From a virus (lineage: Duplodnaviria; Heunggongvirae; Uroviricota; Caudoviricetes), in the IMG/VR virus record IMGVR_UViG_3300032220_000751: a stretch of 64,000 nucleotides of DNA. One strand, written 5' to 3'. The notes below the pieces were generated by a model. It was not told the DNA's origin. It saw only the letters and a list, made by a program, of their open reading frames with translations, and ran no database searches. Shown here piece by piece: positions 1 through 64,000 of this stretch; position 1 is the stretch's first letter, and every line of letters begins with the position of its first letter. Both the position numbers and the translations under genes were made by a program.

Positions 1-267
1 GTGGAAGTGAACATCGGCTCCGAGGACTTCAATCCTTACATGAAGTTCGAGATTCGTGAAGGCGACTACGACAAGGTCTTCGTCAAGTACGAGATCGATG
101 GTCATCGTATCGAATTCGGTGTGGAAGAAGGTGGCGAGGAATGCTTCGGCGCCTTGATCGATGACGTCGTGTTCCATGAAACTCAGGTCGATGAGATCAT
201 GGCACACGTGCTGAAGTTGCTCGACATCCTCTACACCAGCCAAGAAGCTGGCAAGTGGGACCGTTAA
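1..267 (+). CDS. hypothetical protein, 3' fragment (start lies upstream of window)
   Basis: Open frame from window edge to TAA 265-267; acidic protein-like composition; next gene starts 22 nt downstream behind AAGGAG. Confidence 0.5.
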   Translation: MEVNIGSEDFNPYMKFEIREGDYDKVFVKYEIDGHRIEFGVEEGGEECFGALIDDVVFHETQVDEIMAHVLKLLDILYTSQEAGKWDR

Positions 268-288
268 TTAATAAGTAAAGGAGTAGTC

Positions 289-954
289 ATGCGGTATAAC
301 GTCGGTGAAAAGTTGTATGTGGTGAACTTCGCCTTCCATGGCCAAGAACCTGAAGAGAACGCGCTGTATCAGTCTCCGTATCTCCGGGGCCTGATGCCGC
401 GCATCTCCCAGATCCGTCTGAATCAGTTGACGGTGGAAGAACACCACAAGGTGCCGTATATCCATGATCCGGAACAAAAACTGGAACATGACGGTTACAT
501 CCTGAAAGATGACTCGGGTCAGGTTTTCTACAACCAATACCCTTCGTCCCACTATGGTCAATTCAGCGACCACATGGACTATCGCTTCCGGATGAAAGAT
601 CCGGATACCGATGAGGCGCGTGAAGCCTACGTCAACGACATGGAACTCAACGACCCGCTCCCGCATGAATACATGTTGCTGGAGCAATTCCTGAAGGAAC
701 TGCGTCGTGGCATCACAGCAGTATTCGATGTCATCGCCAAGTATGAAGTCGCTGGTGTTGAGGAGATGGAGAACTATCGTCCTCTGCGCTGGCAGCGTGA
801 GTACCATGCGGTGTTGTCCGAGCTGTTGACTGAACTCAACAAGGCATTCAGGCACGCATTCGAAGGTCATGACTACGATCTGGTCCTGAAGCCCATCGAT
901 GAGAACGATCCCGGCAGTATGAAGTTCTGGGAAGTGGAGTTCAAGACGGTGTAA
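289..954 (+). CDS. hypothetical protein (221 aa)
   Basis: ATG preceded by AAGGAGTAGTC; natural amino-acid composition; the overlapping minus-strand ORF 268-960 looks like an antisense shadow. Confidence 0.6.
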   Translation: MRYNVGEKLYVVNFAFHGQEPEENALYQSPYLRGLMPRISQIRLNQLTVEEHHKVPYIHDPEQKLEHDGYILKDDSGQVFYNQYPSSHYGQFSDHMDYRFRMKDPDTDEAREAYVNDMELNDPLPHEYMLLEQFLKELRRGITAVFDVIAKYEVAGVEEMENYRPLRWQREYHAVLSELLTELNKAFRHAFEGHDYDLVLKPIDENDPGSMKFWEVEFKTV

Positions 955-963
955 CGTCATAAA

Positions 964-985
964 GGCTACCGGTTTCCCGGTAGCC
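964..985 (+). other. stem-loop GGCTACCGG-TTTC-CCGGTAGCC between genes, no U-tract (possible RNA-processing or stability element)
   Basis: Perfect 9-bp inverted repeat read directly; followed by AAAATAAAA, not T-rich. Confidence 0.35.
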
Positions 986-1007
986 TAAAATAAAAGGAGT
1001 AGTACCT

Positions 1008-1379
1008 ATGAAAACAGTAGCAGGAATAAATGCATTTGTTCTCAGTCAACTTTACGTGGCACTGTATAATGCTGCTTCCGTAAAGGAGAGTGAGAACTCG
1101 GTGACCATGAAACAGTTCTTTAGTGCGAACATGGTTGAAGTGGTTATGGGCGATGTCGCATGCAACTCAGTCAAAGCATCTTTCAAACTGATCACAGATG
1201 ATGATCATCAGGCTGAGTCGATTCAAATCGTCGTCCATCATCGCGCCAATTCCGACAAGATCATTTACAGTTCACGTGATCGTATCAAGGACTACAACTA
1301 CGCGAACCACATGAAGTTCGTGATTGATCTGATGGATAACGAGTACAATCACTTAAAGGAGTGCAATACCTATGGTTAA
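1008..1379 (+). CDS. hypothetical protein (123 aa)
   Basis: RBS AAAAGGAGTAGTACCT-ATG; ORF. Confidence 0.55.
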   Translation: MKTVAGINAFVLSQLYVALYNAASVKESENSVTMKQFFSANMVEVVMGDVACNSVKASFKLITDDDHQAESIQIVVHHRANSDKIIYSSRDRIKDYNYANHMKFVIDLMDNEYNHLKECNTYG

Positions 1380-1620
1380 AGTAATATTGCTGATAAGGCA
1401 TCTCGGTCCGGATGGTCCTCCGGCCGTTACCAGTTCCATGAAGGTCGAAGACGATGTCTACAAGATCGAGAACTACATGAAGGAAGACATGGAAAAGGCA
1501 CGCGATGAATTCATCAGCACTTTCCCTGAATTCCGTCGCGCCCATTGGGCTATTCAGCTGGTGGATATCCGTAACCACGGTATGTCCAGTCTCGACCACA
1601 TCAAGTTGGACCCTATTTAA
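1372..1620 (+). CDS. hypothetical protein (82 aa)
   Basis: RBS AAAGGAGTGCAATACCT-ATG; 8-nt overlap with upstream gene. Confidence 0.5.
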   Translation: MVKVILLIRHLGPDGPPAVTSSMKVEDDVYKIENYMKEDMEKARDEFISTFPEFRRAHWAIQLVDIRNHGMSSLDHIKLDPI

Positions 1621-1634
1621 AGGAGGTATTACCT

Positions 1635-2918
1635 ATGCGAAACAATCATTTCATCATGGAGACCATCCATGCTAAACGTGCAGTGGATACGGTGTTTGAT
1701 TCCGTACTCCATGGACTGTTGACGGAGGGTGTCTATCATCAACGTAACACAGTTGTTGGTGTTGACTACATGCTGAAGATCATGGAGTCTCCGCCGCCCA
1801 ACAGGATGCCGATCATCCAATTCAAGAGTTCGGCTATGAGTGCTCCCTGGAAACTGGAACGCTACTACACGCTGAGTGAAGGGCTGATGGCGGCGGTCTT
1901 CGGCATCTGGTCGTGCTGCGAGTACGGCATCAGTCCGCCTGAAAACATCATGATCGGGGACATCACCAAAGATGTTCTGGACTGCATCGAACGTCTGAAA
2001 AGTACGGAGCAATCACATCGACTACGGATGTTCTCCGATTTGCCGCGCTTTGGTTATTCGGGGGATGCAGGTGGTCCTCTGCATCAGACCGCTCAGGAGA
2101 CTTATGGGCGCGGCATTTCCCCGCAGTTCGGCAGAGGCAATAGCAATATGGGATACCACCACACCATGCTTCAACCTCGGATCACGCCCGTGAATTTCCG
2201 CAGTGGTATACGTCTGGATGTGGCGGCTCATCTGGCACATCGTTGGTGTCCTGCTGCGTTTCATGGTCTATTGGATCCGACCGCTGGTATGGTCGGCTTT
2301 TGCAATCACTGGTGGCCAGGTCCGCAGTATACGAACGACTTCATCATGACTGAGTCCATGCTGACGACGTTCGTGAATGAGCTGGAAAGGGTACATCACG
2401 TTCGTGCTGGTGTGTCTAGCAACATCGCTGAAACGGACATCGTGTTGAAGGCGGGTGTGGAGTACACTCCACTGAGTTTTGTCGAGGAGATCCTGAAACA
2501 AGGTAATCCTGGTCATACTCGTGATGAGTACCTGACACATCTGGGTTGTCTCGGGGTCGATTTGACCAAACCGTTGACAGATACGATGATGCATCTGTTC
2601 GCCTTCGACTACTACCTATCGCTCAAGTTCATATCCGAGCAGAACGTTGACAAGGTGAAGCTGAAGGAAGAACTCCTGGCCAAGATCCAACCCAAGTCCA
2701 AGAGCGTAACCGTCAGGGGTGGCATCTGGCTGCGTCAGTTCGGTCGTAATGCGAAGATCGCTGATATCGACTCGCTGATCACTTACTACACGGTCTTCTA
2801 TCCTGGCTGGATATCGAATGGCAGTAAACCTGGCAGGAGTGATGACTTCTGGCTGGAACCCTCGCAGGTGAGCATCATGGCCGAAGACATCGGTATCCCG
2901 AAGGTGATTGTGAAGTAA
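1635..2918 (+). CDS. hypothetical protein (427 aa)
   Basis: RBS AAAGGAGGTATTACCT-ATG; long ORF ends just before a strong terminator. Confidence 0.65.
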   Translation: MRNNHFIMETIHAKRAVDTVFDSVLHGLLTEGVYHQRNTVVGVDYMLKIMESPPPNRMPIIQFKSSAMSAPWKLERYYTLSEGLMAAVFGIWSCCEYGISPPENIMIGDITKDVLDCIERLKSTEQSHRLRMFSDLPRFGYSGDAGGPLHQTAQETYGRGISPQFGRGNSNMGYHHTMLQPRITPVNFRSGIRLDVAAHLAHRWCPAAFHGLLDPTAGMVGFCNHWWPGPQYTNDFIMTESMLTTFVNELERVHHVRAGVSSNIAETDIVLKAGVEYTPLSFVEEILKQGNPGHTRDEYLTHLGCLGVDLTKPLTDTMMHLFAFDYYLSLKFISEQNVDKVKLKEELLAKIQPKSKSVTVRGGIWLRQFGRNAKIADIDSLITYYTVFYPGWISNGSKPGRSDDFWLEPSQVSIMAEDIGIPKVIVK

Positions 2919-2950
2919 TTAGTTACTAGCGTACATTACGTTATGTAAAT

Positions 2951-2980
2951 GCCCTCCCTTCGGGGAGGGCTTCTTTCTCA
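2951..2980 (+). terminator. rho-independent terminator
   Basis: GCCCTCCC-TTCG-GGGAGGGC stem-loop followed by TTCTTTCTCATCCCTTTTCTTTTT. Confidence 0.85.
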
Positions 2981-3008
2981 TCCCTTTTCTTTTTGTATTC
3001 AAACGCAA

Positions 3009-3036
3009 TTAGAACACATATTACTAAGTTGATAAT
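3009..3036 (+). promoter_or_regulatory. candidate sigma70-like promoter TTAGAA-N16-GATAAT
   Basis: Hexamers read by eye in the 165-nt gap upstream of gene 3085. Confidence 0.25.
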
Positions 3037-3084
3037 AGAACGGTCTATTGTCCTCTTTTTAACTATGTTTAAGGAAGCCCTATA

Positions 3085-3690
3085 ATGGCACTGCTCACTA
3101 CCAAGAAATACAACATCAAAGAAGTCATCTATCGTTCCAACCCGAACCTGGGTCTGCAAGAGAACATCATGATGGCCATGGACAAGAAGAAATCCGATTT
3201 GCTGTTCCCCGGTCAAGTCAAGCCCAAGCCAGTCATCAACTACGAGTTCTATCTGGACTACGATGGCTACAAAGCCAAACTGCCGGACAGCGCCAAGTGC
3301 ACGATCACCAAATCGTACATGGACACGCTCATCAACAACGCCACCAAGCAATTCGAATCCACTCGCCTGGCGTACAACAAGTTCGTCAAGGCCGATGACA
3401 AGAGCATCGAATACTGGCATGAGTTGAAGCGTTTCGTGGTCGATGATGAAACCTATGTCAATGACATCGACGCAGCTATCGAAAATGCATGCTACCACAG
3501 TACGCGTGCATTCGCAGAAGGTCGCTACATGCCACGTCGTGTCGTCCGTACGCAGTATCTCATCATCACAACCCACAACCTGTTCGCATTCAATCCGTGG
3601 GCTGAAGGTGAAGCACTGCGCTTGCGTCGTCTGTTTGAAGAGATGCAAGAAGAACGTCTGAAGAATCTGTCCATCACTCCTTGTAAGTAA
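3085..3690 (+). CDS. hypothetical protein (201 aa)
   Basis: RBS AAGGAAG; ORF. Confidence 0.6.
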   Translation: MALLTTKKYNIKEVIYRSNPNLGLQENIMMAMDKKKSDLLFPGQVKPKPVINYEFYLDYDGYKAKLPDSAKCTITKSYMDTLINNATKQFESTRLAYNKFVKADDKSIEYWHELKRFVVDDETYVNDIDAAIENACYHSTRAFAEGRYMPRRVVRTQYLIITTHNLFAFNPWAEGEALRLRRLFEEMQEERLKNLSITPCK

Positions 3691-3716
3691 GGAGCAATTA
3701 AGAGGATATCCCCATT

Positions 3717-5450
3717 ATGTTTTCTCATCCATTTTATTTCTTCTGGCAAAACAAGTCTCCGTTTTCCAATTGGTATATCCGGAACTTCAAAGTCAGAGAA
3801 ATGATCTTCAATTGCGTTGAGCAATACATGATGTACCAGAAGGCTGTGTTCTTTGGTGATTTGGAAACTGCTAAGCTTATCATGGCAGAATCCAAACCAA
3901 AGAAGCAGAAAGAACTGGGACGTCAGGTCAAAGGCTTCAATCGCATTGATTGGGATTCTGTAGTTGAGGATATCCTCTACACGGCTATCAAGGCCAAGTT
4001 CACCCAGCATCGTGATCTGGGTGAATTGATGCTAAGCATCACTGCGAAAGAATTCGTCGAAGCATCTCCGTATGACCGGATCTATGGTGTGCGATTGTCA
4101 ATGAATGACCCTCGCATCCAGTCAAAGAAATTATGGCTCGGCCTAAACAAGCTTGGGCGTGTGCTGACCCGAGTACGTAACTGGCTGTATGTCAAGAAGA
4201 AAGGAAAGAACATGATCGATCTGTCCCCGCATCATCCAGAAGTCATTATTCTGGATTTGACAGATGTGTTTGCCGATGCACAACGGCGGCTGGCACATAC
4301 GGGTGATGTGAATCTGCTGTTGCCCTCGATGGTCAGTAGCATCATGACGTGTGTGGAATGTCGTGATCCCGATATGACCCGGTTGGAAGTCTATGTCTCT
4401 GACTTGATCGAACAGTTCAAGAATGATGGCATGCCAACTGAGGATGGTGAAATTGCCGCAGCTATCGCTAAAGACATCGGACGTAAGCTTGTCTATGAGA
4501 TCGAGAAGATCGGCGGTTACGATGAGAACGATAATTTCGATTACGATGTCTATCGTGTGGAAATCTCCGGAGCTGTGGTACTGACTCGTCTGGATCCTGT
4601 GGGCGCTCGTGCTCAAGAGAAGAGGAAAGAATGGTTTCCTGATCCGGAAGCTGTTGGTAAATCGATTTCTTCAGGTAGCAGGGTTGACCATATGGTCATG
4701 GTCGATGACGACGGCAATCCAATCAAGACGTCTGTAGTGGATATCCCTGAACCCACTCAAGAACAGAAGGATCATATTGCTTCTTTCGAAGTTAAACTTC
4801 CTTCGCTTGAAGAAATGGAGAATCATCCGCATCAAGGATACTTCCAAGGCCAACACAATGTGCAATATGCTGCTAAGTTAGGAGAAGTAGTCACTCCTGA
4901 ACAGCAGCTGCAGAACTACGAAGCACATGAGCGTCGTGTGGTTATCGAGGAGAATGTCCCGGCTGCTGGTTTCCGTAGTCGTACGGAGTACGATCTCCCC
5001 AGTGAAGACTTTACTTCATCGACTGTTGAGTCCAATATCAGCAACAAAATCGATAAGATGCTTCATAGCCCTAAGTTCAATATGAAGTTTGCTCCTTGCG
5101 ATGATCTGGGAGAAATCTCTGTCAGATTGAACGGTCAAACCATTCAGAATCCAACACCTGAACAATTGTCCGAAGTTGCCAATAAGTTGGGTTTCGATGC
5201 AGCTGACGTCATCATGGGACAAGACAAAGGTTATCGTGAGGTTCCCTTGTCTGAAGTCAAAGAGTCTCCTTATAAAGAGATTCTCGACAATGCGTTCCAG
5301 GATCAGGAAAGGGTTATCATCAATGCAGCTCCACGCTACGTACCCCTTGGTATCGTAGACGGCGATCAACAACAACAGAAGTGGAAAGACACTACAACAG
5401 GGGAAGTGCTTACCAACGAAGAACGATTTAATCGAGTTTCAAAAGACTAA
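3717..5450 (+). CDS. NADAR (YbiA/DUF1768-like) domain protein with a ~400-aa C-terminal extension of unknown function
   Basis: N-terminal ~160 aa carry the NADAR hallmark (FFW..SPFSNWY...F...EQYMMYQKAVFFGD...LGRQVKGFNRIDWDSV...AKFTQ...L..T....VEASPYDRIYGV); the rest has no motif I recognise. Confidence 0.7.
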   Translation: MFSHPFYFFWQNKSPFSNWYIRNFKVREMIFNCVEQYMMYQKAVFFGDLETAKLIMAESKPKKQKELGRQVKGFNRIDWDSVVEDILYTAIKAKFTQHRDLGELMLSITAKEFVEASPYDRIYGVRLSMNDPRIQSKKLWLGLNKLGRVLTRVRNWLYVKKKGKNMIDLSPHHPEVIILDLTDVFADAQRRLAHTGDVNLLLPSMVSSIMTCVECRDPDMTRLEVYVSDLIEQFKNDGMPTEDGEIAAAIAKDIGRKLVYEIEKIGGYDENDNFDYDVYRVEISGAVVLTRLDPVGARAQEKRKEWFPDPEAVGKSISSGSRVDHMVMVDDDGNPIKTSVVDIPEPTQEQKDHIASFEVKLPSLEEMENHPHQGYFQGQHNVQYAAKLGEVVTPEQQLQNYEAHERRVVIEENVPAAGFRSRTEYDLPSEDFTSSTVESNISNKIDKMLHSPKFNMKFAPCDDLGEISVRLNGQTIQNPTPEQLSEVANKLGFDAADVIMGQDKGYREVPLSEVKESPYKEILDNAFQDQERVIINAAPRYVPLGIVDGDQQQQKWKDTTTGEVLTNEERFNRVSKD

Positions 5451-5477
5451 TCTTCTTAATTATCTCAGGGGCGAGAT

Positions 5478-5732
5478 ATGAGCGCTGTAAATCAGGGGAC
5501 TGTTGTCCATCAGCAAACTCTGTTAAATGAGGACAACACCAAAGCAGCTACTTTGACTTATCGTAATGGTTCTAACATTCCAGCGGAGTGGGAGTTATCT
5601 CAGGATGGGGATTCTGAACGTAACTTCCTTACACTGGAATTGTACCTAGCGATCAAAGGCATTGCTTTGACCAGACAGGAATGTGGTTTGACACCGGTTG
5701 ATACGGTGCAAGCTTCTTTGGAATTCGAATAG
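5478..5732 (+). CDS. hypothetical protein (84 aa)
   Basis: ORF with weak G-rich RBS. Confidence 0.4.
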   Translation: MSAVNQGTVVHQQTLLNEDNTKAATLTYRNGSNIPAEWELSQDGDSERNFLTLELYLAIKGIALTRQECGLTPVDTVQASLEFE

Positions 5733-5742
5733 GAATTGTGCG

Positions 5743-6510
5743 ATGGAAAAGAGATTGAAAATGAAGAAGGCGTCCTTCATTGTCTGCGAAGGCATGGATG
5801 GATCTGGTAAGACGACAGTGTCTAAGTATCTACTGGAGTTAATGGGTTTATTTGGCTATGATGTCAAGTGGACGCGTGAACCTGGTGGTACTCCACTGGC
5901 TGAAAGTATCCGTAACCTGATACTGACAACTGAGATGGATTCTACTACTGAACTTCTGCTGTTTAACGCAGCACGTCGTGATCATGTAGAAAACCTGATC
6001 AAGCCGTCTTTAGCAAAGGACATCACAGTGGTATCGGATCGCTTTGTGGATTCGACCATTGCTTACCAGTGCTACGCTAATCAGCGTTCACCTCTTCATC
6101 AAGTACTATCTCTGCACCAGACTTGTATCGATTTCGATCCTGACTATGTCATTTACCTTGACATTCTCCCTGAAGTAGCAGCAGCTCGTGCAAATCAGCG
6201 TGGCGCTGGTGACCGTTTCGACAACATGCCAGCCGACTATAAGAAGCGTCTGGAGATGGGGTACCAAGTAGGGATGCTCATGCATAAAGCTAGCACCTCT
6301 ACTGAAGTCGTTACCATCGATGCCAATCAAAACCTACTCGATGTATTTGAGCAAGTGTTTAATTGGTTTGTTCGCTACTACTGCGCCACGCATCAACCTG
6401 CAGCGTCATTCGTCTTTGATAATGAAAAGCATACTAAAGCGCTCGAAAACCCTGTACTCCAGGCGGCGTTAGAACAGCATCGTCAGCACTGGCGTCTTAA
6501 CTTTAGCTAA
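5743..6510 (+). CDS. tmk: thymidylate kinase (dTMP kinase) with ~50-aa C-terminal extension
   Basis: P-loop FIVCEGMDGSGKTT, then REPGGT, DRF.DSTIAYQ and LID region, collinear with E. coli Tmk; start chosen at ATG 5743 behind AGGAA (ORF opens at 5698). Confidence 0.85.
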   Translation: MEKRLKMKKASFIVCEGMDGSGKTTVSKYLLELMGLFGYDVKWTREPGGTPLAESIRNLILTTEMDSTTELLLFNAARRDHVENLIKPSLAKDITVVSDRFVDSTIAYQCYANQRSPLHQVLSLHQTCIDFDPDYVIYLDILPEVAAARANQRGAGDRFDNMPADYKKRLEMGYQVGMLMHKASTSTEVVTIDANQNLLDVFEQVFNWFVRYYCATHQPAASFVFDNEKHTKALENPVLQAALEQHRQHWRLNFS

Positions 6511-6526
6511 TACGGTAACGTCTACA

Positions 6527-6898
6527 ATGGATGAAAAATACGCATTCTTTGATGACAATGGTCGAGTAAAGGAAATTGAGTATCCGATCTTTACTAAACC
6601 ATTCGAGAAAAAGGAACACTGGTTTATCAAGTTCTTGATCTGGACTGGTGCTTTAACTCGTCAGTATGAGTGGTTAAATTTCCATCAACGATACATCATG
6701 TTATCGTTAGCCAATCCCATGCGTTGGTCGATTGCGCTCATGATCCAGATCGATAGCTTAATCGATAGTAAGACTATTGACCCAAATACTCTGAGAGAGG
6801 TGAATCTCTTAATGCACGTGCATGGGGTGCCCGTTGCCCTTGCATGGTATCGTATCTTCGGATACAAGATTCCTATTAACTCAGAGGTGAGAGTATGA
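6527..6898 (+). CDS. hypothetical protein (123 aa)
   Basis: ORF; weak RBS. Confidence 0.45.
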   Translation: MDEKYAFFDDNGRVKEIEYPIFTKPFEKKEHWFIKFLIWTGALTRQYEWLNFHQRYIMLSLANPMRWSIALMIQIDSLIDSKTIDPNTLREVNLLMHVHGVPVALAWYRIFGYKIPINSEVRV

Positions 6899-7335
6899 TA
6901 GCCCTACCTAGCTACGATTCTCCAGACATTCAAGATGAAGAAGGTACTCTGTCCCACAAGGTCAGGATTCCTATGTTCCAGTACCACATGGAACAAGATC
7001 ACTTTATCTGGAAGGTACTGGATAAGTTGCGTTGTTTGGATCGTGTTTTCATTCCCATTGACAGACGTTCTCGTTTGGTCAAGTACAGGGACCACCCTGA
7101 AATCATCAATGGTAAGTTCGATGCTAATCGTGTCTCCATGACGCGCGAGCAACTCGACGGTATTATCAAGACCATTGATGATGATGCATTTTCAGGTCGT
7201 GCTAGTGCGCGTGACTATTATTGTTATCGCGTGGATCGTTTGATGAACATCGCTAAAGTGCCGGTAGGTACATGCGATTACATCGTACTGGGTATTCGCG
7301 TCTACACCAAGGATGTGATTTATCCAGTGAATTAA
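6895..7335 (+). CDS. hypothetical protein (146 aa)
   Basis: RBS GAGGTGAGAG; ATGA overlap with upstream gene. Confidence 0.5.
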   Translation: MIALPSYDSPDIQDEEGTLSHKVRIPMFQYHMEQDHFIWKVLDKLRCLDRVFIPIDRRSRLVKYRDHPEIINGKFDANRVSMTREQLDGIIKTIDDDAFSGRASARDYYCYRVDRLMNIAKVPVGTCDYIVLGIRVYTKDVIYPVN

Positions 7336-7350
7336 TTATTGGCAAAAATT

Positions 7351-7394
7351 AGAGGATGCTTGTATTCTTTTGAATAGAATGCAAGTATTCCTCT
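7351..7394 (+). terminator. imperfect ~17-bp hairpin, possible terminator or attenuator
   Basis: AGAGGATGCTTGTATTC ... GAATGCAAGTATTCCTCT with 2 mismatches and a bulge, followed by a T-rich stretch. Confidence 0.45.
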
Positions 7395-7395
7395 A

Positions 7396-7590
7396 GTGCC
7401 TTTATGTCTTTCATTTAGGAAGAGTATGTCTAATTTAGGTTTTATGTGGTTTAGTTTTGGTGTCATCGTTTTGATCATGTGGATTATCAAGATGTGTGAG
7501 AAACCAAAAGAACCTCCCAAACTCGATCCCAACACCCTGCCGCCAGAAGTGTTAGATGAAATCCGTAAGGAGAACAAACATGGCTTGTAA
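7396..7590 (+). CDS. small single-pass membrane protein (TM helix plus KPKEPPKLDP motif)
   Basis: RBS AGGAAGAG; hydrophobic helix FMWFSFGVIVLIMWII then a P/K-rich segment. Confidence 0.5.
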   Translation: MPLCLSFRKSMSNLGFMWFSFGVIVLIMWIIKMCEKPKEPPKLDPNTLPPEVLDEIRKENKHGL

Positions 7591-7609
7591 TGATGCTTTC
7601 GTGGAATCG

Positions 7610-7714
7610 ATGATTGTCCTCTATAGTCCTGTAGTGGCGGCAATCATCTTAACCGTGTTCACTTATGGTGCTTACCTGTTCCATAAGTACCTGAAACGTA
7701 AAGGATGGGCATGA
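7610..7714 (+). CDS. putative 34-aa membrane peptide
   Basis: ATG ORF translated by hand (MIVLYSPVVAAIILTVFTYGAYLFHKYLKRKGWA); below the ORF-track size cutoff; sits in a cluster of similar genes. Confidence 0.3.
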   Translation: MIVLYSPVVAAIILTVFTYGAYLFHKYLKRKGWA

Positions 7715-7923
7715 TTCAAAACGACCCACTCTTAACAGGTTTCTGCTATGGACTCCTGATTCTCTTTGTCATCTTCTTTGTGTTCTGGACTTGGATCTGG
7801 TTTATTGATCCTCCTAAGCCTCCTTCTTACTGGGAATGGCAGGCGACAAGACGGAAGTTCGATAGCGAGATGAAGAAGATCAAAGAAAGGAAAGAAGCAT
7901 GCCAGACGAAAGAGTCGTCCTAA
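7705..7923 (+). CDS. small single-pass membrane protein (TM helix plus DPPKPPSYWEW motif)
   Basis: RBS AAAGGA; TM helix; paralogous layout to 7396 and 7899. Confidence 0.5.
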   Translation: MGMIQNDPLLTGFCYGLLILFVIFFVFWTWIWFIDPPKPPSYWEWQATRRKFDSEMKKIKERKEACQTKESS

Positions 7924-8105
7924 TTCGCATGGGTAATGACTGGGATTGGTGGCAGTGGTTGTTGTTATTTGTTGTCAGTCTGGTTGCTACGCTTTGCATC
8001 ATTGTCTTCCCCGATAAGGGTCCTCGCATGGGTCCTGAAGTCAGGAAGATTTACAAGAGAAAGAAGATTAACAAGCTTAAAGCAAGGAGGCGCTATGGAC
8101 GTTAG
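7899..8105 (+). CDS. small single-pass membrane protein (TM helix plus PDKGPRMGP motif, basic C-terminus)
   Basis: RBS AAAGGAAAG; TM helix. Confidence 0.45.
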   Translation: MPDERVVLIRMGNDWDWWQWLLLFVVSLVATLCIIVFPDKGPRMGPEVRKIYKRKKINKLKARRRYGR

Positions 8106-8679
8106 TGCAACGATGGTGCTGACGGTTCTGGCCTGCGCCATCGTCATCATACTCTCAATTGCAGTAGGTGGTATCATCCGGGCCATGAACCCTAAAAGGA
8201 TGATTCAAGAATATCGCTTTGTGAAATTGCACGGCGAAAATCATCTACCCATGGTGAGTCAACGATCCACCGACGGTGTGACTTACAAAGTAGCTGTAGG
8301 TACAGAAGATCAATTCGATGCATGGATGTCGATGGGTGTTTTTGATGATGAATTTCCCTACTTCGATTTTGATTTCTTATTAGATCATCGTGGCTGGACG
8401 ATGTCTGACGGTAGCGTCTATATGGTCAACCGTAGTTCCAAAGACAACTACCATGAATATCAGAGCATCATGCATGATCTGATCAAGGAACACCAAAAGC
8501 TTTATGGCGATGAGATTGGCCTTGAATCAACGGGTATGTATATCCCCAGTTATTTACAAGCAGCCATGGAGTATGAATACGCCGATCGTTTCCCAGGGGA
8601 ATGGGAAAAGTTCAAAGGTGAAAAAGAAGCAAAGAACTACGTAGAACCCATTGACCATTTCGTCAAACAACTCGCTTAA
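8095..8679 (+). CDS. membrane-anchored hypothetical protein (194 aa)
   Basis: Strong RBS AAGGAGG 5 nt before ATG 8095; N-terminal TM helix; the ORF-track start 7936 is upstream and looks non-coding. Confidence 0.55.
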   Translation: MDVSATMVLTVLACAIVIILSIAVGGIIRAMNPKRMIQEYRFVKLHGENHLPMVSQRSTDGVTYKVAVGTEDQFDAWMSMGVFDDEFPYFDFDFLLDHRGWTMSDGSVYMVNRSSKDNYHEYQSIMHDLIKEHQKLYGDEIGLESTGMYIPSYLQAAMEYEYADRFPGEWEKFKGEKEAKNYVEPIDHFVKQLA

Positions 8680-8695
8680 CTCAAGGAGCATCAAC

Positions 8696-9688
8696 ATGCC
8701 TCGTACCCTGAAAGACCTGATCAGCAATTCCATCTCGCAATCCAAGGTGCCAACCTTCAACGACATCAAAGCACCAGCATCATCGAAACCCCTGCCCTGG
8801 GAAAACAAGCAATCTCGTCTGACTCCGGAACAAGAGTTCCAGAAGTCGCTGAAGAAAGACGACAAGCCTGCTACGGTTGACCGCAGTGGCCTGGAACAAG
8901 TGAGCGATCCGGTCATGAAAGAAAACCTCACGCGTCTGGCTGATGCTGCTGAACGTATCGTGGCCAAGAAGCCTACCATCAAGGCAGTGGTCAAGCCCAA
9001 GAAGAAGCCGATGGTTTCCAAGGGTAAGGTCAAGCCGATCGATAAGCCTGCTCCGAAGCGTGAATCGATCACCCCCAAGGCCAAACCTACCGTGATCAAG
9101 ACCAAGGCTGTGACGCCTATCAAGTCTGGTAAAATGTCGGTCGGTGGTTTCGTGCAAGAGCTTAACAAAGCTGTCGGTAACACCAACGTGACTGCGGCAC
9201 CGGAACAAAAGAAAGGGGATGTGAATGCAGGTCAAAAGAAGGCTGGTCCCGGTCGTCCGAAGAGTGAAGGTAAGACCGCAGCACAAAAGCCGGGTAAGAG
9301 TGCACCTGCTAAGGGGGCTCCGGTGGGTAAGGCAGCAGCTGATAAACAAGCAGCTGTGAAGAAGGAAGTCAACAAGCCCAAGACGATGAAGAAGATCATC
9401 GACGCGGTTTCCGATCGCAAAGCATCGCCCAAGGAAATCGGTAAGAAGGTCGCTGACATCGTCGTGGAAGCCAAGAACGTGGCTACTAACAAAGAGATCG
9501 TTATCAATGCAAAAAACACCCCGGTTCAAGACAAGAAGGTTCCGGCCAAAGCGCTTCAATCTGCAGAAAAGCCCGCACCGAAGAAAGTCGTTCACGGTAA
9601 GGGTAATGTGTCTGCGCATAGCAGCAAGGCAAAACCGGTTCAATCTGGCAAAGCAGCTGGCAAAGCTGGCGTGAAGGCTAAGAAGTAA
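8696..9688 (+). CDS. lysine/alanine/proline-rich basic protein, histone-H1-like (putative DNA-binding or nucleoid protein)
   Basis: RBS AAGGAG 7 nt before ATG 8696; ~25% Lys with KPxx/AAGK repeats (KAKPVQSGKAAGKAGVKAKK); GC-rich codon usage. Confidence 0.6.
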   Translation: MPRTLKDLISNSISQSKVPTFNDIKAPASSKPLPWENKQSRLTPEQEFQKSLKKDDKPATVDRSGLEQVSDPVMKENLTRLADAAERIVAKKPTIKAVVKPKKKPMVSKGKVKPIDKPAPKRESITPKAKPTVIKTKAVTPIKSGKMSVGGFVQELNKAVGNTNVTAAPEQKKGDVNAGQKKAGPGRPKSEGKTAAQKPGKSAPAKGAPVGKAAADKQAAVKKEVNKPKTMKKIIDAVSDRKASPKEIGKKVADIVVEAKNVATNKEIVINAKNTPVQDKKVPAKALQSAEKPAPKKVVHGKGNVSAHSSKAKPVQSGKAAGKAGVKAKK

Positions 9689-9708
9689 TTTTCACAAAAG
9701 GTGAGTAC

Positions 9709-9891
9709 ATGATGAAGAAAAGGAAACTGCGTTACAGACGCTGGCAAGTACCACGAGAAAGAGATCCGAACTTCCGTCGGATGTTTATCAAGTCGTGGCG
9801 TCGTGAACATTCTCGTATTCGTTATCCCTTGATGTTCCGGGAATGCTACATGATCCATCCTGAGTATTCCAGCTACCTGTTACACGGTTAA
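9709..9891 (+). CDS. arginine-rich small basic protein (60 aa)
   Basis: RBS AGGTGAG; MMKKRKLRYRRWQVPRERDPNFRRMF... Confidence 0.45.
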   Translation: MMKKRKLRYRRWQVPRERDPNFRRMFIKSWRREHSRIRYPLMFRECYMIHPEYSSYLLHG

Positions 9892-9926
9892 GTACTCACC
9901 ACCCTCAACTAAAAAGAAAGCTATTC

Positions 9927-10790
9927 ATGCTGAAAGTTCAAGTCGATTACCACGATGATGCTTTGTTCGACAGCACAGACTTCGAGCCGAAGATCATTAC
10001 TTTCCCTGGCGGGGAATGTCATGTGACTCTACCGGATGAATTGCTGGACAATCCACGTGCCCGTGCGTTTACCATTAAGACGCTGATCAAGAACGCCGAC
10101 CACATCATGCATTTGCTGATGGTTACAGACGCGATTCGTCGCCACTACGCGGGCTATCCGATTTTCCTACACATGCCGTACATTCCGTACGCACGTCAAG
10201 ACCGCGTAGCCAACCACGGCGAGTCTTTGTCGGCTCGTGTGTTCTGTGATCTGATCAATGCTCAGAACTACGAAGTCGTCAGCGTCGCTGATCCGCACAG
10301 CCCGGTGGTGGAAGCGCTGCTGAACCGCATCGACGTGGTCGATCCGATTTACATGGTCGAAGAAGTGCTGCAAAGCGATCTCTTCAAGGACGGTGTGGCG
10401 CTGGTTGCACCGGACGCAGGTGCCCGAAAGCGTGTGCTGAATATGGCCATGGAAGTCAACGTCGAAGACGTGATCTTTGCTGACAAGGTACGCGATACCA
10501 AGACTGGCAAGATCACCGGTACCGTGGTCAACAACGAAGTTCCTCAAGGTAAAGCTATTCTGGTCGTGGATGACATCTGTGACGGTGGTCGTACCTTCCT
10601 GGAACTGGGTAAGGTCTTAAAGGAGAAGACCGACCAACCGCTGTACCTGTACATTACCCATGGCATCTTCAGCAAAGGTCTGGAAGAACTCGGTAAGTAT
10701 TACGACCGTATCTTCACTGCCTACAACTGGAATGATGAAGAAGCCAACAATCCCCAACTGACCTTGATCAAGGAAGGAAATCTGCTGTGA
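9927..10790 (+). CDS. ribose-phosphate pyrophosphokinase (Prs) family protein; candidate ADP-ribose pyrophosphate synthetase of an NAD+ reconstitution pathway
   Basis: Prs motifs PYIPYARQDR and the nucleotide/PRPP loop VVDDICDGGRT; collinear with E. coli Prs; translationally coupled to the downstream NampT-like gene. Confidence 0.8.
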   Translation: MLKVQVDYHDDALFDSTDFEPKIITFPGGECHVTLPDELLDNPRARAFTIKTLIKNADHIMHLLMVTDAIRRHYAGYPIFLHMPYIPYARQDRVANHGESLSARVFCDLINAQNYEVVSVADPHSPVVEALLNRIDVVDPIYMVEEVLQSDLFKDGVALVAPDAGARKRVLNMAMEVNVEDVIFADKVRDTKTGKITGTVVNNEVPQGKAILVVDDICDGGRTFLELGKVLKEKTDQPLYLYITHGIFSKGLEELGKYYDRIFTAYNWNDEEANNPQLTLIKEGNLL

Positions 10791-12490
10791 GCGAACAACA
10801 AGAAAACATCGTCGAGAAAGTTGCCAATGGTCTCGTGCCATTCAACCTGGCAGACTTCTACAAGACTGGTCACCCAGCCATGTATCCTCAGGGTACTGAA
10901 ACCCTGGTGGCCAACTTTACCCCGCGCTCGGCCAAGTACGCTCCGGTACTGCCGGAATTGTTCGATAACAAGATCGTTTGGTTCGGCCTGCGTGGTTTCA
11001 TCCAGGAATGGCTGATCGATGTCTTCAATCGCGAGTTCTTCCAAAAACCCAAGGAAGAAGCCATCAAGAAGTACCGTCGTCGTATGGACACTTCTCTCGG
11101 TCCTGGTGCTGTCAGCATGAAGAAGCTGGAACTGCTCCATGATCTGGGTTACCTTCCGCTGGAAATTCGCGCCCTACCTGAAGGCGCTCGTGTGAACATC
11201 AAGGTACCGCCGGTACTGTTCATCAACACCGCTGGCCCTGAACTGTCGTGGGTGGCTACCTACTTCGAAACTCTGATGTCCTGCGAAAGCTGGAAAATCT
11301 CGACGGTCGGTACCATTGCTTTCGAGTTCCACAAGCTGCTGACCTACTTCGCTGTGTCCACTGGCGCGCCTCTGGACTTTGTGCGTTGGCAAGGTCACGA
11401 CTTCTCGTTCCGTGGCATGTCGGGTGTGCATGATGCAATGCGTACCTGCTCGGCTCACTTGCTGTCGTTCATGGGTACCGATACCATCCCGTCTATCGAC
11501 TACCTGGAAGACTACTACGACGCCGATTCCGACAAGGAACTGGTGGGTGGTTCGATCCCAGCATCGGAACACAGTGTGATGGCTCTGCGCATTCTGCTGA
11601 AGCTGAAGGAACTGGCCAAGCTGCCGGAGAACGCAGGTCTGACTCACAAGCAACTACGTAAGGCAGCTGAGCTGGAAGTGGTGCGTGACTATGCCATCAA
11701 GGAATACGACACTGGTCTGGTCTCCATGGTCTCGGATACCTTCGACTTCTGGAATGTGATCACTCACATCGCCAAGGTCCTGAAGCCTGAAATCATGCAA
11801 CGCAAGCCGGATGTGTTCGGTAATGCCAAGGTCGTCTTCCGTCCTGATTCGGGTGATCCAGTGTACATCCTGACCGGTTACAAGAACAGTGAAATCGTTG
11901 CTAATGGCGATGGTACTTTCACTGTCAATGCAACTGGCAGAGTCATCCAAGATCACGAGCGTCGTGGTGCTGTGGAATGCCTGTGGGATATCTTCGGTGG
12001 TACCGAAACCAGTCTCGGCTACAAGCTGCTGGATTCCCACGTCGGTCTGATCTACGGTGACTCGATCACTCTGCCGCGTGCTATGCGTATCCTGCGTCGT
12101 CTGCAAGACAAGGGCTTCGCATCCACCAACGTAGTCTTCGGTATCGGTTCGTACACTTACAACATGCTCTCCCGTGACGTCTTCGGTTGGGCCATGAAGG
12201 CGGTGTACGCGGTAGTCGATGGTGAGCCGGTTGAGATCTACAAGGATCCAGCAACTGACGACGGTATGAAGAAGTCGGCCAAGGGTCTGCTGCGTGTGGA
12301 TAAGGTAGGTAACAACTACTTCCTGACGGAGAACTGCACCCCGGAAGAGTTCGAAGGCGGTGAACTCAAGCCGGTGTTCCGTAATGGTGAGATGTTGGTC
12401 AAGCCTACCTTTAAGGAAGCCAAGGAACGTCTGCACCTTTCTTGGACGTGTCCGGAACCTAATAGCATCGTCTGGCAAGACGCTGCTTAA
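10787..12490 (+). CDS. nicotinamide phosphoribosyltransferase (NampT/NadV) family protein; alternatively Namat-like
   Basis: GTG start overlapping the Prs stop (GTGA), RBS AAGGAAGGAAA; NampT motifs DFYKTGH, LPLEIRALPEG, GHDFSFRG, PASEHS, VSDTFDFW, RPDSGDP, GDSIT, collinear with human NAMPT. Confidence 0.85.
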   Translation: MSEQQENIVEKVANGLVPFNLADFYKTGHPAMYPQGTETLVANFTPRSAKYAPVLPELFDNKIVWFGLRGFIQEWLIDVFNREFFQKPKEEAIKKYRRRMDTSLGPGAVSMKKLELLHDLGYLPLEIRALPEGARVNIKVPPVLFINTAGPELSWVATYFETLMSCESWKISTVGTIAFEFHKLLTYFAVSTGAPLDFVRWQGHDFSFRGMSGVHDAMRTCSAHLLSFMGTDTIPSIDYLEDYYDADSDKELVGGSIPASEHSVMALRILLKLKELAKLPENAGLTHKQLRKAAELEVVRDYAIKEYDTGLVSMVSDTFDFWNVITHIAKVLKPEIMQRKPDVFGNAKVVFRPDSGDPVYILTGYKNSEIVANGDGTFTVNATGRVIQDHERRGAVECLWDIFGGTETSLGYKLLDSHVGLIYGDSITLPRAMRILRRLQDKGFASTNVVFGIGSYTYNMLSRDVFGWAMKAVYAVVDGEPVEIYKDPATDDGMKKSAKGLLRVDKVGNNYFLTENCTPEEFEGGELKPVFRNGEMLVKPTFKEAKERLHLSWTCPEPNSIVWQDAA

Positions 12491-12503
12491 TTAGGGCATA
12501 AGG

Positions 12504-12534
12504 ACCGGTGTGGGTAACTCCACACCGGTTTTCA
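12504..12534 (+). terminator. rho-independent terminator
   Basis: ACCGGTGTGG-gtaact-CCACACCGGT then TTTT. Confidence 0.85.
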
Positions 12535-12550
12535 ACTTTACTTTACTCTC

Positions 12551-13150
12551 ATGGAAAACAATCTTATCGTATTAGACGGTGATGGTGTATTGGTCGACTA
12601 CCATCACGCCTATGCTCAGGCATGGGGTAAAGCATTCGGTGAAGTACCTGCAATCAAAGATCCCGATGCTTACTGGGCATTGGATCGTTACGATGTTCGT
12701 AAGCTTCATGGTGATGAACTGGATCACTTCAAGAAGCATATGGACTATGAATTCTGGGCTACCATGCCCGCCATGCCTGGTGCTGTAGAGGCATGTCAAA
12801 AACTGGTAGATGCAGGTTACAAATTGATCTGTGTAACCGCATTGGAAGATGAACACAAATCTGCGCGCTGGAAGAATCTGTTAGATCTGGGTATGCCTCT
12901 GGAAGGTATAGTTTGTACAGGACATGGGAATGATACGGCCAGTCCCAAGGCATCAGTCTTAAGTGTCTTGAATCCGGTGGCATTCGCAGATGACTTCGTG
13001 CACTATATGCGCGGCATTCCACCACACATCCATGCAGCTTTGATCATGCGTTCTAAGAACGGTACACCGAACGTCGGTCCTGATCTTAAGTTAGCTCATT
13101 CTCAACATGCTGATATTCTTAGCTTTGCGGAATATTGGGTCAATCGTTAA
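12551..13150 (+). CDS. HAD-superfamily hydrolase, 5'(3')-deoxyribonucleotidase (NT5C)-like
   Basis: Motif I IVLDGDGVLVD, motif II LICVT, motif III K, motif IV AFADDF; no obvious SD upstream. Confidence 0.65.
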   Translation: MENNLIVLDGDGVLVDYHHAYAQAWGKAFGEVPAIKDPDAYWALDRYDVRKLHGDELDHFKKHMDYEFWATMPAMPGAVEACQKLVDAGYKLICVTALEDEHKSARWKNLLDLGMPLEGIVCTGHGNDTASPKASVLSVLNPVAFADDFVHYMRGIPPHIHAALIMRSKNGTPNVGPDLKLAHSQHADILSFAEYWVNR

Positions 13151-13155
13151 CCCGG

Positions 13156-13187
13156 AAGGGGAGTTTTGCGACTCCCTTTCTTTTTTG
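13156..13187 (+). terminator. rho-independent terminator
   Basis: AAGGGGAGT-tttgcg-ACTCCCTT then TCTTTTTTGTC. Confidence 0.85.
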
Positions 13188-13206
13188 TCTTAAATAAGGA
13201 ACTATC

Positions 13207-14079
13207 ATGTCCGATCAACCCCAAGACCAAACACACACCTTATTGCCTGAACGCTTATATACCACAGCTGTCCAGTGGTCCAAGTTCGTCTCGATGACTG
13301 ACCCCATCGTTGAAGAGACGGTGCCCAACGTGGTGCAGCTGCACAAGAACCTCCTGCAGTACACCTCCCTCATGGGCGGTAACCTGTACTGCCTGCCTGC
13401 TGGTAATGGCGGTCGCTTCGCTATCCTCCACAAACATCGTGCTGGTGTGAACCTGCGCGGTTGGGTGATGGGTGTTTATCAGGGTGATCTCGAACAGCTG
13501 TTCGAACGTTTCACCGAAGAACTCCCTCCCAACATCGGTTACAACATCCAGTTCGCTCGTCCACTGGTATTGACCAAGGACATCAACTCGATGGACTTCG
13601 CTGGTATTCTCGACGGCTATAGCGAAGCTGGTGATGAAGGATCGACTGGCATTAAGGGTAAGTTCATTACGAATACCGATGAACTGCTTCCGTATGACGA
13701 GATGATCAGCGAACTGTTGCAGGTCATGTCCGAGATGCCGGAGTATGAAAGCTACAAGATCGAAATGGTGCGTGCGCTGAAGATTGACTCCGTCACAGCT
13801 AATGTGATTAAGGTTGAACTGATCATCGCCATCACCTGGAAGTCCTGGGTCAAACAGGATAACTCGGTCGACAAGCTGTCGCAGCATGTGACCATCAATT
13901 TCTATCCAGAAATCGAATCAAGTGCAGACTTCACGACCAAAGAGGGATGCGAACGTCACCTGCGTGCATTGCAACAGCGCAAAGAAGCCGGTGGTGAAGT
14001 CAATGAGGTGACGATCAATGCACTGAATGATCGCATCAAGACTTTCGTCTCGATGACCCAAGGCGGCGAACTGAATTAA
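13207..14079 (+). CDS. hypothetical protein (290 aa)
   Basis: RBS AAGGAA; ORF. Confidence 0.6.
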   Translation: MSDQPQDQTHTLLPERLYTTAVQWSKFVSMTDPIVEETVPNVVQLHKNLLQYTSLMGGNLYCLPAGNGGRFAILHKHRAGVNLRGWVMGVYQGDLEQLFERFTEELPPNIGYNIQFARPLVLTKDINSMDFAGILDGYSEAGDEGSTGIKGKFITNTDELLPYDEMISELLQVMSEMPEYESYKIEMVRALKIDSVTANVIKVELIIAITWKSWVKQDNSVDKLSQHVTINFYPEIESSADFTTKEGCERHLRALQQRKEAGGEVNEVTINALNDRIKTFVSMTQGGELN

Positions 14080-14086
14080 TTTGTAG

Positions 14087-14116
14087 ATACATATCACTAA
14101 AGTGTAGGTTAACCTA
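14087..14116 (+). promoter_or_regulatory. conserved promoter-like motif ATACATATCACTAAAGTGTAGGTTAACCTAAC (copy 1)
   Basis: 13-mer ATACATATCACTA is identical at 39454 and nearly identical at 52373; always intergenic, just upstream of an RBS. Confidence 0.5.
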
Positions 14117-14139
14117 ACTTACTCTTGTAAAGAGAAATC

Positions 14140-14952
14140 ATGAACACGAAATATCTGGACGAAGTATTGAAGCAAAAGGGCTACTCTTTAGTGATTAACG
14201 AACACCGCTACGGTAGTGGGTTGTACGCGGTTATCTCTTACGGCATCGAGAATGCGTCTGATATTGCTGACAGCTTTACCGGCGGTGATGATGATTACGA
14301 TATCGTAGAACAGTTCTACGGTAGTGGTAATCCGATTGCACTCTATAGCACCAAAGAAACTATCAGTGAACTGATGGTTGATCTTGATGAGAAATGTCGT
14401 CGTCTTCTGGCTATTGGCTGGTACGACTGGACAGATCTCATGTGTTATGTAGCAGATGAGTATCGAGCATGTTGTGAGAACCCTGGTGGTGAGCGTGATT
14501 TCTCAGCTGCCCTTCAGGTTAAGATCAGTGACATGAAGGCAAGGCTAGATGCAGTCTATAGTCTAGGCGGTACAGCACCTCCTATGAAGAAAGAAGATGG
14601 TCAGCAGTTAATTCGACTGCTTAAAATGAACATCGAAGTCAAACCTGAATTGAAGGATTTGTTCAGAGGCTTGTTTGGTGGCTATGTCGCTGACGGTGTC
14701 CAAGGTGAGCATTCTATTTATGCAAGTAATTGGAAGGTAATCAACAATTACCTATTAGCACCGTTTCGTGCAATACCTGAATTGAGTGGTGATGAAATTC
14801 TGGATCCGAAAGAGGGTATTCCACTGCTGCGTTGTTTGTCTTCAGGTGAATCGCAGATCTTTGAACTGACATTGGAATCATGTCCTAGGGGTAGTCCGAT
14901 TCCCTTGCGTCTACCAGTGCAGTTTGTTCTCGTTATCGACAACTTCAATTAA
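14140..14952 (+). CDS. hypothetical protein (270 aa)
   Basis: ORF downstream of the motif; RBS-like AAAGAGAAA. Confidence 0.55.
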   Translation: MNTKYLDEVLKQKGYSLVINEHRYGSGLYAVISYGIENASDIADSFTGGDDDYDIVEQFYGSGNPIALYSTKETISELMVDLDEKCRRLLAIGWYDWTDLMCYVADEYRACCENPGGERDFSAALQVKISDMKARLDAVYSLGGTAPPMKKEDGQQLIRLLKMNIEVKPELKDLFRGLFGGYVADGVQGEHSIYASNWKVINNYLLAPFRAIPELSGDEILDPKEGIPLLRCLSSGESQIFELTLESCPRGSPIPLRLPVQFVLVIDNFN

Positions 14953-14966
14953 TCGAAAGGGTTGTT

Positions 14967-15245
14967 ATGTTTGGTTGGATCAAGAAATTGTTGGGTGTCA
15001 GGGAGTACGCAGAGAATGGAGAAGTGGTTCGTCTCTACAAACGAGGTAGCATTCAAGGTGAGGTTATCGAACAACCTCCTGGTGTGATCACGAACATGAA
15101 GGAAGTAAAGCTCCCCAATGAAGGTGGTCACTTTATCGAAAAACAAGTCACTGTCCGCCGGGCTGATGGTACGACGTTCAATGTAGCTTTTGATCGTCTG
15201 CGTATCAGTGGTCATGATCGTGGCTTCTACCTCTTCGAGGATTAA
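14967..15245 (+). CDS. hypothetical protein (92 aa)
   Basis: RBS AAAGGG; ORF. Confidence 0.5.
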   Translation: MFGWIKKLLGVREYAENGEVVRLYKRGSIQGEVIEQPPGVITNMKEVKLPNEGGHFIEKQVTVRRADGTTFNVAFDRLRISGHDRGFYLFED

Positions 15246-15599
15246 ATGCTGAAAGAGTTATTGAGTAAGCTCTTTAAACCTACAATAACCATTTTCGACA
15301 CCCCTCAGGATAAGGTTGATGAATCCTTTCCGGATCGTATCTTTCTTATGGGAATGTACGGTATGATGGAATGCGTCACAGGCGATGATGAACAGTTTGA
15401 TCATTTATTCAACTCCGACATCTGGAGGTCTCATCCCAAGGATGTCCGTCAGAAGTTTAAAGACATGGCGCGTGGGTATGAATCAGGTCTGTGGTTAATG
15501 CCATATATGACCATCCCTACTGAGGATGACTTCATGTTAGCCTGTGAAGAGTTCTCCAGTATCATCGGAAGCGAGATCAATGCCGTAGGTATTGGATAA
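15246..15599 (+). CDS. hypothetical protein (117 aa)
   Basis: RBS GAGGA; directly abuts the upstream stop. Confidence 0.5.
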   Translation: MLKELLSKLFKPTITIFDTPQDKVDESFPDRIFLMGMYGMMECVTGDDEQFDHLFNSDIWRSHPKDVRQKFKDMARGYESGLWLMPYMTIPTEDDFMLACEEFSSIIGSEINAVGIG

Positions 15600-15641
15600 A
15601 TTTACCGTCCTAGCCTATAGTGTGTTGAGAAGAGAAATATC

Positions 15642-15670
15642 TTGAAGACGAGTGCCAGAATTGGTATATG
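15642..15670 (+). promoter_or_regulatory. candidate sigma70-like promoter TTGAAG-N17-TATATG
   Basis: Hexamers with 17-nt spacer at the start of a 275-nt ORF-free gap; the same TATATGG -10 recurs at 26280. Confidence 0.35.
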
Positions 15671-15676
15671 GAACCG

Positions 15677-15824
15677 ATAGCTACATGCTTGTGGTGCATG
15701 GATGTTGATCGGTGAGTCGGTGGAGCACCACTGATCGGCTGTCATTGGCCGGACGCTAAGCGCAATTGGGGATTCGCATTCCCCCTCAGAGAGCAATGAC
15801 CATACTTCGAGAGGCTACAAAAAG
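15677..15824 (+). ncRNA. structured untranslated leader or small RNA (nested hairpins; GTCATTG...CAATGAC closing helix)
   Basis: No ORF in any frame; helices CCGAT/ATCGG, CATGC/GCATG, GTGG/CCAC, GGGGA/TCCCC and the 7-bp GTCATTG/CAATGAC pairing read directly. Confidence 0.3.
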
Positions 15825-15850
15825 CGGGAGGATTCGTCCTCTCGTTTTAT
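15825..15850 (+). terminator. rho-independent terminator or attenuator
   Basis: CGGGAGGA-ttcg-TCCTCTCG then TTTTAT, 25 nt before the next RBS. Confidence 0.7.
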
Positions 15851-15875
15851 GCCCTTAACCTAAAAAGGAAAACAA

Positions 15876-16544
15876 ATGGGCCACTACAATTACCACGCAT
15901 CTAAGTTCAAAATCAAGAAAGAGACGCCACCTGAAGTCATGGGTATACTGAACAGTCTCTTCGCACATGACCCTGATTACGAAGAATTCATCAAGGATCC
16001 GTCTAACGATGTCTTGATTGATCGTAACTCCACGGTCTATAACTACAGAGAGTTTTGGCGTTTCTTCCAAGGCAATAGCGTCGGTATGTCTTGCAATGGT
16101 TGGCGGGTCAAAGAAGACATGGGTGACCATTGGTTGTTCGAGTCTCGTTCCAACTGCAAATACCAGAGTGGTATGGACATCTCGATCTGTGAATTCTTCT
16201 CCAAGCTCAAGCCGTGGTTGATCGCTGAAGAAGGTGATATCCTTCATCGCCAGATCTTTGAATCGGCTAACCGTGAAACACTCTTCTGTATCAAAGATGG
16301 AGAGGTTCAGATCGATACCAAGTCGGGATGTCGTTACGAGGTGGACTACGAGTATGTCTTAGATGATCGTCATCCCGTGCGACATGAGGATCTCTCTGAT
16401 GATATTAACATGAGTCCTTTGGGTCGTGGTCGCAATAATCCGAGCAACTGGATGCCGCCCTGGACAGTGAAAGAATTAGCACCCATCAATGAAGAGTTCG
16501 AAAAGAATAAGCGCGGGCAGGCGGACTCTCATTGGGGTTTCTAA
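15876..16544 (+). CDS. hypothetical protein (222 aa)
   Basis: RBS AAAGGAAAA; ORF. Confidence 0.6.
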   Translation: MGHYNYHASKFKIKKETPPEVMGILNSLFAHDPDYEEFIKDPSNDVLIDRNSTVYNYREFWRFFQGNSVGMSCNGWRVKEDMGDHWLFESRSNCKYQSGMDISICEFFSKLKPWLIAEEGDILHRQIFESANRETLFCIKDGEVQIDTKSGCRYEVDYEYVLDDRHPVRHEDLSDDINMSPLGRGRNNPSNWMPPWTVKELAPINEEFEKNKRGQADSHWGF

Positions 16545-16570
16545 GAAACAGTATTTAAAAGGAAGAAGTA

Positions 16571-16816
16571 ATGCAAATTCCCCCTCATTGGAACCATGTC
16601 TCCAGTCGTAGTGAGACTGCTACTCGTGTGATGGTCGCACTGGGTGTATATGAGACTTACAAGAATGTCATCGAAGAAGCTTACGAGTACTTCGAAGATC
16701 AACTCTGGAACAAACACATGGAGTTAGGTGAAGTCCAGTTGTTGCTGAAGAACAACAAGGAAGAACTGGTCAAGTTATTTACTGAGCAAAAAGCCAGTAA
16801 GTGCCTTGTCAACTAA
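16571..16816 (+). CDS. hypothetical protein (81 aa)
   Basis: RBS AAGGAAG; ORF. Confidence 0.5.
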   Translation: MQIPPHWNHVSSRSETATRVMVALGVYETYKNVIEEAYEYFEDQLWNKHMELGEVQLLLKNNKEELVKLFTEQKASKCLVN

Positions 16817-16825
16817 GGAGTTATC

Positions 16826-17089
16826 ATGCTGCTGTATCGTGGTGTGGTCGTAGGGTCTTCTGATCTGTATACAGCGCTACGTGAAAAGAAGAAGGAAGCT
16901 GCAAGAGATATCTTCAAGGACACGAAGCGACGTTATGAAGAGTTGTATTCGAAAGAAGACCGAGAGTGGTTCGATAAGAAATCCCAAGAGGGATGGCCTA
17001 TGGACCTGATGAGGAAAAAGAAAGAGGAAGATGAAGATGCAATCATTGATCTACTCGCTCGTTTCCTTAAAATGAAAAAGAAAGGATAG
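16826..17089 (+). CDS. hypothetical K/E-rich protein (87 aa)
   Basis: RBS AAGGAG; ORF. Confidence 0.5.
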   Translation: MLLYRGVVVGSSDLYTALREKKKEAARDIFKDTKRRYEELYSKEDREWFDKKSQEGWPMDLMRKKKEEDEDAIIDLLARFLKMKKKG

Positions 17090-17092
17090 GTC

Positions 17093-17704
17093 ATGATTAC
17101 CGTTAAGCGATACGTGCCAGGCTTTGTTGACATTGATGAAGAAGAGAAGGTTCCGACCAATGTCGATTGCCCCGTAGAGATTTTGAAGATTCCATTCGTT
17201 GCTCGATTGTTTACCGAAGGCTTCAGTCTCACAGTCAAGAAGTATCCTGAAGAAGAACGAATTCATCTGAAGGCTATGTTAGTGAACGACGAGGCTTCGC
17301 ATACTGTTGCTTTCATCAATGGTGTTAGCATCAGTGAATTGCTTACTGTATTTCCCATCGAAGAACTCACGTTTAAAGAACGTGCTGTACGAAACGTTAT
17401 AACCCCACTTACCATCAACATACTGGATAACGATGGGCGTTCCGGATTGCTCTTTTTATCCATCCAGCAGCAGTGGGGTATGCCTGGTGATAAATTAGAT
17501 TGGGCGATTGAAGTATTGAAAGAAGTCATCAGTAACAGTCCTCCATACGAAGGTTATGAGATCGTCAATATCTTCGACCTTGAAGTACATCTGAAGACTG
17601 GTAAACATTACAGTTTGGAAGTTAGTGCTACAGTGCAGGGTATGAGCAGCGGACAGTCACTTGCTTTTCAACATCGCGTCACTGTTAACTTTCTGAAAGG
17701 ATAA
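17093..17704 (+). CDS. hypothetical protein (203 aa), tandem paralogue of 17708
   Basis: RBS AAAGGA; N-terminus MITVKRYVPG...EILKIPF aligns with the next gene. Confidence 0.55.
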   Translation: MITVKRYVPGFVDIDEEEKVPTNVDCPVEILKIPFVARLFTEGFSLTVKKYPEEERIHLKAMLVNDEASHTVAFINGVSISELLTVFPIEELTFKERAVRNVITPLTINILDNDGRSGLLFLSIQQQWGMPGDKLDWAIEVLKEVISNSPPYEGYEIVNIFDLEVHLKTGKHYSLEVSATVQGMSSGQSLAFQHRVTVNFLKG

Positions 17705-17707
17705 ATC

Positions 17708-18436
17708 GTGATTCAAATTCGTCGTTATGTAGCGGGTGATTACGATCCCCGCACAGGTCCACTGCATTTCGCAGTGCAGACCCCACAGGAAATCCTGCAA
17801 CAACCATTCATTCGTAGCGTCGTCGAAGAAGATGGCTTCGTCTTGAAGTTCACTGACGATGGTCAAGGTCGCATCATCATTCAAGGTGAGTGCCCGATGT
17901 CCAAACAACGCAAGATCGTTGCTGTGGTTGAAGGTACTAACGTTGATGAGATGAAGAAAATCATGCCGTACCTTCAGCATACCTTGGCTACCATTGCTGA
18001 ACGTAACCGTATTGCACCGGTGGAGATTCGTTACGAGCCGCCGTCGATTGACTTCCTCGAACGTTTCATGGATAGCTTTGTAGCAGCTGTCCGTTATAAC
18101 GACTACAAGGGTGTGGCGCATCTCATCAAGAATGAGATCCTGAAGAACTCTCCAGTCTTCATCGGTTACACGGTATACGAAGCCATGAAGTTCGCTATGT
18201 CTTTGAACACTCGTGGCAACGGTATTGAACTGGTGGTGCTGTGTGGTGTTCATGCATGTCGTAACGGTCTGAAGGTAGAAGAGTTCATGTTCTCTCAAGA
18301 AGTGAAGATCACTTTCGGTACGATGCCACATGCTGAGAAGGAACCGACTGCAGCACCACGGACAGCAGTCCAAGAGACATCGCTGATCGACACCCCCATC
18401 GTCTCGTCTGGACTGCACTCGAATCTGGCACTCTAG
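17708..18436 (+). CDS. hypothetical protein (242 aa), tandem paralogue of 17093
   Basis: GTG start behind AAAGGA; (M)IQIRRYVAG...EILQQPF aligns with 17093. Confidence 0.55.
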   Translation: MIQIRRYVAGDYDPRTGPLHFAVQTPQEILQQPFIRSVVEEDGFVLKFTDDGQGRIIIQGECPMSKQRKIVAVVEGTNVDEMKKIMPYLQHTLATIAERNRIAPVEIRYEPPSIDFLERFMDSFVAAVRYNDYKGVAHLIKNEILKNSPVFIGYTVYEAMKFAMSLNTRGNGIELVVLCGVHACRNGLKVEEFMFSQEVKITFGTMPHAEKEPTAAPRTAVQETSLIDTPIVSSGLHSNLAL

Positions 18437-18480
18437 TCAGATTTTAAAGAAGTCAACGATCAGTATGTAAAGGAGTAGTA

Positions 18481-18939
18481 ATGGGTATTTGTCCAACTGT
18501 AGATTTGAGAAGTTTAGATGCATTCTTGAAAAATCGCGGTATGGCGTTTGGTGAGTCGCGCTATGGTGATAAAGACTATCAGTTGATGATCTCGCATAGC
18601 GTGAAACACGCCCACAGCGTCATCGATACTGAAAATGAATCAGGTGATGGATTCTCGTGGGTTGATGACTATTATGGAAGTAATCCCATTTCCATGTATC
18701 TCACCGGACCCAATCTCCTGACATGCTTGCGAGAAGCTAACCGTCGTGCTTATGCGATTCAGTCGGTAGGTGTGAAGGAATGGGAAGATCTGATGGGTGA
18801 ATTTAATCAACTCTTCTATCTCGCTTGCAATAGTTTCCGAGAAGGCGTGTCTCGTAAACCCATTAGTCCAGAGCTTCAAGCTAAACGCGATGATTATGCG
18901 CAACGCATGGAAAAAGCACTGAGAACATTTATCTATTAA
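18481..18939 (+). CDS. hypothetical protein (152 aa)
   Basis: RBS AAAGGAG; ORF. Confidence 0.55.
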   Translation: MGICPTVDLRSLDAFLKNRGMAFGESRYGDKDYQLMISHSVKHAHSVIDTENESGDGFSWVDDYYGSNPISMYLTGPNLLTCLREANRRAYAIQSVGVKEWEDLMGEFNQLFYLACNSFREGVSRKPISPELQAKRDDYAQRMEKALRTFIY

Positions 18940-18950
18940 GGAATAAAACA

Positions 18951-20006
18951 ATGCAACAATATTTAGCCGTCATGCGTGACATCCGTGAGAACGGGGAATG
19001 GAAAGAAAACCGCACTGGCATTCGCACCCTGATGATCGATGGTGCTATGGCACGCTACGATCTGCGTAAAGGCTTTCCTGCCGTAACCACTAAGAAGCTG
19101 GCATGGAATGCCGTTAAGGGTGAGCTGTGCGGTTTCCTGCGCGGTTTCACCAGCGCTGCTGACTTCCGTGACTTCGGTTGTCGCGTCTGGGATCAAAATG
19201 CAAATGAAAACAAGCAATGGCTGGACAATCCTTTCCGTAAGGGCACTGATCATCTGGGTCCGGTCTATGGTGCTCAATGGCGTAACTGGAAAGCTTACAA
19301 GAAGATCAATGACTATTCACAGAACGCTACTAACATCGCACACAAGTTGATCAAAGAAGACGGCTGGGAATCCATTGTCGACGATGCTGAAAACATTGAC
19401 TTCGCTATCTACTACAAGGAGATCGATCAGATCCGTGAATGTATCACCAAGATCTTCAAGGATCCTGACAACCGTCGCAACATCTTCCACGCCTGGAACT
19501 TCGCTGAACTGGATGAGATGGCTCTGGTACCGTGCCACCTGCTGTACCAGTTCCTGCCGAACAAGGATACCAAGGAAATGTCGCTGGTCATGTACCAACG
19601 CAGCTGCGACTACTTCCTGGGCGTGCCGTTCAATGTGGCGTCGGCTTCTCTGTTGTTGGAGATCGTCTGTCACCTGACTGGCTACAAGCCTAAGAACTTC
19701 GTTCACTTCATGGCTGATGTACATCTTTACGAAAACCATCTGGATCAAGTTGATGAACAGCTGTCGCGTGAACCGCTCCCACTGCCGACTTTGAAGATCA
19801 CGGGTCTGAAGTCCTACGATGAGATCTACAAGCAAGCTTTCATCGAACGTCCGCCGCGTGATGGTGTATATCCGGCAGGATACGATCCTCAAGCAGACAC
19901 CATGATCGATCTGGTCATGAAGGAAATCGACAACCTCCACCCCGACATGTTCGAGTTGGAGAACTATCAACATCACGCCGCTATCAAAGCACCGATGGCA
20001 GTCTAA
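18951..20006 (+). CDS. thyA: thymidylate synthase (ThyA family) with two large insertions (351 aa)
   Basis: Collinear with E. coli ThyA: MQQYL..M, TGI.T, AWN..EL..MAL.PCH (catalytic Cys), QRSCDYFLGVPFNVAS (Asn as in dUMP-specific enzymes), HLY.NH; ~55-aa insert before the PCH region and ~60-aa C-terminal insert. Confidence 0.88.
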   Translation: MQQYLAVMRDIRENGEWKENRTGIRTLMIDGAMARYDLRKGFPAVTTKKLAWNAVKGELCGFLRGFTSAADFRDFGCRVWDQNANENKQWLDNPFRKGTDHLGPVYGAQWRNWKAYKKINDYSQNATNIAHKLIKEDGWESIVDDAENIDFAIYYKEIDQIRECITKIFKDPDNRRNIFHAWNFAELDEMALVPCHLLYQFLPNKDTKEMSLVMYQRSCDYFLGVPFNVASASLLLEIVCHLTGYKPKNFVHFMADVHLYENHLDQVDEQLSREPLPLPTLKITGLKSYDEIYKQAFIERPPRDGVYPAGYDPQADTMIDLVMKEIDNLHPDMFELENYQHHAAIKAPMAV

Positions 20007-20045
20007 GGGTACGTGTTCGATTGGTGTTAAAAGATAGGAGTTAAT

Positions 20046-20426
20046 ATGGGGGTTCTTATCCAGGTCTCCAAATTTAATGCTGATTACTTCGATGACAACT
20101 TCATATACGACGGATACAATAATCGAGTGTTGGATTTTGATGCAGCGCATCGTGCACTTGATGGCGTGAAGTCTGAGTTTTCCAATTACACACGTAGTCA
20201 GGCAATTATTGAGAATGTTCTCTTTGTCCTGTCTGGCGTTCGTTGTTGGAGTAATGTTAGTCCAATGTGTTACGAACTAACTAAGGAAAACTTATTGGAA
20301 TTGAAGCAGTGTATGCCTGAAGGATATACTGATAATCTGTGGGATGACTTCTTAGAAGACGTAGATGAAATTTTGTCTAAGTTAGAAAAATCTGATCATT
20401 ACGTCTTCACAATTGACTGGGGTTAA
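20046..20426 (+). CDS. hypothetical protein (126 aa), AT-rich codon usage
   Basis: RBS TAGGAG; ORF. Confidence 0.5.
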   Translation: MGVLIQVSKFNADYFDDNFIYDGYNNRVLDFDAAHRALDGVKSEFSNYTRSQAIIENVLFVLSGVRCWSNVSPMCYELTKENLLELKQCMPEGYTDNLWDDFLEDVDEILSKLEKSDHYVFTIDWG

Positions 20427-20432
20427 TAGGAT

Positions 20433-20451
20433 GGAGGGTGTAATGCCCTCC
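20433..20451 (+). terminator. hairpin GGAGGG-tgtaatg-CCCTCC, weak U-tract
   Basis: 6-bp GC stem directly after stop 20426. Confidence 0.45.
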
Positions 20452-20475
20452 GTCTTATGACTGAAAGAATTCAAG

Positions 20476-20958
20476 ATGAACATTCGTATTGAACAAGCAG
20501 TAAATCTGGATCGCTGCGATGAATTCAGTCAGGTCTACGATCATTACTGGCGTGAAAATAGTCCAGATGAAGAAAGTGCTGCAGATACAGCAGCTGTCGC
20601 GTTTAAGAATTACCTTGCCAGTCCAGACAAGTATCGGTCTTTCTTCTTGATTGACGGTGATACTAATGCGATCGTTGGCTTTGCTAACATCCACATTAAC
20701 GTAGAGTTCTGCTCCTATGAACATGCGGTGTATGTAGCTGACCTATATGTTGCTCCGGAGTATCGGTATTACGGATTAGCAACACGAATGATAAACCATC
20801 TAGTAGAACTCTGCCAGCAAAATAACTGGAAGAAACTCTACTGGGTAACAGTATTGGAAAATGCTGAAGTAGAAGGTATTTGTACCAGACTTGCGAAGAG
20901 AAGAACGCATGTCTGGTATGAAATTCCAGTTCTGTATCAAGATCCAATTGATGAATAA
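20476..20958 (+). CDS. GNAT-family N-acetyltransferase
   Basis: Motif A VADLYVAPEYRYYGLATRMINHLVE. Confidence 0.6.
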   Translation: MNIRIEQAVNLDRCDEFSQVYDHYWRENSPDEESAADTAAVAFKNYLASPDKYRSFFLIDGDTNAIVGFANIHINVEFCSYEHAVYVADLYVAPEYRYYGLATRMINHLVELCQQNNWKKLYWVTVLENAEVEGICTRLAKRRTHVWYEIPVLYQDPIDE

Positions 20959-20970
20959 AATAGTTCTTAA

Positions 20971-23453
<2,483 letters not shown>

Positions 23454-23455
23454 AT

Positions 23456-23647
23456 ATGGCTGATGAAGTACCAGATCGTCCTGATTCACCGTGTGTAGCG
23501 GTTTGCACCACAACCTTCGATCCCGTTTGTCGTGGTTGTGGGAGAACCGTTTACGAGGCTGCGAATTGGGTAGCAATGACTCCAGAAGAAAAGGAAGTCG
23601 TATGGAAAAGGATAACGTTACAAGGTTTCCCGAAAAGAAACCCGTAG
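23456..23647 (+). CDS. small Cys-rich protein, DUF1289-like
   Basis: SPCVAVC...DPVCRGCGRTVYEAANW...MTPEEK matches the DUF1289 pattern. Confidence 0.5.
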   Translation: MADEVPDRPDSPCVAVCTTTFDPVCRGCGRTVYEAANWVAMTPEEKEVVWKRITLQGFPKRNP

Positions 23648-23961
23648 TAAAAGAGAAGGGATCATTGGACTGGGTGGATACTCCGGTACGTCGTGATTAC
23701 TTTGTTGAACCGCCAACGGTTGCGATGACTATGATGTCCACCGTTAGTCCAGCTGCATTGAAAGCAGCTAAGCAGCGGGTATTGGCTAGACGTCGTGCAA
23801 AGGTAATAAGAGACCTGAAGCTCAATGAAGGGTTGGAGCACCACATCGTAGCACAAGGTCAACTCCAGATCAATGAAATGATCAGGAAGAAAGAAGAACG
23901 CGGTGAGAAGCACGGTATGGAGTATTACCTTATGCTTCAGCTTGTAGTTGACAATACCTAA
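23602..23961 (+). CDS. hypothetical protein (119 aa)
   Basis: ATG 23602 behind AAGGAAG, inside ORF 23491-23961; overlaps the 3' end of the upstream gene. Confidence 0.45.
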   Translation: MEKDNVTRFPEKKPVVKEKGSLDWVDTPVRRDYFVEPPTVAMTMMSTVSPAALKAAKQRVLARRRAKVIRDLKLNEGLEHHIVAQGQLQINEMIRKKEERGEKHGMEYYLMLQLVVDNT

Positions 23962-24000
23962 AAAGCCAGTAAAATAGTGGATTCTAAATAATTTCAGATC

Positions 24001-24025
24001 TATATAACTGGCTTGAGTAGTAAGA
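24001..24025 (+). promoter_or_regulatory. variant of the conserved promoter-like motif (TATATAACTGGCTTGAGTAGTAAG)
   Basis: Shares GCTTGAGTA with the 52373 copy; intergenic, upstream of gene 24090. Confidence 0.3.
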
Positions 24026-24089
24026 GAAGTAAAGTTTCAAAGAGGTAATTTGGGCTCCTCTATTCTAGCCCAACCATAAGGAGTTACGC

Positions 24090-24473
24090 ATGCAATTCGA
24101 AAGCATGGTCAGGAAGCCTGAAGAAATCATTCCAGGGAATATTCTCTGGCGGGTTCAAGTCACTCTGAATGAAGACGGTAGCGTAAATGTTGCCGCCCCA
24201 TACAAAGTGATTCCTCGCACTGAAGCTAAGCAACTGTCGGATACTCAATATTTCGTCGGTATCCGTAACGTCATGGGCGGATTCATTATCCCTCTCGCCC
24301 TGGACGCATTTGCTGTTGGTCACAGTGAGGATTCAGATGAGTTTCGGTTCACTCATTCCCGGTTGTTCCGCAAACGTAAGGATGCGATCAACTACGGGCG
24401 TGAGATGCAATCCTATCAACCTCCCTTAGAAGAAATGAAGTATCATTTCACCATCAAAGGAGATGAAAAGTGA
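24090..24473 (+). CDS. hypothetical protein (127 aa)
   Basis: RBS AAGGAG; ORF. Confidence 0.55.
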   Translation: MQFESMVRKPEEIIPGNILWRVQVTLNEDGSVNVAAPYKVIPRTEAKQLSDTQYFVGIRNVMGGFIIPLALDAFAVGHSEDSDEFRFTHSRLFRKRKDAINYGREMQSYQPPLEEMKYHFTIKGDEK

Positions 24474-26173
24474 AAGCACCGAAACCCAAGTCAGAACCCA
24501 TCAAGGATTTCATGACAATGGCGCAAGTCATTGGCAAAGACACCCTGCCTGAAACATCCCAAAACAACAAGGAGCAACAAGCTATGCAAATGCAATCGAA
24601 TGTGAACATCATCGACACCGACTTCGTCAACCGCGACTGGCTGTGCCGTATCGATCCTGATGCCGAGATGCAAGCCAACATCGTGAATCTGATGGCAGAC
24701 CGCCGTCCGTTCACGGTCAAGGAAATCGGCGACGTCTTCGAATTCTTCGGCGACGCTGGTGATCGTGTGAAGTCCGCGCATGTCATGCTGCAGATGAATG
24801 CCAAGGGTTTCTTCAAGACCGTCTCCGGTGGCAACATCGAGATGTACATCCTGAAGGATCGTTTGCCTGGCATGGATCGCCCGAAGCAACCGAAGCTGTT
24901 CCGTACTCCTGATTACTTCGATCGTGATCCGATCGGCGAGATCAAGCGTGCTGATGGCGTCGACATGGCGATCTTCAAGATCCTGTTGTCCGATGGCGAA
25001 AAGCGCACCGCACAAGAACTGCGTGCTCTGCTCTATCCCTTCGGCTTCACGGCTAATGAAATCTCTGGCAAGCTGAAGACCCTGATGCTGGGGTCCAGTG
25101 GCGATGTCTGGATCGAACGCATCCAACGTGGTTCCGATGTCTGGTACACGGTCAAGAAGGGCTGGAACCTGGCTCGCTTCATCAAGGCACGCAAGGGCAA
25201 GCCATCCGTCGTTTACACGGGTGACGAGCCGGAACTGCCTGCAGCAAAGATCGATGACAAGCAAGAGTCTCTGACTCCGGCAGTCACCGGTCGTGCTGGT
25301 ACGCACGTGTCTGTCAGCGAAGTTCAAGCTGCATCTCAGGAGGAAGCTGTGGAAACCAACCAAGTCGACCTGGTCGTGACTGCCAAGGACACGATGGATC
25401 AAGCGATCTGGAAGGTTACGCAAGACCGCGCAACCTACCTGGTCTCTGAAGTCGCTGCTCTGATCGAAGACTTCGGCTTCAACAAGGGCACTGTCGGTGT
25501 GCGCATGGCCAAGCTGGCTGAAATGGGTTGGTTCACGCGTACTCCTGAGGGTCGTGCTTTCAAGTACACCATGGTGGAAGGTACTGCTTTCCCTATGGCG
25601 CAACTTGAAGTGGTCAAGCCGACTTCGCAAGTTCAGTCTGAACCTGCTGAAGGTAACAAGGTCGAAACCAAGGCACAAGAAGCCATCGTCACCACCAAGG
25701 CCGGTCCGAAGGTCGTGGCTCTGGATGAAGTCCAGAAACCGCGTATCAGCGTGACCGAACTGGCTCAAGAACTGGATGTGACGCCTACTGGCCTGATGTT
25801 CTACATCAAGTCGCGCGGTTTCACCGGTGTCCTGGACATCGATACCCAGTTGACCATCGAACACGCTGCTGCATTGCGTGTTAACTTCAACAAGAACGAT
25901 GCAAAGGAAATCGATATGGGTACTGTCACCAATCTGGCAGATGCAGTGAAGAACGACCAAGAACAACCGGCTCTGTTCACCATGATCGTCCAGATCAAGG
26001 GTGTGAACTTCAGCCTGGTTGAACTGAAGGAACTGACTGTGGAACTGGACGAAGCCATTTCGTTCCTGACCAAGGTCAAGTCCCTGGATGCGAAGATCAC
26101 CATCAAGACCATCCCGCTGTCGCTGGATGAAATGAAGGAACTCGCAGAACGCATCCGCGAACTGAAGCTGTAA
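24470..26173 (+). CDS. hypothetical acidic protein (567 aa) with three tandem winged-helix-like repeats and a C-terminal coiled coil
   Basis: GTG start overlapping the upstream stop (GTGA) behind AAAGGAG; internal ~65-aa repeats (FTVKEIGDVFEFFG.., TAQELRALLYPFGF.., ATYLVSEVAALIEDFGF..); ISVTELAQELDVTPTGLMFYIKSRG segment; GC-rich codons. Confidence 0.65.
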   Translation: MKAPKPKSEPIKDFMTMAQVIGKDTLPETSQNNKEQQAMQMQSNVNIIDTDFVNRDWLCRIDPDAEMQANIVNLMADRRPFTVKEIGDVFEFFGDAGDRVKSAHVMLQMNAKGFFKTVSGGNIEMYILKDRLPGMDRPKQPKLFRTPDYFDRDPIGEIKRADGVDMAIFKILLSDGEKRTAQELRALLYPFGFTANEISGKLKTLMLGSSGDVWIERIQRGSDVWYTVKKGWNLARFIKARKGKPSVVYTGDEPELPAAKIDDKQESLTPAVTGRAGTHVSVSEVQAASQEEAVETNQVDLVVTAKDTMDQAIWKVTQDRATYLVSEVAALIEDFGFNKGTVGVRMAKLAEMGWFTRTPEGRAFKYTMVEGTAFPMAQLEVVKPTSQVQSEPAEGNKVETKAQEAIVTTKAGPKVVALDEVQKPRISVTELAQELDVTPTGLMFYIKSRGFTGVLDIDTQLTIEHAAALRVNFNKNDAKEIDMGTVTNLADAVKNDQEQPALFTMIVQIKGVNFSLVELKELTVELDEAISFLTKVKSLDAKITIKTIPLSLDEMKELAERIRELKL

Positions 26174-26193
26174 CAGGCATAACTGACTGAGCT

Positions 26194-26259
26194 AGCTAGG
26201 ATAGAATCTTAATTGATTCTATCCTAGCTGCTCTTTCTCTTATGTCTTTTTTTTTTTGA
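26194..26259 (+). terminator. strong rho-independent terminator
   Basis: Perfect 15-bp stem AGCTAGGATAGAATC-ttaatt-GATTCTATCCTAGCT followed by T-rich sequence including a 13-T run. Confidence 0.9.
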
Positions 26260-26285
26260 TGTGAAATTTACAGACTTGCTATATG
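26256..26285 (+). promoter_or_regulatory. candidate sigma70-like promoter TTGATG-N18-TATATG
   Basis: Hexamers immediately after the terminator, upstream of gene 26315. Confidence 0.3.
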
Positions 26286-26314
26286 GTCTGACTAATAACC
26301 TAGAAGGAGTCACT

Positions 26315-27460
26315 ATGGCTTTGATTTCCCAATCAGTAGACGGCGAGCGTCTGGATCAGCTGGTGCAAAACCGCATCAACACCAATGAAATTATGGACCG
26401 TATCCGTCAGATCAAGAAAGAATCTGAAGGTGTGATCGGTGGTCCTGATGGTGAGTACATCGCCTTATCCGCACTGTTCAAAGAGATCGCTGATATTGGC
26501 ATTGATGAGATGGCCAAAGCCGCTGCAGTCCATGTCAAGCGCAAACCGCCAATGAGTGAGGTGGAGTTTGCTAAGCTGTTCTCCAGTGGTAACGATGAAA
26601 GCGAGAAAAGCGAGAAAGATGACTTCATCGTGAATACGCATCGTGATGATCATAAGGACGGTGGTTTCGCATTCACTCCCGGATATTCGCAAGAAGAGTT
26701 CGATGCATTGCCGCCAGCTACTCAGATCCTTCGTATTGCTGATGAGACTGTACGCGTTATCGTAAGTGATAAAGTACCCGCTAATGGTAAAGAATCGGTG
26801 ATCCACACCATGCAGTCTTTACAATGGGTTAGTAAGTTCGTACAACTGATTGAGAAGTATCTGGGCGTTCAGTATACTGAGAAGTTCACATCGATTCTCG
26901 GTTCATATGCTGAACAATTGGAGATCTATCAGAATAACAAAAACAGCGCTCTATGGATGCCTGTTCAGATGGTACGTAATGAAATCGAAGACGAGATCAA
27001 GATGATCATGAACATCCATCCGGATAAGATTCCTGAACTAACCAAACATGAACCCAAGATCGACATCGTCATACGTTCCAATGGACGTCAACAAGGCGCT
27101 AGCTATCTGTCTAACACCATTTATGATTCTCTGAAGATATTGGGTTATCGCAATCTCAGTCAGAACAATCTGCAAGAAGGTAACGGTAGTATTCACAGTC
27201 ATCACCGCACGAACTACGAACGCAATGGCATAGCTGTTCAGTATCTACTGGAAATACCGATCACTATCGAAATTGAACAGTTCGATAATGAAGACAAGCA
27301 GTGGCGTGATGGTAAGGGTAATGTGATCGGTGAGCGTAAAGTCAAATTCGATTTTGATGTCGATACCTCTAACCTGCCAGAACATCTGAAAGCACATGGG
27401 ACTTTGGTTGATATTCCCAAAGTCTGGCCGAGTACTACTGACACTAACAATAAAGGATAA
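26315..27460 (+). CDS. hypothetical protein (381 aa)
   Basis: ATG behind GAAGGAG (the ORF opens at GTG 26261). Confidence 0.6.
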   Translation: MALISQSVDGERLDQLVQNRINTNEIMDRIRQIKKESEGVIGGPDGEYIALSALFKEIADIGIDEMAKAAAVHVKRKPPMSEVEFAKLFSSGNDESEKSEKDDFIVNTHRDDHKDGGFAFTPGYSQEEFDALPPATQILRIADETVRVIVSDKVPANGKESVIHTMQSLQWVSKFVQLIEKYLGVQYTEKFTSILGSYAEQLEIYQNNKNSALWMPVQMVRNEIEDEIKMIMNIHPDKIPELTKHEPKIDIVIRSNGRQQGASYLSNTIYDSLKILGYRNLSQNNLQEGNGSIHSHHRTNYERNGIAVQYLLEIPITIEIEQFDNEDKQWRDGKGNVIGERKVKFDFDVDTSNLPEHLKAHGTLVDIPKVWPSTTDTNNKG

Positions 27461-27465
27461 GAAAC

Positions 27466-27963
27466 ATGGCGTACGACCGTCAACTCCCATTTGAAATGGG
27501 AGAAGGTACTACCAAGGCAGCGGTGCTTGCAAACTACCCCGCAATCACAGAAGTCAGTAGACGTGTCCGAGAAGAACACGCTAAAGTCAATCCGGTACTT
27601 CCGAAAGGACCTACGGTGGAAAAAGAGAACCCCATACAAGTTTTCCGGAGTGAATACTTCGCAAATGATCCAGAGATGATCAAACGCCTGCTATTCACTC
27701 ATCGTCAAAATCTCCCCAAGACTTCTGACTCGTACTGTGATTACAATCGCTTCAGGGATGTGCATAATAACTACACCAGATCGATCTTAGAAATCGTTCG
27801 TGAAGTTGCTCATGTCGGTACTGGCATCCGGTGCAAGAGCTTTGGCATTGTGTTCGATATTTACAACGGTGCTGAAATCATTTATCAAGAGGTTAACTCT
27901 AATGTGGAACACCGCATTAAGATCACACAACCTCCCAAATATTCTTTTCCTGAAAGGACCTGA
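27466..27963 (+). CDS. hypothetical protein (165 aa)
   Basis: RBS AAAGGA; ORF. Confidence 0.55.
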   Translation: MAYDRQLPFEMGEGTTKAAVLANYPAITEVSRRVREEHAKVNPVLPKGPTVEKENPIQVFRSEYFANDPEMIKRLLFTHRQNLPKTSDSYCDYNRFRDVHNNYTRSILEIVREVAHVGTGIRCKSFGIVFDIYNGAEIIYQEVNSNVEHRIKITQPPKYSFPERT

Positions 27964-27964
27964 A

Positions 27965-29116
27965 GTGGAACAAAACAACTCTGCTGTTTCTCATCGACCA
28001 CTGCCATTGATCGAAGTCGACGTCAAATGCAATAAAGGACACATCGGCGGTAACTTCATGGCACAGCTGATCGGGCAAGCTCTGACCATTGCCGGGTATA
28101 GCCAAATCAACTTAAGTCCTACGGTCATGGAGGGTGGTGATCTGCTCTCCAACAAACACCACATCCAAGGACTGCGTCAACGCGTTCACGACATTCCAGT
28201 GTTCATCCATAGTCAGATCATAGAGCGTGATCCTTACCTGCCTCTGCCGACTACGGTAGAATCAGAAATGGAGAAGGTCATGAACGCCGCCATGGAGTAC
28301 GCCCACAAGTATTCATTCGTGGGTGATGACTCGATGGTTATTGCCAAGAATCATCTGCAAGAAGTACTGAGTCAATACGGTCAGGAGCTGTATCGCTTAG
28401 GCAAACAACCAGTACATGGTCTTCCTCTGGAGCAAGAACCCAAGTACACCGTGGATGGCAATCACGTCATCAATCGTTCTTCGGGTGAAGCTATTCCACA
28501 TGAAGAACCTGTCTTCATCTTCCGTGGTCGTGACTCTCTGGCGGTAACAGCACTCATGCTGTATGTGACGTACTTCAATGAAGCCACACCGCACTACAAA
28601 GCCATCATGAATCGCATTGATGACTTTAAGAAGTTCGCCAAAGAGTATCCGGATCGCATGAAGATGCCTGACACGGTATTGCAAGCCGGTCCTCTGGAAC
28701 AGCTGACCAAAGAGAACGTCATTGCACATAACGTCAATCTGACCAAGAATACCTTGGCTACATTGGCTAACATCTGGCGAGATGGTGTTAAGCGTGATTC
28801 GCGCATCGTAGCTGGTCTTGAGTACTTGATCGAACGTCTGGATCACATTCATGATGATCGCTGGAAATGGGCAGGTGACGAAGCCGAATATGAACGTATG
28901 CGTTTAGCTGCTTGTGGTATTGCAGCGCTGGGTAATACGGAAGAAGCCGTCAAACAGCGCATCGGTCGTGACCATCAATACTTCTCAGCTAGCTACGATG
29001 ACGTCTGTCGTTCAGTTGACGCTGAGATCAAGTATCGCGATGAAGCCGCAGCGCTCAAAGATGAAAATGAGAAACTGCGTGCCGAGATTGCTCAACTGAA
29101 GAAGTTCAACGGTTAA
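27965..29116 (+). CDS. hypothetical protein (~383 aa) with C-terminal coiled coil
   Basis: GTG 27965 behind AAGGA, directly after the upstream stop; ORF open from 27800; start is uncertain. Confidence 0.5.
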   Translation: MEQNNSAVSHRPLPLIEVDVKCNKGHIGGNFMAQLIGQALTIAGYSQINLSPTVMEGGDLLSNKHHIQGLRQRVHDIPVFIHSQIIERDPYLPLPTTVESEMEKVMNAAMEYAHKYSFVGDDSMVIAKNHLQEVLSQYGQELYRLGKQPVHGLPLEQEPKYTVDGNHVINRSSGEAIPHEEPVFIFRGRDSLAVTALMLYVTYFNEATPHYKAIMNRIDDFKKFAKEYPDRMKMPDTVLQAGPLEQLTKENVIAHNVNLTKNTLATLANIWRDGVKRDSRIVAGLEYLIERLDHIHDDRWKWAGDEAEYERMRLAACGIAALGNTEEAVKQRIGRDHQYFSASYDDVCRSVDAEIKYRDEAAALKDENEKLRAEIAQLKKFNG

Positions 29117-29146
29117 TTAATAACCATCAACCAATAGGAGAATACC

Positions 29147-29458
29147 ATGCCTGAAGTAAGCCCTATCGAAACCCCATTGACCCGTGACAGCATCGACGAT
29201 CTGGACATCCTGATCCGTAACCAGATCAATGCCGTCTTCCTGAATCTCGGCAGCCTGGAACTGGAACTGAGTTCCATCCTGAACTACCAGCCCAATCTCA
29301 AGAGCGATGAGGAAAGCGAGACCGTAGAAGTTAAACGCAATGACGAAAGTGAAAAGCCGTCGTCTGAAATGGTTTCGCGTCTGCGTGTCCGTCTGGAACG
29401 TCTGGAAGAACTGAACGCCGCTATCACCAAGATCAAGACGGGCTCGACCCTGAATTAA
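29147..29458 (+). CDS. hypothetical acidic protein (103 aa)
   Basis: RBS TAGGAG; ORF. Confidence 0.5.
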   Translation: MPEVSPIETPLTRDSIDDLDILIRNQINAVFLNLGSLELELSSILNYQPNLKSDEESETVEVKRNDESEKPSSEMVSRLRVRLERLEELNAAITKIKTGSTLN

Positions 29459-29466
29459 GGAGAGTC

Positions 29467-30087
29467 ATGTCCAGAATCGCTTCTGGGAAATACATTGACT
29501 GTCTGATACAAGCCAGACCCGTAATGGCACGTAAGTCAGACTTACGTGCTGCCCAGCTGAGGAAAGAACAACCTCAGCTGGGTATCGGTGAAGATGAAGA
29601 GATCCTATTTGGTCCAGCTGTACCTTCGTTCATGGATTTTCATGAAGGACCAAATTGGCCTGCGTCCTTTGGTATTGAGGATAGGGATCAACGTCAATTC
29701 TCGGCAGCGACATTCCAAGTCAATCGTCCTAATCCCAAGGACACCATCCGTAGTTTGCATCTGTTTCGTAAACCCACATTAACAGAGATTCTCTTTGATA
29801 ATGAGAAGTTCGCATTGATGCATGCGTCGTCCATGAGAATCGAAGTACCGTTTATCGGTGGTCGGTTGTTAGACAGTACGATGACGCTTTGGCAAGAACT
29901 CTTCATGGATAAAGAGTATCTTTACAAAGGTGAACGATTTACTCTGTCATCTCTGGATTTCGTAACGGAGATCTATGACCAGCGTCAGCGTCATTTCACC
30001 ATGTATGCACGTACTGAGTCCATTGATGTACGTGGGACGTTGTGGGTAGAACGTGAAGACCACAAACTAATCATCAAACCGCTATGA
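29467..30087 (+). CDS. hypothetical protein (206 aa)
   Basis: RBS AAGGAG; ORF. Confidence 0.55.
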   Translation: MSRIASGKYIDCLIQARPVMARKSDLRAAQLRKEQPQLGIGEDEEILFGPAVPSFMDFHEGPNWPASFGIEDRDQRQFSAATFQVNRPNPKDTIRSLHLFRKPTLTEILFDNEKFALMHASSMRIEVPFIGGRLLDSTMTLWQELFMDKEYLYKGERFTLSSLDFVTEIYDQRQRHFTMYARTESIDVRGTLWVEREDHKLIIKPL

Positions 30088-30455
30088 TTAAAATCAAATC
30101 ACTTTACCTAAAGTCAGTTATCGGCACCATTGAAGTGGATATCGAGAATGCTCCTGGTAGTGTCTGTAACAAAGAGGACAAGTTGTGGGTCATTGATTTC
30201 AGTGTAGAAAGACTGATTAAAGATGAGCGCACATTCTGGCAAAAGGTAAAGGGATTCCTCTTTGAAGGTAAACACTTTACTCTGAAGCAATTCATGATGA
30301 CATTCCACGTCCATGGTTGGGCCGACTTCAGAGACAGTACTTTAGACATCAATACCGACGGTGTTGGCAACACGAAGTATCTTCCTGAAGTTGTTGGCTA
30401 CGGTACAGAAGCATGGCGTGTGAGCGTCAAACCAGAACTAATAGGTCAATCATGA
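30084..30455 (+). CDS. hypothetical protein (123 aa)
   Basis: ATGA overlap with upstream gene; ORF. Confidence 0.5.
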   Translation: MIKIKSLYLKSVIGTIEVDIENAPGSVCNKEDKLWVIDFSVERLIKDERTFWQKVKGFLFEGKHFTLKQFMMTFHVHGWADFRDSTLDINTDGVGNTKYLPEVVGYGTEAWRVSVKPELIGQS

Positions 30456-30760
30456 AGCTATTTGTATTTCGTCCTAATGGACACGGTAGTGAGACGTTTA
30501 TGGTTGTGCAAGAAGATGAAGCTGCTGCTCGGACTGCAGTAGATAATCTAATTGCTAAGAACAAGCAAGAATACCAAGAGTACCGACAACGATGCGATAA
30601 GGTGCGAGGTCTACGTGGTACTCGTACTTACATTCCACCTGGTCCTGAGTATCGATATCCTGAGCCAGTGTATGAATTGAATTCTGATGGCTGGGGTACT
30701 GATTACTACGAGATGGAAGTCTACGAACCCGGTCAAGTGGCCACTAACGAGAATTCGTGA
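30452..30760 (+). CDS. hypothetical protein (102 aa)
   Basis: ATGA overlap; ORF open from 30413. Confidence 0.45.
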   Translation: MKLFVFRPNGHGSETFMVVQEDEAAARTAVDNLIAKNKQEYQEYRQRCDKVRGLRGTRTYIPPGPEYRYPEPVYELNSDGWGTDYYEMEVYEPGQVATNENS

Positions 30761-30761
30761 T

Positions 30762-31568
30762 ATGGAAGAACCTAATCCATTTGAGTTATCCCCAGAGCAG
30801 ATCAAGCAGTTTCATGAGGAACTTCCTCGTGTAATGAGTCAGCGGCTTGATCTCGATGAGGTAATAAGGGTACAACGAATTCGTAATGAGAGAAAAATGA
30901 AAGATCCAACATACGCACCGGTGTATGCAGCGCTGTACCCTGAGCTGACAAAGATAGCCCGTAAACACGGCTATGCGATGGCGGTTCATGGAACACTTGC
31001 AAGGGATATGGACTTGATCTGTGTCCCGTGGATGGACCACGCATCCAAACCTGACGATGTGATTGATGAGATTGTCAATTCGTTCCACATCGTTCGTGTG
31101 GGCGGTCTCACCAGACATGCTCACAATCGTGTTGTTCAAACGATCAGCATCGGACATGGTGAATGCTTCCTCGATCTGTCTTTCATGTATCGTTGGAATA
31201 CGATTGATGAAGTCGATGGCATGCAACGTAGTGAACTTGCTGTATGGAATCTGATTGATTTTTGTGGCAAGAACCCAGTCGAAATCAAAGCAGTCGATCA
31301 GAGAGCGTGGGAGCATCTGATGATCTATATCCCTAAAGAAACACTTCTGAAGGGATTGGAGTTCAAGATGAAACATTCGGATGACCCTGAGAAGCTGCAA
31401 AAGGAAATCACCCGTATCACAGGTAAGCAACCGGATACATTAGCATCTGTCGAAGAAGCTGAGTTAAACGGTGGTCAGCCTATTGTTCAAGGTGAGTCAC
31501 ACAAGGTATTTCAACGGGTAGGGGATCCTATTCCAGACCCATCTAATCAAAAGGAAAACAACACATGA
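30762..31568 (+). CDS. hypothetical protein (268 aa), co-translated partner of the SPFH gene
   Basis: ORF; ATGA overlap with the downstream SPFH gene; start uncertain (alternative start at 30687). Confidence 0.5.
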   Translation: MEEPNPFELSPEQIKQFHEELPRVMSQRLDLDEVIRVQRIRNERKMKDPTYAPVYAALYPELTKIARKHGYAMAVHGTLARDMDLICVPWMDHASKPDDVIDEIVNSFHIVRVGGLTRHAHNRVVQTISIGHGECFLDLSFMYRWNTIDEVDGMQRSELAVWNLIDFCGKNPVEIKAVDQRAWEHLMIYIPKETLLKGLEFKMKHSDDPEKLQKEITRITGKQPDTLASVEEAELNGGQPIVQGESHKVFQRVGDPIPDPSNQKENNT

Positions 31569-32458
31569 ACTACGAAGAAATGCAACAGGCTAAAGTCGAT
31601 GCCGCAGAACAGAAACAAAAACAACTTTACCGTCGTATCAAAATAATCGCGGCGGTATTCTTCCTCTTGGTTGTGGGGGTTGTCTTAAATCCGGTGGTGA
31701 TCGTACAGCCGGGTTATCGCGGTGTGGTGACACACATGGGCGCTACCCAAAAGGTTGTCTTGGAAGAAGGCTTGAATTTCGTCATGCCGATCCGTGACTC
31801 CGTACATCAGATTTACGTCGGTATCAAGAAGACTGAAACTGATGGTGAATCGGGTACATCGGATTCCCAGAAAGTCGATGTGAAGGTAGCGATCAATTGG
31901 CACCAACTGCCGAACTCGACACCTTACATCTACAAAGAACTGGGTAATGATGCTGAATCTCGTATTCTCATGCCAGCAATTCTGGATGCGATGAAGGGTG
32001 CTGTTGGTAAGTTCCGTGCAGAAGAATTGATTGTACAGCGTGACGAAGCACGGAACAAGATTACCGAACGTCTGCGCAAGATCGTTAACCCTCATGGTAT
32101 CGAAATTGATGAGACGTCTATCACCAGTCTGTCATTCTCCAAAGCATTCGATAAATCGATCGAAGAGAAGATCGTAGCTGAGCAAAAGAAGAAACAAGCT
32201 GAATTCGATTTGGCTCGTATCGAAGTGGAAGTGCGCCAAGAGTTAGCCAAGGCTACTGGTGTTGCTGCTCAGATGAAAGCTAAGAGTAAGGAAATCACTC
32301 CTGACCTTCTGGCACAGCAAAAGCTGGATAATGAGCGCGCAGCCATTGATAACCAGAAAGACTTCATTGCTAAGTGGGATGGCAAGCTGTCTAATGTTTC
32401 TGGTAGCGGCGGCATGCCGTTCTTTATGACTTTGCCTTCTACTGGCTCTGGTAAATAA
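31565..32458 (+). CDS. SPFH/band-7 (prohibitin/HflK-like) membrane protein
   Basis: N-terminal TM helix IIAAVFFLLVVGVVL, PHB-domain-like core (VQPGYRGVVTHMG...), C-terminal coiled coil; RBS AAGGAAAA. Confidence 0.75.
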   Translation: MNYEEMQQAKVDAAEQKQKQLYRRIKIIAAVFFLLVVGVVLNPVVIVQPGYRGVVTHMGATQKVVLEEGLNFVMPIRDSVHQIYVGIKKTETDGESGTSDSQKVDVKVAINWHQLPNSTPYIYKELGNDAESRILMPAILDAMKGAVGKFRAEELIVQRDEARNKITERLRKIVNPHGIEIDETSITSLSFSKAFDKSIEEKIVAEQKKKQAEFDLARIEVEVRQELAKATGVAAQMKAKSKEITPDLLAQQKLDNERAAIDNQKDFIAKWDGKLSNVSGSGGMPFFMTLPSTGSGK

Positions 32459-32468
32459 CGACATAAGT

Positions 32469-32488
32469 GGAGTGGGTGATCCCACTCC
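32469..32488 (+). terminator. hairpin GGAGTGGG-tgat-CCCACTCC, no clear U-tract
   Basis: 8-bp perfect stem 10 nt after the stop. Confidence 0.4.
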
Positions 32489-32505
32489 ATTAACAAGGAT
32501 AATAA

Positions 32506-33756
32506 ATGGAAGATACTCGCGTTTTAGCACGCATCGTCCGTATCGACGATGTTTTACCTCACCCCAATGCCGACAAGATGCAACTGGGCATCGTCGGTGG
32601 TTGGCAGTGCTGCATCAAACTGGACGAATTTAAGAAGGGCGATCTGGCCTTGTACTGCGAGATCGATTCTCTCTTGCCTGTCTCGGTCCCTGAATTTGCT
32701 TTCCTGGAAGACCGTAAGGAATCCATCAAGGTAGTCAACGAAGTCGTCTACTCCCGTATCAAGACGATCCGGCTGCGTAAGGAACTGTCCCAAGGTCTGT
32801 TGGGTAAGATCCCACGTCAACTGGGTAAAGTAGTTGAAGGTCAAGACGTGACTGAAGCACTTGGCATCATCAAATACGAGAAGAAGCAAACTCGTGTCAG
32901 TGACGGTCCTGAACTGAAACCTGGTCTGATCAAACGCTTCTGCGAATGGCTGAGGAAAGACATCAAGGATGATCTGCTGCTGCCATGGCCTTACTTCATC
33001 AAGAAGACAGAACAAGAGCGCGTTCAGAATCTGCATTCCCAGTACCTCAAAGCAGTTGAGGATGGTGAGACCTTTGAAGAATCGGTGAAGTTAAACGGTG
33101 AATCGTTTACTGCCTTCTTCGTATTCAAAGATGGTGTCCATGGTCACGCTGGTGTTTGCTCACGCAACTATGAGATCCAGACTACTGATGTAGTTTGGAC
33201 CTGGAAGCAATCCTTCCGTTATTGGCTGTCTCGCTTCGTGGGTGGTAACTCTCGTATTCTGCGGACCCGGCACTTTGTCTGGCCTGATTGGCGTACTGGC
33301 GTCAAAGCCGATGATGATCCATTCGTACGCCACTGGAAACGTTTGGATCTGGCTAAGAAGCTGGAAGACTACCAGTACAAGTCAGGTGTACAGATTGCCA
33401 TTCAGGGTGAGTTAGCTGGTCCTGGACATCAGAGCAATAAGGAAGGTCTGGAGACTGCTGACGTCTACGTGTATCAAGTATACGTGATCGATTCTGACTT
33501 CGGTATGAAGATGGGTCTGCTATTACCAGAAGACGCACGTCGGGTGACAGAGGAACTTGGTCTGAAGTACGTTCCTGTTCCTGAGAAGAACGCTAAGCTA
33601 CCACCTACCATCAAGGAAGCCTTGCTGCGTGCGGATGGTCCGGCTTATTTCGATAAGAGCCGCAGTCGTGAAGGTCTGGTCTACAAGAGCAATACCCGTG
33701 ACTTCTCGTTCAAGGTGATTAGTAACAAGTTCTTGGAAAAGAACGAGGACGAATAA
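32506..33756 (+). CDS. ATP-dependent RNA ligase-like nucleotidyltransferase with N-terminal tRNA-binding-type OB domain
   Basis: N-terminus VLPHPNADKMQLGIVGGW resembles the tRNA-binding (Myf-like) OB domain; motif I KLNGES (KxxG as in Rnl2/Rnl5), EGLVYK and FKVISNKF as motifs IV/V. Confidence 0.6.
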   Translation: MEDTRVLARIVRIDDVLPHPNADKMQLGIVGGWQCCIKLDEFKKGDLALYCEIDSLLPVSVPEFAFLEDRKESIKVVNEVVYSRIKTIRLRKELSQGLLGKIPRQLGKVVEGQDVTEALGIIKYEKKQTRVSDGPELKPGLIKRFCEWLRKDIKDDLLLPWPYFIKKTEQERVQNLHSQYLKAVEDGETFEESVKLNGESFTAFFVFKDGVHGHAGVCSRNYEIQTTDVVWTWKQSFRYWLSRFVGGNSRILRTRHFVWPDWRTGVKADDDPFVRHWKRLDLAKKLEDYQYKSGVQIAIQGELAGPGHQSNKEGLETADVYVYQVYVIDSDFGMKMGLLLPEDARRVTEELGLKYVPVPEKNAKLPPTIKEALLRADGPAYFDKSRSREGLVYKSNTRDFSFKVISNKFLEKNEDE

Positions 33757-33770
33757 CCTAGAAAATTGAA

Positions 33771-33796
33771 GACACTTATTATTAAAGTGTAGTAGG
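33771..33796 (+). promoter_or_regulatory. variant of the conserved promoter-like motif (GACACTTATTATTAAAGTGTAGTAGG)
   Basis: Shares TAAAGTGTAG with the 14087 copy; followed by hairpin AGGAGTT...AACTCCT. Confidence 0.3.
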
Positions 33797-33878
33797 AAAC
33801 AGGAGTTGCTTACAGAGAACTCCTGTCGTAGCACCTTTAGGCAACTGTGCCGCTAACTGAGTGATGAAAGGAATGATC

Positions 33879-34556
33879 ATGGAAATGATGAAGATGATGT
33901 TACGCAATACCAATAGTGAACTGATCGTTCACGATGACAATCTGATTACGCTGCGAACCATGCGTGGCGTTATCGTCAGTCAAAACCCTGAAGAGGATTC
34001 CAATCCTCGTGAGGGTAAGTTCTACCGTTTGCTGAAACAGTTGTATCTCAGCGAGTTCTACAAGAACCCGTGGGACAACATGATCTGGTCGGCTCACTAC
34101 AATGCGGACGACGCCATCAAAGATACCTACCTCAGCATCTTGAACGAATACAGCAAGAAGTTCTACGGTACTGATCTGGCGAAGTGGGCAATTCAAAATG
34201 AGTTCGCCTACACGAAGAAAGTAAAAGTCGAAGTGCTGGGCATCAAGCGCGATCTTCGTCTGAAGTATACGTTCAATACTCATGGTGAGACGATGAACAT
34301 CCTCCTGGAGGGATACATTGCTCACAGCACTGAGAAAGACGAGCAAGCTGTTTGGCCGACTGATGAAGTTGGTGCCTCATTCATCCAGTCTGTTTTCGAT
34401 GACAACAATATCGAGTTGACGATGAAGATTAAACCGAAGTCCATTGGTCGTGGCGAGGTTGAAATCCCTACGTTCATCCCTACCTCGGATGACATCATCG
34501 CAGCCAACATGAAGAAGTTGGAAGCGTTCTATCACACCACTGAATTCAAATTCTAA
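33879..34556 (+). CDS. hypothetical protein (~225 aa), Met-rich N-terminus with ambiguous start
   Basis: Several in-frame ATGs between 33864 and 33888; ATG 33879 has the best spacing to AAAGGA. Confidence 0.5.
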   Translation: MEMMKMMLRNTNSELIVHDDNLITLRTMRGVIVSQNPEEDSNPREGKFYRLLKQLYLSEFYKNPWDNMIWSAHYNADDAIKDTYLSILNEYSKKFYGTDLAKWAIQNEFAYTKKVKVEVLGIKRDLRLKYTFNTHGETMNILLEGYIAHSTEKDEQAVWPTDEVGASFIQSVFDDNNIELTMKIKPKSIGRGEVEIPTFIPTSDDIIAANMKKLEAFYHTTEFKF

Positions 34557-34560
34557 TAAA

Positions 34561-34782
34561 ATGAGCAGCCAATATCTCACTCCAGATGACGAAACCGTAA
34601 TCGTTACTACTAGATCAAAAGGTAATATGAACAATCAAGAACTGCTGGCTGTTCTGCGTCAAACAGGTGGCGGGTTCGCTGCCGCTATGATCAACACCAT
34701 CGGTGAATTCGATCAAGAAATTCATCTGGTTCAAGGTTATAGCGGTGAAGATGATCCCGCTAAGAAACCCACTCTGAATTAA
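34561..34782 (+). CDS. hypothetical protein (73 aa)
   Basis: ORF; weak RBS. Confidence 0.4.
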   Translation: MSSQYLTPDDETVIVTTRSKGNMNNQELLAVLRQTGGGFAAAMINTIGEFDQEIHLVQGYSGEDDPAKKPTLN

Positions 34783-34795
34783 TAAGGAGAAGTTC

Positions 34796-35191
34796 ATGTA
34801 TCAAGGTATCATCAATTTTCAAGACATCGAAAAGATGCAGCGTCAGTTCGTAGGACGTTTTGCTCCTCTGAAAGATGCTCCGATCAGTTTCAACTTCGTC
34901 AATTCGTTGGGTCTGTGTGGTCTGTACGGGAAGATCATCAACATGCGCATGATCGACGGTAAAGAAGACGGTCACTTCTTTGTCGATCTGGCTCTGGAAA
35001 CTCCGGTCGATGGCTTCTACACCGTGCACAAGGATATGCTCTGCGTATTCATGCTCGGTGATGATGGCAACAGCACTCATCCGGATGGTGTCTGGGCACT
35101 TTGCTTGGCTGAAGAATACAGTCAGGTTAAGGCACTCCTGGATCAGTATCACGACAGCCTGGAAGCTGGCGACGATTCACCACCACATTGA
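34796..35191 (+). CDS. hypothetical protein (131 aa)
   Basis: RBS TAAGGAGAAG; ORF. Confidence 0.55.
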   Translation: MYQGIINFQDIEKMQRQFVGRFAPLKDAPISFNFVNSLGLCGLYGKIINMRMIDGKEDGHFFVDLALETPVDGFYTVHKDMLCVFMLGDDGNSTHPDGVWALCLAEEYSQVKALLDQYHDSLEAGDDSPPH

Positions 35192-35203
35192 TAAGGACTC
35201 ATC

Positions 35204-35953
35204 ATGCCTCGGGAAATTACTGAGATGGAAGGATGGGTAGATATGGAGGTGCGTCTGCGCATCTTCCCGTTCTACTACAAGAAGAAGCTCGAACAGTTGT
35301 ACAAGGACGGTAAGGTCAAGAAGGAAGAAGACTTCGCTGTCGTCAAAGAACTGATGCGCGTACTGGATGGGTTCGGTGTCCCCTTCTATGGTGGTGACTT
35401 CGAGATGATCAAGGGTCAGTGGCCCGAGGCTGAAGTACAGTTCTCTGAGATGTTGGAACCATCTGCACGTTTGAAGTATCTGACTCCAGAACAGCGCAAG
35501 CAGTTAGAGGACGTCATGGGTGACTGTAATCCAGAGAACAACACCGTCTGGGATAACATCCTGAGGGCACTGGAAGTAGCGCGTCAACTGGATCAGTGGG
35601 GTATTCCTCACCATGAATTCCCGCCACCGAAGAGTGACATGGACTGGATGATGCAGGAAATGAAGACGTATCGTCCTTATTACTCTGTACCTTACCATGA
35701 AATGATCACTAAGCAATGGCAGAAAGGTCTCTCAACTCAGCAGCAGATCGATTGTCTATTCCCACATGAGAAGGAGATCTTGGCTCCTGAACTGATCGCC
35801 TACATCGAAGCCAACACCCCTGAGAAGCGATGGAATTGTGAGAAAGCATTGGAGCGAGCCATGAAGGTGTTGGGTGTTCCCAGTACGGTCAGTGAACTCA
35901 ATTCCCGTAATGCATTCAAAGATCGTATTTTGGCTGTTATCGAAAAGGAGTAA
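35204..35953 (+). CDS. hypothetical protein (249 aa)
   Basis: RBS AAGGA; ORF. Confidence 0.55.
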   Translation: MPREITEMEGWVDMEVRLRIFPFYYKKKLEQLYKDGKVKKEEDFAVVKELMRVLDGFGVPFYGGDFEMIKGQWPEAEVQFSEMLEPSARLKYLTPEQRKQLEDVMGDCNPENNTVWDNILRALEVARQLDQWGIPHHEFPPPKSDMDWMMQEMKTYRPYYSVPYHEMITKQWQKGLSTQQQIDCLFPHEKEILAPELIAYIEANTPEKRWNCEKALERAMKVLGVPSTVSELNSRNAFKDRILAVIEKE

Positions 35954-35956
35954 TTG

Positions 35957-36529
35957 ATGGCGAACTTCACCAAGGTGAGGGAGGGTGTCTACATCGTCCG
36001 TACACAGGCTGGCTTCAGACGAGCCTTTAAGGACTGGGATGGTGGTAGCTCAGATAACCTGAGTGAATCATTACGTCGTATGTCCGGATATCCAAAGTCG
36101 TACCCGTCCTTGGTGATGTTTTCCTATGGCGGGCGTGACTGGGATCCATACCCGGTATGTACAGACGTGCACGTCAACGTGTTGCAAGGAGCGATTGTTG
36201 AATCTGAGCAACAACAGCGTATTAAGTTAGGATTACCTGTGGAAAAGACCAAAGAAGAATTAGCAGCTGAAGTACATCAGTTGCGCAAAGAGAATCAACT
36301 GATGCATTATCGCATGGCTGCGCTGGAACTCAAAGCCAAGCAGTACAAGATGCATTATGAGTCCGCTAACAAGGCTCGTCTGAAAGCAGATGATTTCCGG
36401 GCAGAGACATGGTCTGGATTGAATGCGTCCGTGGACAAAGCCTATAGCGAAATCAAGAATGATCCGAGTATGCTGAGCGCGACCTTTGTTGAACTGAAAG
36501 AACGTATCGTTTCGTTGTTTAGCAAGTGA
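35957..36529 (+). CDS. hypothetical protein (190 aa) with coiled-coil segment
   Basis: ATG 35957 behind AAAAGGAG (the ORF opens at TTG 35954). Confidence 0.55.
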   Translation: MANFTKVREGVYIVRTQAGFRRAFKDWDGGSSDNLSESLRRMSGYPKSYPSLVMFSYGGRDWDPYPVCTDVHVNVLQGAIVESEQQQRIKLGLPVEKTKEELAAEVHQLRKENQLMHYRMAALELKAKQYKMHYESANKARLKADDFRAETWSGLNASVDKAYSEIKNDPSMLSATFVELKERIVSLFSK

Positions 36530-36534
36530 TTATT

Positions 36535-36580
36535 GGGAGAGGGCTTAGGCTCTCTCCCTTTATGCCTTCTTATTTTTACT
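36535..36580 (+). terminator. rho-independent terminator
   Basis: GGGAGAGGGC-ttag-GCTCTCTCCC (1 mismatch) then TTTATGCCTTCTTATTTTT. Confidence 0.8.
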
Positions 36581-36613
36581 GTACTGTTCTATTGGATGTA
36601 GCTATTAACTAAC

Positions 36614-37630
36614 ATGGAAATGAACATGAACAAAGTCGCCCTGAAAGAACTCCTGCTGGAAAAGATCGAAGATGAAGAATACGTAGCTTCGATCTGGAGA
36701 GGTATCCCTAACAATGTCGCCGATACCCAGCAGCTGGGGATGGCTTTGGTTACTGCAATCAACGACACCCGTAAACTCACGGGTAAGAAAGAGATGATCG
36801 AACTGACAGAACTGGACTTTGAGTTCCAGTACCTGCTGGCAGTTCATAAGCTGGGTAGCCACAGCGTCATCCTGAACGCACATCACCAATCTGAAAAGGT
36901 GGAGGGTTCCATTGAAGTTTCTTTCATGAAAAATGGTCATGTCATCCGTGTGTCTGAAACGCCGGAAGAGATCCGTGCCAGTATGGCTGAGATCGCTGTC
37001 GATCCGAATGCATCGGCAGACGAACGTTTAGCCGCTCAAGCTGTTGAACTGGGGAAAGATCAGGTTGAGAACCTGTCTCAAGCACTGGCCGCTACCCAAG
37101 CCAAACTGAACGATCTGCAGATGCTCCATGATGACGTCATGAACCGTCTGACTGGTCGTGATCTGACGATTGTGGTGCATGGTGGTTCTGATGAGCATAA
37201 CAGCATCATCACCAACTACATCGTCAAAAACATCGTCGACCAGATGTTCATCGAAGAAGATGGCGTTCGCCGTCTGAAGCCTGAAATCTTTGATACCGAA
37301 GATGTTACCACTGGTGAAGACCTTCGCTACGTGATCGGCGAACTGATTCTGGTACACCCGCACTTGAAGACTATTCAGCTGCGTGAACTGTACACTGCAG
37401 TGGTTCAGGCTATCAGTAACATGAACGTTTTGCAGAGCGCTGCAAGTGATCTGGGTATCCGTCTGATGGATGAGAGCGGTGCACCGTCTGGTGAACCACA
37501 AGCCGAACGTCTGGGCAGGCTTTGCGCCGACGTCATGAGCGTGACTGCTTTCGTACTGGCTGAAGGTTTGGAAGTAGCACTGATCGACAATCGCGACATT
37601 AACCGTGAAGAGGTGAATGATGCCAACTGA
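36614..37630 (+). CDS. hypothetical protein (338 aa)
   Basis: Long ORF; no clear SD. Confidence 0.55.
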   Translation: MEMNMNKVALKELLLEKIEDEEYVASIWRGIPNNVADTQQLGMALVTAINDTRKLTGKKEMIELTELDFEFQYLLAVHKLGSHSVILNAHHQSEKVEGSIEVSFMKNGHVIRVSETPEEIRASMAEIAVDPNASADERLAAQAVELGKDQVENLSQALAATQAKLNDLQMLHDDVMNRLTGRDLTIVVHGGSDEHNSIITNYIVKNIVDQMFIEEDGVRRLKPEIFDTEDVTTGEDLRYVIGELILVHPHLKTIQLRELYTAVVQAISNMNVLQSAASDLGIRLMDESGAPSGEPQAERLGRLCADVMSVTAFVLAEGLEVALIDNRDINREEVNDAN

Positions 37631-37970
37631 AGGTGAGCACGTAGATAAACCGGTGGATGATAGATATTATCAGGCCAGACCGACGTTCTATTCCGGCATT
37701 GTCAATGAACGGACATCGGACGCCATGACCAGTCTGAAGTGTAATCTCATTGTCGCATTGATAAATGCTGGTGTTGTCGATGCGCGTGTTGGTATGGAAC
37801 CCTGTGAACTGAGCATCATTTTGAATGATACTCGTGTACGGGTTGAGATGAACAACTGGGGAATGAAGTCGACCTTTGAGATCGATATCAGTGAGCAGAC
37901 CAAAGTGGCAGCGGCAAGAAGCGGCTCTATGGTCGATTCCCTCTCAATAGCTGCGATGAAATGTACCTAA
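37617..37970 (+). CDS. hypothetical protein (117 aa)
   Basis: ATGATG start overlapping the upstream gene end; ORF. Confidence 0.5.
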   Translation: MMPTEGEHVDKPVDDRYYQARPTFYSGIVNERTSDAMTSLKCNLIVALINAGVVDARVGMEPCELSIILNDTRVRVEMNNWGMKSTFEIDISEQTKVAAARSGSMVDSLSIAAMKCT

Positions 37971-38233
37971 CCCCTCTTGGTTGGGCAATTGTGTCAGGGG
38001 TGATCATTCTGTTGATCACCCTGCTCTTGCTCATTGGCTATGGAATACATCGTTTCTTCCAGACCTTAAAAGAAATCTCCGAACACTTAGGTGAAGTCAG
38101 AGATGAACTGGATCGGGCTGGAGATAAACTAGACAACTCTTTTAAATCTATCAAAGACGGTCTGGATGACTGTCAGTTGTCATTAAAAGAGATCGATACC
38201 ACCTTAGATGCTGAATATCGATTAAAAAGGTAA
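37961..38233 (+). CDS. hypothetical membrane protein (90 aa)
   Basis: N-terminal TM helix LGWAIVSGVIILLITLLLLIGYGI. Confidence 0.5.
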   Translation: MYLTPLGWAIVSGVIILLITLLLLIGYGIHRFFQTLKEISEHLGEVRDELDRAGDKLDNSFKSIKDGLDDCQLSLKEIDTTLDAEYRLKR

Positions 38234-38236
38234 ATC

Positions 38237-38848
38237 ATGCTGATCAAAAAGAATGACGACGGTTCATTTCAAGTACTGCTGGCTTATGAAGGTCAGACTA
38301 TCGGTAATCTCAAAGCAGTGGTGTCTGCTAAGGTCTTGGATGAAACTTATCTCGACTTCAAGACGGGTAAACGCCACTTCCAATCGGAACTGGATCATCC
38401 TCGCTATAAGTTTGATCCGATGAAACAAGCGCAAGCAATCATCGATGATAACTTAGGTGATCCTCAGATGGAAGCGATGGAGCGCGCTATGACGATCAAG
38501 CTTGAGAACGTCTGCGGTTACATCACTGACATGTTACTGCTTCGTCCTGAGTCTATCGGGATCGACATTCTGATTGGTACGTGGAAGTTCAACGGACCGA
38601 TGAAAGAAGTAGCAGAGAAGTGCTATAAGGAAACAGGTGATGTGAAACTGTCTCTGCGTGCATTCTCCAATGGTACCGGTACCTGCAACGGTATTAATGT
38701 CGTCAAGGTCATCACCTGGGACTTCGTTGACCCCAACGAAAAGTACAAGCAGGATCTGTACGAGACGCTTGGCCAAGAGAAGGCAGATAGCCTGATTCGT
38801 TATCTGAACAACGAACCCCTTACTCAACCGGATAATCATGCTGATTGA
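38237..38848 (+). CDS. hypothetical protein (203 aa), tandem paralogue of 38838
   Basis: RBS AAAAAGG; MLIKKNDDGSFQVLLA..., VCGYITD, ETGDVKL and VITWDF align with the next gene. Confidence 0.55.
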   Translation: MLIKKNDDGSFQVLLAYEGQTIGNLKAVVSAKVLDETYLDFKTGKRHFQSELDHPRYKFDPMKQAQAIIDDNLGDPQMEAMERAMTIKLENVCGYITDMLLLRPESIGIDILIGTWKFNGPMKEVAEKCYKETGDVKLSLRAFSNGTGTCNGINVVKVITWDFVDPNEKYKQDLYETLGQEKADSLIRYLNNEPLTQPDNHAD

Positions 38849-39452
38849 AAAATACGACGATGGTTCATGTTTGGTTCTGCTGGCGTTTACCGAACAGATC
38901 ATGAACAACAATGCGATCCTGACGTATACGGCGATCGATAAACTGATGCAGCGTTATAATAACGAAGAATGTCGTCGCAGTCCGTTTTATACGGAATACG
39001 GTCATCCGCATCTGGATCGTCGGGATTACTATACAGATGAACTGGATGGTGAAGGTAAGGTATTGAACGACCGCCTATTCCAGTTCAACATGGATCGTGT
39101 TTGCGGGATGATCGATGATCTGCATGTGGAGAAGCGCCCTAACCTGCGGCACATCTTGACCGGTGTTTGGTCACCCTATGGACCATATGCTTCTGAAGCA
39201 GCGAAGCTGATCCATGAAACAGGTCAAATCAAATTGGGTCCACGGTCACTGTGTGATTTGGTTTCCAATGGTAAAGGCGGTATGACTGGTACAGTAGCCA
39301 AACTCATTGGTTGGGACTTCATGAACCCGTATGACCAATCCATCACTTCCATGGCTAAACTGGATACACACATCTGTCATCCTGTTCGCTACTGGATAGA
39401 TGACAGTGCTCCTCCAGTCCCACTCCCAGAAAAACAACTCGAACTAGGTTGA
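38838..39452 (+). CDS. hypothetical protein (204 aa), tandem paralogue of 38237
   Basis: MLIEKYDDGSCLVLLA..., VCGMIDD, ETGQIKL, LIGWDF; overlaps the upstream gene by 11 nt. Confidence 0.55.
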   Translation: MLIEKYDDGSCLVLLAFTEQIMNNNAILTYTAIDKLMQRYNNEECRRSPFYTEYGHPHLDRRDYYTDELDGEGKVLNDRLFQFNMDRVCGMIDDLHVEKRPNLRHILTGVWSPYGPYASEAAKLIHETGQIKLGPRSLCDLVSNGKGGMTGTVAKLIGWDFMNPYDQSITSMAKLDTHICHPVRYWIDDSAPPVPLPEKQLELG

Positions 39453-39453
39453 G

Positions 39454-39481
39454 ATACATATCACTACTTTGGTAAAACAAA
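39454..39481 (+). promoter_or_regulatory. conserved promoter-like motif ATACATATCACTACTTTGGTAAAAC (copy 2)
   Basis: Identical 13-mer to 14087; begins 2 nt after the stop codon; followed by RBS AAAGGAG. Confidence 0.5.
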
Positions 39482-39491
39482 GGAGAAAGTA

Positions 39492-39722
39492 ATGGTCTGG
39501 ATCTTAATCATGTTCTCGATGCCCATGTGGGAGCGCACGGCACCGGCGATGTACAGTGTTGAATTCAATGACGAGGCTGCATGTCAAACGGCGATGGAGA
39601 GTCGTATTCGCTTCATCCGCCGTGTTGACCGTCGTAGCTACGAGTCTGGTCGCATTGATTTCGAATGTGTCCCGAAGACTACTCCCAAGAACAAACAACA
39701 ATCCCCTGCTAACCGAGGTTAA
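39492..39722 (+). CDS. hypothetical protein (76 aa)
   Basis: RBS AAAGGAGAAAG; ORF. Confidence 0.5.
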   Translation: MVWILIMFSMPMWERTAPAMYSVEFNDEAACQTAMESRIRFIRRVDRRSYESGRIDFECVPKTTPKNKQQSPANRG

Positions 39723-39724
39723 GT

Positions 39725-40336
39725 ATGCAGAAATTCCGTACCTTCCAGATGGTCACAACGAACCAAGCGTTGTCCTCTGTGAAGAACAACAACATCAAGC
39801 TACCAGCAGGTAGCGAGGTCATTGTCCGTAGGTTCGTCACTGGTGGGGTGTTTAACCATTACGAAGTCTTTGAAATTGAAGACTACGATCAAGAACGTCC
39901 CTTCCAAGCACAGACACACCAACTGGTTGAAAGTTACGTCAAAGGTAATTCAGCCATGCGTGTGTATCTGGCTGGACCGATGGCTGGTTACCCTGAGAAT
40001 AACTACCCCGCATTCCATCGAGGAGCGGCGTGGCTGCGTTCTAAAGGCTACGAGGTAGTTTCTCCCGCCGAGATTAACTTCGACGCTCCTAAGCGCTATA
40101 AAGAGCTTGAGAGTAAATTCACAGGCGATGAACTGAGTCTTGAAAAACAAAGCATTGTCAATGAATGCCTGAAGAAAGACTTTGTTGAACTGTTGAGTTG
40201 TGAACTCATTGTCAAGATGAAGGGTTGGCAAGAATCGACGGGTGTCAACAAAGAAATTGATCTGGGTAACTTTGTCGCTATTGGCAGCGTTGAGCTGAGT
40301 GAAATCATGATGATCACCGACGGGGTGGTGACGTGA
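39725..40336 (+). CDS. DUF4406 / nucleoside 2-deoxyribosyltransferase-like domain protein with ~90-aa N-terminal extension
   Basis: VYLAGPMAGYPENNYPAFHRGAAWLRSKGYEVVSPAE matches the DUF4406 core pattern. Confidence 0.5.
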   Translation: MQKFRTFQMVTTNQALSSVKNNNIKLPAGSEVIVRRFVTGGVFNHYEVFEIEDYDQERPFQAQTHQLVESYVKGNSAMRVYLAGPMAGYPENNYPAFHRGAAWLRSKGYEVVSPAEINFDAPKRYKELESKFTGDELSLEKQSIVNECLKKDFVELLSCELIVKMKGWQESTGVNKEIDLGNFVAIGSVELSEIMMITDGVVT

Positions 40337-40779
40337 GCGTCTATGAAGTGGGTTGTGTATTAGGCCCACGACCAGAGGAGAAAGAAATGGCTTGTATGGA
40401 TGGAAGTGATGACACACTAACGGCAGAGGAAGTCCAGGATCGTCGCCGGGAGCAACATCTTCTGGATGAAGCTGAGAAAGAACGCAATAGTCGTCGTACC
40501 ACGCACAACGACATTATCGAGAAAGCACTCTCGATTAAGCGTAACCTCAGCTACAATAACACGCCGACCGAAGCCGCTGCAAAACACATCATCAATGAAC
40601 TCTGTCATCGCTTTGGCGACACCATTGTCAAGGTGAAGCATGAAAGTAATGGCGGTGGTGGTCCCAAGGTGTGGTTCATTATCAGTCTCTTTGGCCGTCG
40701 TCGTGAGATGACCTGGTTTGAAGTCCGGATGTGGAAGTGGTTTGGTTGGCCACCCAAAGGCGCTATCTTAGATGAGTGA
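40333..40779 (+). CDS. hypothetical protein (148 aa)
   Basis: GTG start overlapping the upstream stop (GTGA); start uncertain (next in-frame ATG ~50 nt downstream). Confidence 0.45.
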   Translation: MSVYEVGCVLGPRPEEKEMACMDGSDDTLTAEEVQDRRREQHLLDEAEKERNSRRTTHNDIIEKALSIKRNLSYNNTPTEAAAKHIINELCHRFGDTIVKVKHESNGGGGPKVWFIISLFGRRREMTWFEVRMWKWFGWPPKGAILDE

Positions 40780-40978
40780 GGACAACATGGCTGTATGCAT
40801 GACGTGTGGTAAAGGTTTCAAAGAAGGCGTGAGTCTGTTCCGCGTCAATGAGAAGGGTCAATCTGGTATCTGGGCATGTGAATCTCACTTCCCGAAAGAG
40901 AAGAAGATCGACCCCACGGTGTACGAAACCGTTTCTGCAATCGAGAAGGGTCAAACTCCACCGGGTTCGATCCAGTAA
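40772..40978 (+). CDS. small Cys-containing (zinc-ribbon-like) protein (68 aa)
   Basis: CMTCGK...WACESH; two possible ATG starts (40772 or 40787). Confidence 0.45.
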   Translation: MSEDNMAVCMTCGKGFKEGVSLFRVNEKGQSGIWACESHFPKEKKIDPTVYETVSAIEKGQTPPGSIQ

Positions 40979-41059
40979 GACCAAGCTCAATCTGTATGTG
41001 ATTAACCAACCTCAGGAGGCGCTATGCGGGATCTATCTAAATAACCGCAAGGAGCTATC

Positions 41060-41242
41060 ATGAGCAGGACGAAGAAGGGTGGTAAATCATTCGGACACGA
41101 GTTTTGGGCAGGGCGTGGTGGTGGTATCGTTGACGGCTGGTCCGCTGGCGGTCACACCTCCAAGAAGTACAAAACCCTGACGCACAAGCGTGAACGTAGA
41201 TTGCAGACCATCGACCTGCGCAAGCAATTGAAGGACGTGTAA
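41060..41242 (+). CDS. small basic protein (60 aa)
   Basis: RBS AAGGAG; ORF. Confidence 0.45.
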   Translation: MSRTKKGGKSFGHEFWAGRGGGIVDGWSAGGHTSKKYKTLTHKRERRLQTIDLRKQLKDV

Positions 41243-41249
41243 GAACTAT

Positions 41250-41279
41250 AAATAGGGAGAGGGCAACTTCTCCCTATTT
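41250..41279 (+). terminator. hairpin or terminator AAATAGGGAGA-gggcaact-TCTCCCTATTT
   Basis: 11-bp perfect stem; short T run. Confidence 0.6.
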
Positions 41280-41302
41280 ATGCCCATCGTAAAGGAAATG
41301 TA

Positions 41303-41584
41303 ATGCCTGAACAAGAAATCAAACCTACTGTTAAGATGCGTCTGAAAGTTGGTGCATCTGTCTTTCAAGACTTCGGGTTCTATCGCTGGCCTGAACTGCG
41401 TCGTGGTGCCGCGCCGGTGGACACCCTGTTTAACGTAGAGTTCATGGATGATGGTAAGCGTGCTCGCTTGTCTGCACCAGGGTACGGGGATGACAGTAGT
41501 CCCAATGCCTATGGTTCCGGTGCCATTCATGTGTTCGTCAGCAATCTTCAATTCGTCAAAGAAGACGTGAAAGAAGCTGCATGA
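41303..41584 (+). CDS. hypothetical protein (93 aa)
   Basis: RBS AAAGGAAA; ORF. Confidence 0.5.
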   Translation: MPEQEIKPTVKMRLKVGASVFQDFGFYRWPELRRGAAPVDTLFNVEFMDDGKRARLSAPGYGDDSSPNAYGSGAIHVFVSNLQFVKEDVKEAA

Positions 41585-41733
41585 TCACCGTTACCACATA
41601 CTCTCAGATGCTATCTCTGACCATCGATGGTGAACGGTCACTGACTGGTTTAGAACTCGCCATCACAATCGCCGTCGTTGTAGTTGGTGTATTGGCGATT
41701 GCATTGATGTATCGAGCAATGAAGAAAGGTTGA
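41581..41733 (+). CDS. putative 50-aa membrane peptide
   Basis: ATGA overlap; hand translation MITVTTYSQMLSLTIDGERSLTGLELAITIAVVVVGVLAIALMYRAMKKG fills the gap to the next gene exactly. Confidence 0.4.
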   Translation: MITVTTYSQMLSLTIDGERSLTGLELAITIAVVVVGVLAIALMYRAMKKG

Positions 41734-41734
41734 C

Positions 41735-42166
41735 ATGCTGAAAGTTCAAATCATCTATCCGGCTTATAATCAGAGTTTAGATCAGCCGGGTATGTGGGAG
41801 TTGTTAAGGCATATGTGGAGTGAAACACCTGGTGGTTTGATGGTCAGGGGCGCATACATCACTAACATTCCTAACGATCCTTCCACAGGAGTTGATCCCA
41901 TCTACTTCTTTGGACGTCGTCCAGATTCACCAGAGGTCTGGCATGGCGATGTTGCACATGCTCAACTGTTTAGCAACATCCAAGACCTGATCAGTGAACT
42001 AGAGAAGATGCGTCAAGAGTCTTCTCGTGGGAACGATGATGGTCAGTACTTTAACCATGAGCATCGTAGTCAGTTGGGTTACAGGGTATCGGTTTATCCG
42101 GTTTACTGGAATCCGCTTTATACGCCCCATTTTGAAATGGTAAGGGATAAACAACACTATGGCTAA
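41735..42166 (+). CDS. hypothetical protein (143 aa)
   Basis: RBS GAAAGG; ORF. Confidence 0.5.
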   Translation: MLKVQIIYPAYNQSLDQPGMWELLRHMWSETPGGLMVRGAYITNIPNDPSTGVDPIYFFGRRPDSPEVWHGDVAHAQLFSNIQDLISELEKMRQESSRGNDDGQYFNHEHRSQLGYRVSVYPVYWNPLYTPHFEMVRDKQHYG

Positions 42167-42557
42167 GACGCTCCTTGAATTGGTCAAAGGCACGATTGAA
42201 CGCGGCATCGCGTGCCCTTATGATGATGAACCCGTTGCACCGCATGACCTTGGTCGTATTGCAGCAGTGTCAGTCATTGCTGATCTGACCGATCGTCGAG
42301 GCATCAAGAATGGTTTCAATGACATTGATGACGATGTCCGTAAATCTATCGTTGATGATCTGACCAACATCATCAACGCCGTTCACTCTCCTGAATTCAA
42401 GTTCGAAGACTTTACTGGATTTCGTGATCAACTGATCGAATCGGAGAAGAGATTTGAAGCATTGACCGAAGAGGAGTTGAAAGAACTTGCAGAATATGTC
42501 GAGCGACGTGATCGAGAGTTCTACGCTTCATTAAACAGAGTTAACCAAATATTTTAG
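42159..42557 (+). CDS. hypothetical acidic protein (132 aa)
   Basis: ORF overlapping the upstream end. Confidence 0.5.
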   Translation: MAKTLLELVKGTIERGIACPYDDEPVAPHDLGRIAAVSVIADLTDRRGIKNGFNDIDDDVRKSIVDDLTNIINAVHSPEFKFEDFTGFRDQLIESEKRFEALTEEELKELAEYVERRDREFYASLNRVNQIF

Positions 42558-42563
42558 GACGAC

Positions 42564-43628
42564 GTGATGAATGTTGACAAAAGACAATATATCGATCACG
42601 ACACATTAGATATTGAAGAACGTGTCATTGTCGCAGTTAATTATCTCCCCAAGGATATTGATCCCCGGTTTGAAGGTCTGGGGATTGAAAACTATTCAAG
42701 CAAGTACAACGAGTATTTTTGCTGGGGTAGGCACTATCAAACTAAGGTTGATAAGGAACTTCAGGAATTAGGCATTCCGGGTAATAAATACGGTTTCGTC
42801 CCCAAGAAGATACCGCGAATCATCCAATGCTTGGAGTATTACGGTGTGCCGCGTTTTAAAGAAGAATTAACGAACGATGACGTAGATGCATTGATGAAAC
42901 ACATAGCGTATCAGTGGAACTTCAATGGATTCGAAGAACATATGTGTAGTTCAGCAGAAAGAGCTTTTTCTGATGATCTGGAATCTCGTGACGAATATGT
43001 CTATAATAAACTGTCGCAGATGGTTTATGAAGATTACATCACGACCATCGAAGCAGGTTATCTTGAGGCTAAAAGTTTGCAACTAGGGATGGAGTATTCC
43101 ATATTCCCTTTCTACAAACATCGTAAATGGTTGTTTCCATGGGCTGCTGATTTATTGACCGACTTTCGTTTGAATGGGTTCCCCAGCTGGTATATTGGAT
43201 CAGTGCTCAGTTACTACCGTAAACCAATCAGTGAAGACGAGAAATATCATTACCGTCCAGTTTATACTGCATTTTTATTTGGTGATATCGAACGTAAGTA
43301 CGAAAAGCTATTAGTAGATATCGCTAAGTACCATGGTATTGATGAATATATTGCCAAAGTCCGCTACATCGATCAAAACGAGACTCTGACATACCACCGT
43401 CATCATACCAGGCTGAAGTTGGAGAAACTGAGGAAAGAGTCAAGACAGGCAGATGAGGAATTGAAAGACCTCTTGCAAAAATGCACTAATGCCACCGAGG
43501 TTTCAGTTCAAAGTAAACCTAATAACGACGACATCACGATGAAAGAGTTTTTGCTCGATACCGTGATGTTCTGGCGTAGTCTACTCAAATTAGCGAAACG
43601 CTATTTCGCTAAGAATAAGGAGAAATAA
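42564..43628 (+). CDS. hypothetical protein (354 aa), markedly AT-rich codon usage
   Basis: RBS AGGACGACGTG; long ORF whose composition differs from the GC-rich neighbours. Confidence 0.55.
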   Translation: MMNVDKRQYIDHDTLDIEERVIVAVNYLPKDIDPRFEGLGIENYSSKYNEYFCWGRHYQTKVDKELQELGIPGNKYGFVPKKIPRIIQCLEYYGVPRFKEELTNDDVDALMKHIAYQWNFNGFEEHMCSSAERAFSDDLESRDEYVYNKLSQMVYEDYITTIEAGYLEAKSLQLGMEYSIFPFYKHRKWLFPWAADLLTDFRLNGFPSWYIGSVLSYYRKPISEDEKYHYRPVYTAFLFGDIERKYEKLLVDIAKYHGIDEYIAKVRYIDQNETLTYHRHHTRLKLEKLRKESRQADEELKDLLQKCTNATEVSVQSKPNNDDITMKEFLLDTVMFWRSLLKLAKRYFAKNKEK

Positions 43629-44425
43629 TGCATTTAGGTAAACTGACGTTAAGTGAACTCCAAAAGATCGTCCACGCATTGTTCAACGAGGACAAACCTG
43701 AATCACCGATGAAGATCGTCGGTGCGTACATCGTGGCTGATTTCGTTGATCCGGAACTGGGTCGTCGTTACTATGGTTATCATGACCATCGACCACGTGA
43801 GTTGTGGTTCGAACAGAAGAGTTTGGCTCACCTCTACATCGCTGACGATTGTGCAGTGGATATCGCTCATGCATTGGTCGGTATTCTGAATGAGATGGAA
43901 GAGGTCATCAATGTCACGGGTGGTGCTGATCCCGATAAGGAATATCAGGTCTTCTCTTACTGGAATATCAACCGTCTGAAGACACTCAAGGGTGTGACTA
44001 TCAGTCTTTTGCCAGTGTACGAACTGAAGGAAGAAGGAGAAGACCTACGCGCGATTAAGGTTGTTCCTCGTATCAGGACAATCGGTGAGCTGAGGGATGA
44101 GATGTTGAAAGTCGCGCGCGGAGATACCCCAATTCCATCCAGTGCGTCACATCCATCTGTAGAACCAAACGCATCGATGAATTACCGCACGTTGGCTAAG
44201 GTTCATGCTGAAGCGAGCGCCGTCGACGCACATGCCGTACAAGGCGAAAACGTTACTGCGATTATGGACATATTGAAAGATCCTCATTTGGTTCATGTCA
44301 ATATGTTGGCTGGTAAAATAGCCAAGATCGGCATGCGTGAATTAGCACACGTGCATGGTGATGAGATGTCAGCCCGCTGGCGTGCTTTCGAAGAATGGGA
44401 AGCTTCCCAAAAGGAAGGTAAATGA
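43628..44425 (+). CDS. hypothetical protein (265 aa)
   Basis: RBS AAGGAGAAATA; 1-nt overlap. Confidence 0.55.
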   Translation: MHLGKLTLSELQKIVHALFNEDKPESPMKIVGAYIVADFVDPELGRRYYGYHDHRPRELWFEQKSLAHLYIADDCAVDIAHALVGILNEMEEVINVTGGADPDKEYQVFSYWNINRLKTLKGVTISLLPVYELKEEGEDLRAIKVVPRIRTIGELRDEMLKVARGDTPIPSSASHPSVEPNASMNYRTLAKVHAEASAVDAHAVQGENVTAIMDILKDPHLVHVNMLAGKIAKIGMRELAHVHGDEMSARWRAFEEWEASQKEGK

Positions 44426-44619
44426 CCCCATATCTCATCAATCGTGCTGATGGCGTTAAAGGCCACTTCGTCATCGCTCGTAATACTTCTCGTGGTGGCT
44501 TGGAGTTTTGGAGCAAGAAGAATAAATGCTGGTGTGGCTGCGCTGACTTTAAACCCCTGGGTAAAAAGAAAGCAAAGAAGCTCTTGGCTAAAATCATTAA
44601 AAAGGAGTCCAATGAATAA
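44422..44619 (+). CDS. hypothetical basic protein (65 aa)
   Basis: RBS AAAAGGAAGG; ATGA overlap. Confidence 0.45.
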   Translation: MTPYLINRADGVKGHFVIARNTSRGGLEFWSKKNKCWCGCADFKPLGKKKAKKLLAKIIKKESNE

Positions 44620-44797
44620 ACGTTGTACCTGTGGTCGCATGCGTTATTGCGATACAGTTGTGACTTGCCCTCGCGCTGGTATTAATCAAATGGGCGATGC
44701 ACGTAAGCGTCAGCAGATGGGTGGTTTTATTGTCCCACTGCATAAGCAACCTGATCGTCCACGTAACAAACATCAACAGGAGCAGCCATATGGCTAA
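44612..44797 (+). CDS. small Cys-rich protein (61 aa)
   Basis: ATG behind AAAAAGGAG; MNKRCTCGRMRYCDTVVTCPRAG... Confidence 0.4.
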   Translation: MNKRCTCGRMRYCDTVVTCPRAGINQMGDARKRQQMGGFIVPLHKQPDRPRNKHQQEQPYG

Positions 44798-44972
44798 GGG
44801 TAAGTATAAGTCACCTCCGAAGTATCCCGAATTGCAAGGGGATGTACTGAAGAACAAAGCAAAAGACTTTATGCTGACCGTGCCACCCACTGCTGTGGGT
44901 GGTAACTTCGATCAAAAGAGAAACATCGCCTACTTTGGTAAAGAGGCTATCGATAAGAAAGAACCCCAATGA
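44790..44972 (+). CDS. hypothetical protein (60 aa)
   Basis: ATG overlapping the upstream stop; ORF. Confidence 0.4.
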   Translation: MAKGKYKSPPKYPELQGDVLKNKAKDFMLTVPPTAVGGNFDQKRNIAYFGKEAIDKKEPQ

Positions 44973-45370
44973 TTCCATTCCTGCAAGACCCCGCTCATAT
45001 CTGGCACGTTGCCATTCTCCTGGTGTTTGCGCATTGTTTGGCAGACTATCCCCTGCAAGGTGATTTCATGGCTCAAGCCAAGAATCGTAACCATCCAGTA
45101 TTCAACGCCCATGGGGACCCCAAGAAACCCGTTTACTGGAAATGGGTATTGCCGTCCCATGGGTTGATCCATGCCGGGTTCGTATACCTGATCACAGGGA
45201 TGTGGGTGCTGTTCTTGGCTGAGTTCGTCATGCACACCGTGATTGACTTCTTCAAGTGCGATGAGAAGATTTCGTATAACACCGATCAAGCCCTGCATCT
45301 GTTTTGCAAGGTTGCATGGCTGATTGTGTTTTATTCAGAAATCACTTTCAAAATCTATCTGGCTAAATAG
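44969..45370 (+). CDS. hypothetical polytopic membrane protein (133 aa)
   Basis: Three hydrophobic helices; HCLADYPLQGDF motif. Confidence 0.5.
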   Translation: MIPFLQDPAHIWHVAILLVFAHCLADYPLQGDFMAQAKNRNHPVFNAHGDPKKPVYWKWVLPSHGLIHAGFVYLITGMWVLFLAEFVMHTVIDFFKCDEKISYNTDQALHLFCKVAWLIVFYSEITFKIYLAK

Positions 45371-45378
45371 GAGATATA

Positions 45379-45795
45379 ATGCCAACTGGACTGAACCTCG
45401 ATTCGATCTACCAAGCATCGAAGAAGGCAATCGAAGTACCCATCCATACCGATGACCTGCTGGGTTTCGATCTGATCGTCGCTGAATCTCTGATTAAACT
45501 CTCGTTCATCGACGGTCATTCGTACTACTACGGTGAACCCGATGGTCGACCGCACCAGCCACGTACTCACTGGTATCACGATCAAACCGATCCCAATGTG
45601 TTCCGTTATACCGACGCCAAGTCGTTAGCTGAGGCGCTGGAATCTCTGCGCAAGATCATCGACGGTGAATCTGAAGGCGATATCTTCTCCATCGTACCTG
45701 AAGGTATCCCTGCTCTGGTGTCGGTGGTGCACCTCTATCGTCTTTCCCCTGAAACATCGCCAGTCGTGGTGATGAAGTACGACAGAGAAATTTAA
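45379..45795 (+). CDS. hypothetical protein (138 aa)
   Basis: RBS TAGGAGATATA; ORF. Confidence 0.5.
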   Translation: MPTGLNLDSIYQASKKAIEVPIHTDDLLGFDLIVAESLIKLSFIDGHSYYYGEPDGRPHQPRTHWYHDQTDPNVFRYTDAKSLAEALESLRKIIDGESEGDIFSIVPEGIPALVSVVHLYRLSPETSPVVVMKYDREI

Positions 45796-45804
45796 GGAGT
45801 CGTA

Positions 45805-46230
45805 ATGACAAACCGTATGATCGCAGCGTCGTATGGTCAGCAAAGACCGCTCGACCTGAAGTTTGAACTATCACGCGTCTCATGCGTGAAGATCGAGAAA
45901 GAAGTCTTCCACCTTGACCAGTTCAAGAATGGTACATGGCGTTTGACCTACACCGATTCTCTGATTCCTCACATCGATCGTTTCAACAGGTTGATTATCA
46001 ACCAAGTCGAGAAGAAGATTGAAGTCTGGCAAAAGGATATCGAGGGTACGTCTGGCAAGATCCGAGAACTTTCCCTGAAGTCGATCATCAAGACTGGCAG
46101 CGAAGTCGGCATGCTCCATATCGAACCAGATGCTCGGGGTAACTACCGTATCTTGGTCTCGCCCGGTCTGATCAATGACTTTAAGTTGTTCGATGGTCTG
46201 CTCATGTTGCGTGAGGTCGTCAAGACTTAA
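45805..46230 (+). CDS. hypothetical protein (141 aa)
   Basis: RBS TAAGGAG; ORF. Confidence 0.5.
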   Translation: MTNRMIAASYGQQRPLDLKFELSRVSCVKIEKEVFHLDQFKNGTWRLTYTDSLIPHIDRFNRLIINQVEKKIEVWQKDIEGTSGKIRELSLKSIIKTGSEVGMLHIEPDARGNYRILVSPGLINDFKLFDGLLMLREVVKT

Positions 46231-46251
46231 ATTACAGGAGTCGATTAAGGT

Positions 46252-46602
46252 ATGAGTATCTTCAAGTGGCAGCGTGGACGTCAGGACACAGGCTATGACA
46301 AGGTGCTTCTTCTGACGGGTAAATGGCCATTAGGCTTTGATTGTTATTTGATCAAGTATCCTGAAGGATCGTCTATTCCACCCCATAAAGACCCAGTGGC
46401 TACTGGGCGGCATTACAGACTCAATATCATCCTCTGGAAGTCTCCAGAAGGTGGTGAGTTCGTATGTGACAATCCCATCCTCAGTTTACCGAGGATCAAA
46501 CTCTTCCGACCAGATCAATCTGAACATAGCGTAACCACTGTTAAAGGTGGATCACGTTACATCTTATCGATCGGTTGGATATTCAAAAAGGAACCGCAGT
46601 GA
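46252..46602 (+). CDS. small 2OG-Fe(II) oxygenase / cupin-like protein (116 aa)
   Basis: HxD...H...R pattern: PPHKDP, SEHSV, GGSRYILS. Confidence 0.45.
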   Translation: MSIFKWQRGRQDTGYDKVLLLTGKWPLGFDCYLIKYPEGSSIPPHKDPVATGRHYRLNIILWKSPEGGEFVCDNPILSLPRIKLFRPDQSEHSVTTVKGGSRYILSIGWIFKKEPQ

Positions 46603-47258
46603 GCGATCAACAACCCCAAGCACAAAACGAACAACAAGGTTACACCGACGAGCAAGTCGAGACCATGAACCTGCTGGAGCAATTCAAGATCCCAGCTGGT
46701 ACTTCCTCCGATGTACTGACCAAAGCCATCCCCCTGCTGGAAGTTGCAGCTGGTGCTGTGAAAGCCGCCATCGAGCACATGGAAGAACAACGTAACTTCA
46801 TGGGTGCTGACTGGAAGGCACTGCCGGTGGCTGAAGACACGCTGAACAAGTGGGTCCAAGAACACACTGCACGCATCGAGTTCATTGCACACCTCCAATA
46901 CATGCTCGAAGCCTGCAAGAAGTGGGAAGAACAACTCGATGAAGGTCACCTGGAACAAATGCGTCTGGTCGTTGACCTGGACAAGGCCATCAGCGAAATC
47001 GCCAGCCTGAATGCCGACATTGACAAACTCAATGCGAAGTTCCCGCAGATGTTTGTCAATGCAGAAGAATCTCCACTGATCCAGCGTCGTACCGAACTGG
47101 TTGGCGAGATCTCTGACAAGCTGCGTTTCCTGGTGCGGCCGTCTCTGCCTGCTTATTACCTGCACAATCAGAACGGCAATCAACCGCGTCACTTCGGTGA
47201 ACCGGTCTGGGGCGTGGAAGACATCGTTGCCAACTTCAAGGTTGCTGCACCTACCTAA
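46599..47258 (+). CDS. hypothetical acidic protein (~220 aa)
   Basis: GTG behind AAGGAA overlapping the upstream stop (GTGA); the ORF opens at TTG 46575; GC-rich codons. Confidence 0.5.
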   Translation: MSDQQPQAQNEQQGYTDEQVETMNLLEQFKIPAGTSSDVLTKAIPLLEVAAGAVKAAIEHMEEQRNFMGADWKALPVAEDTLNKWVQEHTARIEFIAHLQYMLEACKKWEEQLDEGHLEQMRLVVDLDKAISEIASLNADIDKLNAKFPQMFVNAEESPLIQRRTELVGEISDKLRFLVRPSLPAYYLHNQNGNQPRHFGEPVWGVEDIVANFKVAAPT

Positions 47259-47272
47259 ACCGTAAGGCATAA

Positions 47273-47296
47273 AGAGGAGGGGAATTCCCCTCCTCT
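47273..47296 (+). terminator. perfect 24-nt palindrome AGAGGAGGGGAATTCCCCTCCTCT (hairpin; terminator or protein-binding site)
   Basis: Read directly; contains GAATTC; no downstream U-tract. Confidence 0.45.
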
Positions 47297-47317
47297 ATGA
47301 CAACAAAGGAAATTACC

Positions 47318-47896
47318 ATGGCGTATGGTGACGAATTCGGTATTAGCAAAGAAGAGTTTCAAACACTCTTCCAAGTTGAAATCAACATCGCACTTGATAT
47401 GTTGATTGCCAAGTTTAAGCCGGTGATCAATCAGTTGCAAATTCAGCCTTATGAAATTGCATCCTTCGTTGGTCGAGCACTGGCCCACAAGATCAGTACT
47501 GACCTATTGATCAGTGACAACGATACCTTGCCACCTGATGGTCACATGCAGGCAGTGCGTTGCGGTATGAATGCAATGACGGCTTATCTACAAGGTGTGG
47601 ATGAAATCCACCATCCTGAAATGCGTGAAGATCTTTACCAGCGCATCCAGAAGGTGATTGATGCTAAGATCGATAAATCCTTGCCTGAAGGTATCGATGT
47701 TAATTATCAAATCAGTGTGGGTGTAGTTCGTCCAGAATCCATGCGGGCAGCAAATGCCTTATTGAGTGATCTTTCGGTTAAGGATGCAACTGGCAAAGAG
47801 ATGGGTCGTGATTACATGATCGCACTCATTGCAAATGCACTGGATCAATACCGTGAAACCGTCACTGGTTCGCAGTATCGTTTCCTGAAGGGATAA
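47318..47896 (+). CDS. hypothetical protein (192 aa)
   Basis: ATG 47318 behind AAAGGAAA (the ORF opens at 47297 inside the palindrome). Confidence 0.55.
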   Translation: MAYGDEFGISKEEFQTLFQVEINIALDMLIAKFKPVINQLQIQPYEIASFVGRALAHKISTDLLISDNDTLPPDGHMQAVRCGMNAMTAYLQGVDEIHHPEMREDLYQRIQKVIDAKIDKSLPEGIDVNYQISVGVVRPESMRAANALLSDLSVKDATGKEMGRDYMIALIANALDQYRETVTGSQYRFLKG

Positions 47897-47897
47897 C

Positions 47898-48284
47898 ATG
47901 AACAACAAACCTGAATTGACAGCAGAACAACATGAAGAACGCATGAACTTTATGCGTGAATTTCAGTTGAGCATGCTGCGCAGTATCAAAGAAGTCTACA
48001 ACAAGCATGAGGACCAAGCAGTAGCGCTGGATCTTCAGCTCGGTGAATTGGTCTGGCATAGTGGTTCATCGTTTGCTGGCGTTGTCTATAGCTTCTTTGC
48101 TAACCACAGCAATCTGCCAGCTGACTTCGAAATGCGTAAGTACATGCAGGCTTACGGTGAACAGTTCATGCGTGGTTATATGTCCAAAATGGACATCTTG
48201 ACCGATGAGGCTAAACTGAAAGAAGCCATCGCATCGGGTAACCTAACTGTCATTAACGGAGAAAACAAAGATGAGCAAGGTTGA
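47898..48284 (+). CDS. hypothetical protein (128 aa)
   Basis: RBS AAGGGA; ORF. Confidence 0.5.
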   Translation: MNNKPELTAEQHEERMNFMREFQLSMLRSIKEVYNKHEDQAVALDLQLGELVWHSGSSFAGVVYSFFANHSNLPADFEMRKYMQAYGEQFMRGYMSKMDILTDEAKLKEAIASGNLTVINGENKDEQG

Positions 48285-48483
48285 TAAACTGTTTCCTGAC
48301 TGTCCGACGATCTACGATGCAGAAAATCTGAAGGAATACGTCAATACCACTGGTGCGCGGGTAGATGGCAAGATTGTTCCTTGCCGTCCTCTTCCCTTCT
48401 GGGGTCTGATGCTGCGTCAGCGCTTCAAGGCGGCCTGGATGGTCTTCACTGGTAAGGCTGACGTGGTGACTTGGAAGTACTGA
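48271..48483 (+). CDS. hypothetical protein (70 aa)
   Basis: RBS GGAGAAAA; ORF. Confidence 0.45.
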   Translation: MSKVDKLFPDCPTIYDAENLKEYVNTTGARVDGKIVPCRPLPFWGLMLRQRFKAAWMVFTGKADVVTWKY

Positions 48484-48665
48484 TGAAGTCAATCAAGGAG
48501 AGGGTATTAGAGAGACCCTCTCCAGAGGAGCTACAAAGACGGCGTACTGCCGAAATGCTAGATTCTCTGGAAAGGTTAGATCTCATCTTCAGTACACCCA
48601 GAAAAGTGACTGATCCCATCAAGCCATCCATCTGTGAACGTATCTTAAGGAAACTAGGGATATGA
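48471..48665 (+). CDS. hypothetical protein (64 aa)
   Basis: ORF overlapping its neighbours. Confidence 0.4.
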   Translation: MEVLMKSIKERVLERPSPEELQRRRTAEMLDSLERLDLIFSTPRKVTDPIKPSICERILRKLGI

Positions 48666-49111
48666 AAGTATTGAAAGAAGGACAGCTGTCTATTGCACAG
48701 ACTAAGCAATACGACGCAGTTAAGAAAGCAGCACTTCAAGATAAGTTCCTGCAAGATGGACCTCTGGATTATCCAAATCGCAACATCATCGTTACTGACG
48801 ATGGCGATGTAGCTGGATATTACACTCCACATCGTTCGTCGTGGAAGGGTAAACCGGCTTGGCGTCCTGGTGCTCTTTTCATCGCTCCGGCATTCCGTGG
48901 GCAGAATCTGATGTTCCAAGCTCTTTCGGAATTCTATCAGAAACCTCCACGTAGAGGTGTTGCATGGATTGATGATCGCAATTCAGCATCAATAGCGTTG
49001 TTCACTAAGTTAGGTTTCCTTAAGGACAAACCTTACGAAGATGAAGGCTATCCTGGCCATTGGTGGATTCTCGATAAAGTGAGTCAACCCGGCTATACTC
49101 ACTGGAAGTAG
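48662..49111 (+). CDS. GNAT-family acetyltransferase-like protein
   Basis: ATGA overlap; LFIAPAFRGQNLMFQAL resembles GNAT motif A. Confidence 0.45.
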   Translation: MKVLKEGQLSIAQTKQYDAVKKAALQDKFLQDGPLDYPNRNIIVTDDGDVAGYYTPHRSSWKGKPAWRPGALFIAPAFRGQNLMFQALSEFYQKPPRRGVAWIDDRNSASIALFTKLGFLKDKPYEDEGYPGHWWILDKVSQPGYTHWK

Positions 49112-49119
49112 GAGAACCA

Positions 49120-49434
49120 ATGACAGATGTACATCTGAAAGACTGTCCTTTCTGTGGGGCAACACCACCGAAGGACTTGTCTGATACTCTGTATCCATCT
49201 GGTACCTGGTGGCGAATTAATGATGGTTATCGCCACTATGTCGCCCATCGAGACCGGGAGCCAGGAGACAACATGTGTTGGCAAGTAATCTGTAATGAAG
49301 TCTATGGCGGATGTGGTGCCGAGATATCAGCAGATAGCGAGCAAGAAGCAATTGATAAGTGGAACCATCGCGATACGTGGTTCAAGCGCACCTGGAGAAA
49401 GTTATGCCGTTTGCTCAAGCGCAGGAAAGTCTGA
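49120..49434 (+). CDS. Lar-family restriction-alleviation-like protein with C-terminal basic extension
   Basis: RBS TAGGAGAA; LKDCPFCGA...C.QV.CNEVYGGCGAE...EQEAIDKWNHR matches the Lar family pattern. Confidence 0.55.
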   Translation: MTDVHLKDCPFCGATPPKDLSDTLYPSGTWWRINDGYRHYVAHRDREPGDNMCWQVICNEVYGGCGAEISADSEQEAIDKWNHRDTWFKRTWRKLCRLLKRRKV

Positions 49435-49635
49435 CGTTATTCGTTCCTCGGAATTCGTATATTTCTCGACGAGGTCGATGGATCAAGGCACCAGGTCAAT
49501 CGCTTTGTACAGAAATTCAGTGGCACACTCACGTATTTGTACAAGCTCATGCGTCAGGTGCTGTCCCTACCATCATCCATCATGTTGTTAAGTCACTCTA
49601 TCCAAGAGATGTTTAAATCAGCTTAGGAACTAATA

Positions 49636-50007
49636 ATGTCCAATGAAGACAGAACAACACGTGCTATGAGTGACTTGGAAATAAGACTCCAGTTGAAGCT
49701 TTTACAGTTCATTGATGAGAACCAAGAATTCATTACAGCTAATAAGGTTGATTTCTCCAACCTGGCACGGGTGGCTGGGAGTGCTGTAGCCTCCACGTTT
49801 TATAGCCTGGCACGACAGCACCCAGTGGCTGGTCCGCGCGTTGTGGATAATCCAGTTGGTGCAATGGAAACCATTAAGAGTTACATTGTCGAATCTTTTG
49901 ACAAAAAGACAGATATTCTTGTTGACCCTGAAAAATTAAAAGCTTCTACTGTCTCGTACGAAGAAGCTGTAAAGGCTCAAGGAGTGCCAAGGCGTGACCA
50001 ATCCTGA
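49636..50007 (+). CDS. hypothetical protein (123 aa)
   Basis: RBS TAGGAA; follows a ~200-nt ORF-poor gap. Confidence 0.5.
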   Translation: MSNEDRTTRAMSDLEIRLQLKLLQFIDENQEFITANKVDFSNLARVAGSAVASTFYSLARQHPVAGPRVVDNPVGAMETIKSYIVESFDKKTDILVDPEKLKASTVSYEEAVKAQGVPRRDQS

Positions 50008-50383
50008 TAAGGTCGTTATTGTGGGAGGTGGCTACCTCTCGCAAAGCATTCTCTCAGCCATCAACAGCATACCAGGTTATTCTGGCAGAATGGCTCAGGA
50101 TGTTGACGTTTTGGGTCCTATCTATAAAGCAGCTGCGGATGCTCGTAGAGAAATGGATATCATTGGACCAGACATGATGATCGCTTCGGAAGAATATACT
50201 GCCTACCTTGATTATGTATTAAAGTACACTGTCGTGGTCGGTAGTTGTCCTAGTGGTCAAGTCTGGCGTGTTGACAAGCGTTACTTAAGGATACCCAAGG
50301 TTCAAGGTATTCGCCGTCGTAAGTCAGTTCTCTATCAACAGTTGAGTGCTGTCATTCGTAATCGTTTTTCGTTCCCGTATTAA
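49994..50383 (+). CDS. hypothetical protein (129 aa) with VVIVGGGYLS glycine-rich motif
   Basis: GTG behind AAGGAG; overlaps the upstream end. Confidence 0.45.
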   Translation: MTNPDKVVIVGGGYLSQSILSAINSIPGYSGRMAQDVDVLGPIYKAAADARREMDIIGPDMMIASEEYTAYLDYVLKYTVVVGSCPSGQVWRVDKRYLRIPKVQGIRRRKSVLYQQLSAVIRNRFSFPY

Positions 50384-50408
50384 CCCTCATGACTAAAGGA
50401 AAGTCGTA

Positions 50409-51188
50409 ATGTCTACCAAGAAGAAACCCCAACCGTTCCAATACCAACCGATCGCCTCGGTCAAGATGCAAGAGCAAGCCAAGGCCAAACAAGAGTTCAA
50501 GAATCTGATCGACAAGCACAATGAGCGCTTGAACTACGAAGCCAGCATGGGCATCCACATCAACGTGGTCAATACCGTGGGTGACCGTGTGGTCATGCCG
50601 GTTGATGAATTCCGCCGCAAGTATCTGGTCACGATCGATCCGCGTCCGGATGCTACCAACGTCTTCGTGGCCATGGATGCACTGACTGGTTCGGTCTATC
50701 GCCGTAACAATGGCAATCCGGAAGAACTGGTCGAGTACGTCGAGGTCAACATCAATGCCAAGGAACCCGTCTTTACCACCGATCTGGAAAAGACGCTGGC
50801 CAAGGCAGCTACTGACTTCGCCAATGGCGATGAGTCTGCACTGAATCGTCTGGAAGAGAACGCCGAACAACTGGTGAAAGAAGCCGTGGCTGAAGAAGCC
50901 AAACAACCTCGTGGTCGTGGCGTGATTCCTGGTCTGCAGCCGCTGGATGAATTCGGTAATCCGATTGGTCCGATGGTTCCTCTGGAATCTGCTGACAATG
51001 CCGATAAGTCCACTACCACTGAAGCGTTGGATACGATGCTCGATATGGCCGGTAAGATGGCGGATGCGCGCAATGAAGCCAACGCTGCATTCACAGGTGC
51101 ACAGGGTACCCATGATGTTGGCTTGGAAGGGACTCCATCGGTCAGTGATGCTCCTGCCGACGATGAGTCCTTTTCTCTGCCGGGTTAA
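50409..51188 (+). CDS. hypothetical acidic protein (259 aa), GC-rich codon usage
   Basis: RBS TAAAGGAAAG; ORF. Confidence 0.55.
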   Translation: MSTKKKPQPFQYQPIASVKMQEQAKAKQEFKNLIDKHNERLNYEASMGIHINVVNTVGDRVVMPVDEFRRKYLVTIDPRPDATNVFVAMDALTGSVYRRNNGNPEELVEYVEVNINAKEPVFTTDLEKTLAKAATDFANGDESALNRLEENAEQLVKEAVAEEAKQPRGRGVIPGLQPLDEFGNPIGPMVPLESADNADKSTTTEALDTMLDMAGKMADARNEANAAFTGAQGTHDVGLEGTPSVSDAPADDESFSLPG

Positions 51189-51217
51189 GTAACACAATCA
51201 AGATACAAGGAAACCAA

Positions 51218-51997
51218 ATGAAAGTAAGTGACATCCCATCAACAATTGGCTGGGAAGTAGTTGTCAATGGTGGACGTGATCTGGGAATGGATACAGAGAA
51301 ACGTAAACTCATTGGGAAGACTTGTATCTTGATCAAGCAGTGCAAGAGCGGTCTCATGCAGATCAGTTACAAGGGTAATCTCTACAGTGTACCCTTGACT
51401 GCGCTGGATGTCAAGTCAGACAATCCAGCATTAAACATCAGAAAACACAATCAAAGGAATAACATGACTCAAGACGTCATCACCAACGAAACAACCAAGG
51501 TTCGCCTGACCACCAACTTCGGTGAGATCCTGCTGGAACTCAACAATGCCGCTGCCCCGGAAACCGTCAAGAACTTCCTACAATACGTCAACGACAAGTT
51601 CTACGACGGTACCATCTTCCATCGCGTCATCGACGGCTTCATGATCCAAGGTGGTGGTTACACCTCCATCACGAGCGAAAAGCACGTGCCCAAGGAAACC
51701 CGTGAAGCCATTCCGAACGAAGCCAAGAACGGTCTGAAGAACGAGCCTTACACCATCGCCATGGCACGTACCGCAGCACCTCAATCGGCTACGGCTCAGT
51801 TCTTCATCAACGTGAAGAACAACAGCTTCCTGGACTATCCGGGTCAAGACGGTTGGGGTTACTGCGTCTTCGGTAAGGTGATCGACGGTGAGAAGACCAT
51901 CGATCGTATCAAGGCAGTCAAGACCGAACGCCGTGGCATGTTTGCTGACGTACCTGTGGATGAAGTTGTCATCCAGAAAGCCGAAGTGGTGGAATGA
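51218..51997 (+). CDS. cyclophilin-type peptidyl-prolyl cis-trans isomerase fused to an ~82-aa N-terminal domain
   Basis: C-terminal 178 aa: FGEILLELNNAAAPETVKNF..YVND.FYDGTIFHRVIDGFMIQGGG...YTIAMAR...SATAQFFIN...LD...GYCVFGKVIDG; an internal ATG at 51464 could be an alternative start. Confidence 0.75.
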   Translation: MKVSDIPSTIGWEVVVNGGRDLGMDTEKRKLIGKTCILIKQCKSGLMQISYKGNLYSVPLTALDVKSDNPALNIRKHNQRNNMTQDVITNETTKVRLTTNFGEILLELNNAAAPETVKNFLQYVNDKFYDGTIFHRVIDGFMIQGGGYTSITSEKHVPKETREAIPNEAKNGLKNEPYTIAMARTAAPQSATAQFFINVKNNSFLDYPGQDGWGYCVFGKVIDGEKTIDRIKAVKTERRGMFADVPVDEVVIQKAEVVE

Positions 51998-52305
51998 ACA
52001 AGATCATCCTGGCGGCGTTACTGCTGTTAGCTGGCTGTGGTCCCAAACCAGATACAGCCATGAAGGTGTCGTCTCCCACAATCGGTGACGAAGCAGTCGC
52101 TAAGAAAGACAAAGGCGATGGTCGCTTCAGAATCGAACGTGTGGGTGTGGTTTATGATGATCTCGCTTACGAGAGCAAGCGCGGCATCTACGTCATCATC
52201 GATACCAAGACCGGTAAGGAATACTTCGGTATGTCCGGTATTGGCATTACTGAGACGGGCAATCACAACTGTGGCAAGAACTGCAACAGAGACGACGAGC
52301 GGTAA
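51994..52305 (+). CDS. putative lipoprotein (103 aa)
   Basis: Signal peptide with lipobox LLAGC; ATGA overlap. Confidence 0.55.
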   Translation: MNKIILAALLLLAGCGPKPDTAMKVSSPTIGDEAVAKKDKGDGRFRIERVGVVYDDLAYESKRGIYVIIDTKTGKEYFGMSGIGITETGNHNCGKNCNRDDER

Positions 52306-52313
52306 CATTCATT

Positions 52314-52344
52314 TCCCACACTCCTTCGGGGGTGTGGGTTTTGA
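52314..52344 (+). terminator. rho-independent terminator
   Basis: CCCACACTCC-ttcg-GGGGTGTGGG then TTTTGAT. Confidence 0.8.
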
Positions 52345-52372
52345 TCTCCTCTTTCTTTTTAGAAATAATTAG

Positions 52373-52400
52373 ACACATATCACTAGCTTGAGTAACAAAT
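52373..52400 (+). promoter_or_regulatory. conserved promoter-like motif ACACATATCACTAGCTTGAGTAACAAATG (copy 3)
   Basis: 12 of 13 identity to the 14087 and 39454 copies; sits between a terminator and the next RBS. Confidence 0.5.
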
Positions 52401-52434
52401 GCTCTTTATGACTAAAACGAAAGAGGAGTAACAA

Positions 52435-52638
52435 ATGAAACAAGATCAAACTGGACCGATTAGTCCGCCCGATAAGAGTCTCATTGAGATTCAAGAAGAA
52501 TTCGTACAGTATCCCATCATCCCGCCACGTATATGCAATCTTCGTGAATCGGCTGAACGTATCCGACAGATGGGGACCTTCAGTCATATCACAGATTCTG
52601 TCGAATGGCAACGAGAGATGCGCTCGGACTGGGACTAA
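52435..52638 (+). CDS. hypothetical protein (67 aa)
   Basis: RBS AAGAGGAG; ORF. Confidence 0.5.
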   Translation: MKQDQTGPISPPDKSLIEIQEEFVQYPIIPPRICNLRESAERIRQMGTFSHITDSVEWQREMRSDWD

Positions 52639-52685
52639 ATCCTACGTCTCGTAGAGACGACTGATTAACTATTTAAATATCAAAC

Positions 52686-52973
52686 ATGACTACTGAAATC
52701 CAAACCATCGAAGTACAACATCGCAAAGTCGCTCAAGAACCGTTTGAGTGGATGGACAAACAAGGTGCGCGTTACAAGCTGACTGATGGTCACTTCACCG
52801 CCAAGCATGACGGTCGCGATATTCTGGTCGTGCGCTATGAAGCTGCCTCTGGTACGGAATACAAATACGTCTATCTGGATACCAACAAGGACGTTGAGTT
52901 CAAGCTGGGTAACTGGATCTCCATTCCGGAAAGTGCTGTGCTGGAGCGCGTACCTCTTCCCTGGAAGAAGTAA
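52686..52973 (+). CDS. hypothetical protein (95 aa)
   Basis: ORF; weak RBS. Confidence 0.45.
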   Translation: MTTEIQTIEVQHRKVAQEPFEWMDKQGARYKLTDGHFTAKHDGRDILVVRYEAASGTEYKYVYLDTNKDVEFKLGNWISIPESAVLERVPLPWKK

Positions 52974-52974
52974 C

Positions 52975-53166
52975 ATGGAGCCGCAGTTTTATCCGTTCGA
53001 AGAGTTCAGGAAATTTATTGACAATCTTCCCAAATCACTTCGTGAGAAGAGAATCAATCCCGTACCTGACTTCTATGTCAAGCCGGAATACATCACTGAA
53101 GTTAAAGGTGATTGTTTCCAGCTTGACCCCAAACACATCGTCTGGAATAAGGATAAGAAGAAATGA
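52975..53166 (+). CDS. hypothetical protein (63 aa)
   Basis: ATG directly after the upstream stop, inside the longer ORF-track frame 52786-53166. Confidence 0.4.
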   Translation: MEPQFYPFEEFRKFIDNLPKSLREKRINPVPDFYVKPEYITEVKGDCFQLDPKHIVWNKDKKK

Positions 53167-53531
53167 AATTCAACAATAGTGACACCATCAACATCGTCAA
53201 TGCAATCCAAGGACTGATGTCTTTGGATCGTAACTGCATCTGTTACAAGGACATTGAAGTTACTGTTGATTACATCCAGGACAGGGATGGTAAACAGATG
53301 GGGCGCTTTACCCGGACTACGGGTCTGGCTGCTGGTGAGAAGGTAAGTGTGACGGTCTCTCGCTATGATGCTCCAGATAACAAGATCTACGTCATGGCTC
53401 TGTATCACAATGGGGAAGACGGTAAGTATACCGATGAACAGTACGATTTCAGTGAACTGCAGGAAGCCGCACAATTCGTAGGGACGCACCTGACTACTAC
53501 GTGGTGGGTGCCTGACAAGAAAGGTGAATGA
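53163..53531 (+). CDS. hypothetical protein (122 aa)
   Basis: ATGA overlap; RBS AAGGATAAGAAG. Confidence 0.5.
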   Translation: MKFNNSDTINIVNAIQGLMSLDRNCICYKDIEVTVDYIQDRDGKQMGRFTRTTGLAAGEKVSVTVSRYDAPDNKIYVMALYHNGEDGKYTDEQYDFSELQEAAQFVGTHLTTTWWVPDKKGE

Positions 53532-53866
53532 TGGACACTTCAGATGTTCGGAAACGGATGATGAATCGGTCTGCTGAAAGACTCTTAGCAACACAAGAAG
53601 CCCTTAACCAGATCCAAGAGAGGAAGGACGCATTGCAAAGACGATTAATGCTCTTTCCACATGTCGTTGATCGTCAACAACCTCAACCGGGTGACCACAT
53701 CATCGATGTGAATGGCGTTGTTCATATCGCAATGCAGGCGCAGGGTCGCCGCATTCTGACGGGTTACGAAGGGGTACTTGCCAACACGCCTCAAACACCG
53801 ACCATCAATGAAAGCGACATTGAAACTTGTCCTGTAATCGGTAGCAAAGACCATTTGCGATTGTGA
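53528..53866 (+). CDS. hypothetical protein (112 aa)
   Basis: ATGATG overlap; RBS AAAGGTGA. Confidence 0.5.
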   Translation: MMDTSDVRKRMMNRSAERLLATQEALNQIQERKDALQRRLMLFPHVVDRQQPQPGDHIIDVNGVVHIAMQAQGRRILTGYEGVLANTPQTPTINESDIETCPVIGSKDHLRL

Positions 53867-53873
53867 GGCAAGC

Positions 53874-54068
53874 TTGAAAATCCGCAAACGTAAAAGACTG
53901 CTTGACTTGACTGCCATCCCCTTCATTCAAAACAAATACGATCTGCGTTTCTACGTAGACAGGAATTACTATCGCTTTGTCAAGAACTTGGGATGGCAAA
54001 AATCTAAGCGTGTGTTTGGCATCACTGCTCGCAATCTCGTGGCGGTGCCATTACTTAAGGTGGAGTGA
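53874..54068 (+). CDS. small basic protein with N-terminal KIRKRKR motif (64 aa)
   Basis: TTG start behind GTGAGG; no in-frame ATG; the N-terminus aligns with the two following genes. Confidence 0.45.
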   Translation: MKIRKRKRLLDLTAIPFIQNKYDLRFYVDRNYYRFVKNLGWQKSKRVFGITARNLVAVPLLKVE

Positions 54069-54376
54069 TGAATATCCGTAAACGTAAGCGCAAGGTCGAA
54101 GCTTCTACTTGGTTTAACAGGATCGTTCACTATCCTGATGTAGATGCACCCACTCAAACAGCGCAATGCACCCAGCACAACTTTGAATGGAAGGATAAAC
54201 ATTCGCAGCGTGCTGAGAACAAATACGAGCGTCAAAGCTTGCGTAATTTCCGTCGGCATGGGAAATGGTGGAAGTGGCGCCCCTATGGTACTCTTTCTCC
54301 AGTGACTTACTGGAAGAGAACCAAGAAACGCTTAGCTGAAGAAAAGAAGGCGCTGGCTCAAGCAACTTCAGTCTAA
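54068..54376 (+). CDS. basic Trp-rich protein with N-terminal NIRKRKRK motif (102 aa)
   Basis: ATG overlapping the upstream stop; pI clearly basic. Confidence 0.5.
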   Translation: MNIRKRKRKVEASTWFNRIVHYPDVDAPTQTAQCTQHNFEWKDKHSQRAENKYERQSLRNFRRHGKWWKWRPYGTLSPVTYWKRTKKRLAEEKKALAQATSV

Positions 54377-54387
54377 AGGACATTGAC

Positions 54388-54987
54388 ATGAAGCAAAGGA
54401 AACATAAACGCCGTCTGTATGGTCGTATTCAATCTGACGCTATTGACTACTACAAGAATTACGACTGGGAAGCTTTCAAGAAAGTTGTAATGGATCGTAG
54501 TAAACATACCAAGCTTAGCTGGATAATCTTGGATGCGGAGTTTGCCGATAGTCAGCCGGAACACAAGAAGTGGCAGAGTCTAGCCGCTGAGTCTCTTAAG
54601 ATTCATCGCAGGCAGATGTTCCGTAAACGCCGTCCTCGATTGAATATGGCATATGGCGGTCAATTCTCCATGACATCGATTCCCAATCCATTCCCTGATC
54701 CTCGTAGTCGTAGTAATCGTGATCTCGTGACGGTTGGTGAGATCACAGACTTCGATCCTAAGCCATTCATCGTCAAGGAACGTCATTTCATGCGGCGAGT
54801 AGCACCTGCTGCGTTAAAAGGAGAGCATAGCCATCCTGATGTGACTGAAGTCAAGATCGGCAATGGTGACAGGGAGTTCTATGCTGTTGATCCCGGCTCA
54901 GATAAATGCATAGGTATGCGTGGGTTTATCGATGAGAATGGTCATTTACACCAGACCTCGTTCAATCTAGTCAATCCTGGGAAATAA
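54388..54987 (+). CDS. basic protein with N-terminal KQRKHKRR motif (199 aa)
   Basis: RBS AAAGGA; ORF. Confidence 0.55.
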   Translation: MKQRKHKRRLYGRIQSDAIDYYKNYDWEAFKKVVMDRSKHTKLSWIILDAEFADSQPEHKKWQSLAAESLKIHRRQMFRKRRPRLNMAYGGQFSMTSIPNPFPDPRSRSNRDLVTVGEITDFDPKPFIVKERHFMRRVAPAALKGEHSHPDVTEVKIGNGDREFYAVDPGSDKCIGMRGFIDENGHLHQTSFNLVNPGK

Positions 54988-54990
54988 ATT

Positions 54991-55752
54991 ATGGATGACG
55001 ATAATGTCATGAAGCGTCTGACTAATGCATTACAGTCAGAAGAGATGCAAAAGAAGTTGAGGGAGATGCAATTGCGTTTTATGCCTACTTCCGAGATGAC
55101 TCCAGAAGATGTAGAGAAAGCATTAAGACGTCGATTCAATGAATTGATCGGTACTGAACAAGGTTCGAGAATCGAGCTTGTTGCGGTTCATCCGGACTCC
55201 ATTCGTGAGATGACGGTATCTATGGTTATGCCCCCTGAGGTTAAAGACTTGCTGTTTACCAAAATGGGCAATCTCCCTGCGGCCATTATGCCTCCGATCA
55301 AGATCCCTATGGTCAAACCTGAGAACTTCTCTCGTTCCGTCGAAGGGATTGAGCCTGATGAGATCTCTGGCTGGATCAGTAATGAGAACAACGGTGATGA
55401 TGACTATGTGGTCTTCGTTCGGCAGAAAGATTCCAAAGACTACTGGGATGATAAACCGCTAGCGGATCTCATGCGGGAGAAGTACTCAAATAAGTTAGTC
55501 ACTATCCATTACTGGACCTGTGACCGTGAGTTACCTCCTGAAGTCTTGAAGACAGCTGCCTTAGAACATATCTTCGGTATCACTGAAGCTGACTATCAAA
55601 CGCACTATTCGGATACGACCGGTTATCTCTGGTTGGATCAGGATATCAAGATTGGTGGTCACGATCTGTTAGAAGAACTACGTTCTCATGCAGGCAAGTA
55701 TCTTTACATGGAGATCTTTGTACATGAACACCCGCCAATTAAAGCGGTATAA
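54991..55752 (+). CDS. hypothetical protein (253 aa)
   Basis: RBS GGGAAATAA; ORF. Confidence 0.55.
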   Translation: MDDDNVMKRLTNALQSEEMQKKLREMQLRFMPTSEMTPEDVEKALRRRFNELIGTEQGSRIELVAVHPDSIREMTVSMVMPPEVKDLLFTKMGNLPAAIMPPIKIPMVKPENFSRSVEGIEPDEISGWISNENNGDDDYVVFVRQKDSKDYWDDKPLADLMREKYSNKLVTIHYWTCDRELPPEVLKTAALEHIFGITEADYQTHYSDTTGYLWLDQDIKIGGHDLLEELRSHAGKYLYMEIFVHEHPPIKAV

Positions 55753-55948
55753 AAACAATCAATCTCTTGTGCGCCTTAAGTTCTTGGTGCATGGAGAAAT
55801 CCAAGCTTTGATGAAACGGTTCCCTTACCGTCGCATTGAAGACCTGATAGCTTATCACATGGTTCGTAGTGATCAAGTCATTGTGACCAAGATGATGAGC
55901 ACTTATTTGAAACAACTACCGGTACCTAGGAGAATCAGAAATGGCTAA
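55724..55948 (+). CDS. hypothetical basic protein (74 aa)
   Basis: ORF overlapping the upstream 3' end by 29 nt; alternative start at 55688. Confidence 0.35.
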   Translation: MNTRQLKRYKNNQSLVRLKFLVHGEIQALMKRFPYRRIEDLIAYHMVRSDQVIVTKMMSTYLKQLPVPRRIRNG

Positions 55949-56123
55949 AGAACAACAACCTCATCGTGTCCTGAACGGCATCTTCAGCAAGGTCATCGAT
56001 CAGAGCGTTAAAGACAAGGGCGTCAGTCCCGGCCTAGCCAAGAAACAGCTGGTGGAGTCGTTCCCTCAGGCTAAGCCCAAGCACAAGCCGAAATCCAAGA
56101 AACCGCAGCAACAGGTGCGTTAA
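55941..56123 (+). CDS. small basic protein (60 aa)
   Basis: RBS TAGGAGAA; ORF. Confidence 0.45.
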   Translation: MAKEQQPHRVLNGIFSKVIDQSVKDKGVSPGLAKKQLVESFPQAKPKHKPKSKKPQQQVR

Positions 56124-56530
56124 TGGATTTCATTAATCCAGCCACGATGCGAGTAGGTGACTTATACTTCATCGTGGCATTGCAATTTAGTAACGATCAA
56201 TCCTTAGCTAGCATTGTCCGACTTGGGGTCATAGTGACTTCCAAGCAGGACAGTGCTGATCGAATACAAGTAAAGGTCGTCTTCCGTGCTAAAGGTAATG
56301 TTAAAGAGCACCCAGCATTCGAATATGAATATCTCATCGATGTTAGTAAAAAGGCTAAGATGATTGGGATGGATGAGGTTGCTGTGTTTAACACGGGAGC
56401 TAAGGCAGCGTCGTTTAATCGACATGTTTCTGATGTCATGTGGGCATTTAACGTTGAATCGCTACCAAGGTCGGAAGCGATTCGATTGTTGAAAGTTCCT
56501 TTCTTCAGAAACTTCAATAGTGGGGTATAA
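56123..56530 (+). CDS. hypothetical protein (135 aa)
   Basis: RBS AGGTG; 1-nt overlap. Confidence 0.5.
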   Translation: MDFINPATMRVGDLYFIVALQFSNDQSLASIVRLGVIVTSKQDSADRIQVKVVFRAKGNVKEHPAFEYEYLIDVSKKAKMIGMDEVAVFNTGAKAASFNRHVSDVMWAFNVESLPRSEAIRLLKVPFFRNFNSGV

Positions 56531-57424
56531 ATGGCATCAATTGTCAATTACGAACAAGACCATAATTCATTCATGGCAGAGACTGTTGCGATGTTTGCCC
56601 ATGAAGCAACTGGTCAACGTCGTGTTGTCTTTTCAGATGGTCAACGTGAAGAGGGTGATGAACCCTATTACAATCACCCGCTGCGTGTAGCTGGTGGTGT
56701 GCGTAACTTCTTTAATACGGATGCCTGGAAGCGCATGAGCTTTGTCAACCATGACAAAGACAAACTTCGCTGGGCTGCTATTAATGCGGCCTATCTTCAC
56801 GACGTTATCGAAGACACCAAGATTAAGCGTGAGTATATCGAAGAGTATTTCGGTCTTACCACGATGACCATCGTCATGGGTTGTACTTCGGTGCTGTCAG
56901 ATCGTAAGGATCTTCCCCGTGCAGTCAAGAAGGCAGTTAATCGTTGTCGTTTATTTAATGCCAGTCATGCACACGCATACGCACCCTTCATTTACCTGAT
57001 CAAGACGGAAGACCATAGCGACAACTGGTTTAACAATAACCGGGATGACCTGAATAATCGCAGTCGTACTCTGACTGAGATCATCATCAATGTAGCGACT
57101 TACATCTGCGCATTACAACGTGGTCCTAACGACAGCGTGTTCCTGCAGGCATATCTGAACGGTGTCATCGATGGGATTATGTCAGACGCCGCTCAACTGG
57201 GTATTCATCCTACCAGTGTGGCGACGCATTATGTCTCTATGATGGATCTCTGGGCTAAGGCTGGTAAAGACGACAACTTTACCTACAACCTGAAGTCACT
57301 CCCACACGACTGGGCAAAGAGTATGGCTGACTACATGCCTGTAGTTGATCTTATTAAAGATAACTTAGAGCATCTGTTCTCGCGCTATGTTCGGATCTTC
57401 AATCACAAAAACGAAGCAGGATAA
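56531..57424 (+). CDS. HD-domain phosphohydrolase of the RelA/SpoT family (small alarmone hydrolase-like)
   Basis: AHEATGQRR...GDEPYYNHPLRVAGG and AAYLHDVIEDT, the paired hallmark motifs of SpoT-type (p)ppGpp hydrolase domains. Confidence 0.7.
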   Translation: MASIVNYEQDHNSFMAETVAMFAHEATGQRRVVFSDGQREEGDEPYYNHPLRVAGGVRNFFNTDAWKRMSFVNHDKDKLRWAAINAAYLHDVIEDTKIKREYIEEYFGLTTMTIVMGCTSVLSDRKDLPRAVKKAVNRCRLFNASHAHAYAPFIYLIKTEDHSDNWFNNNRDDLNNRSRTLTEIIINVATYICALQRGPNDSVFLQAYLNGVIDGIMSDAAQLGIHPTSVATHYVSMMDLWAKAGKDDNFTYNLKSLPHDWAKSMADYMPVVDLIKDNLEHLFSRYVRIFNHKNEAG

Positions 57425-57429
57425 CGCTC

Positions 57430-57469
57430 ATTTCTCGTAAATGTTGGGATTACCACCTTTACGAGAAAT
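57430..57469 (+). promoter_or_regulatory. 12-bp hairpin ATTTCTCGTAAA-N16-TTTACGAGAAAT without U-tract
   Basis: Read directly; directly follows stop 57424. Confidence 0.4.
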
Positions 57470-57498
57470 ACTATCGTAATTCAAAGACGGAATTCTAA

Positions 57499-58329
57499 AT
57501 GGACTATTCGGAGGGAAGGATGGACGAACATCAGTTCGAAAGTTCCAAGATGACAGATGAGATGTTTAACCAGAATTGGGAAAACACGATCCGGCATTTG
57601 GAAGCGAAGAATCAAGAAGCAATGAAGAAAGAATGGGAATGGGCAGAAAGTCCCTATGCCAATCTCCTTCTGCTGTTGAATCTCGGTAGTCACACGCCAC
57701 ATCAACTGTTTGCGTTGTTCTTGGATAAGTTGAATATCCCACTGGACATGCGTGCAGTCATCGAGTCGTTCCCAACGCTTTACAATTCGATACTGCGTCG
57801 TGTTGAGTACATGATCCGTCGCTCGTTGCCTAGCCCAGGTAAAACAAGACCGGGTGATGTAGATGAGGCGTTCGGTATGGCTTCGGTTTCACTCCATACA
57901 TCGGGACGTCAGACTGGTAAGAGCTTGATGAACCTTCATGTTCAGTCCAGTGCAGAAGCCATTCTTGCATTCATATTCAAGGGAGCGAATATGGATGTCA
58001 CTGAGATGGTCAAGATACGTGACATCTTTTACAGTAAATACCCGGATCCCATAAGGGAAGGTCGTCATGGTCATGTGGTGATCGATGAAGCCATCATCAC
58101 CGATCCACCAAACCGGATGTTCAAAACCAGAAATTCTTCTATATCAGGTGCGCACTATGCTCCTGTATTAAGTACATCTGTCCGTCCTGATGATCTATCG
58201 CCTAAATTTGTCAGGCACCGTGTAGAAGAACCAGAACAAACTGATTGCGATGACTACGGGTCGCCGGATCACAACGGCAACCACGCAGCACCATCTGATT
58301 TACTCATGAGGCTCATGGGTCGCATCTAA
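57499..58329 (+). CDS. P-loop NTPase-like protein (276 aa)
   Basis: Deviant Walker A TSGRQTGKS and Walker B HVVIDEA about 55 aa apart. Confidence 0.5.
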   Translation: MDYSEGRMDEHQFESSKMTDEMFNQNWENTIRHLEAKNQEAMKKEWEWAESPYANLLLLLNLGSHTPHQLFALFLDKLNIPLDMRAVIESFPTLYNSILRRVEYMIRRSLPSPGKTRPGDVDEAFGMASVSLHTSGRQTGKSLMNLHVQSSAEAILAFIFKGANMDVTEMVKIRDIFYSKYPDPIREGRHGHVVIDEAIITDPPNRMFKTRNSSISGAHYAPVLSTSVRPDDLSPKFVRHRVEEPEQTDCDDYGSPDHNGNHAAPSDLLMRLMGRI

Positions 58330-58341
58330 GAAAGGAAAACA

Positions 58342-58818
58342 ATGTGTCAACATGATGGCACCAGACGTACTCCGATTATCTGTCCCGTTAAGGATCAGGG
58401 TCGGATTAAGTATTGGACTGGGGTTCAGGAAATGTACACCACTCTCACAGAGAACCTGAACCCTACAGAAGACGCTAACTTGATTCAGTACATCAAGTGT
58501 CAGCTGGACGAGGTTGAGAGAGTGTTAGAGAACCCTCTGAACCCTTACAGTGTACTGAAGTTCATCTCGACGTGCACGCATCAATATCATCGTGGATTGG
58601 TCGTCCATGACATTTATGCGATACATTGCAACGATGGTGATGACGCTATTAACATTCCGCGCTATTTCCAGAACTCAAGTAATCCAGATGAAGTAAAGAG
58701 CGTTTACTGGAGGGCGGAGTTTAAAGTCCGTGAAGTCTTCGTCCCGCATCTGAAGATGTATAAGGTCAATACATTCGAATTTGTGGGTATTTCTGTTCGT
58801 AAAGGAAAGTCAACATGA
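58342..58818 (+). CDS. hypothetical protein (158 aa)
   Basis: RBS GAAAGGAAAA; ORF. Confidence 0.5.
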   Translation: MCQHDGTRRTPIICPVKDQGRIKYWTGVQEMYTTLTENLNPTEDANLIQYIKCQLDEVERVLENPLNPYSVLKFISTCTHQYHRGLVVHDIYAIHCNDGDDAINIPRYFQNSSNPDEVKSVYWRAEFKVREVFVPHLKMYKVNTFEFVGISVRKGKST

Positions 58819-59420
58819 AAAGCATGACAAAGAAGCAGTTTGAAATCATCGATGCTGTGGTCAAGCAGCGTTTCATCAGCGTGTTGTTCGAGCTATATGA
58901 AATCAAACAAGGTCTGAGTAAGTTCAAACAGGATGCGGTCTTTGGTGAGTTTCCTGGTTACAACACCAATGGGATGAACGCCTACGTTCACGATGGTTAT
59001 GTGAACGTAATCGATGGGTCTTTAGTCATCACGGATAAAGGCGAACAGCTTTTGGCGGACTATATTGGCGCCCATACCGTCATGGATGCCCATACCCGCT
59101 ATCAGTTCCTGAAAGAAGATATTCCTCGTAATGTCCGTGTTTACATCGCTCAATCCGTTTTCGGACTTTACACCTTCGGTATGGCGACGACTGACTTCGA
59201 TAAATGCGATGAAGACTGCGCGATGAATAATTCGCGTGTTCCTTATAGTTGGGATCAGATCGATCGCATGACGTTTATCAAACTTATTAAATATTTCTCT
59301 GAGGATGTGACGAGTACATTCCCGTTGGTCGATGACGGTCAAGGGTACTACTTCAGTGATCTGGGTGAAAAGGATCTGACGCTGCAAGATGAAGCAGAAG
59401 ATGCTGAAAAGGAGAAATGA
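58815..59420 (+). CDS. hypothetical protein (201 aa), distant member of the downstream paralogue family
   Basis: ATGA overlap; N-terminus QFEIIDAVVKQRF resembles the LxVDRAVK N-termini downstream. Confidence 0.5.
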   Translation: MKSMTKKQFEIIDAVVKQRFISVLFELYEIKQGLSKFKQDAVFGEFPGYNTNGMNAYVHDGYVNVIDGSLVITDKGEQLLADYIGAHTVMDAHTRYQFLKEDIPRNVRVYIAQSVFGLYTFGMATTDFDKCDEDCAMNNSRVPYSWDQIDRMTFIKLIKYFSEDVTSTFPLVDDGQGYYFSDLGEKDLTLQDEAEDAEKEK

Positions 59421-59770
59421 TGAGTAGTGTAGAAACCATGGAAGTCATCCTCAAGGCTTTGGAAGAAGCTCGTGACAAAGGCGAACTGAACTATGTAATC
59501 GTCGACGGCGCTTTGGATAGTAAGCGTATCAAGCTGATTCCCAAAGGTCCGTCTATCCATAGTCGCAATGTTCTTATCGTTCAGAAGAACCACAGCGAGC
59601 GTGATCTGGTGTTTAACGATTTGGGTCCTGGTGGTGGATTGCCTCACTATCGCTACTACTTCAAAACAGCAGATCTCATTCCAGGTAAAGAGAATTGCAA
59701 TGTCGAGAACATCGGGCGTGACGTTGTTGCTTATCTGATGGATGGCACTCTCCCGGAAGGAACAGCATGA
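59417..59770 (+). CDS. hypothetical protein (117 aa)
   Basis: ATGATG overlap; RBS AAAAGGAGAA. Confidence 0.5.
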   Translation: MMSSVETMEVILKALEEARDKGELNYVIVDGALDSKRIKLIPKGPSIHSRNVLIVQKNHSERDLVFNDLGPGGGLPHYRYYFKTADLIPGKENCNVENIGRDVVAYLMDGTLPEGTA

Positions 59771-60381
59771 CCAAACTGTGTATCGATATCCCTCGATACG
59801 CTGAGATCGACAGAGCAGTCAGGCATGGCACCCTGATTGCTGTGTTTAACGCACAGACCACTTCTGTGAAGATCCACAGCGAACTCGATACCCCAGCCAA
59901 CCGTGAAGCTGTAGCTAGAGGTTATCTGCTATATGACGTCCTCTTTGGTCAGTACCAGATCACTGAGAACGGCAAAGATCTCCTAAAGCAGTATGCAGGA
60001 CGGGATCACATTGGCTCAACGATTGCTTACATCAAGCGTCTCCAACGTACTGAGATCCATCCCAGGTGCCGTTATTGGCTGGGTGTGGTGTACTTTGCCA
60101 ACTATCCAGATAAGTATCGTTATACCAATGCAGAACTGGCCAAGTTGAACCGTATGCCTGATGAGCTGGGAAAGTATCTGGACATCATCGGGGTACCACG
60201 CTACTTGATTGATCTGACACGTAAAGACATCAACTTCTTACGGTCGTATCAGTTCGAGGAGTTTGACAACAAGTTCTGGCATAGTTATCAACAGAGTGAT
60301 CTGGGTCGCTTTGACCGACACATGGTCATGGACTACGTCGCTGGATGCAATGAAGCCAACAGGAAAGGAACCACACTGTGA
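59767..60381 (+). CDS. hypothetical protein (204 aa), paralogue family member A
   Basis: ATGA overlap; IDRAVRHGTL N-terminus and W..S C-terminal region. Confidence 0.55.
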   Translation: MTKLCIDIPRYAEIDRAVRHGTLIAVFNAQTTSVKIHSELDTPANREAVARGYLLYDVLFGQYQITENGKDLLKQYAGRDHIGSTIAYIKRLQRTEIHPRCRYWLGVVYFANYPDKYRYTNAELAKLNRMPDELGKYLDIIGVPRYLIDLTRKDINFLRSYQFEEFDNKFWHSYQQSDLGRFDRHMVMDYVAGCNEANRKGTTL

Positions 60382-60968
60382 ACTTAATGGAATATCTCCA
60401 GGTAGACCGTGCTGTTAAAACCAAGCAACTGTATCTGACTTACGATGTGGTCTATCGTAATGGCGCAATCAATGAAGCAGCGCGCCTTGAAGGATCTGAT
60501 GCTTGGGTTGATGAAGCACTGGTACGTCAGTTCATGCGGGTTGAACGTGACGGTAGCTTGGCGATCTGTAATCAAGGCATTAAGCTACTCTTGAATTACA
60601 CTGGGACAAGTAACCTGGAAGATGCCGTTGCTAAATATCTCAGGTTAGTTGGTACTCAGTTGCCTATTCAGATCCGTGGCTTGATCTGCTCTAAGTGGTA
60701 TGCAAGCGGTATTCAATTAGATGCACTTGACGATGAACGTATTCAGTTCGTCATCAATGGCGTGTGTGATGACCTGCATGTACCCACACACCTGCATGAA
60801 GTTACCCGACAGCAATACAACTACCTGCGCAACTTTAACGAGGCATGGTGGAATTCCATTAAGGACATCCTTCCGGCCTACTTTACCGATCCTATCGGTC
60901 AAAAGGATCTGCTGTGGTATCTTGCAGCAGACATGGAACCAGAGAAAGAAAAAGGACTATGGATCTGA
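60378..60968 (+). CDS. hypothetical protein (196 aa), paralogue family member B
   Basis: GTG start overlapping the upstream stop; (M)NLMEYLQVDRAVK aligns residue-for-residue with MDLRTFLEVDRAVK of the next gene; C-terminus WWNS...PAYFT. Confidence 0.55.
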   Translation: MNLMEYLQVDRAVKTKQLYLTYDVVYRNGAINEAARLEGSDAWVDEALVRQFMRVERDGSLAICNQGIKLLLNYTGTSNLEDAVAKYLRLVGTQLPIQIRGLICSKWYASGIQLDALDDERIQFVINGVCDDLHVPTHLHEVTRQQYNYLRNFNEAWWNSIKDILPAYFTDPIGQKDLLWYLAADMEPEKEKGLWI

Positions 60969-61564
60969 GAACCTTCTTAGAAGTCGATCGCGCTGTTAAG
61001 AACAAAACGATCAACACCATTCATGACGTGCTGTTTCGTAATGAGTACTTCCACACAGTCATGCTGGCGAACCCGCACTTCTCTACCCAGATCAATGAAG
61101 CCATCAATCGTTTGTATATTACGGTTAATGGTGAAAAGAAGTGGACCGTTACTCCAGGTGGTATCCACATCCTTCAAGATTACATCGGTGGTGACTTTAC
61201 CGATGATCAGATCGTATCGAAATATTCGAATCTGATCACACCGATTCCGATTAAGATCCGTACCCGGCTGGCTGAGACCTACTACCCAGTGTCGACGTTC
61301 TTGCTGCAAACGCATCTCATCGGTACTGAACGCGAAAGTATCCTGGAAGATCAGTTGGTCAGTCTGAATGTACCAATGTGCTTGGCTGATTTGGACCGTC
61401 AGCAATTCAACTTCTTACGACATGATCTGGAAGCGTGGCAGAATTCCGATGAAGCATTCGGCAAGTGGAAACTGAACAATCCATGGCCTGCTTACTTTAC
61501 GGTTCCCATTGCTGGTTCGGATTATCCTTTCTGGGCTAAGTATAGTGAGAAGTTGAAGGCGTAG
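60959..61564 (+). CDS. hypothetical protein (201 aa), paralogue family member C
   Basis: ATG behind AAAAAGGA; C-terminus WQNS...PAYFT. Confidence 0.55.
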   Translation: MDLRTFLEVDRAVKNKTINTIHDVLFRNEYFHTVMLANPHFSTQINEAINRLYITVNGEKKWTVTPGGIHILQDYIGGDFTDDQIVSKYSNLITPIPIKIRTRLAETYYPVSTFLLQTHLIGTERESILEDQLVSLNVPMCLADLDRQQFNFLRHDLEAWQNSDEAFGKWKLNNPWPAYFTVPIAGSDYPFWAKYSEKLKA

Positions 61565-61603
61565 TGTCAGAATAGCAATTAATTAATTCTGGAGCGCAAT
61601 AAG

Positions 61604-61951
61604 ATGAGTAAGAAGAAGTTTCTTCCCGGCAAGAAGGCATGCAACGCACTCGTCGCTGCTGCCTATGTGATGGCATTTGCCTCCATTCAAGAGAGGGTGG
61701 ATTTCAAAGTGATCAATTTTGATCACACCAATCTTCTTTCTGAAAAGCCTACCATTATCGTACGACACATCAGTGGTAACAGTCTCAATATCGGTTGGGA
61801 TGACATGTGTCAAGACGATGTCCTGGTAGAGGGCAAATGTCCAAATAAGAAGGGAGTGATGGAAGAAGTTGAACGCTGGTTCCCAATCGCTGATATGCAT
61901 AGTGCGCTGGTTTATGCAATCTCGACTCTGATGAACAAGAAGTTCAAATAA
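61604..61951 (+). CDS. hypothetical protein (115 aa)
   Basis: ORF; weak RBS. Confidence 0.45.
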   Translation: MSKKKFLPGKKACNALVAAAYVMAFASIQERVDFKVINFDHTNLLSEKPTIIVRHISGNSLNIGWDDMCQDDVLVEGKCPNKKGVMEEVERWFPIADMHSALVYAISTLMNKKFK

Positions 61952-61977
61952 CCGTCACTCAAGATAAAGGTGATAAC

Positions 61978-62415
61978 ATGCTAGCCGCATCTCCTGAGAT
62001 CACCTTCTGGTTGTCGATTATCATCTTTATCTTAGTTTTACTGGTTGCTTATCTCTCGTCCAAGAACTCGTTTTTGGTCAGGCAACGTAAAGAGTATATC
62101 GATAATCACAAGGTGCATATTCAAAGTTACGAACGCATCATCATACTCGCGGCTAAACACGAAGCTCAAATCGAGCAAATGGCTATCCGCTTCAATGAGC
62201 ATGAGAATAAGATATGCCAAGATCTAATTGCATTAAAAACGCGCTTGATTAATTGCAAGTTAGAAGACCTCATGACTGACCTCCCTAGCCTCAACAATCT
62301 TCCTGCTTCGACGGAGAAGAAGAATGGCCCAGAAAATGACCAGAGACAGCTATCGAGTACTGTTCCAGTTATTGAAGAACGGTCCCTCTCAGATCGCCAA
62401 GATCACCAACCGTAA
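61978..62415 (+). CDS. hypothetical membrane-anchored protein (145 aa)
   Basis: RBS AAAGGTGATAAC; N-terminal TM helix. Confidence 0.5.
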   Translation: MLAASPEITFWLSIIIFILVLLVAYLSSKNSFLVRQRKEYIDNHKVHIQSYERIIILAAKHEAQIEQMAIRFNEHENKICQDLIALKTRLINCKLEDLMTDLPSLNNLPASTEKKNGPENDQRQLSSTVPVIEERSLSDRQDHQP

Positions 62416-62593
62416 CCGGGTCCAGCAGTTAGTATCGTCTGGACATGTAGTTGCAGTCGCAGTAATGGCTGATATTGACCTGTATGCTGCCACACCTAGT
62501 GGCGCAGTCGCTTTCAGAACGTATATGTCTGAAACTGATTTGGTCATGGCCATTGAGAAGTTCGCACGTCAAGAAGTTCAAACAACAAATTAA
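62324..62593 (+). CDS. putative winged-helix DNA-binding protein (89 aa)
   Basis: YRVLFQLLKNGPSQIAKITNRNRVQQLVSSGHV resembles an HTH; overlaps the upstream ORF by 92 nt in another frame. Confidence 0.4.
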   Translation: MAQKMTRDSYRVLFQLLKNGPSQIAKITNRNRVQQLVSSGHVVAVAVMADIDLYAATPSGAVAFRTYMSETDLVMAIEKFARQEVQTTN

Positions 62594-62598
62594 ATCAG

Positions 62599-62626
62599 GG
62601 GGCTACCTTCGGGTAGCTCTTTTTAT
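62599..62626 (+). terminator. rho-independent terminator
   Basis: GGCTACC-ttcg-GGTAGCT then CTTTTTATAAC. Confidence 0.8.
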
Positions 62627-62670
62627 AACCGCCTATGTATACCCCACTTTTCCTAACTAATGGAGAACTC

Positions 62671-63210
62671 ATGGATTTACTCCAGTTTCTGCCTTATCTT
62701 TCAATTGTTTCTTTCCTCTTCTTCCTCGGCGCTATTGTCGTATTGGTAAGATTTACCATGAGGACCAATCGACGTATTAAGGAAAACCTTCAAGTTACGC
62801 TGGTGTCAGACTGGCCTGATGGCTATGTGGTAGATACACTAGCTAATGACATAGGCATCAAACCACGTAACTACGGTATCGCTGTTGGCAGGCATTCATT
62901 CCGTGTTGTCATTGGTTGGAAAGAACAAGTTACCAAACAGTTAAGAATTCACTCCACCAACAACATGGAGACAGACGGCTGCATTTTAGCCAGCGGTTTG
63001 GCATTCGTCGTTATGCGAGAGTATTACGATGATCCTCATCTCCATGAAATTGAAGTACCGATGAACGAACGTACTCCAGTGAGATATGTGCTAGATGAAC
63101 TTAAGAACTGTCATCTAGTTAAACAAGATGATCGCGTTGTCCAATTCATTACTTACACCACAGTTAATGGATTGGTGCGCATCCCTAATGTAGGAGATAA
63201 TAATGCTTGA
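62671..63210 (+). CDS. hypothetical membrane-anchored protein (179 aa)
   Basis: ATG behind GGAGAA; TM helix LPYLSIVSFLFFLGAIVVLV. Confidence 0.5.
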   Translation: MDLLQFLPYLSIVSFLFFLGAIVVLVRFTMRTNRRIKENLQVTLVSDWPDGYVVDTLANDIGIKPRNYGIAVGRHSFRVVIGWKEQVTKQLRIHSTNNMETDGCILASGLAFVVMREYYDDPHLHEIEVPMNERTPVRYVLDELKNCHLVKQDDRVVQFITYTTVNGLVRIPNVGDNNA

Positions 63211-63712
63211 CTATGATGTTTTGACTAACGTCGCCTTCGTCCTCTTCTTAGGCTGCATTGCTCTGTCTTTTGGTGTTTATCATTTACAAACCAAGGTAGC
63301 TGCTTTGAGGTCGGCCTTGAGAGAACAACATGAAGTGAGTCAGATCCTGAAGGAAGGGATGGAGGGTAGCATCGATCGTCTAGGTGGCGAGGTAGCTAAC
63401 TATCAGAAGTTCCATGACGCGATTAATGAGAGTCGTGAGGCATTGCAGCAAGCAAACGACATCATTTTGCAACTGACGAAGAAGATTAACAAGCTCAACA
63501 AGCTCGACATCCACAAAGAACGGGCATTGGTTACGTTAATGATCATGGTTGAGGACAAGGAACTGCGTGAAGCCTTTTATAAGAGGATCATGTCAGCTGT
63601 GGGTCCGGCATTCGTCGTGCAGTTGCGTCGACTGGTAGATCATTTCGACCAGCCCAATAACACGCAGTCTATGAACCTGCCAGCCATCACGGGAGAAGAA
63701 CATGTTGATTAA
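63203..63712 (+). CDS. hypothetical membrane-anchored coiled-coil protein (169 aa)
   Basis: RBS TAGGAGATAATA; TM helix then a heptad-like segment. Confidence 0.5.
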   Translation: MLDYDVLTNVAFVLFLGCIALSFGVYHLQTKVAALRSALREQHEVSQILKEGMEGSIDRLGGEVANYQKFHDAINESREALQQANDIILQLTKKINKLNKLDIHKERALVTLMIMVEDKELREAFYKRIMSAVGPAFVVQLRRLVDHFDQPNNTQSMNLPAITGEEHVD

Positions 63713-64000
63713 TTCAGAACCTATCGTCATCAGTGCTGTAGGGGTTACCGCGTTTCTCGTCATCTTCCTGGGCGCTTTCGCATTAGCGTTCATTGCGGTA
63801 CTGCGTAATGCTGCACTCGTGATCTCTAAAGAGAGTGCGAAACGTGAGTTGACCAAGCTACAACGTCAGCATCTCGACGTACAGGTAGAACACCACATCG
63901 ATCGCAATCGACTACGGGGCGCTTATGAAGGGATTATCGTAGCTTTGAGGAATATGGACGAAATTCCTGATTCATTTTACGATGACCTGAGTAAGAACAT
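63702..64000 (+). CDS. hypothetical membrane-anchored protein, 5' fragment (continues beyond the window)
   Basis: ATG 63702 overlapping the upstream stop; TM helix IVISAVGVTAFLVIFLGAFALAFIAV; open to the window end. Confidence 0.4.
   Translation, partial: MLINSEPIVISAVGVTAFLVIFLGAFALAFIAVLRNAALVISKESAKRELTKLQRQHLDVQVEHHIDRNRLRGAYEGIIVALRNMDEIPDSFYDDLSKN

Follow-up and report, generated by a model that had tools for sequence, protein, structure and literature searches.

A recurrent intergenic element in an uncultivated jumbo phage resembles the early promoters of phiKZ-type phages

What is the short sequence that recurs between the genes of this phage, and which RNA polymerase might read it? 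The initial annotation had pointed to a 13-mer, ATACATATCACTA, as the mark of a phage-specific promoter class unlike sigma-70 promoters. The window, that is, the whole stretch of 64,000 nucleotides analyzed, belongs to a parent contig of 310,154 bp from an uncultivated metagenomic jumbo phage (JGI 3300043572, Ga0480284_0000014). We read the 64-kb window together with 8.4 kb upstream (contig L001) and 17.6 kb downstream (contigs L117 and L122), 90 kb in all. Proteins of the window were also found on ENA and Logan contigs, and the overlapping contigs were essentially identical to the window (0-1 mismatch). Open reading frames of every length were present only on the + strand of the window, and the longest one in the region read encodes 677 aa.

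The 13-mer occurs exactly at 14087 and 39454, and the variant ACACATATCACTA occurs at 52373, all on the + strand, in agreement with the initial annotation. A simple calculation predicts approximately 0.002 additional exact matches to a 13-mer by chance over 2 x 64 kb. When up to two mismatches were allowed, five matches were obtained, compared to 1.63 expected. The sequences at 24001 and 33771, which had been listed as related variants, are true members of the family because they align in register over approximately 35 nt. A copy that had been missed is located at 3014 (ACACATATTACTA), in intergenic DNA behind a terminator. Four more copies were found in the 26 kb of flanking sequence, at L001:77, L117:11851, L117:17590, and L122:~16734 (the last one weaker), and these were likewise intergenic and on the + strand. 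In total, 10 copies were identified in 90 kb, 6 of them in the window, at a density of approximately 1 per 9 kb. They are referred to here as A to J, with B to G in the window.

The intergenic location proposed for the first copies held for the entire family: 10/10 copies were intergenic, on the + strand, and co-oriented with the genes, and intergenic DNA constitutes 7.8% of the sequence. In leave-one-out scoring, held-out sites reached 19.4-38.4 bits and the best non-site reached 14.0-17.7 bits (both strands, 90 kb), and every copy outscored all background positions. Two weaker echoes that had been suggested at ~36580 and ~57470 scored -9.3 and 3.7 bits, respectively, and are not members. An unbiased count of intergenic 8-mers placed CATATCAC, ACATATCA, and ATATCACT at the top, beside the ribosome-binding site and the T-runs of terminators. 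A search of IMG/VR viral contigs with the pattern AGAYACATATCACTA yielded single, scattered, chance-like matches among the matches listed. Distant homologues were obtained solely for the 218-aa protein encoded after promoter I; they occur in unrelated phages, from which the motif is absent and one of which has plain sigma-70 promoters.

To describe the element, the ten copies were aligned on an invariant G that lies 4 nt past the 11-mer ACATATCACTA. The alignment revealed that the 13-mer is the core of an element of approximately 38 bp. Its upstream part, from -34 to -23, is A/T-rich and roughly ATTCAAAATAA-like. AGAY follows at -19 to -16, and a -10-like core, ACATATCAC(TA), extends from -15 to -5, with TATCAC at -12 to -7. 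The core is followed by a six-base spacer and then by T at -1 and G at +1, which are invariant in 10/10 copies; the G is the predicted start. The TG.GTA element that had been noted downstream of the 13-mer comes down to the TG, which is invariant and was read as -1/+1; variable initial transcribed sequence follows it. The hexamer is changed to TATTAC in copy B, TATAAC in D, TATTAT in E, and TATCAT in J. C is present at -9 in 7 of the 10 copies, and known relatives have T at this position.

The six sites of the window are all on the + strand and precede a gene. Promoter B (2996-3035) has its predicted +1 at G 3031 in front of a gene starting at 3085, and scored 25.0 bits in the leave-one-out analysis. 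It lies approximately 45 nt past the terminator at 2951-2970. Promoter C (14069-14108; predicted +1 G 14104; gene start 14140; 25.6 bits) contains the exact 13-mer and is the copy reported originally; its sequence from -35 to +4 is AACTGAATTAATTTGTAGATACATATCACTAAAGT-G-TAG. Promoter D (23980-24019) scored 27.6 bits, with a predicted +1 at G 24015 and a gene start at 24090, and promoter E (33754-33793) scored 19.4 bits, with a predicted +1 at G 33789 and a gene start at 33861. The second exact 13-mer is contained in promoter F (39436-39475; predicted +1 G 39471; 24.0 bits), for which the gene start at 39492 gives a predicted leader of 21 nt. Promoter G (52355-52394), the copy with ACACATATCACTA, has its predicted +1 at G 52390 and a gene start at 52435, and scored 24.9 bits. 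The placement of the motif 25-50 nt upstream of a ribosome-binding site, as described earlier, is roughly right, but the distance from the predicted +1 to the start codon ranges from 21 to 135 nt. Near-consensus sigma-70-type promoters adjoin two of the sites, namely TTGACA-16-TAAAAT (23948-23975, 11/12) beside promoter D and TTAACT-16-TATAAT (3059-3086, 10/12) beside promoter B. These neighbours may indicate dual control, or may be due to chance.

The layout of the element was compared with those of known jumbo phage promoters. Early-promoter consensuses have been tabulated for N1M2, OBP, 201phi2-1, EL, and phiKZ (PMC7058600 Table 2). The consensus of N1M2, a Klebsiella jumbo phage related to phiKZ, is TBYAWWWWWTTTCARRYAKATATTATYWAAGTGWA, and that of OBP is BSHAWWWWWTTTYARRYAKATATTATYWWADTG (PMC7058600); the promoter sets of N1M2 and OBP are predictions, not mapped starts. 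Copy C (TTTGTAGATACATATCACTAAAGTGTA) agrees nearly base for base with the N1M2 consensus (...CARRYAKATATTATYWAAGTGWA). The copies have in common with N1M2 and OBP a layout of approximately 35 nt that consists of an A/T-rich upstream part, (C)AGAY, an ATAT-containing core, YWAAGT, and G. They differ in that the consensus core is TATCAC here and TATTAT in N1M2 and OBP, and in that the T-run before CAGR is weaker here.

Both strands of 82 kb were searched with a matrix made from 25 published N1M2 sites (PMC7058600 Table S4). The top six positions were copies C (25.4 bits), D (22.4 bits), I (19.3 bits), E (17.2 bits), G (16.6 bits), and H (12.8 bits), and copies B, F, and A were within the top 13. 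The null maximum had a mean of 8.8 bits (sd 2.5), and the largest value of 50 shuffles was 17.7 bits. In promoter D, TTTCAGATCTATATAAC is identical at 15/17 positions to TTTCAGACCTATATTAC in front of N1M2 pORF41 (PMC7058600 Table S4). The reverse scan, in which our own matrix was applied to N1M2 20-52 kb, ranked pORF41 (21.6 bits) and pORF47 (19.7 bits) first, compared to a null maximum of 18.4 bits. It also recovered the site of pORF51, which stands in front of the gene for the N1M2 polymerase beta subunit. This phage and N1M2 share the placement of sites at operon starts, a similar density, and reciprocal recognition by matrices, and protein-level relatedness to N1M2 was not detected in the region examined. 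N1M2 has 31 sites in 253 kb (PMC7058600) and AR9 has 41 early promoters (PMC5312081); by our own arithmetic, the density here is of the same order as in these two phages.

Bacillus phage AR9 provided a second matrix, made from 33 of its early promoters whose starts had been determined experimentally (PMC5312081 Table S2). The early promoters of AR9 have the consensus AAATATATATTAT-(6N)-G(+1); they were mapped by dRNA-seq and primer extension, and their activity is independent of protein synthesis (PMC5312081). Over 90 kb, the four best matches to the AR9 matrix were copies E, C, H, and B, with E the best, and 8/10 copies were among the top 14. The +1 of the AR9 matrix falls on the invariant G, for instance at 14104 in promoter C. 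Individually, the AR9-matrix scores are weak (at most 9.3 bits, compared to a mean null maximum of 9.6 bits) and do not exceed the shuffle maximum, so only the coincidence with the sites in position and register is informative. The register in common with AR9 is a hexamer at -12 to -7, six bases, and G at +1, often with T at -1. The core of copy E, TATTAT, is that of AR9, N1M2, and OBP, and is followed by TAAAGTGTA. Unlike these copies, the AR9 element is nearly pure A/T and is devoid of the AGAY and ATTCAAA parts.

In phiKZ and 201phi2-1, early promoters with the core TATATTAC are read by the virion RNA polymerase, and their -10, -20, and -30 regions are conserved (PMC8244752, PMC11512511, PMC10914365). 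The early promoters of phiKZ and phiR1-37 have a conserved start 6 nt past the element (PMC5312081). The copies described here share with phiKZ and 201phi2-1 an AT-rich, extended -10-like core, which in copy B is the phiKZ core TATTAC, as well as conserved -20 (AGAY) and -30 (A/T-rich) regions and a predicted start approximately 6 nt past the core. They likewise precede small genes with no assigned function, in a genome with terminators that carry a TTAT(G) tail. They differ from phiKZ and 201phi2-1 by the C at -9 in most copies, and the starts here are predicted from sequence. The middle promoters of phiKZ, with TACT at -22, were considered and rejected; TACT is present in copy B only, and it is the early class that the elements match over 35 nt.

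The copies thus display an AT-rich core, -20 and -30 regions, reciprocal model recognition, and co-oriented placement in front of operons in a jumbo phage, as is the case for phiKZ-type early promoters. Position, orientation, spacing, depletion of sigma-70 sites, and the N1M2 and AR9 matches support the proposal of a phage-specific promoter class unlike sigma-70. We consider it very likely that the copies are promoters of some phage-specific kind. More specifically, they are probably phiKZ-type early promoters that would be read by an injected multisubunit polymerase of the phage, with transcription starting at the G. From these comparisons we infer where transcription starts, that it takes place early, and which polymerase carries it out.

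The ends of the transcription units were examined as well. An intrinsic terminator on the + strand (2951-2979; GCCCTCCCTTCGGGGAGGGC followed by a T-rich tail) closes the unit upstream of promoter B, and another one (52315-52346, + strand; CCCACACTCCTTCGGGGGTGTGGG followed by TTTT) closes the unit upstream of promoter G. GC-rich hairpins with a strong stem were found directly before TTATGCC at eight places. On the + strand, these comprise a phiKZ-style terminator at 36535-36566 and strong elements at 15822-15853 and 41251-41284. Two more are located outside the window, at ~66936 and ~74114 in window coordinates (L117/L122). The elements at 12495-12530, 47259-47296 (strong), and 26176-26230 have the opposite orientation, so that several of them point against the direction of all genes. 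TTATGCC was intergenic in 9/16 copies (binomial P = 7e-7). The phiKZ terminator consensus is BCCYCCCCHWWDGGGRRGGBYTTATKYYGT (PMC10914365). The hairpins with TTATGCC follow this grammar and resemble the TTATG tails in the terminator table of N1M2 (PMC7058600). TATG has also been reported as the start of phiKZ late promoters (PMC5312081).

Promoter I is itself part of a hairpin. The segment at L117 17590-17656 (window ~70792-70858) contains the promoter as the 5' arm of a hairpin with a 16-bp stem, followed by six T, and the folding energy is -32.7 kcal/mol (z -6.1). RNA that continues from the upstream gene into this segment would fold into the terminator, and transcripts starting at the promoter's own G (L117 17605) would be devoid of the 5' arm and escape termination. 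Such a layout would be a hard-wired insulator, which stops read-through and spares the transcripts of the promoter itself.

The polymerase was searched for in the region read. The 90 of 310 kb that were read yielded neither an RNA polymerase subunit nor a sigma factor. A profile of 11 sequences of the phiKZ gp55 family from cultured phages gave no protein of this contig among the 120 hits listed. All phage proteins in this list were closely related to the queries, an indication that a word filter limits the reach of this search. An exhaustive search for the gp55 family yielded 678 representatives (50% identity clusters) at E <= 1e-30, given without contig information.

Four other readings were weighed against an injected phage polymerase. 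The host core RNA polymerase might be redirected by a sigma-like or specificity factor of the phage, as by T4 gp55 or phiEco32 gp36, in a phage with no multisubunit polymerase of its own. A -10-like element at -12 to -7 and a pyrimidine(-1)/purine(+1) start would suit any multisubunit polymerase, a protein with a T4_Y16D domain is encoded nearby, and the 90 kb examined yielded no phage polymerase. However, a sigma factor was likewise not detected in these 90 kb, and the 35-nt match of the N1M2/OBP type and the phiKZ-style terminator tails point to phiKZ machinery, so that we regard a redirected host enzyme as unlikely. Ordinary sigma-70 promoters of the host share T-12, A-11, T-10, and A-8 between TATAAT and TATCAC, and by our own reading TTGAGA- or TAGACA-like hexamers stand approximately 17-18 nt upstream in some copies. 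Nevertheless, T-7, which is essential in sigma-70 promoters, is replaced by C in 8/10 copies, and the most conserved part of the element would be the spacer, which is not conserved in sigma-70 promoters. A consensus scan called none of the copies, and no called site coincided with the motif core. Sigma-70-like sites were in fact depleted, with 49 found compared to ~84 expected from shuffles (15 vs 27.2, 15 vs 26.8, and 19 vs 29.8 in the individual 20-kb segments). With T-7 missing and the scan negative, the sigma-70 reading was rejected as extremely improbable.

Promoters of the T7, T3, and SP6 type are phage-specific, are conserved over approximately 20 nt, and have CACTA close to the start. 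Copy C agrees at 12/18 positions with what we take to be the T7 consensus, TAATACGACTCACTATAG, and contains TCACTAAAG, presumably as in the T3 promoter, which would fit a T7-like single-subunit RNA polymerase. The invariant G, however, lies 5 nt past CACTA instead of 3, AAG is not kept in the other copies, and the conservation reaches -35, beyond a T7-type promoter. Moreover, ORFs in the region read do not exceed 677 aa, RNA_pol Pfam matches are absent from it, and the N1M2 and AR9 matrices explain all copies. This reading is highly improbable and was rejected because spacing and extent do not fit and because no such polymerase was seen in the region read. It is also very unlikely that the element is a repeat other than a promoter, such as a regulator operator, an RNA processing site, or a small mobile or recombination element. 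Copy I, being the 5' arm of a long hairpin, indicates a structural role for at least one copy. On the other hand, promoters B and G lie just behind strong terminators, where there is little RNA to process; this usual terminator-promoter arrangement argues against a signal at the RNA level. The orientation bias is strict, flanking repeats are absent, and the start-site register is part of the agreement with the promoters mapped in relatives.

If the copies are phiKZ-type early promoters, as we favour, a phage-encoded multisubunit RNA polymerase would be carried inside the virion and injected alongside the DNA. It would recognise the sites without a host sigma factor and initiate at the G. The rightward operons transcribed in this way would comprise small orphan genes as well as genes for nucleotide metabolism and NAD-related functions, and the transcripts would end at intrinsic terminators, some of which have the phiKZ-style TTATG tail.

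Genes of NAD metabolism were found in the region. A PRPP-synthetase-like gene (9927-10790) overlaps a NAMPT/NAPRTase-like gene (10787-12490), a pair that we take to resemble the phage NAD-reconstitution pathway NARP1. Farther upstream, the operon that starts at promoter B encodes a protein of 577 aa that carries a NADAR domain at its N-terminus (3717-5450). The NADAR gene and the PRPP-synthetase-like and NAMPT-like genes, which are under predicted early control, may counter host defences that deplete NAD.

We further compared the proteins and DNA of the region with those of other phages. For the flanking proteins, neither IMG/VR nor a set of 5.8 billion proteins contained relatives. A tblastn search of GenBank phages with the concatenated orphan proteins gave a generic DHH protein as the sole match, and the same search with three single proteins of the region gave zero matches. 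Similarity to cultured phages at the DNA level was weak (~67%) and confined to 20980-23013, an NAD-dependent DNA ligase gene, and 23010-23453, the adjacent GNAT acetyltransferase gene. The matches to these two genes were in Ralstonia and Burkholderia jumbo phages, at least one of which, FLC4-4C, carries an annotated gene for a phiKZ-type polymerase subunit. Two tandem paralogues of approximately 203 aa each (38237-38848 and 38838-39452) matched Pfam Peptidase_S80, with 29.9 bits (cutoff 23.4) and 19.1 bits, respectively. They also matched 'head maturation protease' families of PHROG, and their neighbourhood is otherwise non-structural. The prohead protease phiKZ gp175 is the type peptidase of the S80 family (PMC5694885). 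The pair may be taken as a weak hint of lineage, and the 310-kb size of the contig is another such hint.

The proteins of the region are thus without detectable similarity to those of cultured phiKZ-like phages, yet the predicted early-promoter and terminator grammar is kept. The putative promoters are members of a known family, from which their core deviates slightly (C at -9), and the jumbo phage that carries them is new and cannot otherwise be placed; the kind of signal is known, the genome is new, and the mechanism is not. Two more novel readings have a low probability: the promoter specificity of the injected polymerase may be ancient and nearly frozen across very distant jumbo lineages or, less probably still, the phage may lack a phiKZ-type polymerase and a different enzyme may read the same grammar. 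If the specificity is ancient and nearly frozen, it would provide a sequence-only marker for early regulons and for polymerase-carrying phages in metagenomes. The results provide a first transcription map, with ten predicted early starts and their operons, for an uncultivated phage of 310 kb in which nearly every gene is an orphan. They also suggest that, where proteins show no similarity, a metagenomic jumbo phage can be linked to phiKZ-type transcription by its promoter grammar alone. This link would be useful for annotating many such contigs, considering that the gp55 polymerase family alone comprises 678 clusters.

The orphan genes include runs of tandem paralogues, which were observed at 58815-61564, at 17093-18436, and at 14140-14952 together with 18481-18939. 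Four neighbours of approximately 200 aa have common ...VDRAVK... N-termini, and two more pairs appeared to be related by eye. These tandem orphan paralogues suggest that gene families have expanded locally in the early region. No matches were obtained when the window was scanned for Rfam families and tRNAs. The intergenic segment at 15600-15875 (276 nt), for which there was no Rfam match, has a fold of moderate stability, with a minimum free energy of -90.8 kcal/mol (z -2.5); it ends in a hairpin with TTATGCC and may be a small RNA candidate.

Downstream of the window, a stretch of approximately 2.5 kb (L117 18394-20510 / L122 10658-13215; window ~71.6-74.1 kb) contains no ORFs. It holds a gene for tRNA-Ile (anticodon AAU) at L117 18519-18593 and more tRNA-like 3' ends that were not called by ARAGORN, for example GGGTTCGAGTCCCGTGCCTGGCACCA at L117 ~19476-19511. 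The uncalled 3' ends may belong to interrupted or degenerate tRNA genes. The gene upstream of this stretch has a distant homologue in another phage (L123), where it likewise precedes a tRNA cluster.

What the first reader, a model, noticed from the sequence alone, without database searches (positions are those of the whole stretch)
53874..54987. Three consecutive genes whose products begin with a shared KRKR-rich N-terminal signature
The proteins start (M)KIRKRKRLL, MMNIRKRKRKV and MKQRKHKRRLY. The first has no ATG and must start at TTG behind GTGAGG. Nucleotide similarity over the first ~20 nt (ATCCG[CT]AAACGTAA) suggests duplication of an N-terminal module. All three are very basic and Trp/Tyr-rich. 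A conserved N-terminal basic peptide on otherwise different proteins suggests a targeting or packaging signal (virion or compartment import) or nucleic-acid-binding arms.
Basis: seen in the sequence. Interest (0 to 1): 0.55.

Follow-up and report, generated by a model that had tools for sequence, protein, structure and literature searches.

The report
Three adjacent orphan genes share basic N-terminus
Three neighbouring small genes of an uncultivated ~310 kb phage, with no relatives in any database searched, really do start with the same lysine/arginine block; it most likely marks a small phage-specific family of nucleic-acid-binding proteins, which is moderately interesting but not surprising.

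Summary
ORF1 (53874-54068, TTG start, 64 aa), ORF2 (54068-54376, 102 aa) and ORF3 (54388-54987, 199 aa) are consecutive, tightly packed, coding-like + strand genes. All three start M-[K/N]-x-R-K-[R/H]-K-R in the same register. Such N-termini are rare: 4 of 111 genes in this window and 1 of 383 in unrelated viral DNA. Three of the four are adjacent, and the fourth (9712-9891) lies 44 kb upstream.

Past about residue 14 the proteins show no detectable similarity, in protein, in DNA or across reading frames. Where the amino acids are identical, the codons match no more often than codon usage predicts. The similarity is therefore held at the protein level and is not a recent DNA duplication.

All three are orphans: only self-hits among 5.8 billion protein clusters, and for ORF3 among 1.84 billion representatives. 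Every contig that carries them is about 100% identical, so conservation cannot be tested.

The genes lie in an accessory-gene operon headed by a phage-specific promoter-like motif. My best reading (confidence about 0.4) is a family of small, largely non-globular, very basic proteins with an N-terminal Lys/Arg arm that binds nucleic acid. A T4-style capsid-targeting tag remains possible (about 0.12) but has no direct support. Interest is modest.

The parts
52315..52338 (+). Intrinsic-terminator-like hairpin (10 bp stem, TTCG loop, T-run) that ends the upstream transcription unit
52371..52386 (+). Phage-specific promoter-like motif AGACACATATCACTAG heading the operon that holds the three genes; one of 5 copies, all on the + strand and 4 of the 5 in gaps between genes
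   Evidence: 5 matches against 0.63 expected
53865..53868 (+). GAGG Shine-Dalgarno sequence 5 nt before the TTG start of ORF1
   Evidence: read directly
53874..54068 (+). ORF1: 64 aa, TTG start, pI 10.84, 25% K+R, orphan
53877..53897 (+). ORF1 N-terminal tag K2-I-R-K-R-K-R8
54068..54376 (+). ORF2: 102 aa, ATG overlapping the ORF1 stop, pI 10.6, 6 Trp, orphan; residues 1-44 predicted coil, helices 45-64 and 78-100
54071..54094 (+). ORF2 N-terminal tag N2-I-R-K-R-K-R-K9
54388..54987 (+). ORF3: 199 aa, orphan; basic N-terminal half (residues 1-100, pI 10.35, net +13) and near-neutral C-terminal half (pI 6.6); low-confidence beta strands are predicted only in residues 152-195
54391..54414 (+). ORF3 N-terminal tag K2-Q-R-K-H-K-R-R9
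54616..54639 (+). Second, internal polybasic block in ORF3 (M77-F-R-K-R-R-P-R84); possible trace of a gene fusion or an internal start
9712..9891 (+). Fourth gene with the same kind of N-terminus (MKKRKLRYRRW; 59 aa, pI 11.15), 44 kb upstream, directly after a 330 aa Lys/Ala/Pro-rich H1-like ORF (8696-9688)

Best explanation
ORF1, ORF2 and ORF3, plus a fourth gene at 9712-9891, are real, co-transcribed genes of an uncultivated ~310 kb phage. ORF1 and ORF2 are probably translationally coupled. They form a small lineage-restricted family, or a set that shares one module, of very basic and largely non-globular proteins.

Their common feature is an extreme N-terminal Lys/Arg arm, M-[K/N]-x-R-K-[R/H]-K-R, carrying +5 to +6 charges within eight residues. 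An aromatic residue often follows within 3-9 positions (Y11 in ORF3, W15 in ORF2, F17 in ORF1, W11 in the 9712 gene). The arm is kept by selection on the protein, while the rest of each protein has diverged beyond recognition or has a separate origin.

The most likely mechanism is electrostatic docking of the arm on a polyanion, DNA or RNA. This is how the arginine-rich motifs of lambda-type N proteins and the N-terminal arms of some virus coat proteins work. The dissimilar C-terminal parts would then give each protein its own activity or specificity.

Shown: the genes, the motif, its rarity and clustering, protein-level rather than DNA-level similarity, orphan status, and the operon context. 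Inferred: nucleic-acid binding, common descent, and expression before the late phase.
For: - The motif is real, position-specific and rare, and three of the four carriers are adjacent.
- Codon identity at identical residues equals the codon-usage expectation, so the constraint acts on the peptide and not on DNA or RNA.
- pI is 9.85-11.15 and K+R is 19-29%.
- A single-sequence AlphaFold model of ORF2 gives coil for residues 1-44 and two helices, with pTM 0.24, so no compact fold.
- The fourth member lies 21 nt downstream of a 330 aa Lys/Ala/Pro-rich histone-H1-like ORF, so the phage encodes other polycationic proteins.
- The other top-ranking N-terminal matches between adjacent genes in this window are true tandem paralogues (25-31% identity over their full length). 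Tandem duplication therefore operates in this genome, and in those pairs too the extreme N-termini are closely matched.
- N-terminal arginine-rich motifs that fold on binding RNA are established for phage N proteins (PMC11480772).
Against: - There is no direct evidence of nucleic-acid binding; the inference rests on composition.
- No Pfam, PHROG, NCBIfam, PADLOC or PDB match points to a DNA- or RNA-binding fold.
- No homologues exist, so conservation of the arm cannot be shown.
- No cognate repeated RNA hairpin or DNA site was identified.
- The lengths differ (64, 102, 199 aa) and nothing beyond about residue 14 supports paralogy.
- The arm is Lys/Arg mixed, not Arg-dominated like the classical motifs.
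Confidence: 0.4

Rival explanations
1. Capsid (or compartment) targeting tag. The polybasic N-terminus would direct otherwise unrelated proteins into the prohead or onto the packaged DNA, as the ~10-residue capsid targeting sequence does for T4 internal proteins IPI, IPII and IPIII. It might then be removed by the prohead protease.
For: - The architecture matches the T4 case. Adjacent small basic genes share only the first ~10 residues: T4 ipIII (193 aa, pI 9.5) and ipII (100 aa, pI 9.3) are adjacent, start with the identical MKTYQEFIAEA, and sit among non-structural genes.
- The targeting sequence is the only conserved part of the very diverse T-even internal proteins, and it is cut off after packaging (PMC3012670; PMC7697877).
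- ORF1 and ORF2 have an acidic residue at position 11 followed by L/A (LLD-LTA, KVE-AST), loosely like T4 IAE-AS.
- ORF2 and ORF3 (102 and 199 aa) are close in size to IPII and IPIII. This may be coincidence.
Against: - The tag has no sequence likeness to the T4 targeting sequence.
- No consistent L/I-x-E site follows it, and ORF3 has none nearby.
- There is no similarity to the T4 internal proteins.
- The tag is on only 4 of about 150 genes in 84 kb.
- The operon carries the same promoter-like motif as four other + strand sites in this stretch of accessory and metabolic genes, which suggests pre-late expression.
- No structural genes, protease or scaffold lie in the window, so the machinery is unverified.
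- The weak Peptidase_S80 and phrog_3014 hits to ORF3 residues 125-154 (E = 0.027 and 0.1) cover only 25-30 positions and are probably chance.
Confidence: 0.12
2. Relic of tandem duplication with no special role for the tag. The three genes would be fast-evolving paralogues in which the first residues merely diverged least, or a polybasic start is simply tolerated. The shared N-terminus would then be neither a signal nor a functional arm.
For: - The window holds other tandem paralogue pairs whose extreme N-termini match closely (38237/38838: 7 of 9 residues identical at the N-terminus against 31% overall; 17093/17708: 5 of 9 against 25%).
- Proteins of 64-102 aa at about 20% identity would escape detection.
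- There is a weak hint of shared residues (Y22, N38, W41 in ORF1 and ORF2 without gaps; KNLGW against KNYDW in ORF1 and ORF3; ORF1 against ORF3 residues 1-76 with the first 10 residues removed, p = 0.026 uncorrected).
Against: - Synonymous sites in the tag are saturated while 6 of 7 residues stay identical between ORF1 and ORF2, which implies purifying selection on the peptide.
- The contrast between the tag and the rest is far sharper than in the true paralogue pairs.
- A fourth copy lies 44 kb away on an unrelated-looking 59 aa protein.
- The lengths differ threefold.
Confidence: 0.25
3. An effect of the translation-initiation region or the mRNA. The shared 5' coding sequence (AAA/AAT ATC CGY AAA CGT AAR) would be kept for translation efficiency, or as the binding site of a translational regulator, and not for the peptide it encodes.
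For: - ATCCGYAAACGTAA is exact at both the ORF1 and ORF2 starts.
- AAA Lys codons are over-used in the tags, although the genome prefers AAG (64%).
- ORF3 and the 9712 gene share ATG AAG xAA AGG AAA, including the rare AGG codon.
- Another unrelated gene pair (9927 and 41735) shares its start region, including upstream bases (26 of 31 nt).
- The predicted hairpin at 54050-54071 pairs the ORF2 Shine-Dalgarno and start region.
Against: - Codon identity at identical residues is no higher than chance (3 of 6 against 2.55; 2 of 6 against 2.52).
- ORF3 encodes the same peptide with largely different codons.
- The upstream regions are not conserved.
- CGN-rich codons do not lower mRNA structure.
Confidence: 0.06
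4. Membrane- or envelope-directed cationic peptides. A polybasic, Trp-rich segment would bind anionic phospholipid, giving a role in host takeover, exclusion or lysis.
For: ORF2 has a WWKW cluster (HGKWWKWRPY) and basic, aromatic character. The genes sit among accessory genes of unknown function.
Against: There is no hydrophobic or clearly amphipathic segment long enough for membrane insertion, and no lysis genes lie nearby. ORF3 is not rich in Trp or Tyr.
Confidence: 0.07

Closest known systems
T4 internal proteins IPI, IPII, IPIII and their N-terminal capsid targeting sequence
   Same: Small basic phage proteins that share only their first ~10 residues and are otherwise unrelated. Two of the T4 genes are adjacent (ipIII then ipII) and lie among non-structural genes. 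Their sizes (193, 100 and 95 aa) are close to 199, 102 and 64 aa.
   Different: The T4 tag is MKT(Y/F)(Q/K)EF..., amphipathic and not basic, and ends in a protease site (E then A). Here the tag is R-K-R-K-R with no consistent cleavage site. There is no sequence similarity. No protease, scaffold or virion data are available. The promoter class is shared with other sites in an accessory and metabolic gene region.
N-terminal arginine-rich motifs of lambdoid N (and Nun) proteins that bind boxB RNA
   Same: Basic, largely unstructured phage proteins of about 100 aa. The RNA-binding element is a short basic peptide at the N-terminus, and an aromatic residue follows the basic run (PMC11480772; the stacking role of Trp18 in lambda N is from my own knowledge).
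   Different: There is no homology to N proteins (no Pfam or PHROG hit). The run is a Lys/Arg mix rather than Arg-rich. No boxB-like hairpin was found. A single boxA-like TGCTCTTTA at 52400 is at chance level. Four tagged genes would be unusual for an antiterminator.
Polycationic N-terminal arms of virus DNA/RNA-condensing proteins (for example the microvirus J protein and the coat-protein arms of ssRNA viruses); from my own knowledge
   Same: A short, highly basic terminal segment that neutralises nucleic-acid charge. The proteins are small and aromatic residues lie nearby.
   Different: Those proteins are structural and present in the virion. Here nothing shows virion association, and the genes lie in an accessory-gene operon.
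Tandem paralogue families elsewhere in this window (17093/17708; 38237/38838)
   Same: Adjacent + strand genes with closely matching N-termini.
   Different: Those pairs match over their full length (25-31% identity) and have similar sizes. The three genes match only in residues 1-14.

Membership tests
T4-type internal proteins with a capsid targeting sequence | N-terminal ~10-residue consensus MKT(Y/F)(Q/K)EF(I/T)(A/S)(E/T) | tested here: not met
   T4 ipI, ipII and ipIII were fetched and translated. The tags here are M[KN]xRK[RH]KR.
T4-type internal proteins with a capsid targeting sequence | The tag ends in a prohead-protease site (L/I-x-E followed by a small residue; the motif is from my own knowledge) | tested here: not met
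   ORF1 has L9-L10-D11, ORF2 has K9-V10-E11-A12, and ORF3 has no acidic residue before D17. The pattern is not consistent.
T4-type internal proteins with a capsid targeting sequence | Sequence similarity of the mature part to known internal proteins | tested here: not met
   BLASTP of ORF3 against IPIII gave E = 0.09 for a single comparison. ORF2 against IPII gave no alignment. The internal proteins are themselves very diverse, so this test is weak.
T4-type internal proteins with a capsid targeting sequence | The genome encodes a T4-type prohead protease and scaffolding core, and the proteins are present in virions | not testable with these tools
   Only 84 kb of the ~310 kb genome could be read, and it holds no recognisable structural genes. 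No proteomics data exist.
Lambdoid N-type antiterminators (arginine-rich motif proteins) | Homology to the N protein family | tested here: not met
   No Pfam, PHROG or NCBIfam hit.
Lambdoid N-type antiterminators (arginine-rich motif proteins) | A basic motif at the N-terminus of a small, basic, disordered protein | tested here: met
   6 K/R in residues 2-11, pI 9.9-10.8, and ORF2 residues 1-44 predicted coil. This shows compositional likeness only.
Lambdoid N-type antiterminators (arginine-rich motif proteins) | A cognate nut site (boxA plus a boxB hairpin) downstream of the promoter | tested here: inconclusive
   There is one exact boxA-like 9-mer at 52400 in the operon leader, but such 9-mers are not enriched (20 against 14 expected with one mismatch). 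No conserved boxB-like hairpin was seen in the five promoter-proximal leaders.
Phage prohead protease (Peptidase S80 / phrog_3014) | A significant match over the catalytic domain | tested here: not met
   Only ORF3 residues 125-154 match, at E = 0.027 (14.1 bits against a cut-off of 23.4) and E = 0.1.

The most novel reading that the evidence does not exclude
The R-K-R-K-R N-terminus is a new kind of phage protein-sorting tag. It would be a polybasic functional analogue of the T4 capsid targeting sequence. It would load a variable set of orphan effector proteins into the head, or onto the packaged DNA, of a deeply divergent ~310 kb phage for co-injection into the host.
Probability: 0.1. Interest if true: 0.6.

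Novelty: new member of a known kind. Interest (0 to 1): 0.3.

Why it matters
If the arm binds nucleic acid, these are further examples of the small cationic orphan proteins that large phages carry in accessory operons. They would be useful candidates for host-takeover or genome-organising factors, but not a new principle.

It would matter more if the tag proved to be a sorting signal. That would give a second, chemically different example of the T4 targeting-sequence principle, and a short portable peptide for loading cargo into a giant-phage capsid.

The case also shows that a short N-terminal module can be kept under selection on proteins that have no relatives among about 15 billion predicted proteins.

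Tried and rejected
Homology searches, all empty:
- Pfam, PHROGs, NCBIfam and PADLOC for the three genes and their neighbours.
- PDB sequence search.
- tblastn against 50,697 phage records.
- IMG/VR locus search.
- The 5.8-billion-cluster search for each of the three proteins found only self.
- The exhaustive HMMER search of 1.84 billion representatives with ORF3 found only self.

Comparative genomics failed:
- The 8 loci shown that carry ORF3 (from the 17 contigs read) are 99.98-100% identical to the window. The only difference in the three genes is A27E in ORF2.
- The neighbouring 253 aa and 297 aa proteins have no close relatives in IMG/VR.

A scan of IMG/VR for DNA encoding M[KN]I[RS]K[RS]K[RS] gave 33 hits. 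This is about the number I estimated for chance matches, and nearly all are out-of-frame, purine-rich stretches rather than gene starts.

Structure prediction:
- ORF3 as a single sequence gave pLDDT 39 and is unusable.
- ORF2 gave pLDDT 63.5 and pTM 0.24, two helices and no compact fold, so no fold search was run.

Rejected ideas:
- One gene broken by frameshifts: the three ORFs are in three different frames, each with its own Shine-Dalgarno sequence and start.
- Origin by duplication followed by a frameshift: no DNA or cross-frame similarity beyond the first 30 nt.
- A signal peptide or membrane anchor: no hydrophobic segment.
- A non-coding RNA in place of ORF1: no Rfam hit, and the fold z-score is only -2.2.
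- A prohead-protease relationship for ORF3: only a short sub-threshold match.
- A boxA/nut site: at chance level.

A literature search for polybasic N-terminal tags in jumbo phages, and for the sample accessions, found nothing.

Full report
**Where the window comes from.** The window is part of a contig of about 310 kb that was recovered almost identically from several metagenomes (JGI 3300043572 and the ENA KRAE22-1 scaffolds). All recognisable genes are on the + strand. They are tightly packed and have Shine-Dalgarno sequences. The identifiable products are auxiliary enzymes:
- nicotinamide phosphoribosyltransferase, NAD-dependent DNA ligase, RNA ligase and thymidylate synthase;
- NADAR, thymidylate kinase, a PRPP-synthetase-like protein, a cyclophilin, an HD_4 hydrolase, a Lar-like protein and a GNAT acetyltransferase (precomputed Pfam hits).

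The ligase is at most 44.6% identical to those of any GenBank phage record, and the top matches are Serratia jumbo phages of about 275 kb. Megablast of the region finds nothing. This is a deeply divergent large phage.

ORF1 (53874-54068) starts at TTG, the first start codon after the in-frame stop at 53835, with GAGG 5 nt upstream. ORF2 (54068-54376) starts at an ATG that overlaps the ORF1 stop. ORF3 (54388-54987) follows 11 nt later, behind AAGGA. The products begin MKIRKRKRLLDL, MNIRKRKRKVEA and MKQRKHKRRLYG.

A codon log-odds score trained on the long genes of the window is positive in the annotated frame of all three (+0.39, +0.26, +0.40) and negative in both other frames. Without ORF1 there would be a 201 nt gap. 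In this genome most gaps of that size hold a terminator hairpin or a promoter-like motif. The predicted fold of the ORF1 region pairs the ORF2 Shine-Dalgarno and start region in a hairpin, which fits translational coupling (z = -2.2, weak evidence).

**The pattern is not chance.**
- Of 111 + strand genes, four have at least 6 K/R in residues 2-11: the three genes and a 59-60 aa gene at 9709/9712-9891 (MKKRKLRYRRW). A run of three among four hits has a probability of about 0.002.
- No further case occurs in the 20 kb I could add to either side.
- Only one case occurs among 383 crude gene calls in unrelated viral fragments and a T4 segment.
- Within each protein, K/R is enriched at the N-terminus relative to its own composition (p = 0.013, 0.014, 0.0035).
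- The order R4-K5-R/H6-K7-R8 is in the same register in all three.
- ORF1/ORF2 and ORF1/ORF3 rank second and third of 6105 pairs for identity in residues 2-10. Two of the three other pairs with at least 5 identities are true tandem paralogues.

The proteins are indeed very basic (pI 10.84, 10.60, 9.85). Only ORF2 is clearly rich in Trp and Tyr (6 W, 4 Y); ORF3 is not.

**What is shared and what is not.** BLASTP and shuffle-calibrated Smith-Waterman comparisons find nothing significant once the first ten residues are removed. The best result is ORF1 against ORF3 residues 1-76, p = 0.026 before correction for ten tests. Nucleotide and cross-frame comparisons beyond the first 30 nt are also at background. 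This argues against a recent duplication followed by a frameshift.

At the identical residues of the tag, codons match no more often than codon usage predicts (ORF1/ORF2 3 of 6 against 2.55; ORF1/ORF3 2 of 6 against 2.52). The 15 nt upstream are not alike. The constraint acts on the protein, and any common origin is old.

ORF3 also has an internal second polybasic block (M77-FRKRRPR). Its basic half (residues 1-100, net +13) is followed by a near-neutral second half; low-confidence beta strands are predicted only in residues 152-195.

**Orphan status.** None of the three proteins has a relative:
- The family libraries and PDB give nothing above noise.
- tblastn against GenBank phages and the IMG/VR locus search give nothing.
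- The 5.8-billion-cluster search returns only the query for each protein.
- An exhaustive HMMER pass over 1.84 billion representatives returns only ORF3 itself.

The contigs that carry the genes differ by one or two bases. The only change in the three genes is A27E in ORF2. A DNA-pattern scan of IMG/VR for the peptide M[KN]I[RS]K[RS]K[RS] gave 33 hits, about the number I estimated for chance matches, and almost none lie at gene starts. The tag is not a widespread phage signature.

**Context.** A strong terminator hairpin (52315-52338) is followed by AGACACATATCACTAG (52371-52386). This is one of five copies of a motif found only on the + strand, four of them in gaps between genes (5 against 0.63 expected). 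That copy heads an operon of small orphan genes that includes the three genes, an acidic 253 aa protein, two more small basic proteins, and the HD_4 hydrolase. The next hairpins lie at about 57430 and 62600. The other four copies lie elsewhere in this stretch of accessory and metabolic genes, which suggests, but does not prove, expression before the late phase. The fourth tagged gene lies 21 nt after a 330 aa Lys/Ala/Pro-rich ORF that resembles histone H1 in composition.

**Structure.** Single-sequence AlphaFold was uninformative for ORF3 (pLDDT 39). For ORF2 it gave a coil for residues 1-44 and two helices with no compact fold (pLDDT 63.5, pTM 0.24).

**Interpretation.** The data show a short N-terminal module under protein-level constraint on four small, very basic and otherwise dissimilar proteins, three of them in tandem.
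- Best reading (about 0.4): a Lys/Arg arm that docks the proteins on DNA or RNA. It would work like the N-terminal arginine-rich motifs of phage N proteins (PMC11480772) or the basic arms of virus nucleic-acid-condensing proteins. The variable remainder would give each protein its own role. The family probably arose by tandem duplication, which is active in this genome.
- Main rival (about 0.25): the tag is a slowly diverging relic with no role of its own.
- Most interesting rival (about 0.12): a sorting tag like the T4 capsid targeting sequence. T4 ipIII and ipII are adjacent, basic, 193 and 100 aa long, identical in their first 11 residues, otherwise unrelated, and lie among non-structural genes. 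The targeting sequence is the only conserved part of the T-even internal proteins and is removed by the head protease (PMC3012670; PMC7697877). Against membership: the tag sequence differs, no consistent cleavage site follows it, there is no similarity to the internal proteins, and the structural genes of this phage could not be read.
- An mRNA-level explanation is unlikely because the codons are not conserved.

**Verdict.** This is a real, non-random feature with an ordinary most-likely explanation and no comparative or experimental handle at present. I classify it as a new member of a known kind (small cationic phage accessory proteins with a basic N-terminal arm). Interest 0.3.

Noticed in passing
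window 3012-3027, 14085-14100, 33770-33785, 39452-39467, 52371-52386: A phage-specific promoter-like motif, AGAyACATATCACTAr. There are five copies, all on the + strand, four of them in gaps between genes and the fifth overlapping the last base of the gene that ends at 39452 (5 against 0.63 expected). Two sit about 30 nt after strong GC-hairpin and T-run terminators. It loosely recalls single-subunit RNA polymerase promoters (…CACTA…).
   Followed up: partly
window 8696-9688 (ORF 8651-9688): A 330 aa Lys/Ala/Pro-rich, low-complexity, very basic protein (pI 10.3, almost no aromatic residues). It resembles histone H1 or AlgP in composition. It has no Pfam or NCBIfam hit and no match in GenBank phages. 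The fourth polybasic-start gene follows it directly.
   Followed up: partly
window 9914-9944 and 41722-41752: Two otherwise unrelated genes (9927-10790, PRPP-synthetase-like, 287 aa; 41735-42166, 143 aa) share MLKVQ[VI]xY and the upstream AAGAAAG (26 of 31 nt identical). This is a second case of sharing restricted to the gene start, here at the DNA level.
   Followed up: partly
window 17093-18436; 38237-39452: Two pairs of tandem paralogues with similarity over their full length (25% and 31% identity). Both pairs also match closely at the extreme N-terminus (5 of 9 and 7 of 9 residues). Function unknown.
   Followed up: partly
window 52387-52437: The operon leader holds a direct repeat, GAGTAACAAATG. 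The first copy starts a 10-codon mini-ORF (MLFMTKTKEE) that ends 4 nt before the start of the first gene. The leader also holds a CTCTTT...AAAGAG inverted repeat that overlaps the Shine-Dalgarno sequence, and a boxA-like TGCTCTTTA at 52400 (at chance level in the window).
   Followed up: partly
window 15600-15875: A 276 nt GC-rich gap between genes that folds more stably than shuffled controls (z = -2.5; 2 of 200 shuffles fold as well) and ends in a terminator-like hairpin. It is a candidate small RNA, with no Rfam match.
   Followed up: partly
window 3717-5450, 9927-12490, 20980-23013: An NAD-centred gene set: a protein with a NADAR domain, a PRPP-synthetase-like protein, nicotinamide phosphoribosyltransferase and an NAD-dependent DNA ligase. 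RNA ligase (32506-33756) and thymidylate synthase (18951-20006) lie in the same window.
   Followed up: partly
window 55676-56123: Two more small, very basic orphan proteins (74 aa, pI about 11; 60 aa, pI 10.5, with a KPKHKPKSKKP tail) lie just downstream of the acidic 253 aa gene, in the same operon as the three genes.
   Followed up: no
window 54147: The only polymorphism in the three genes across the 8 loci compared: C to A, giving A27E in ORF2, in two of the loci (from different records).
   Followed up: yes
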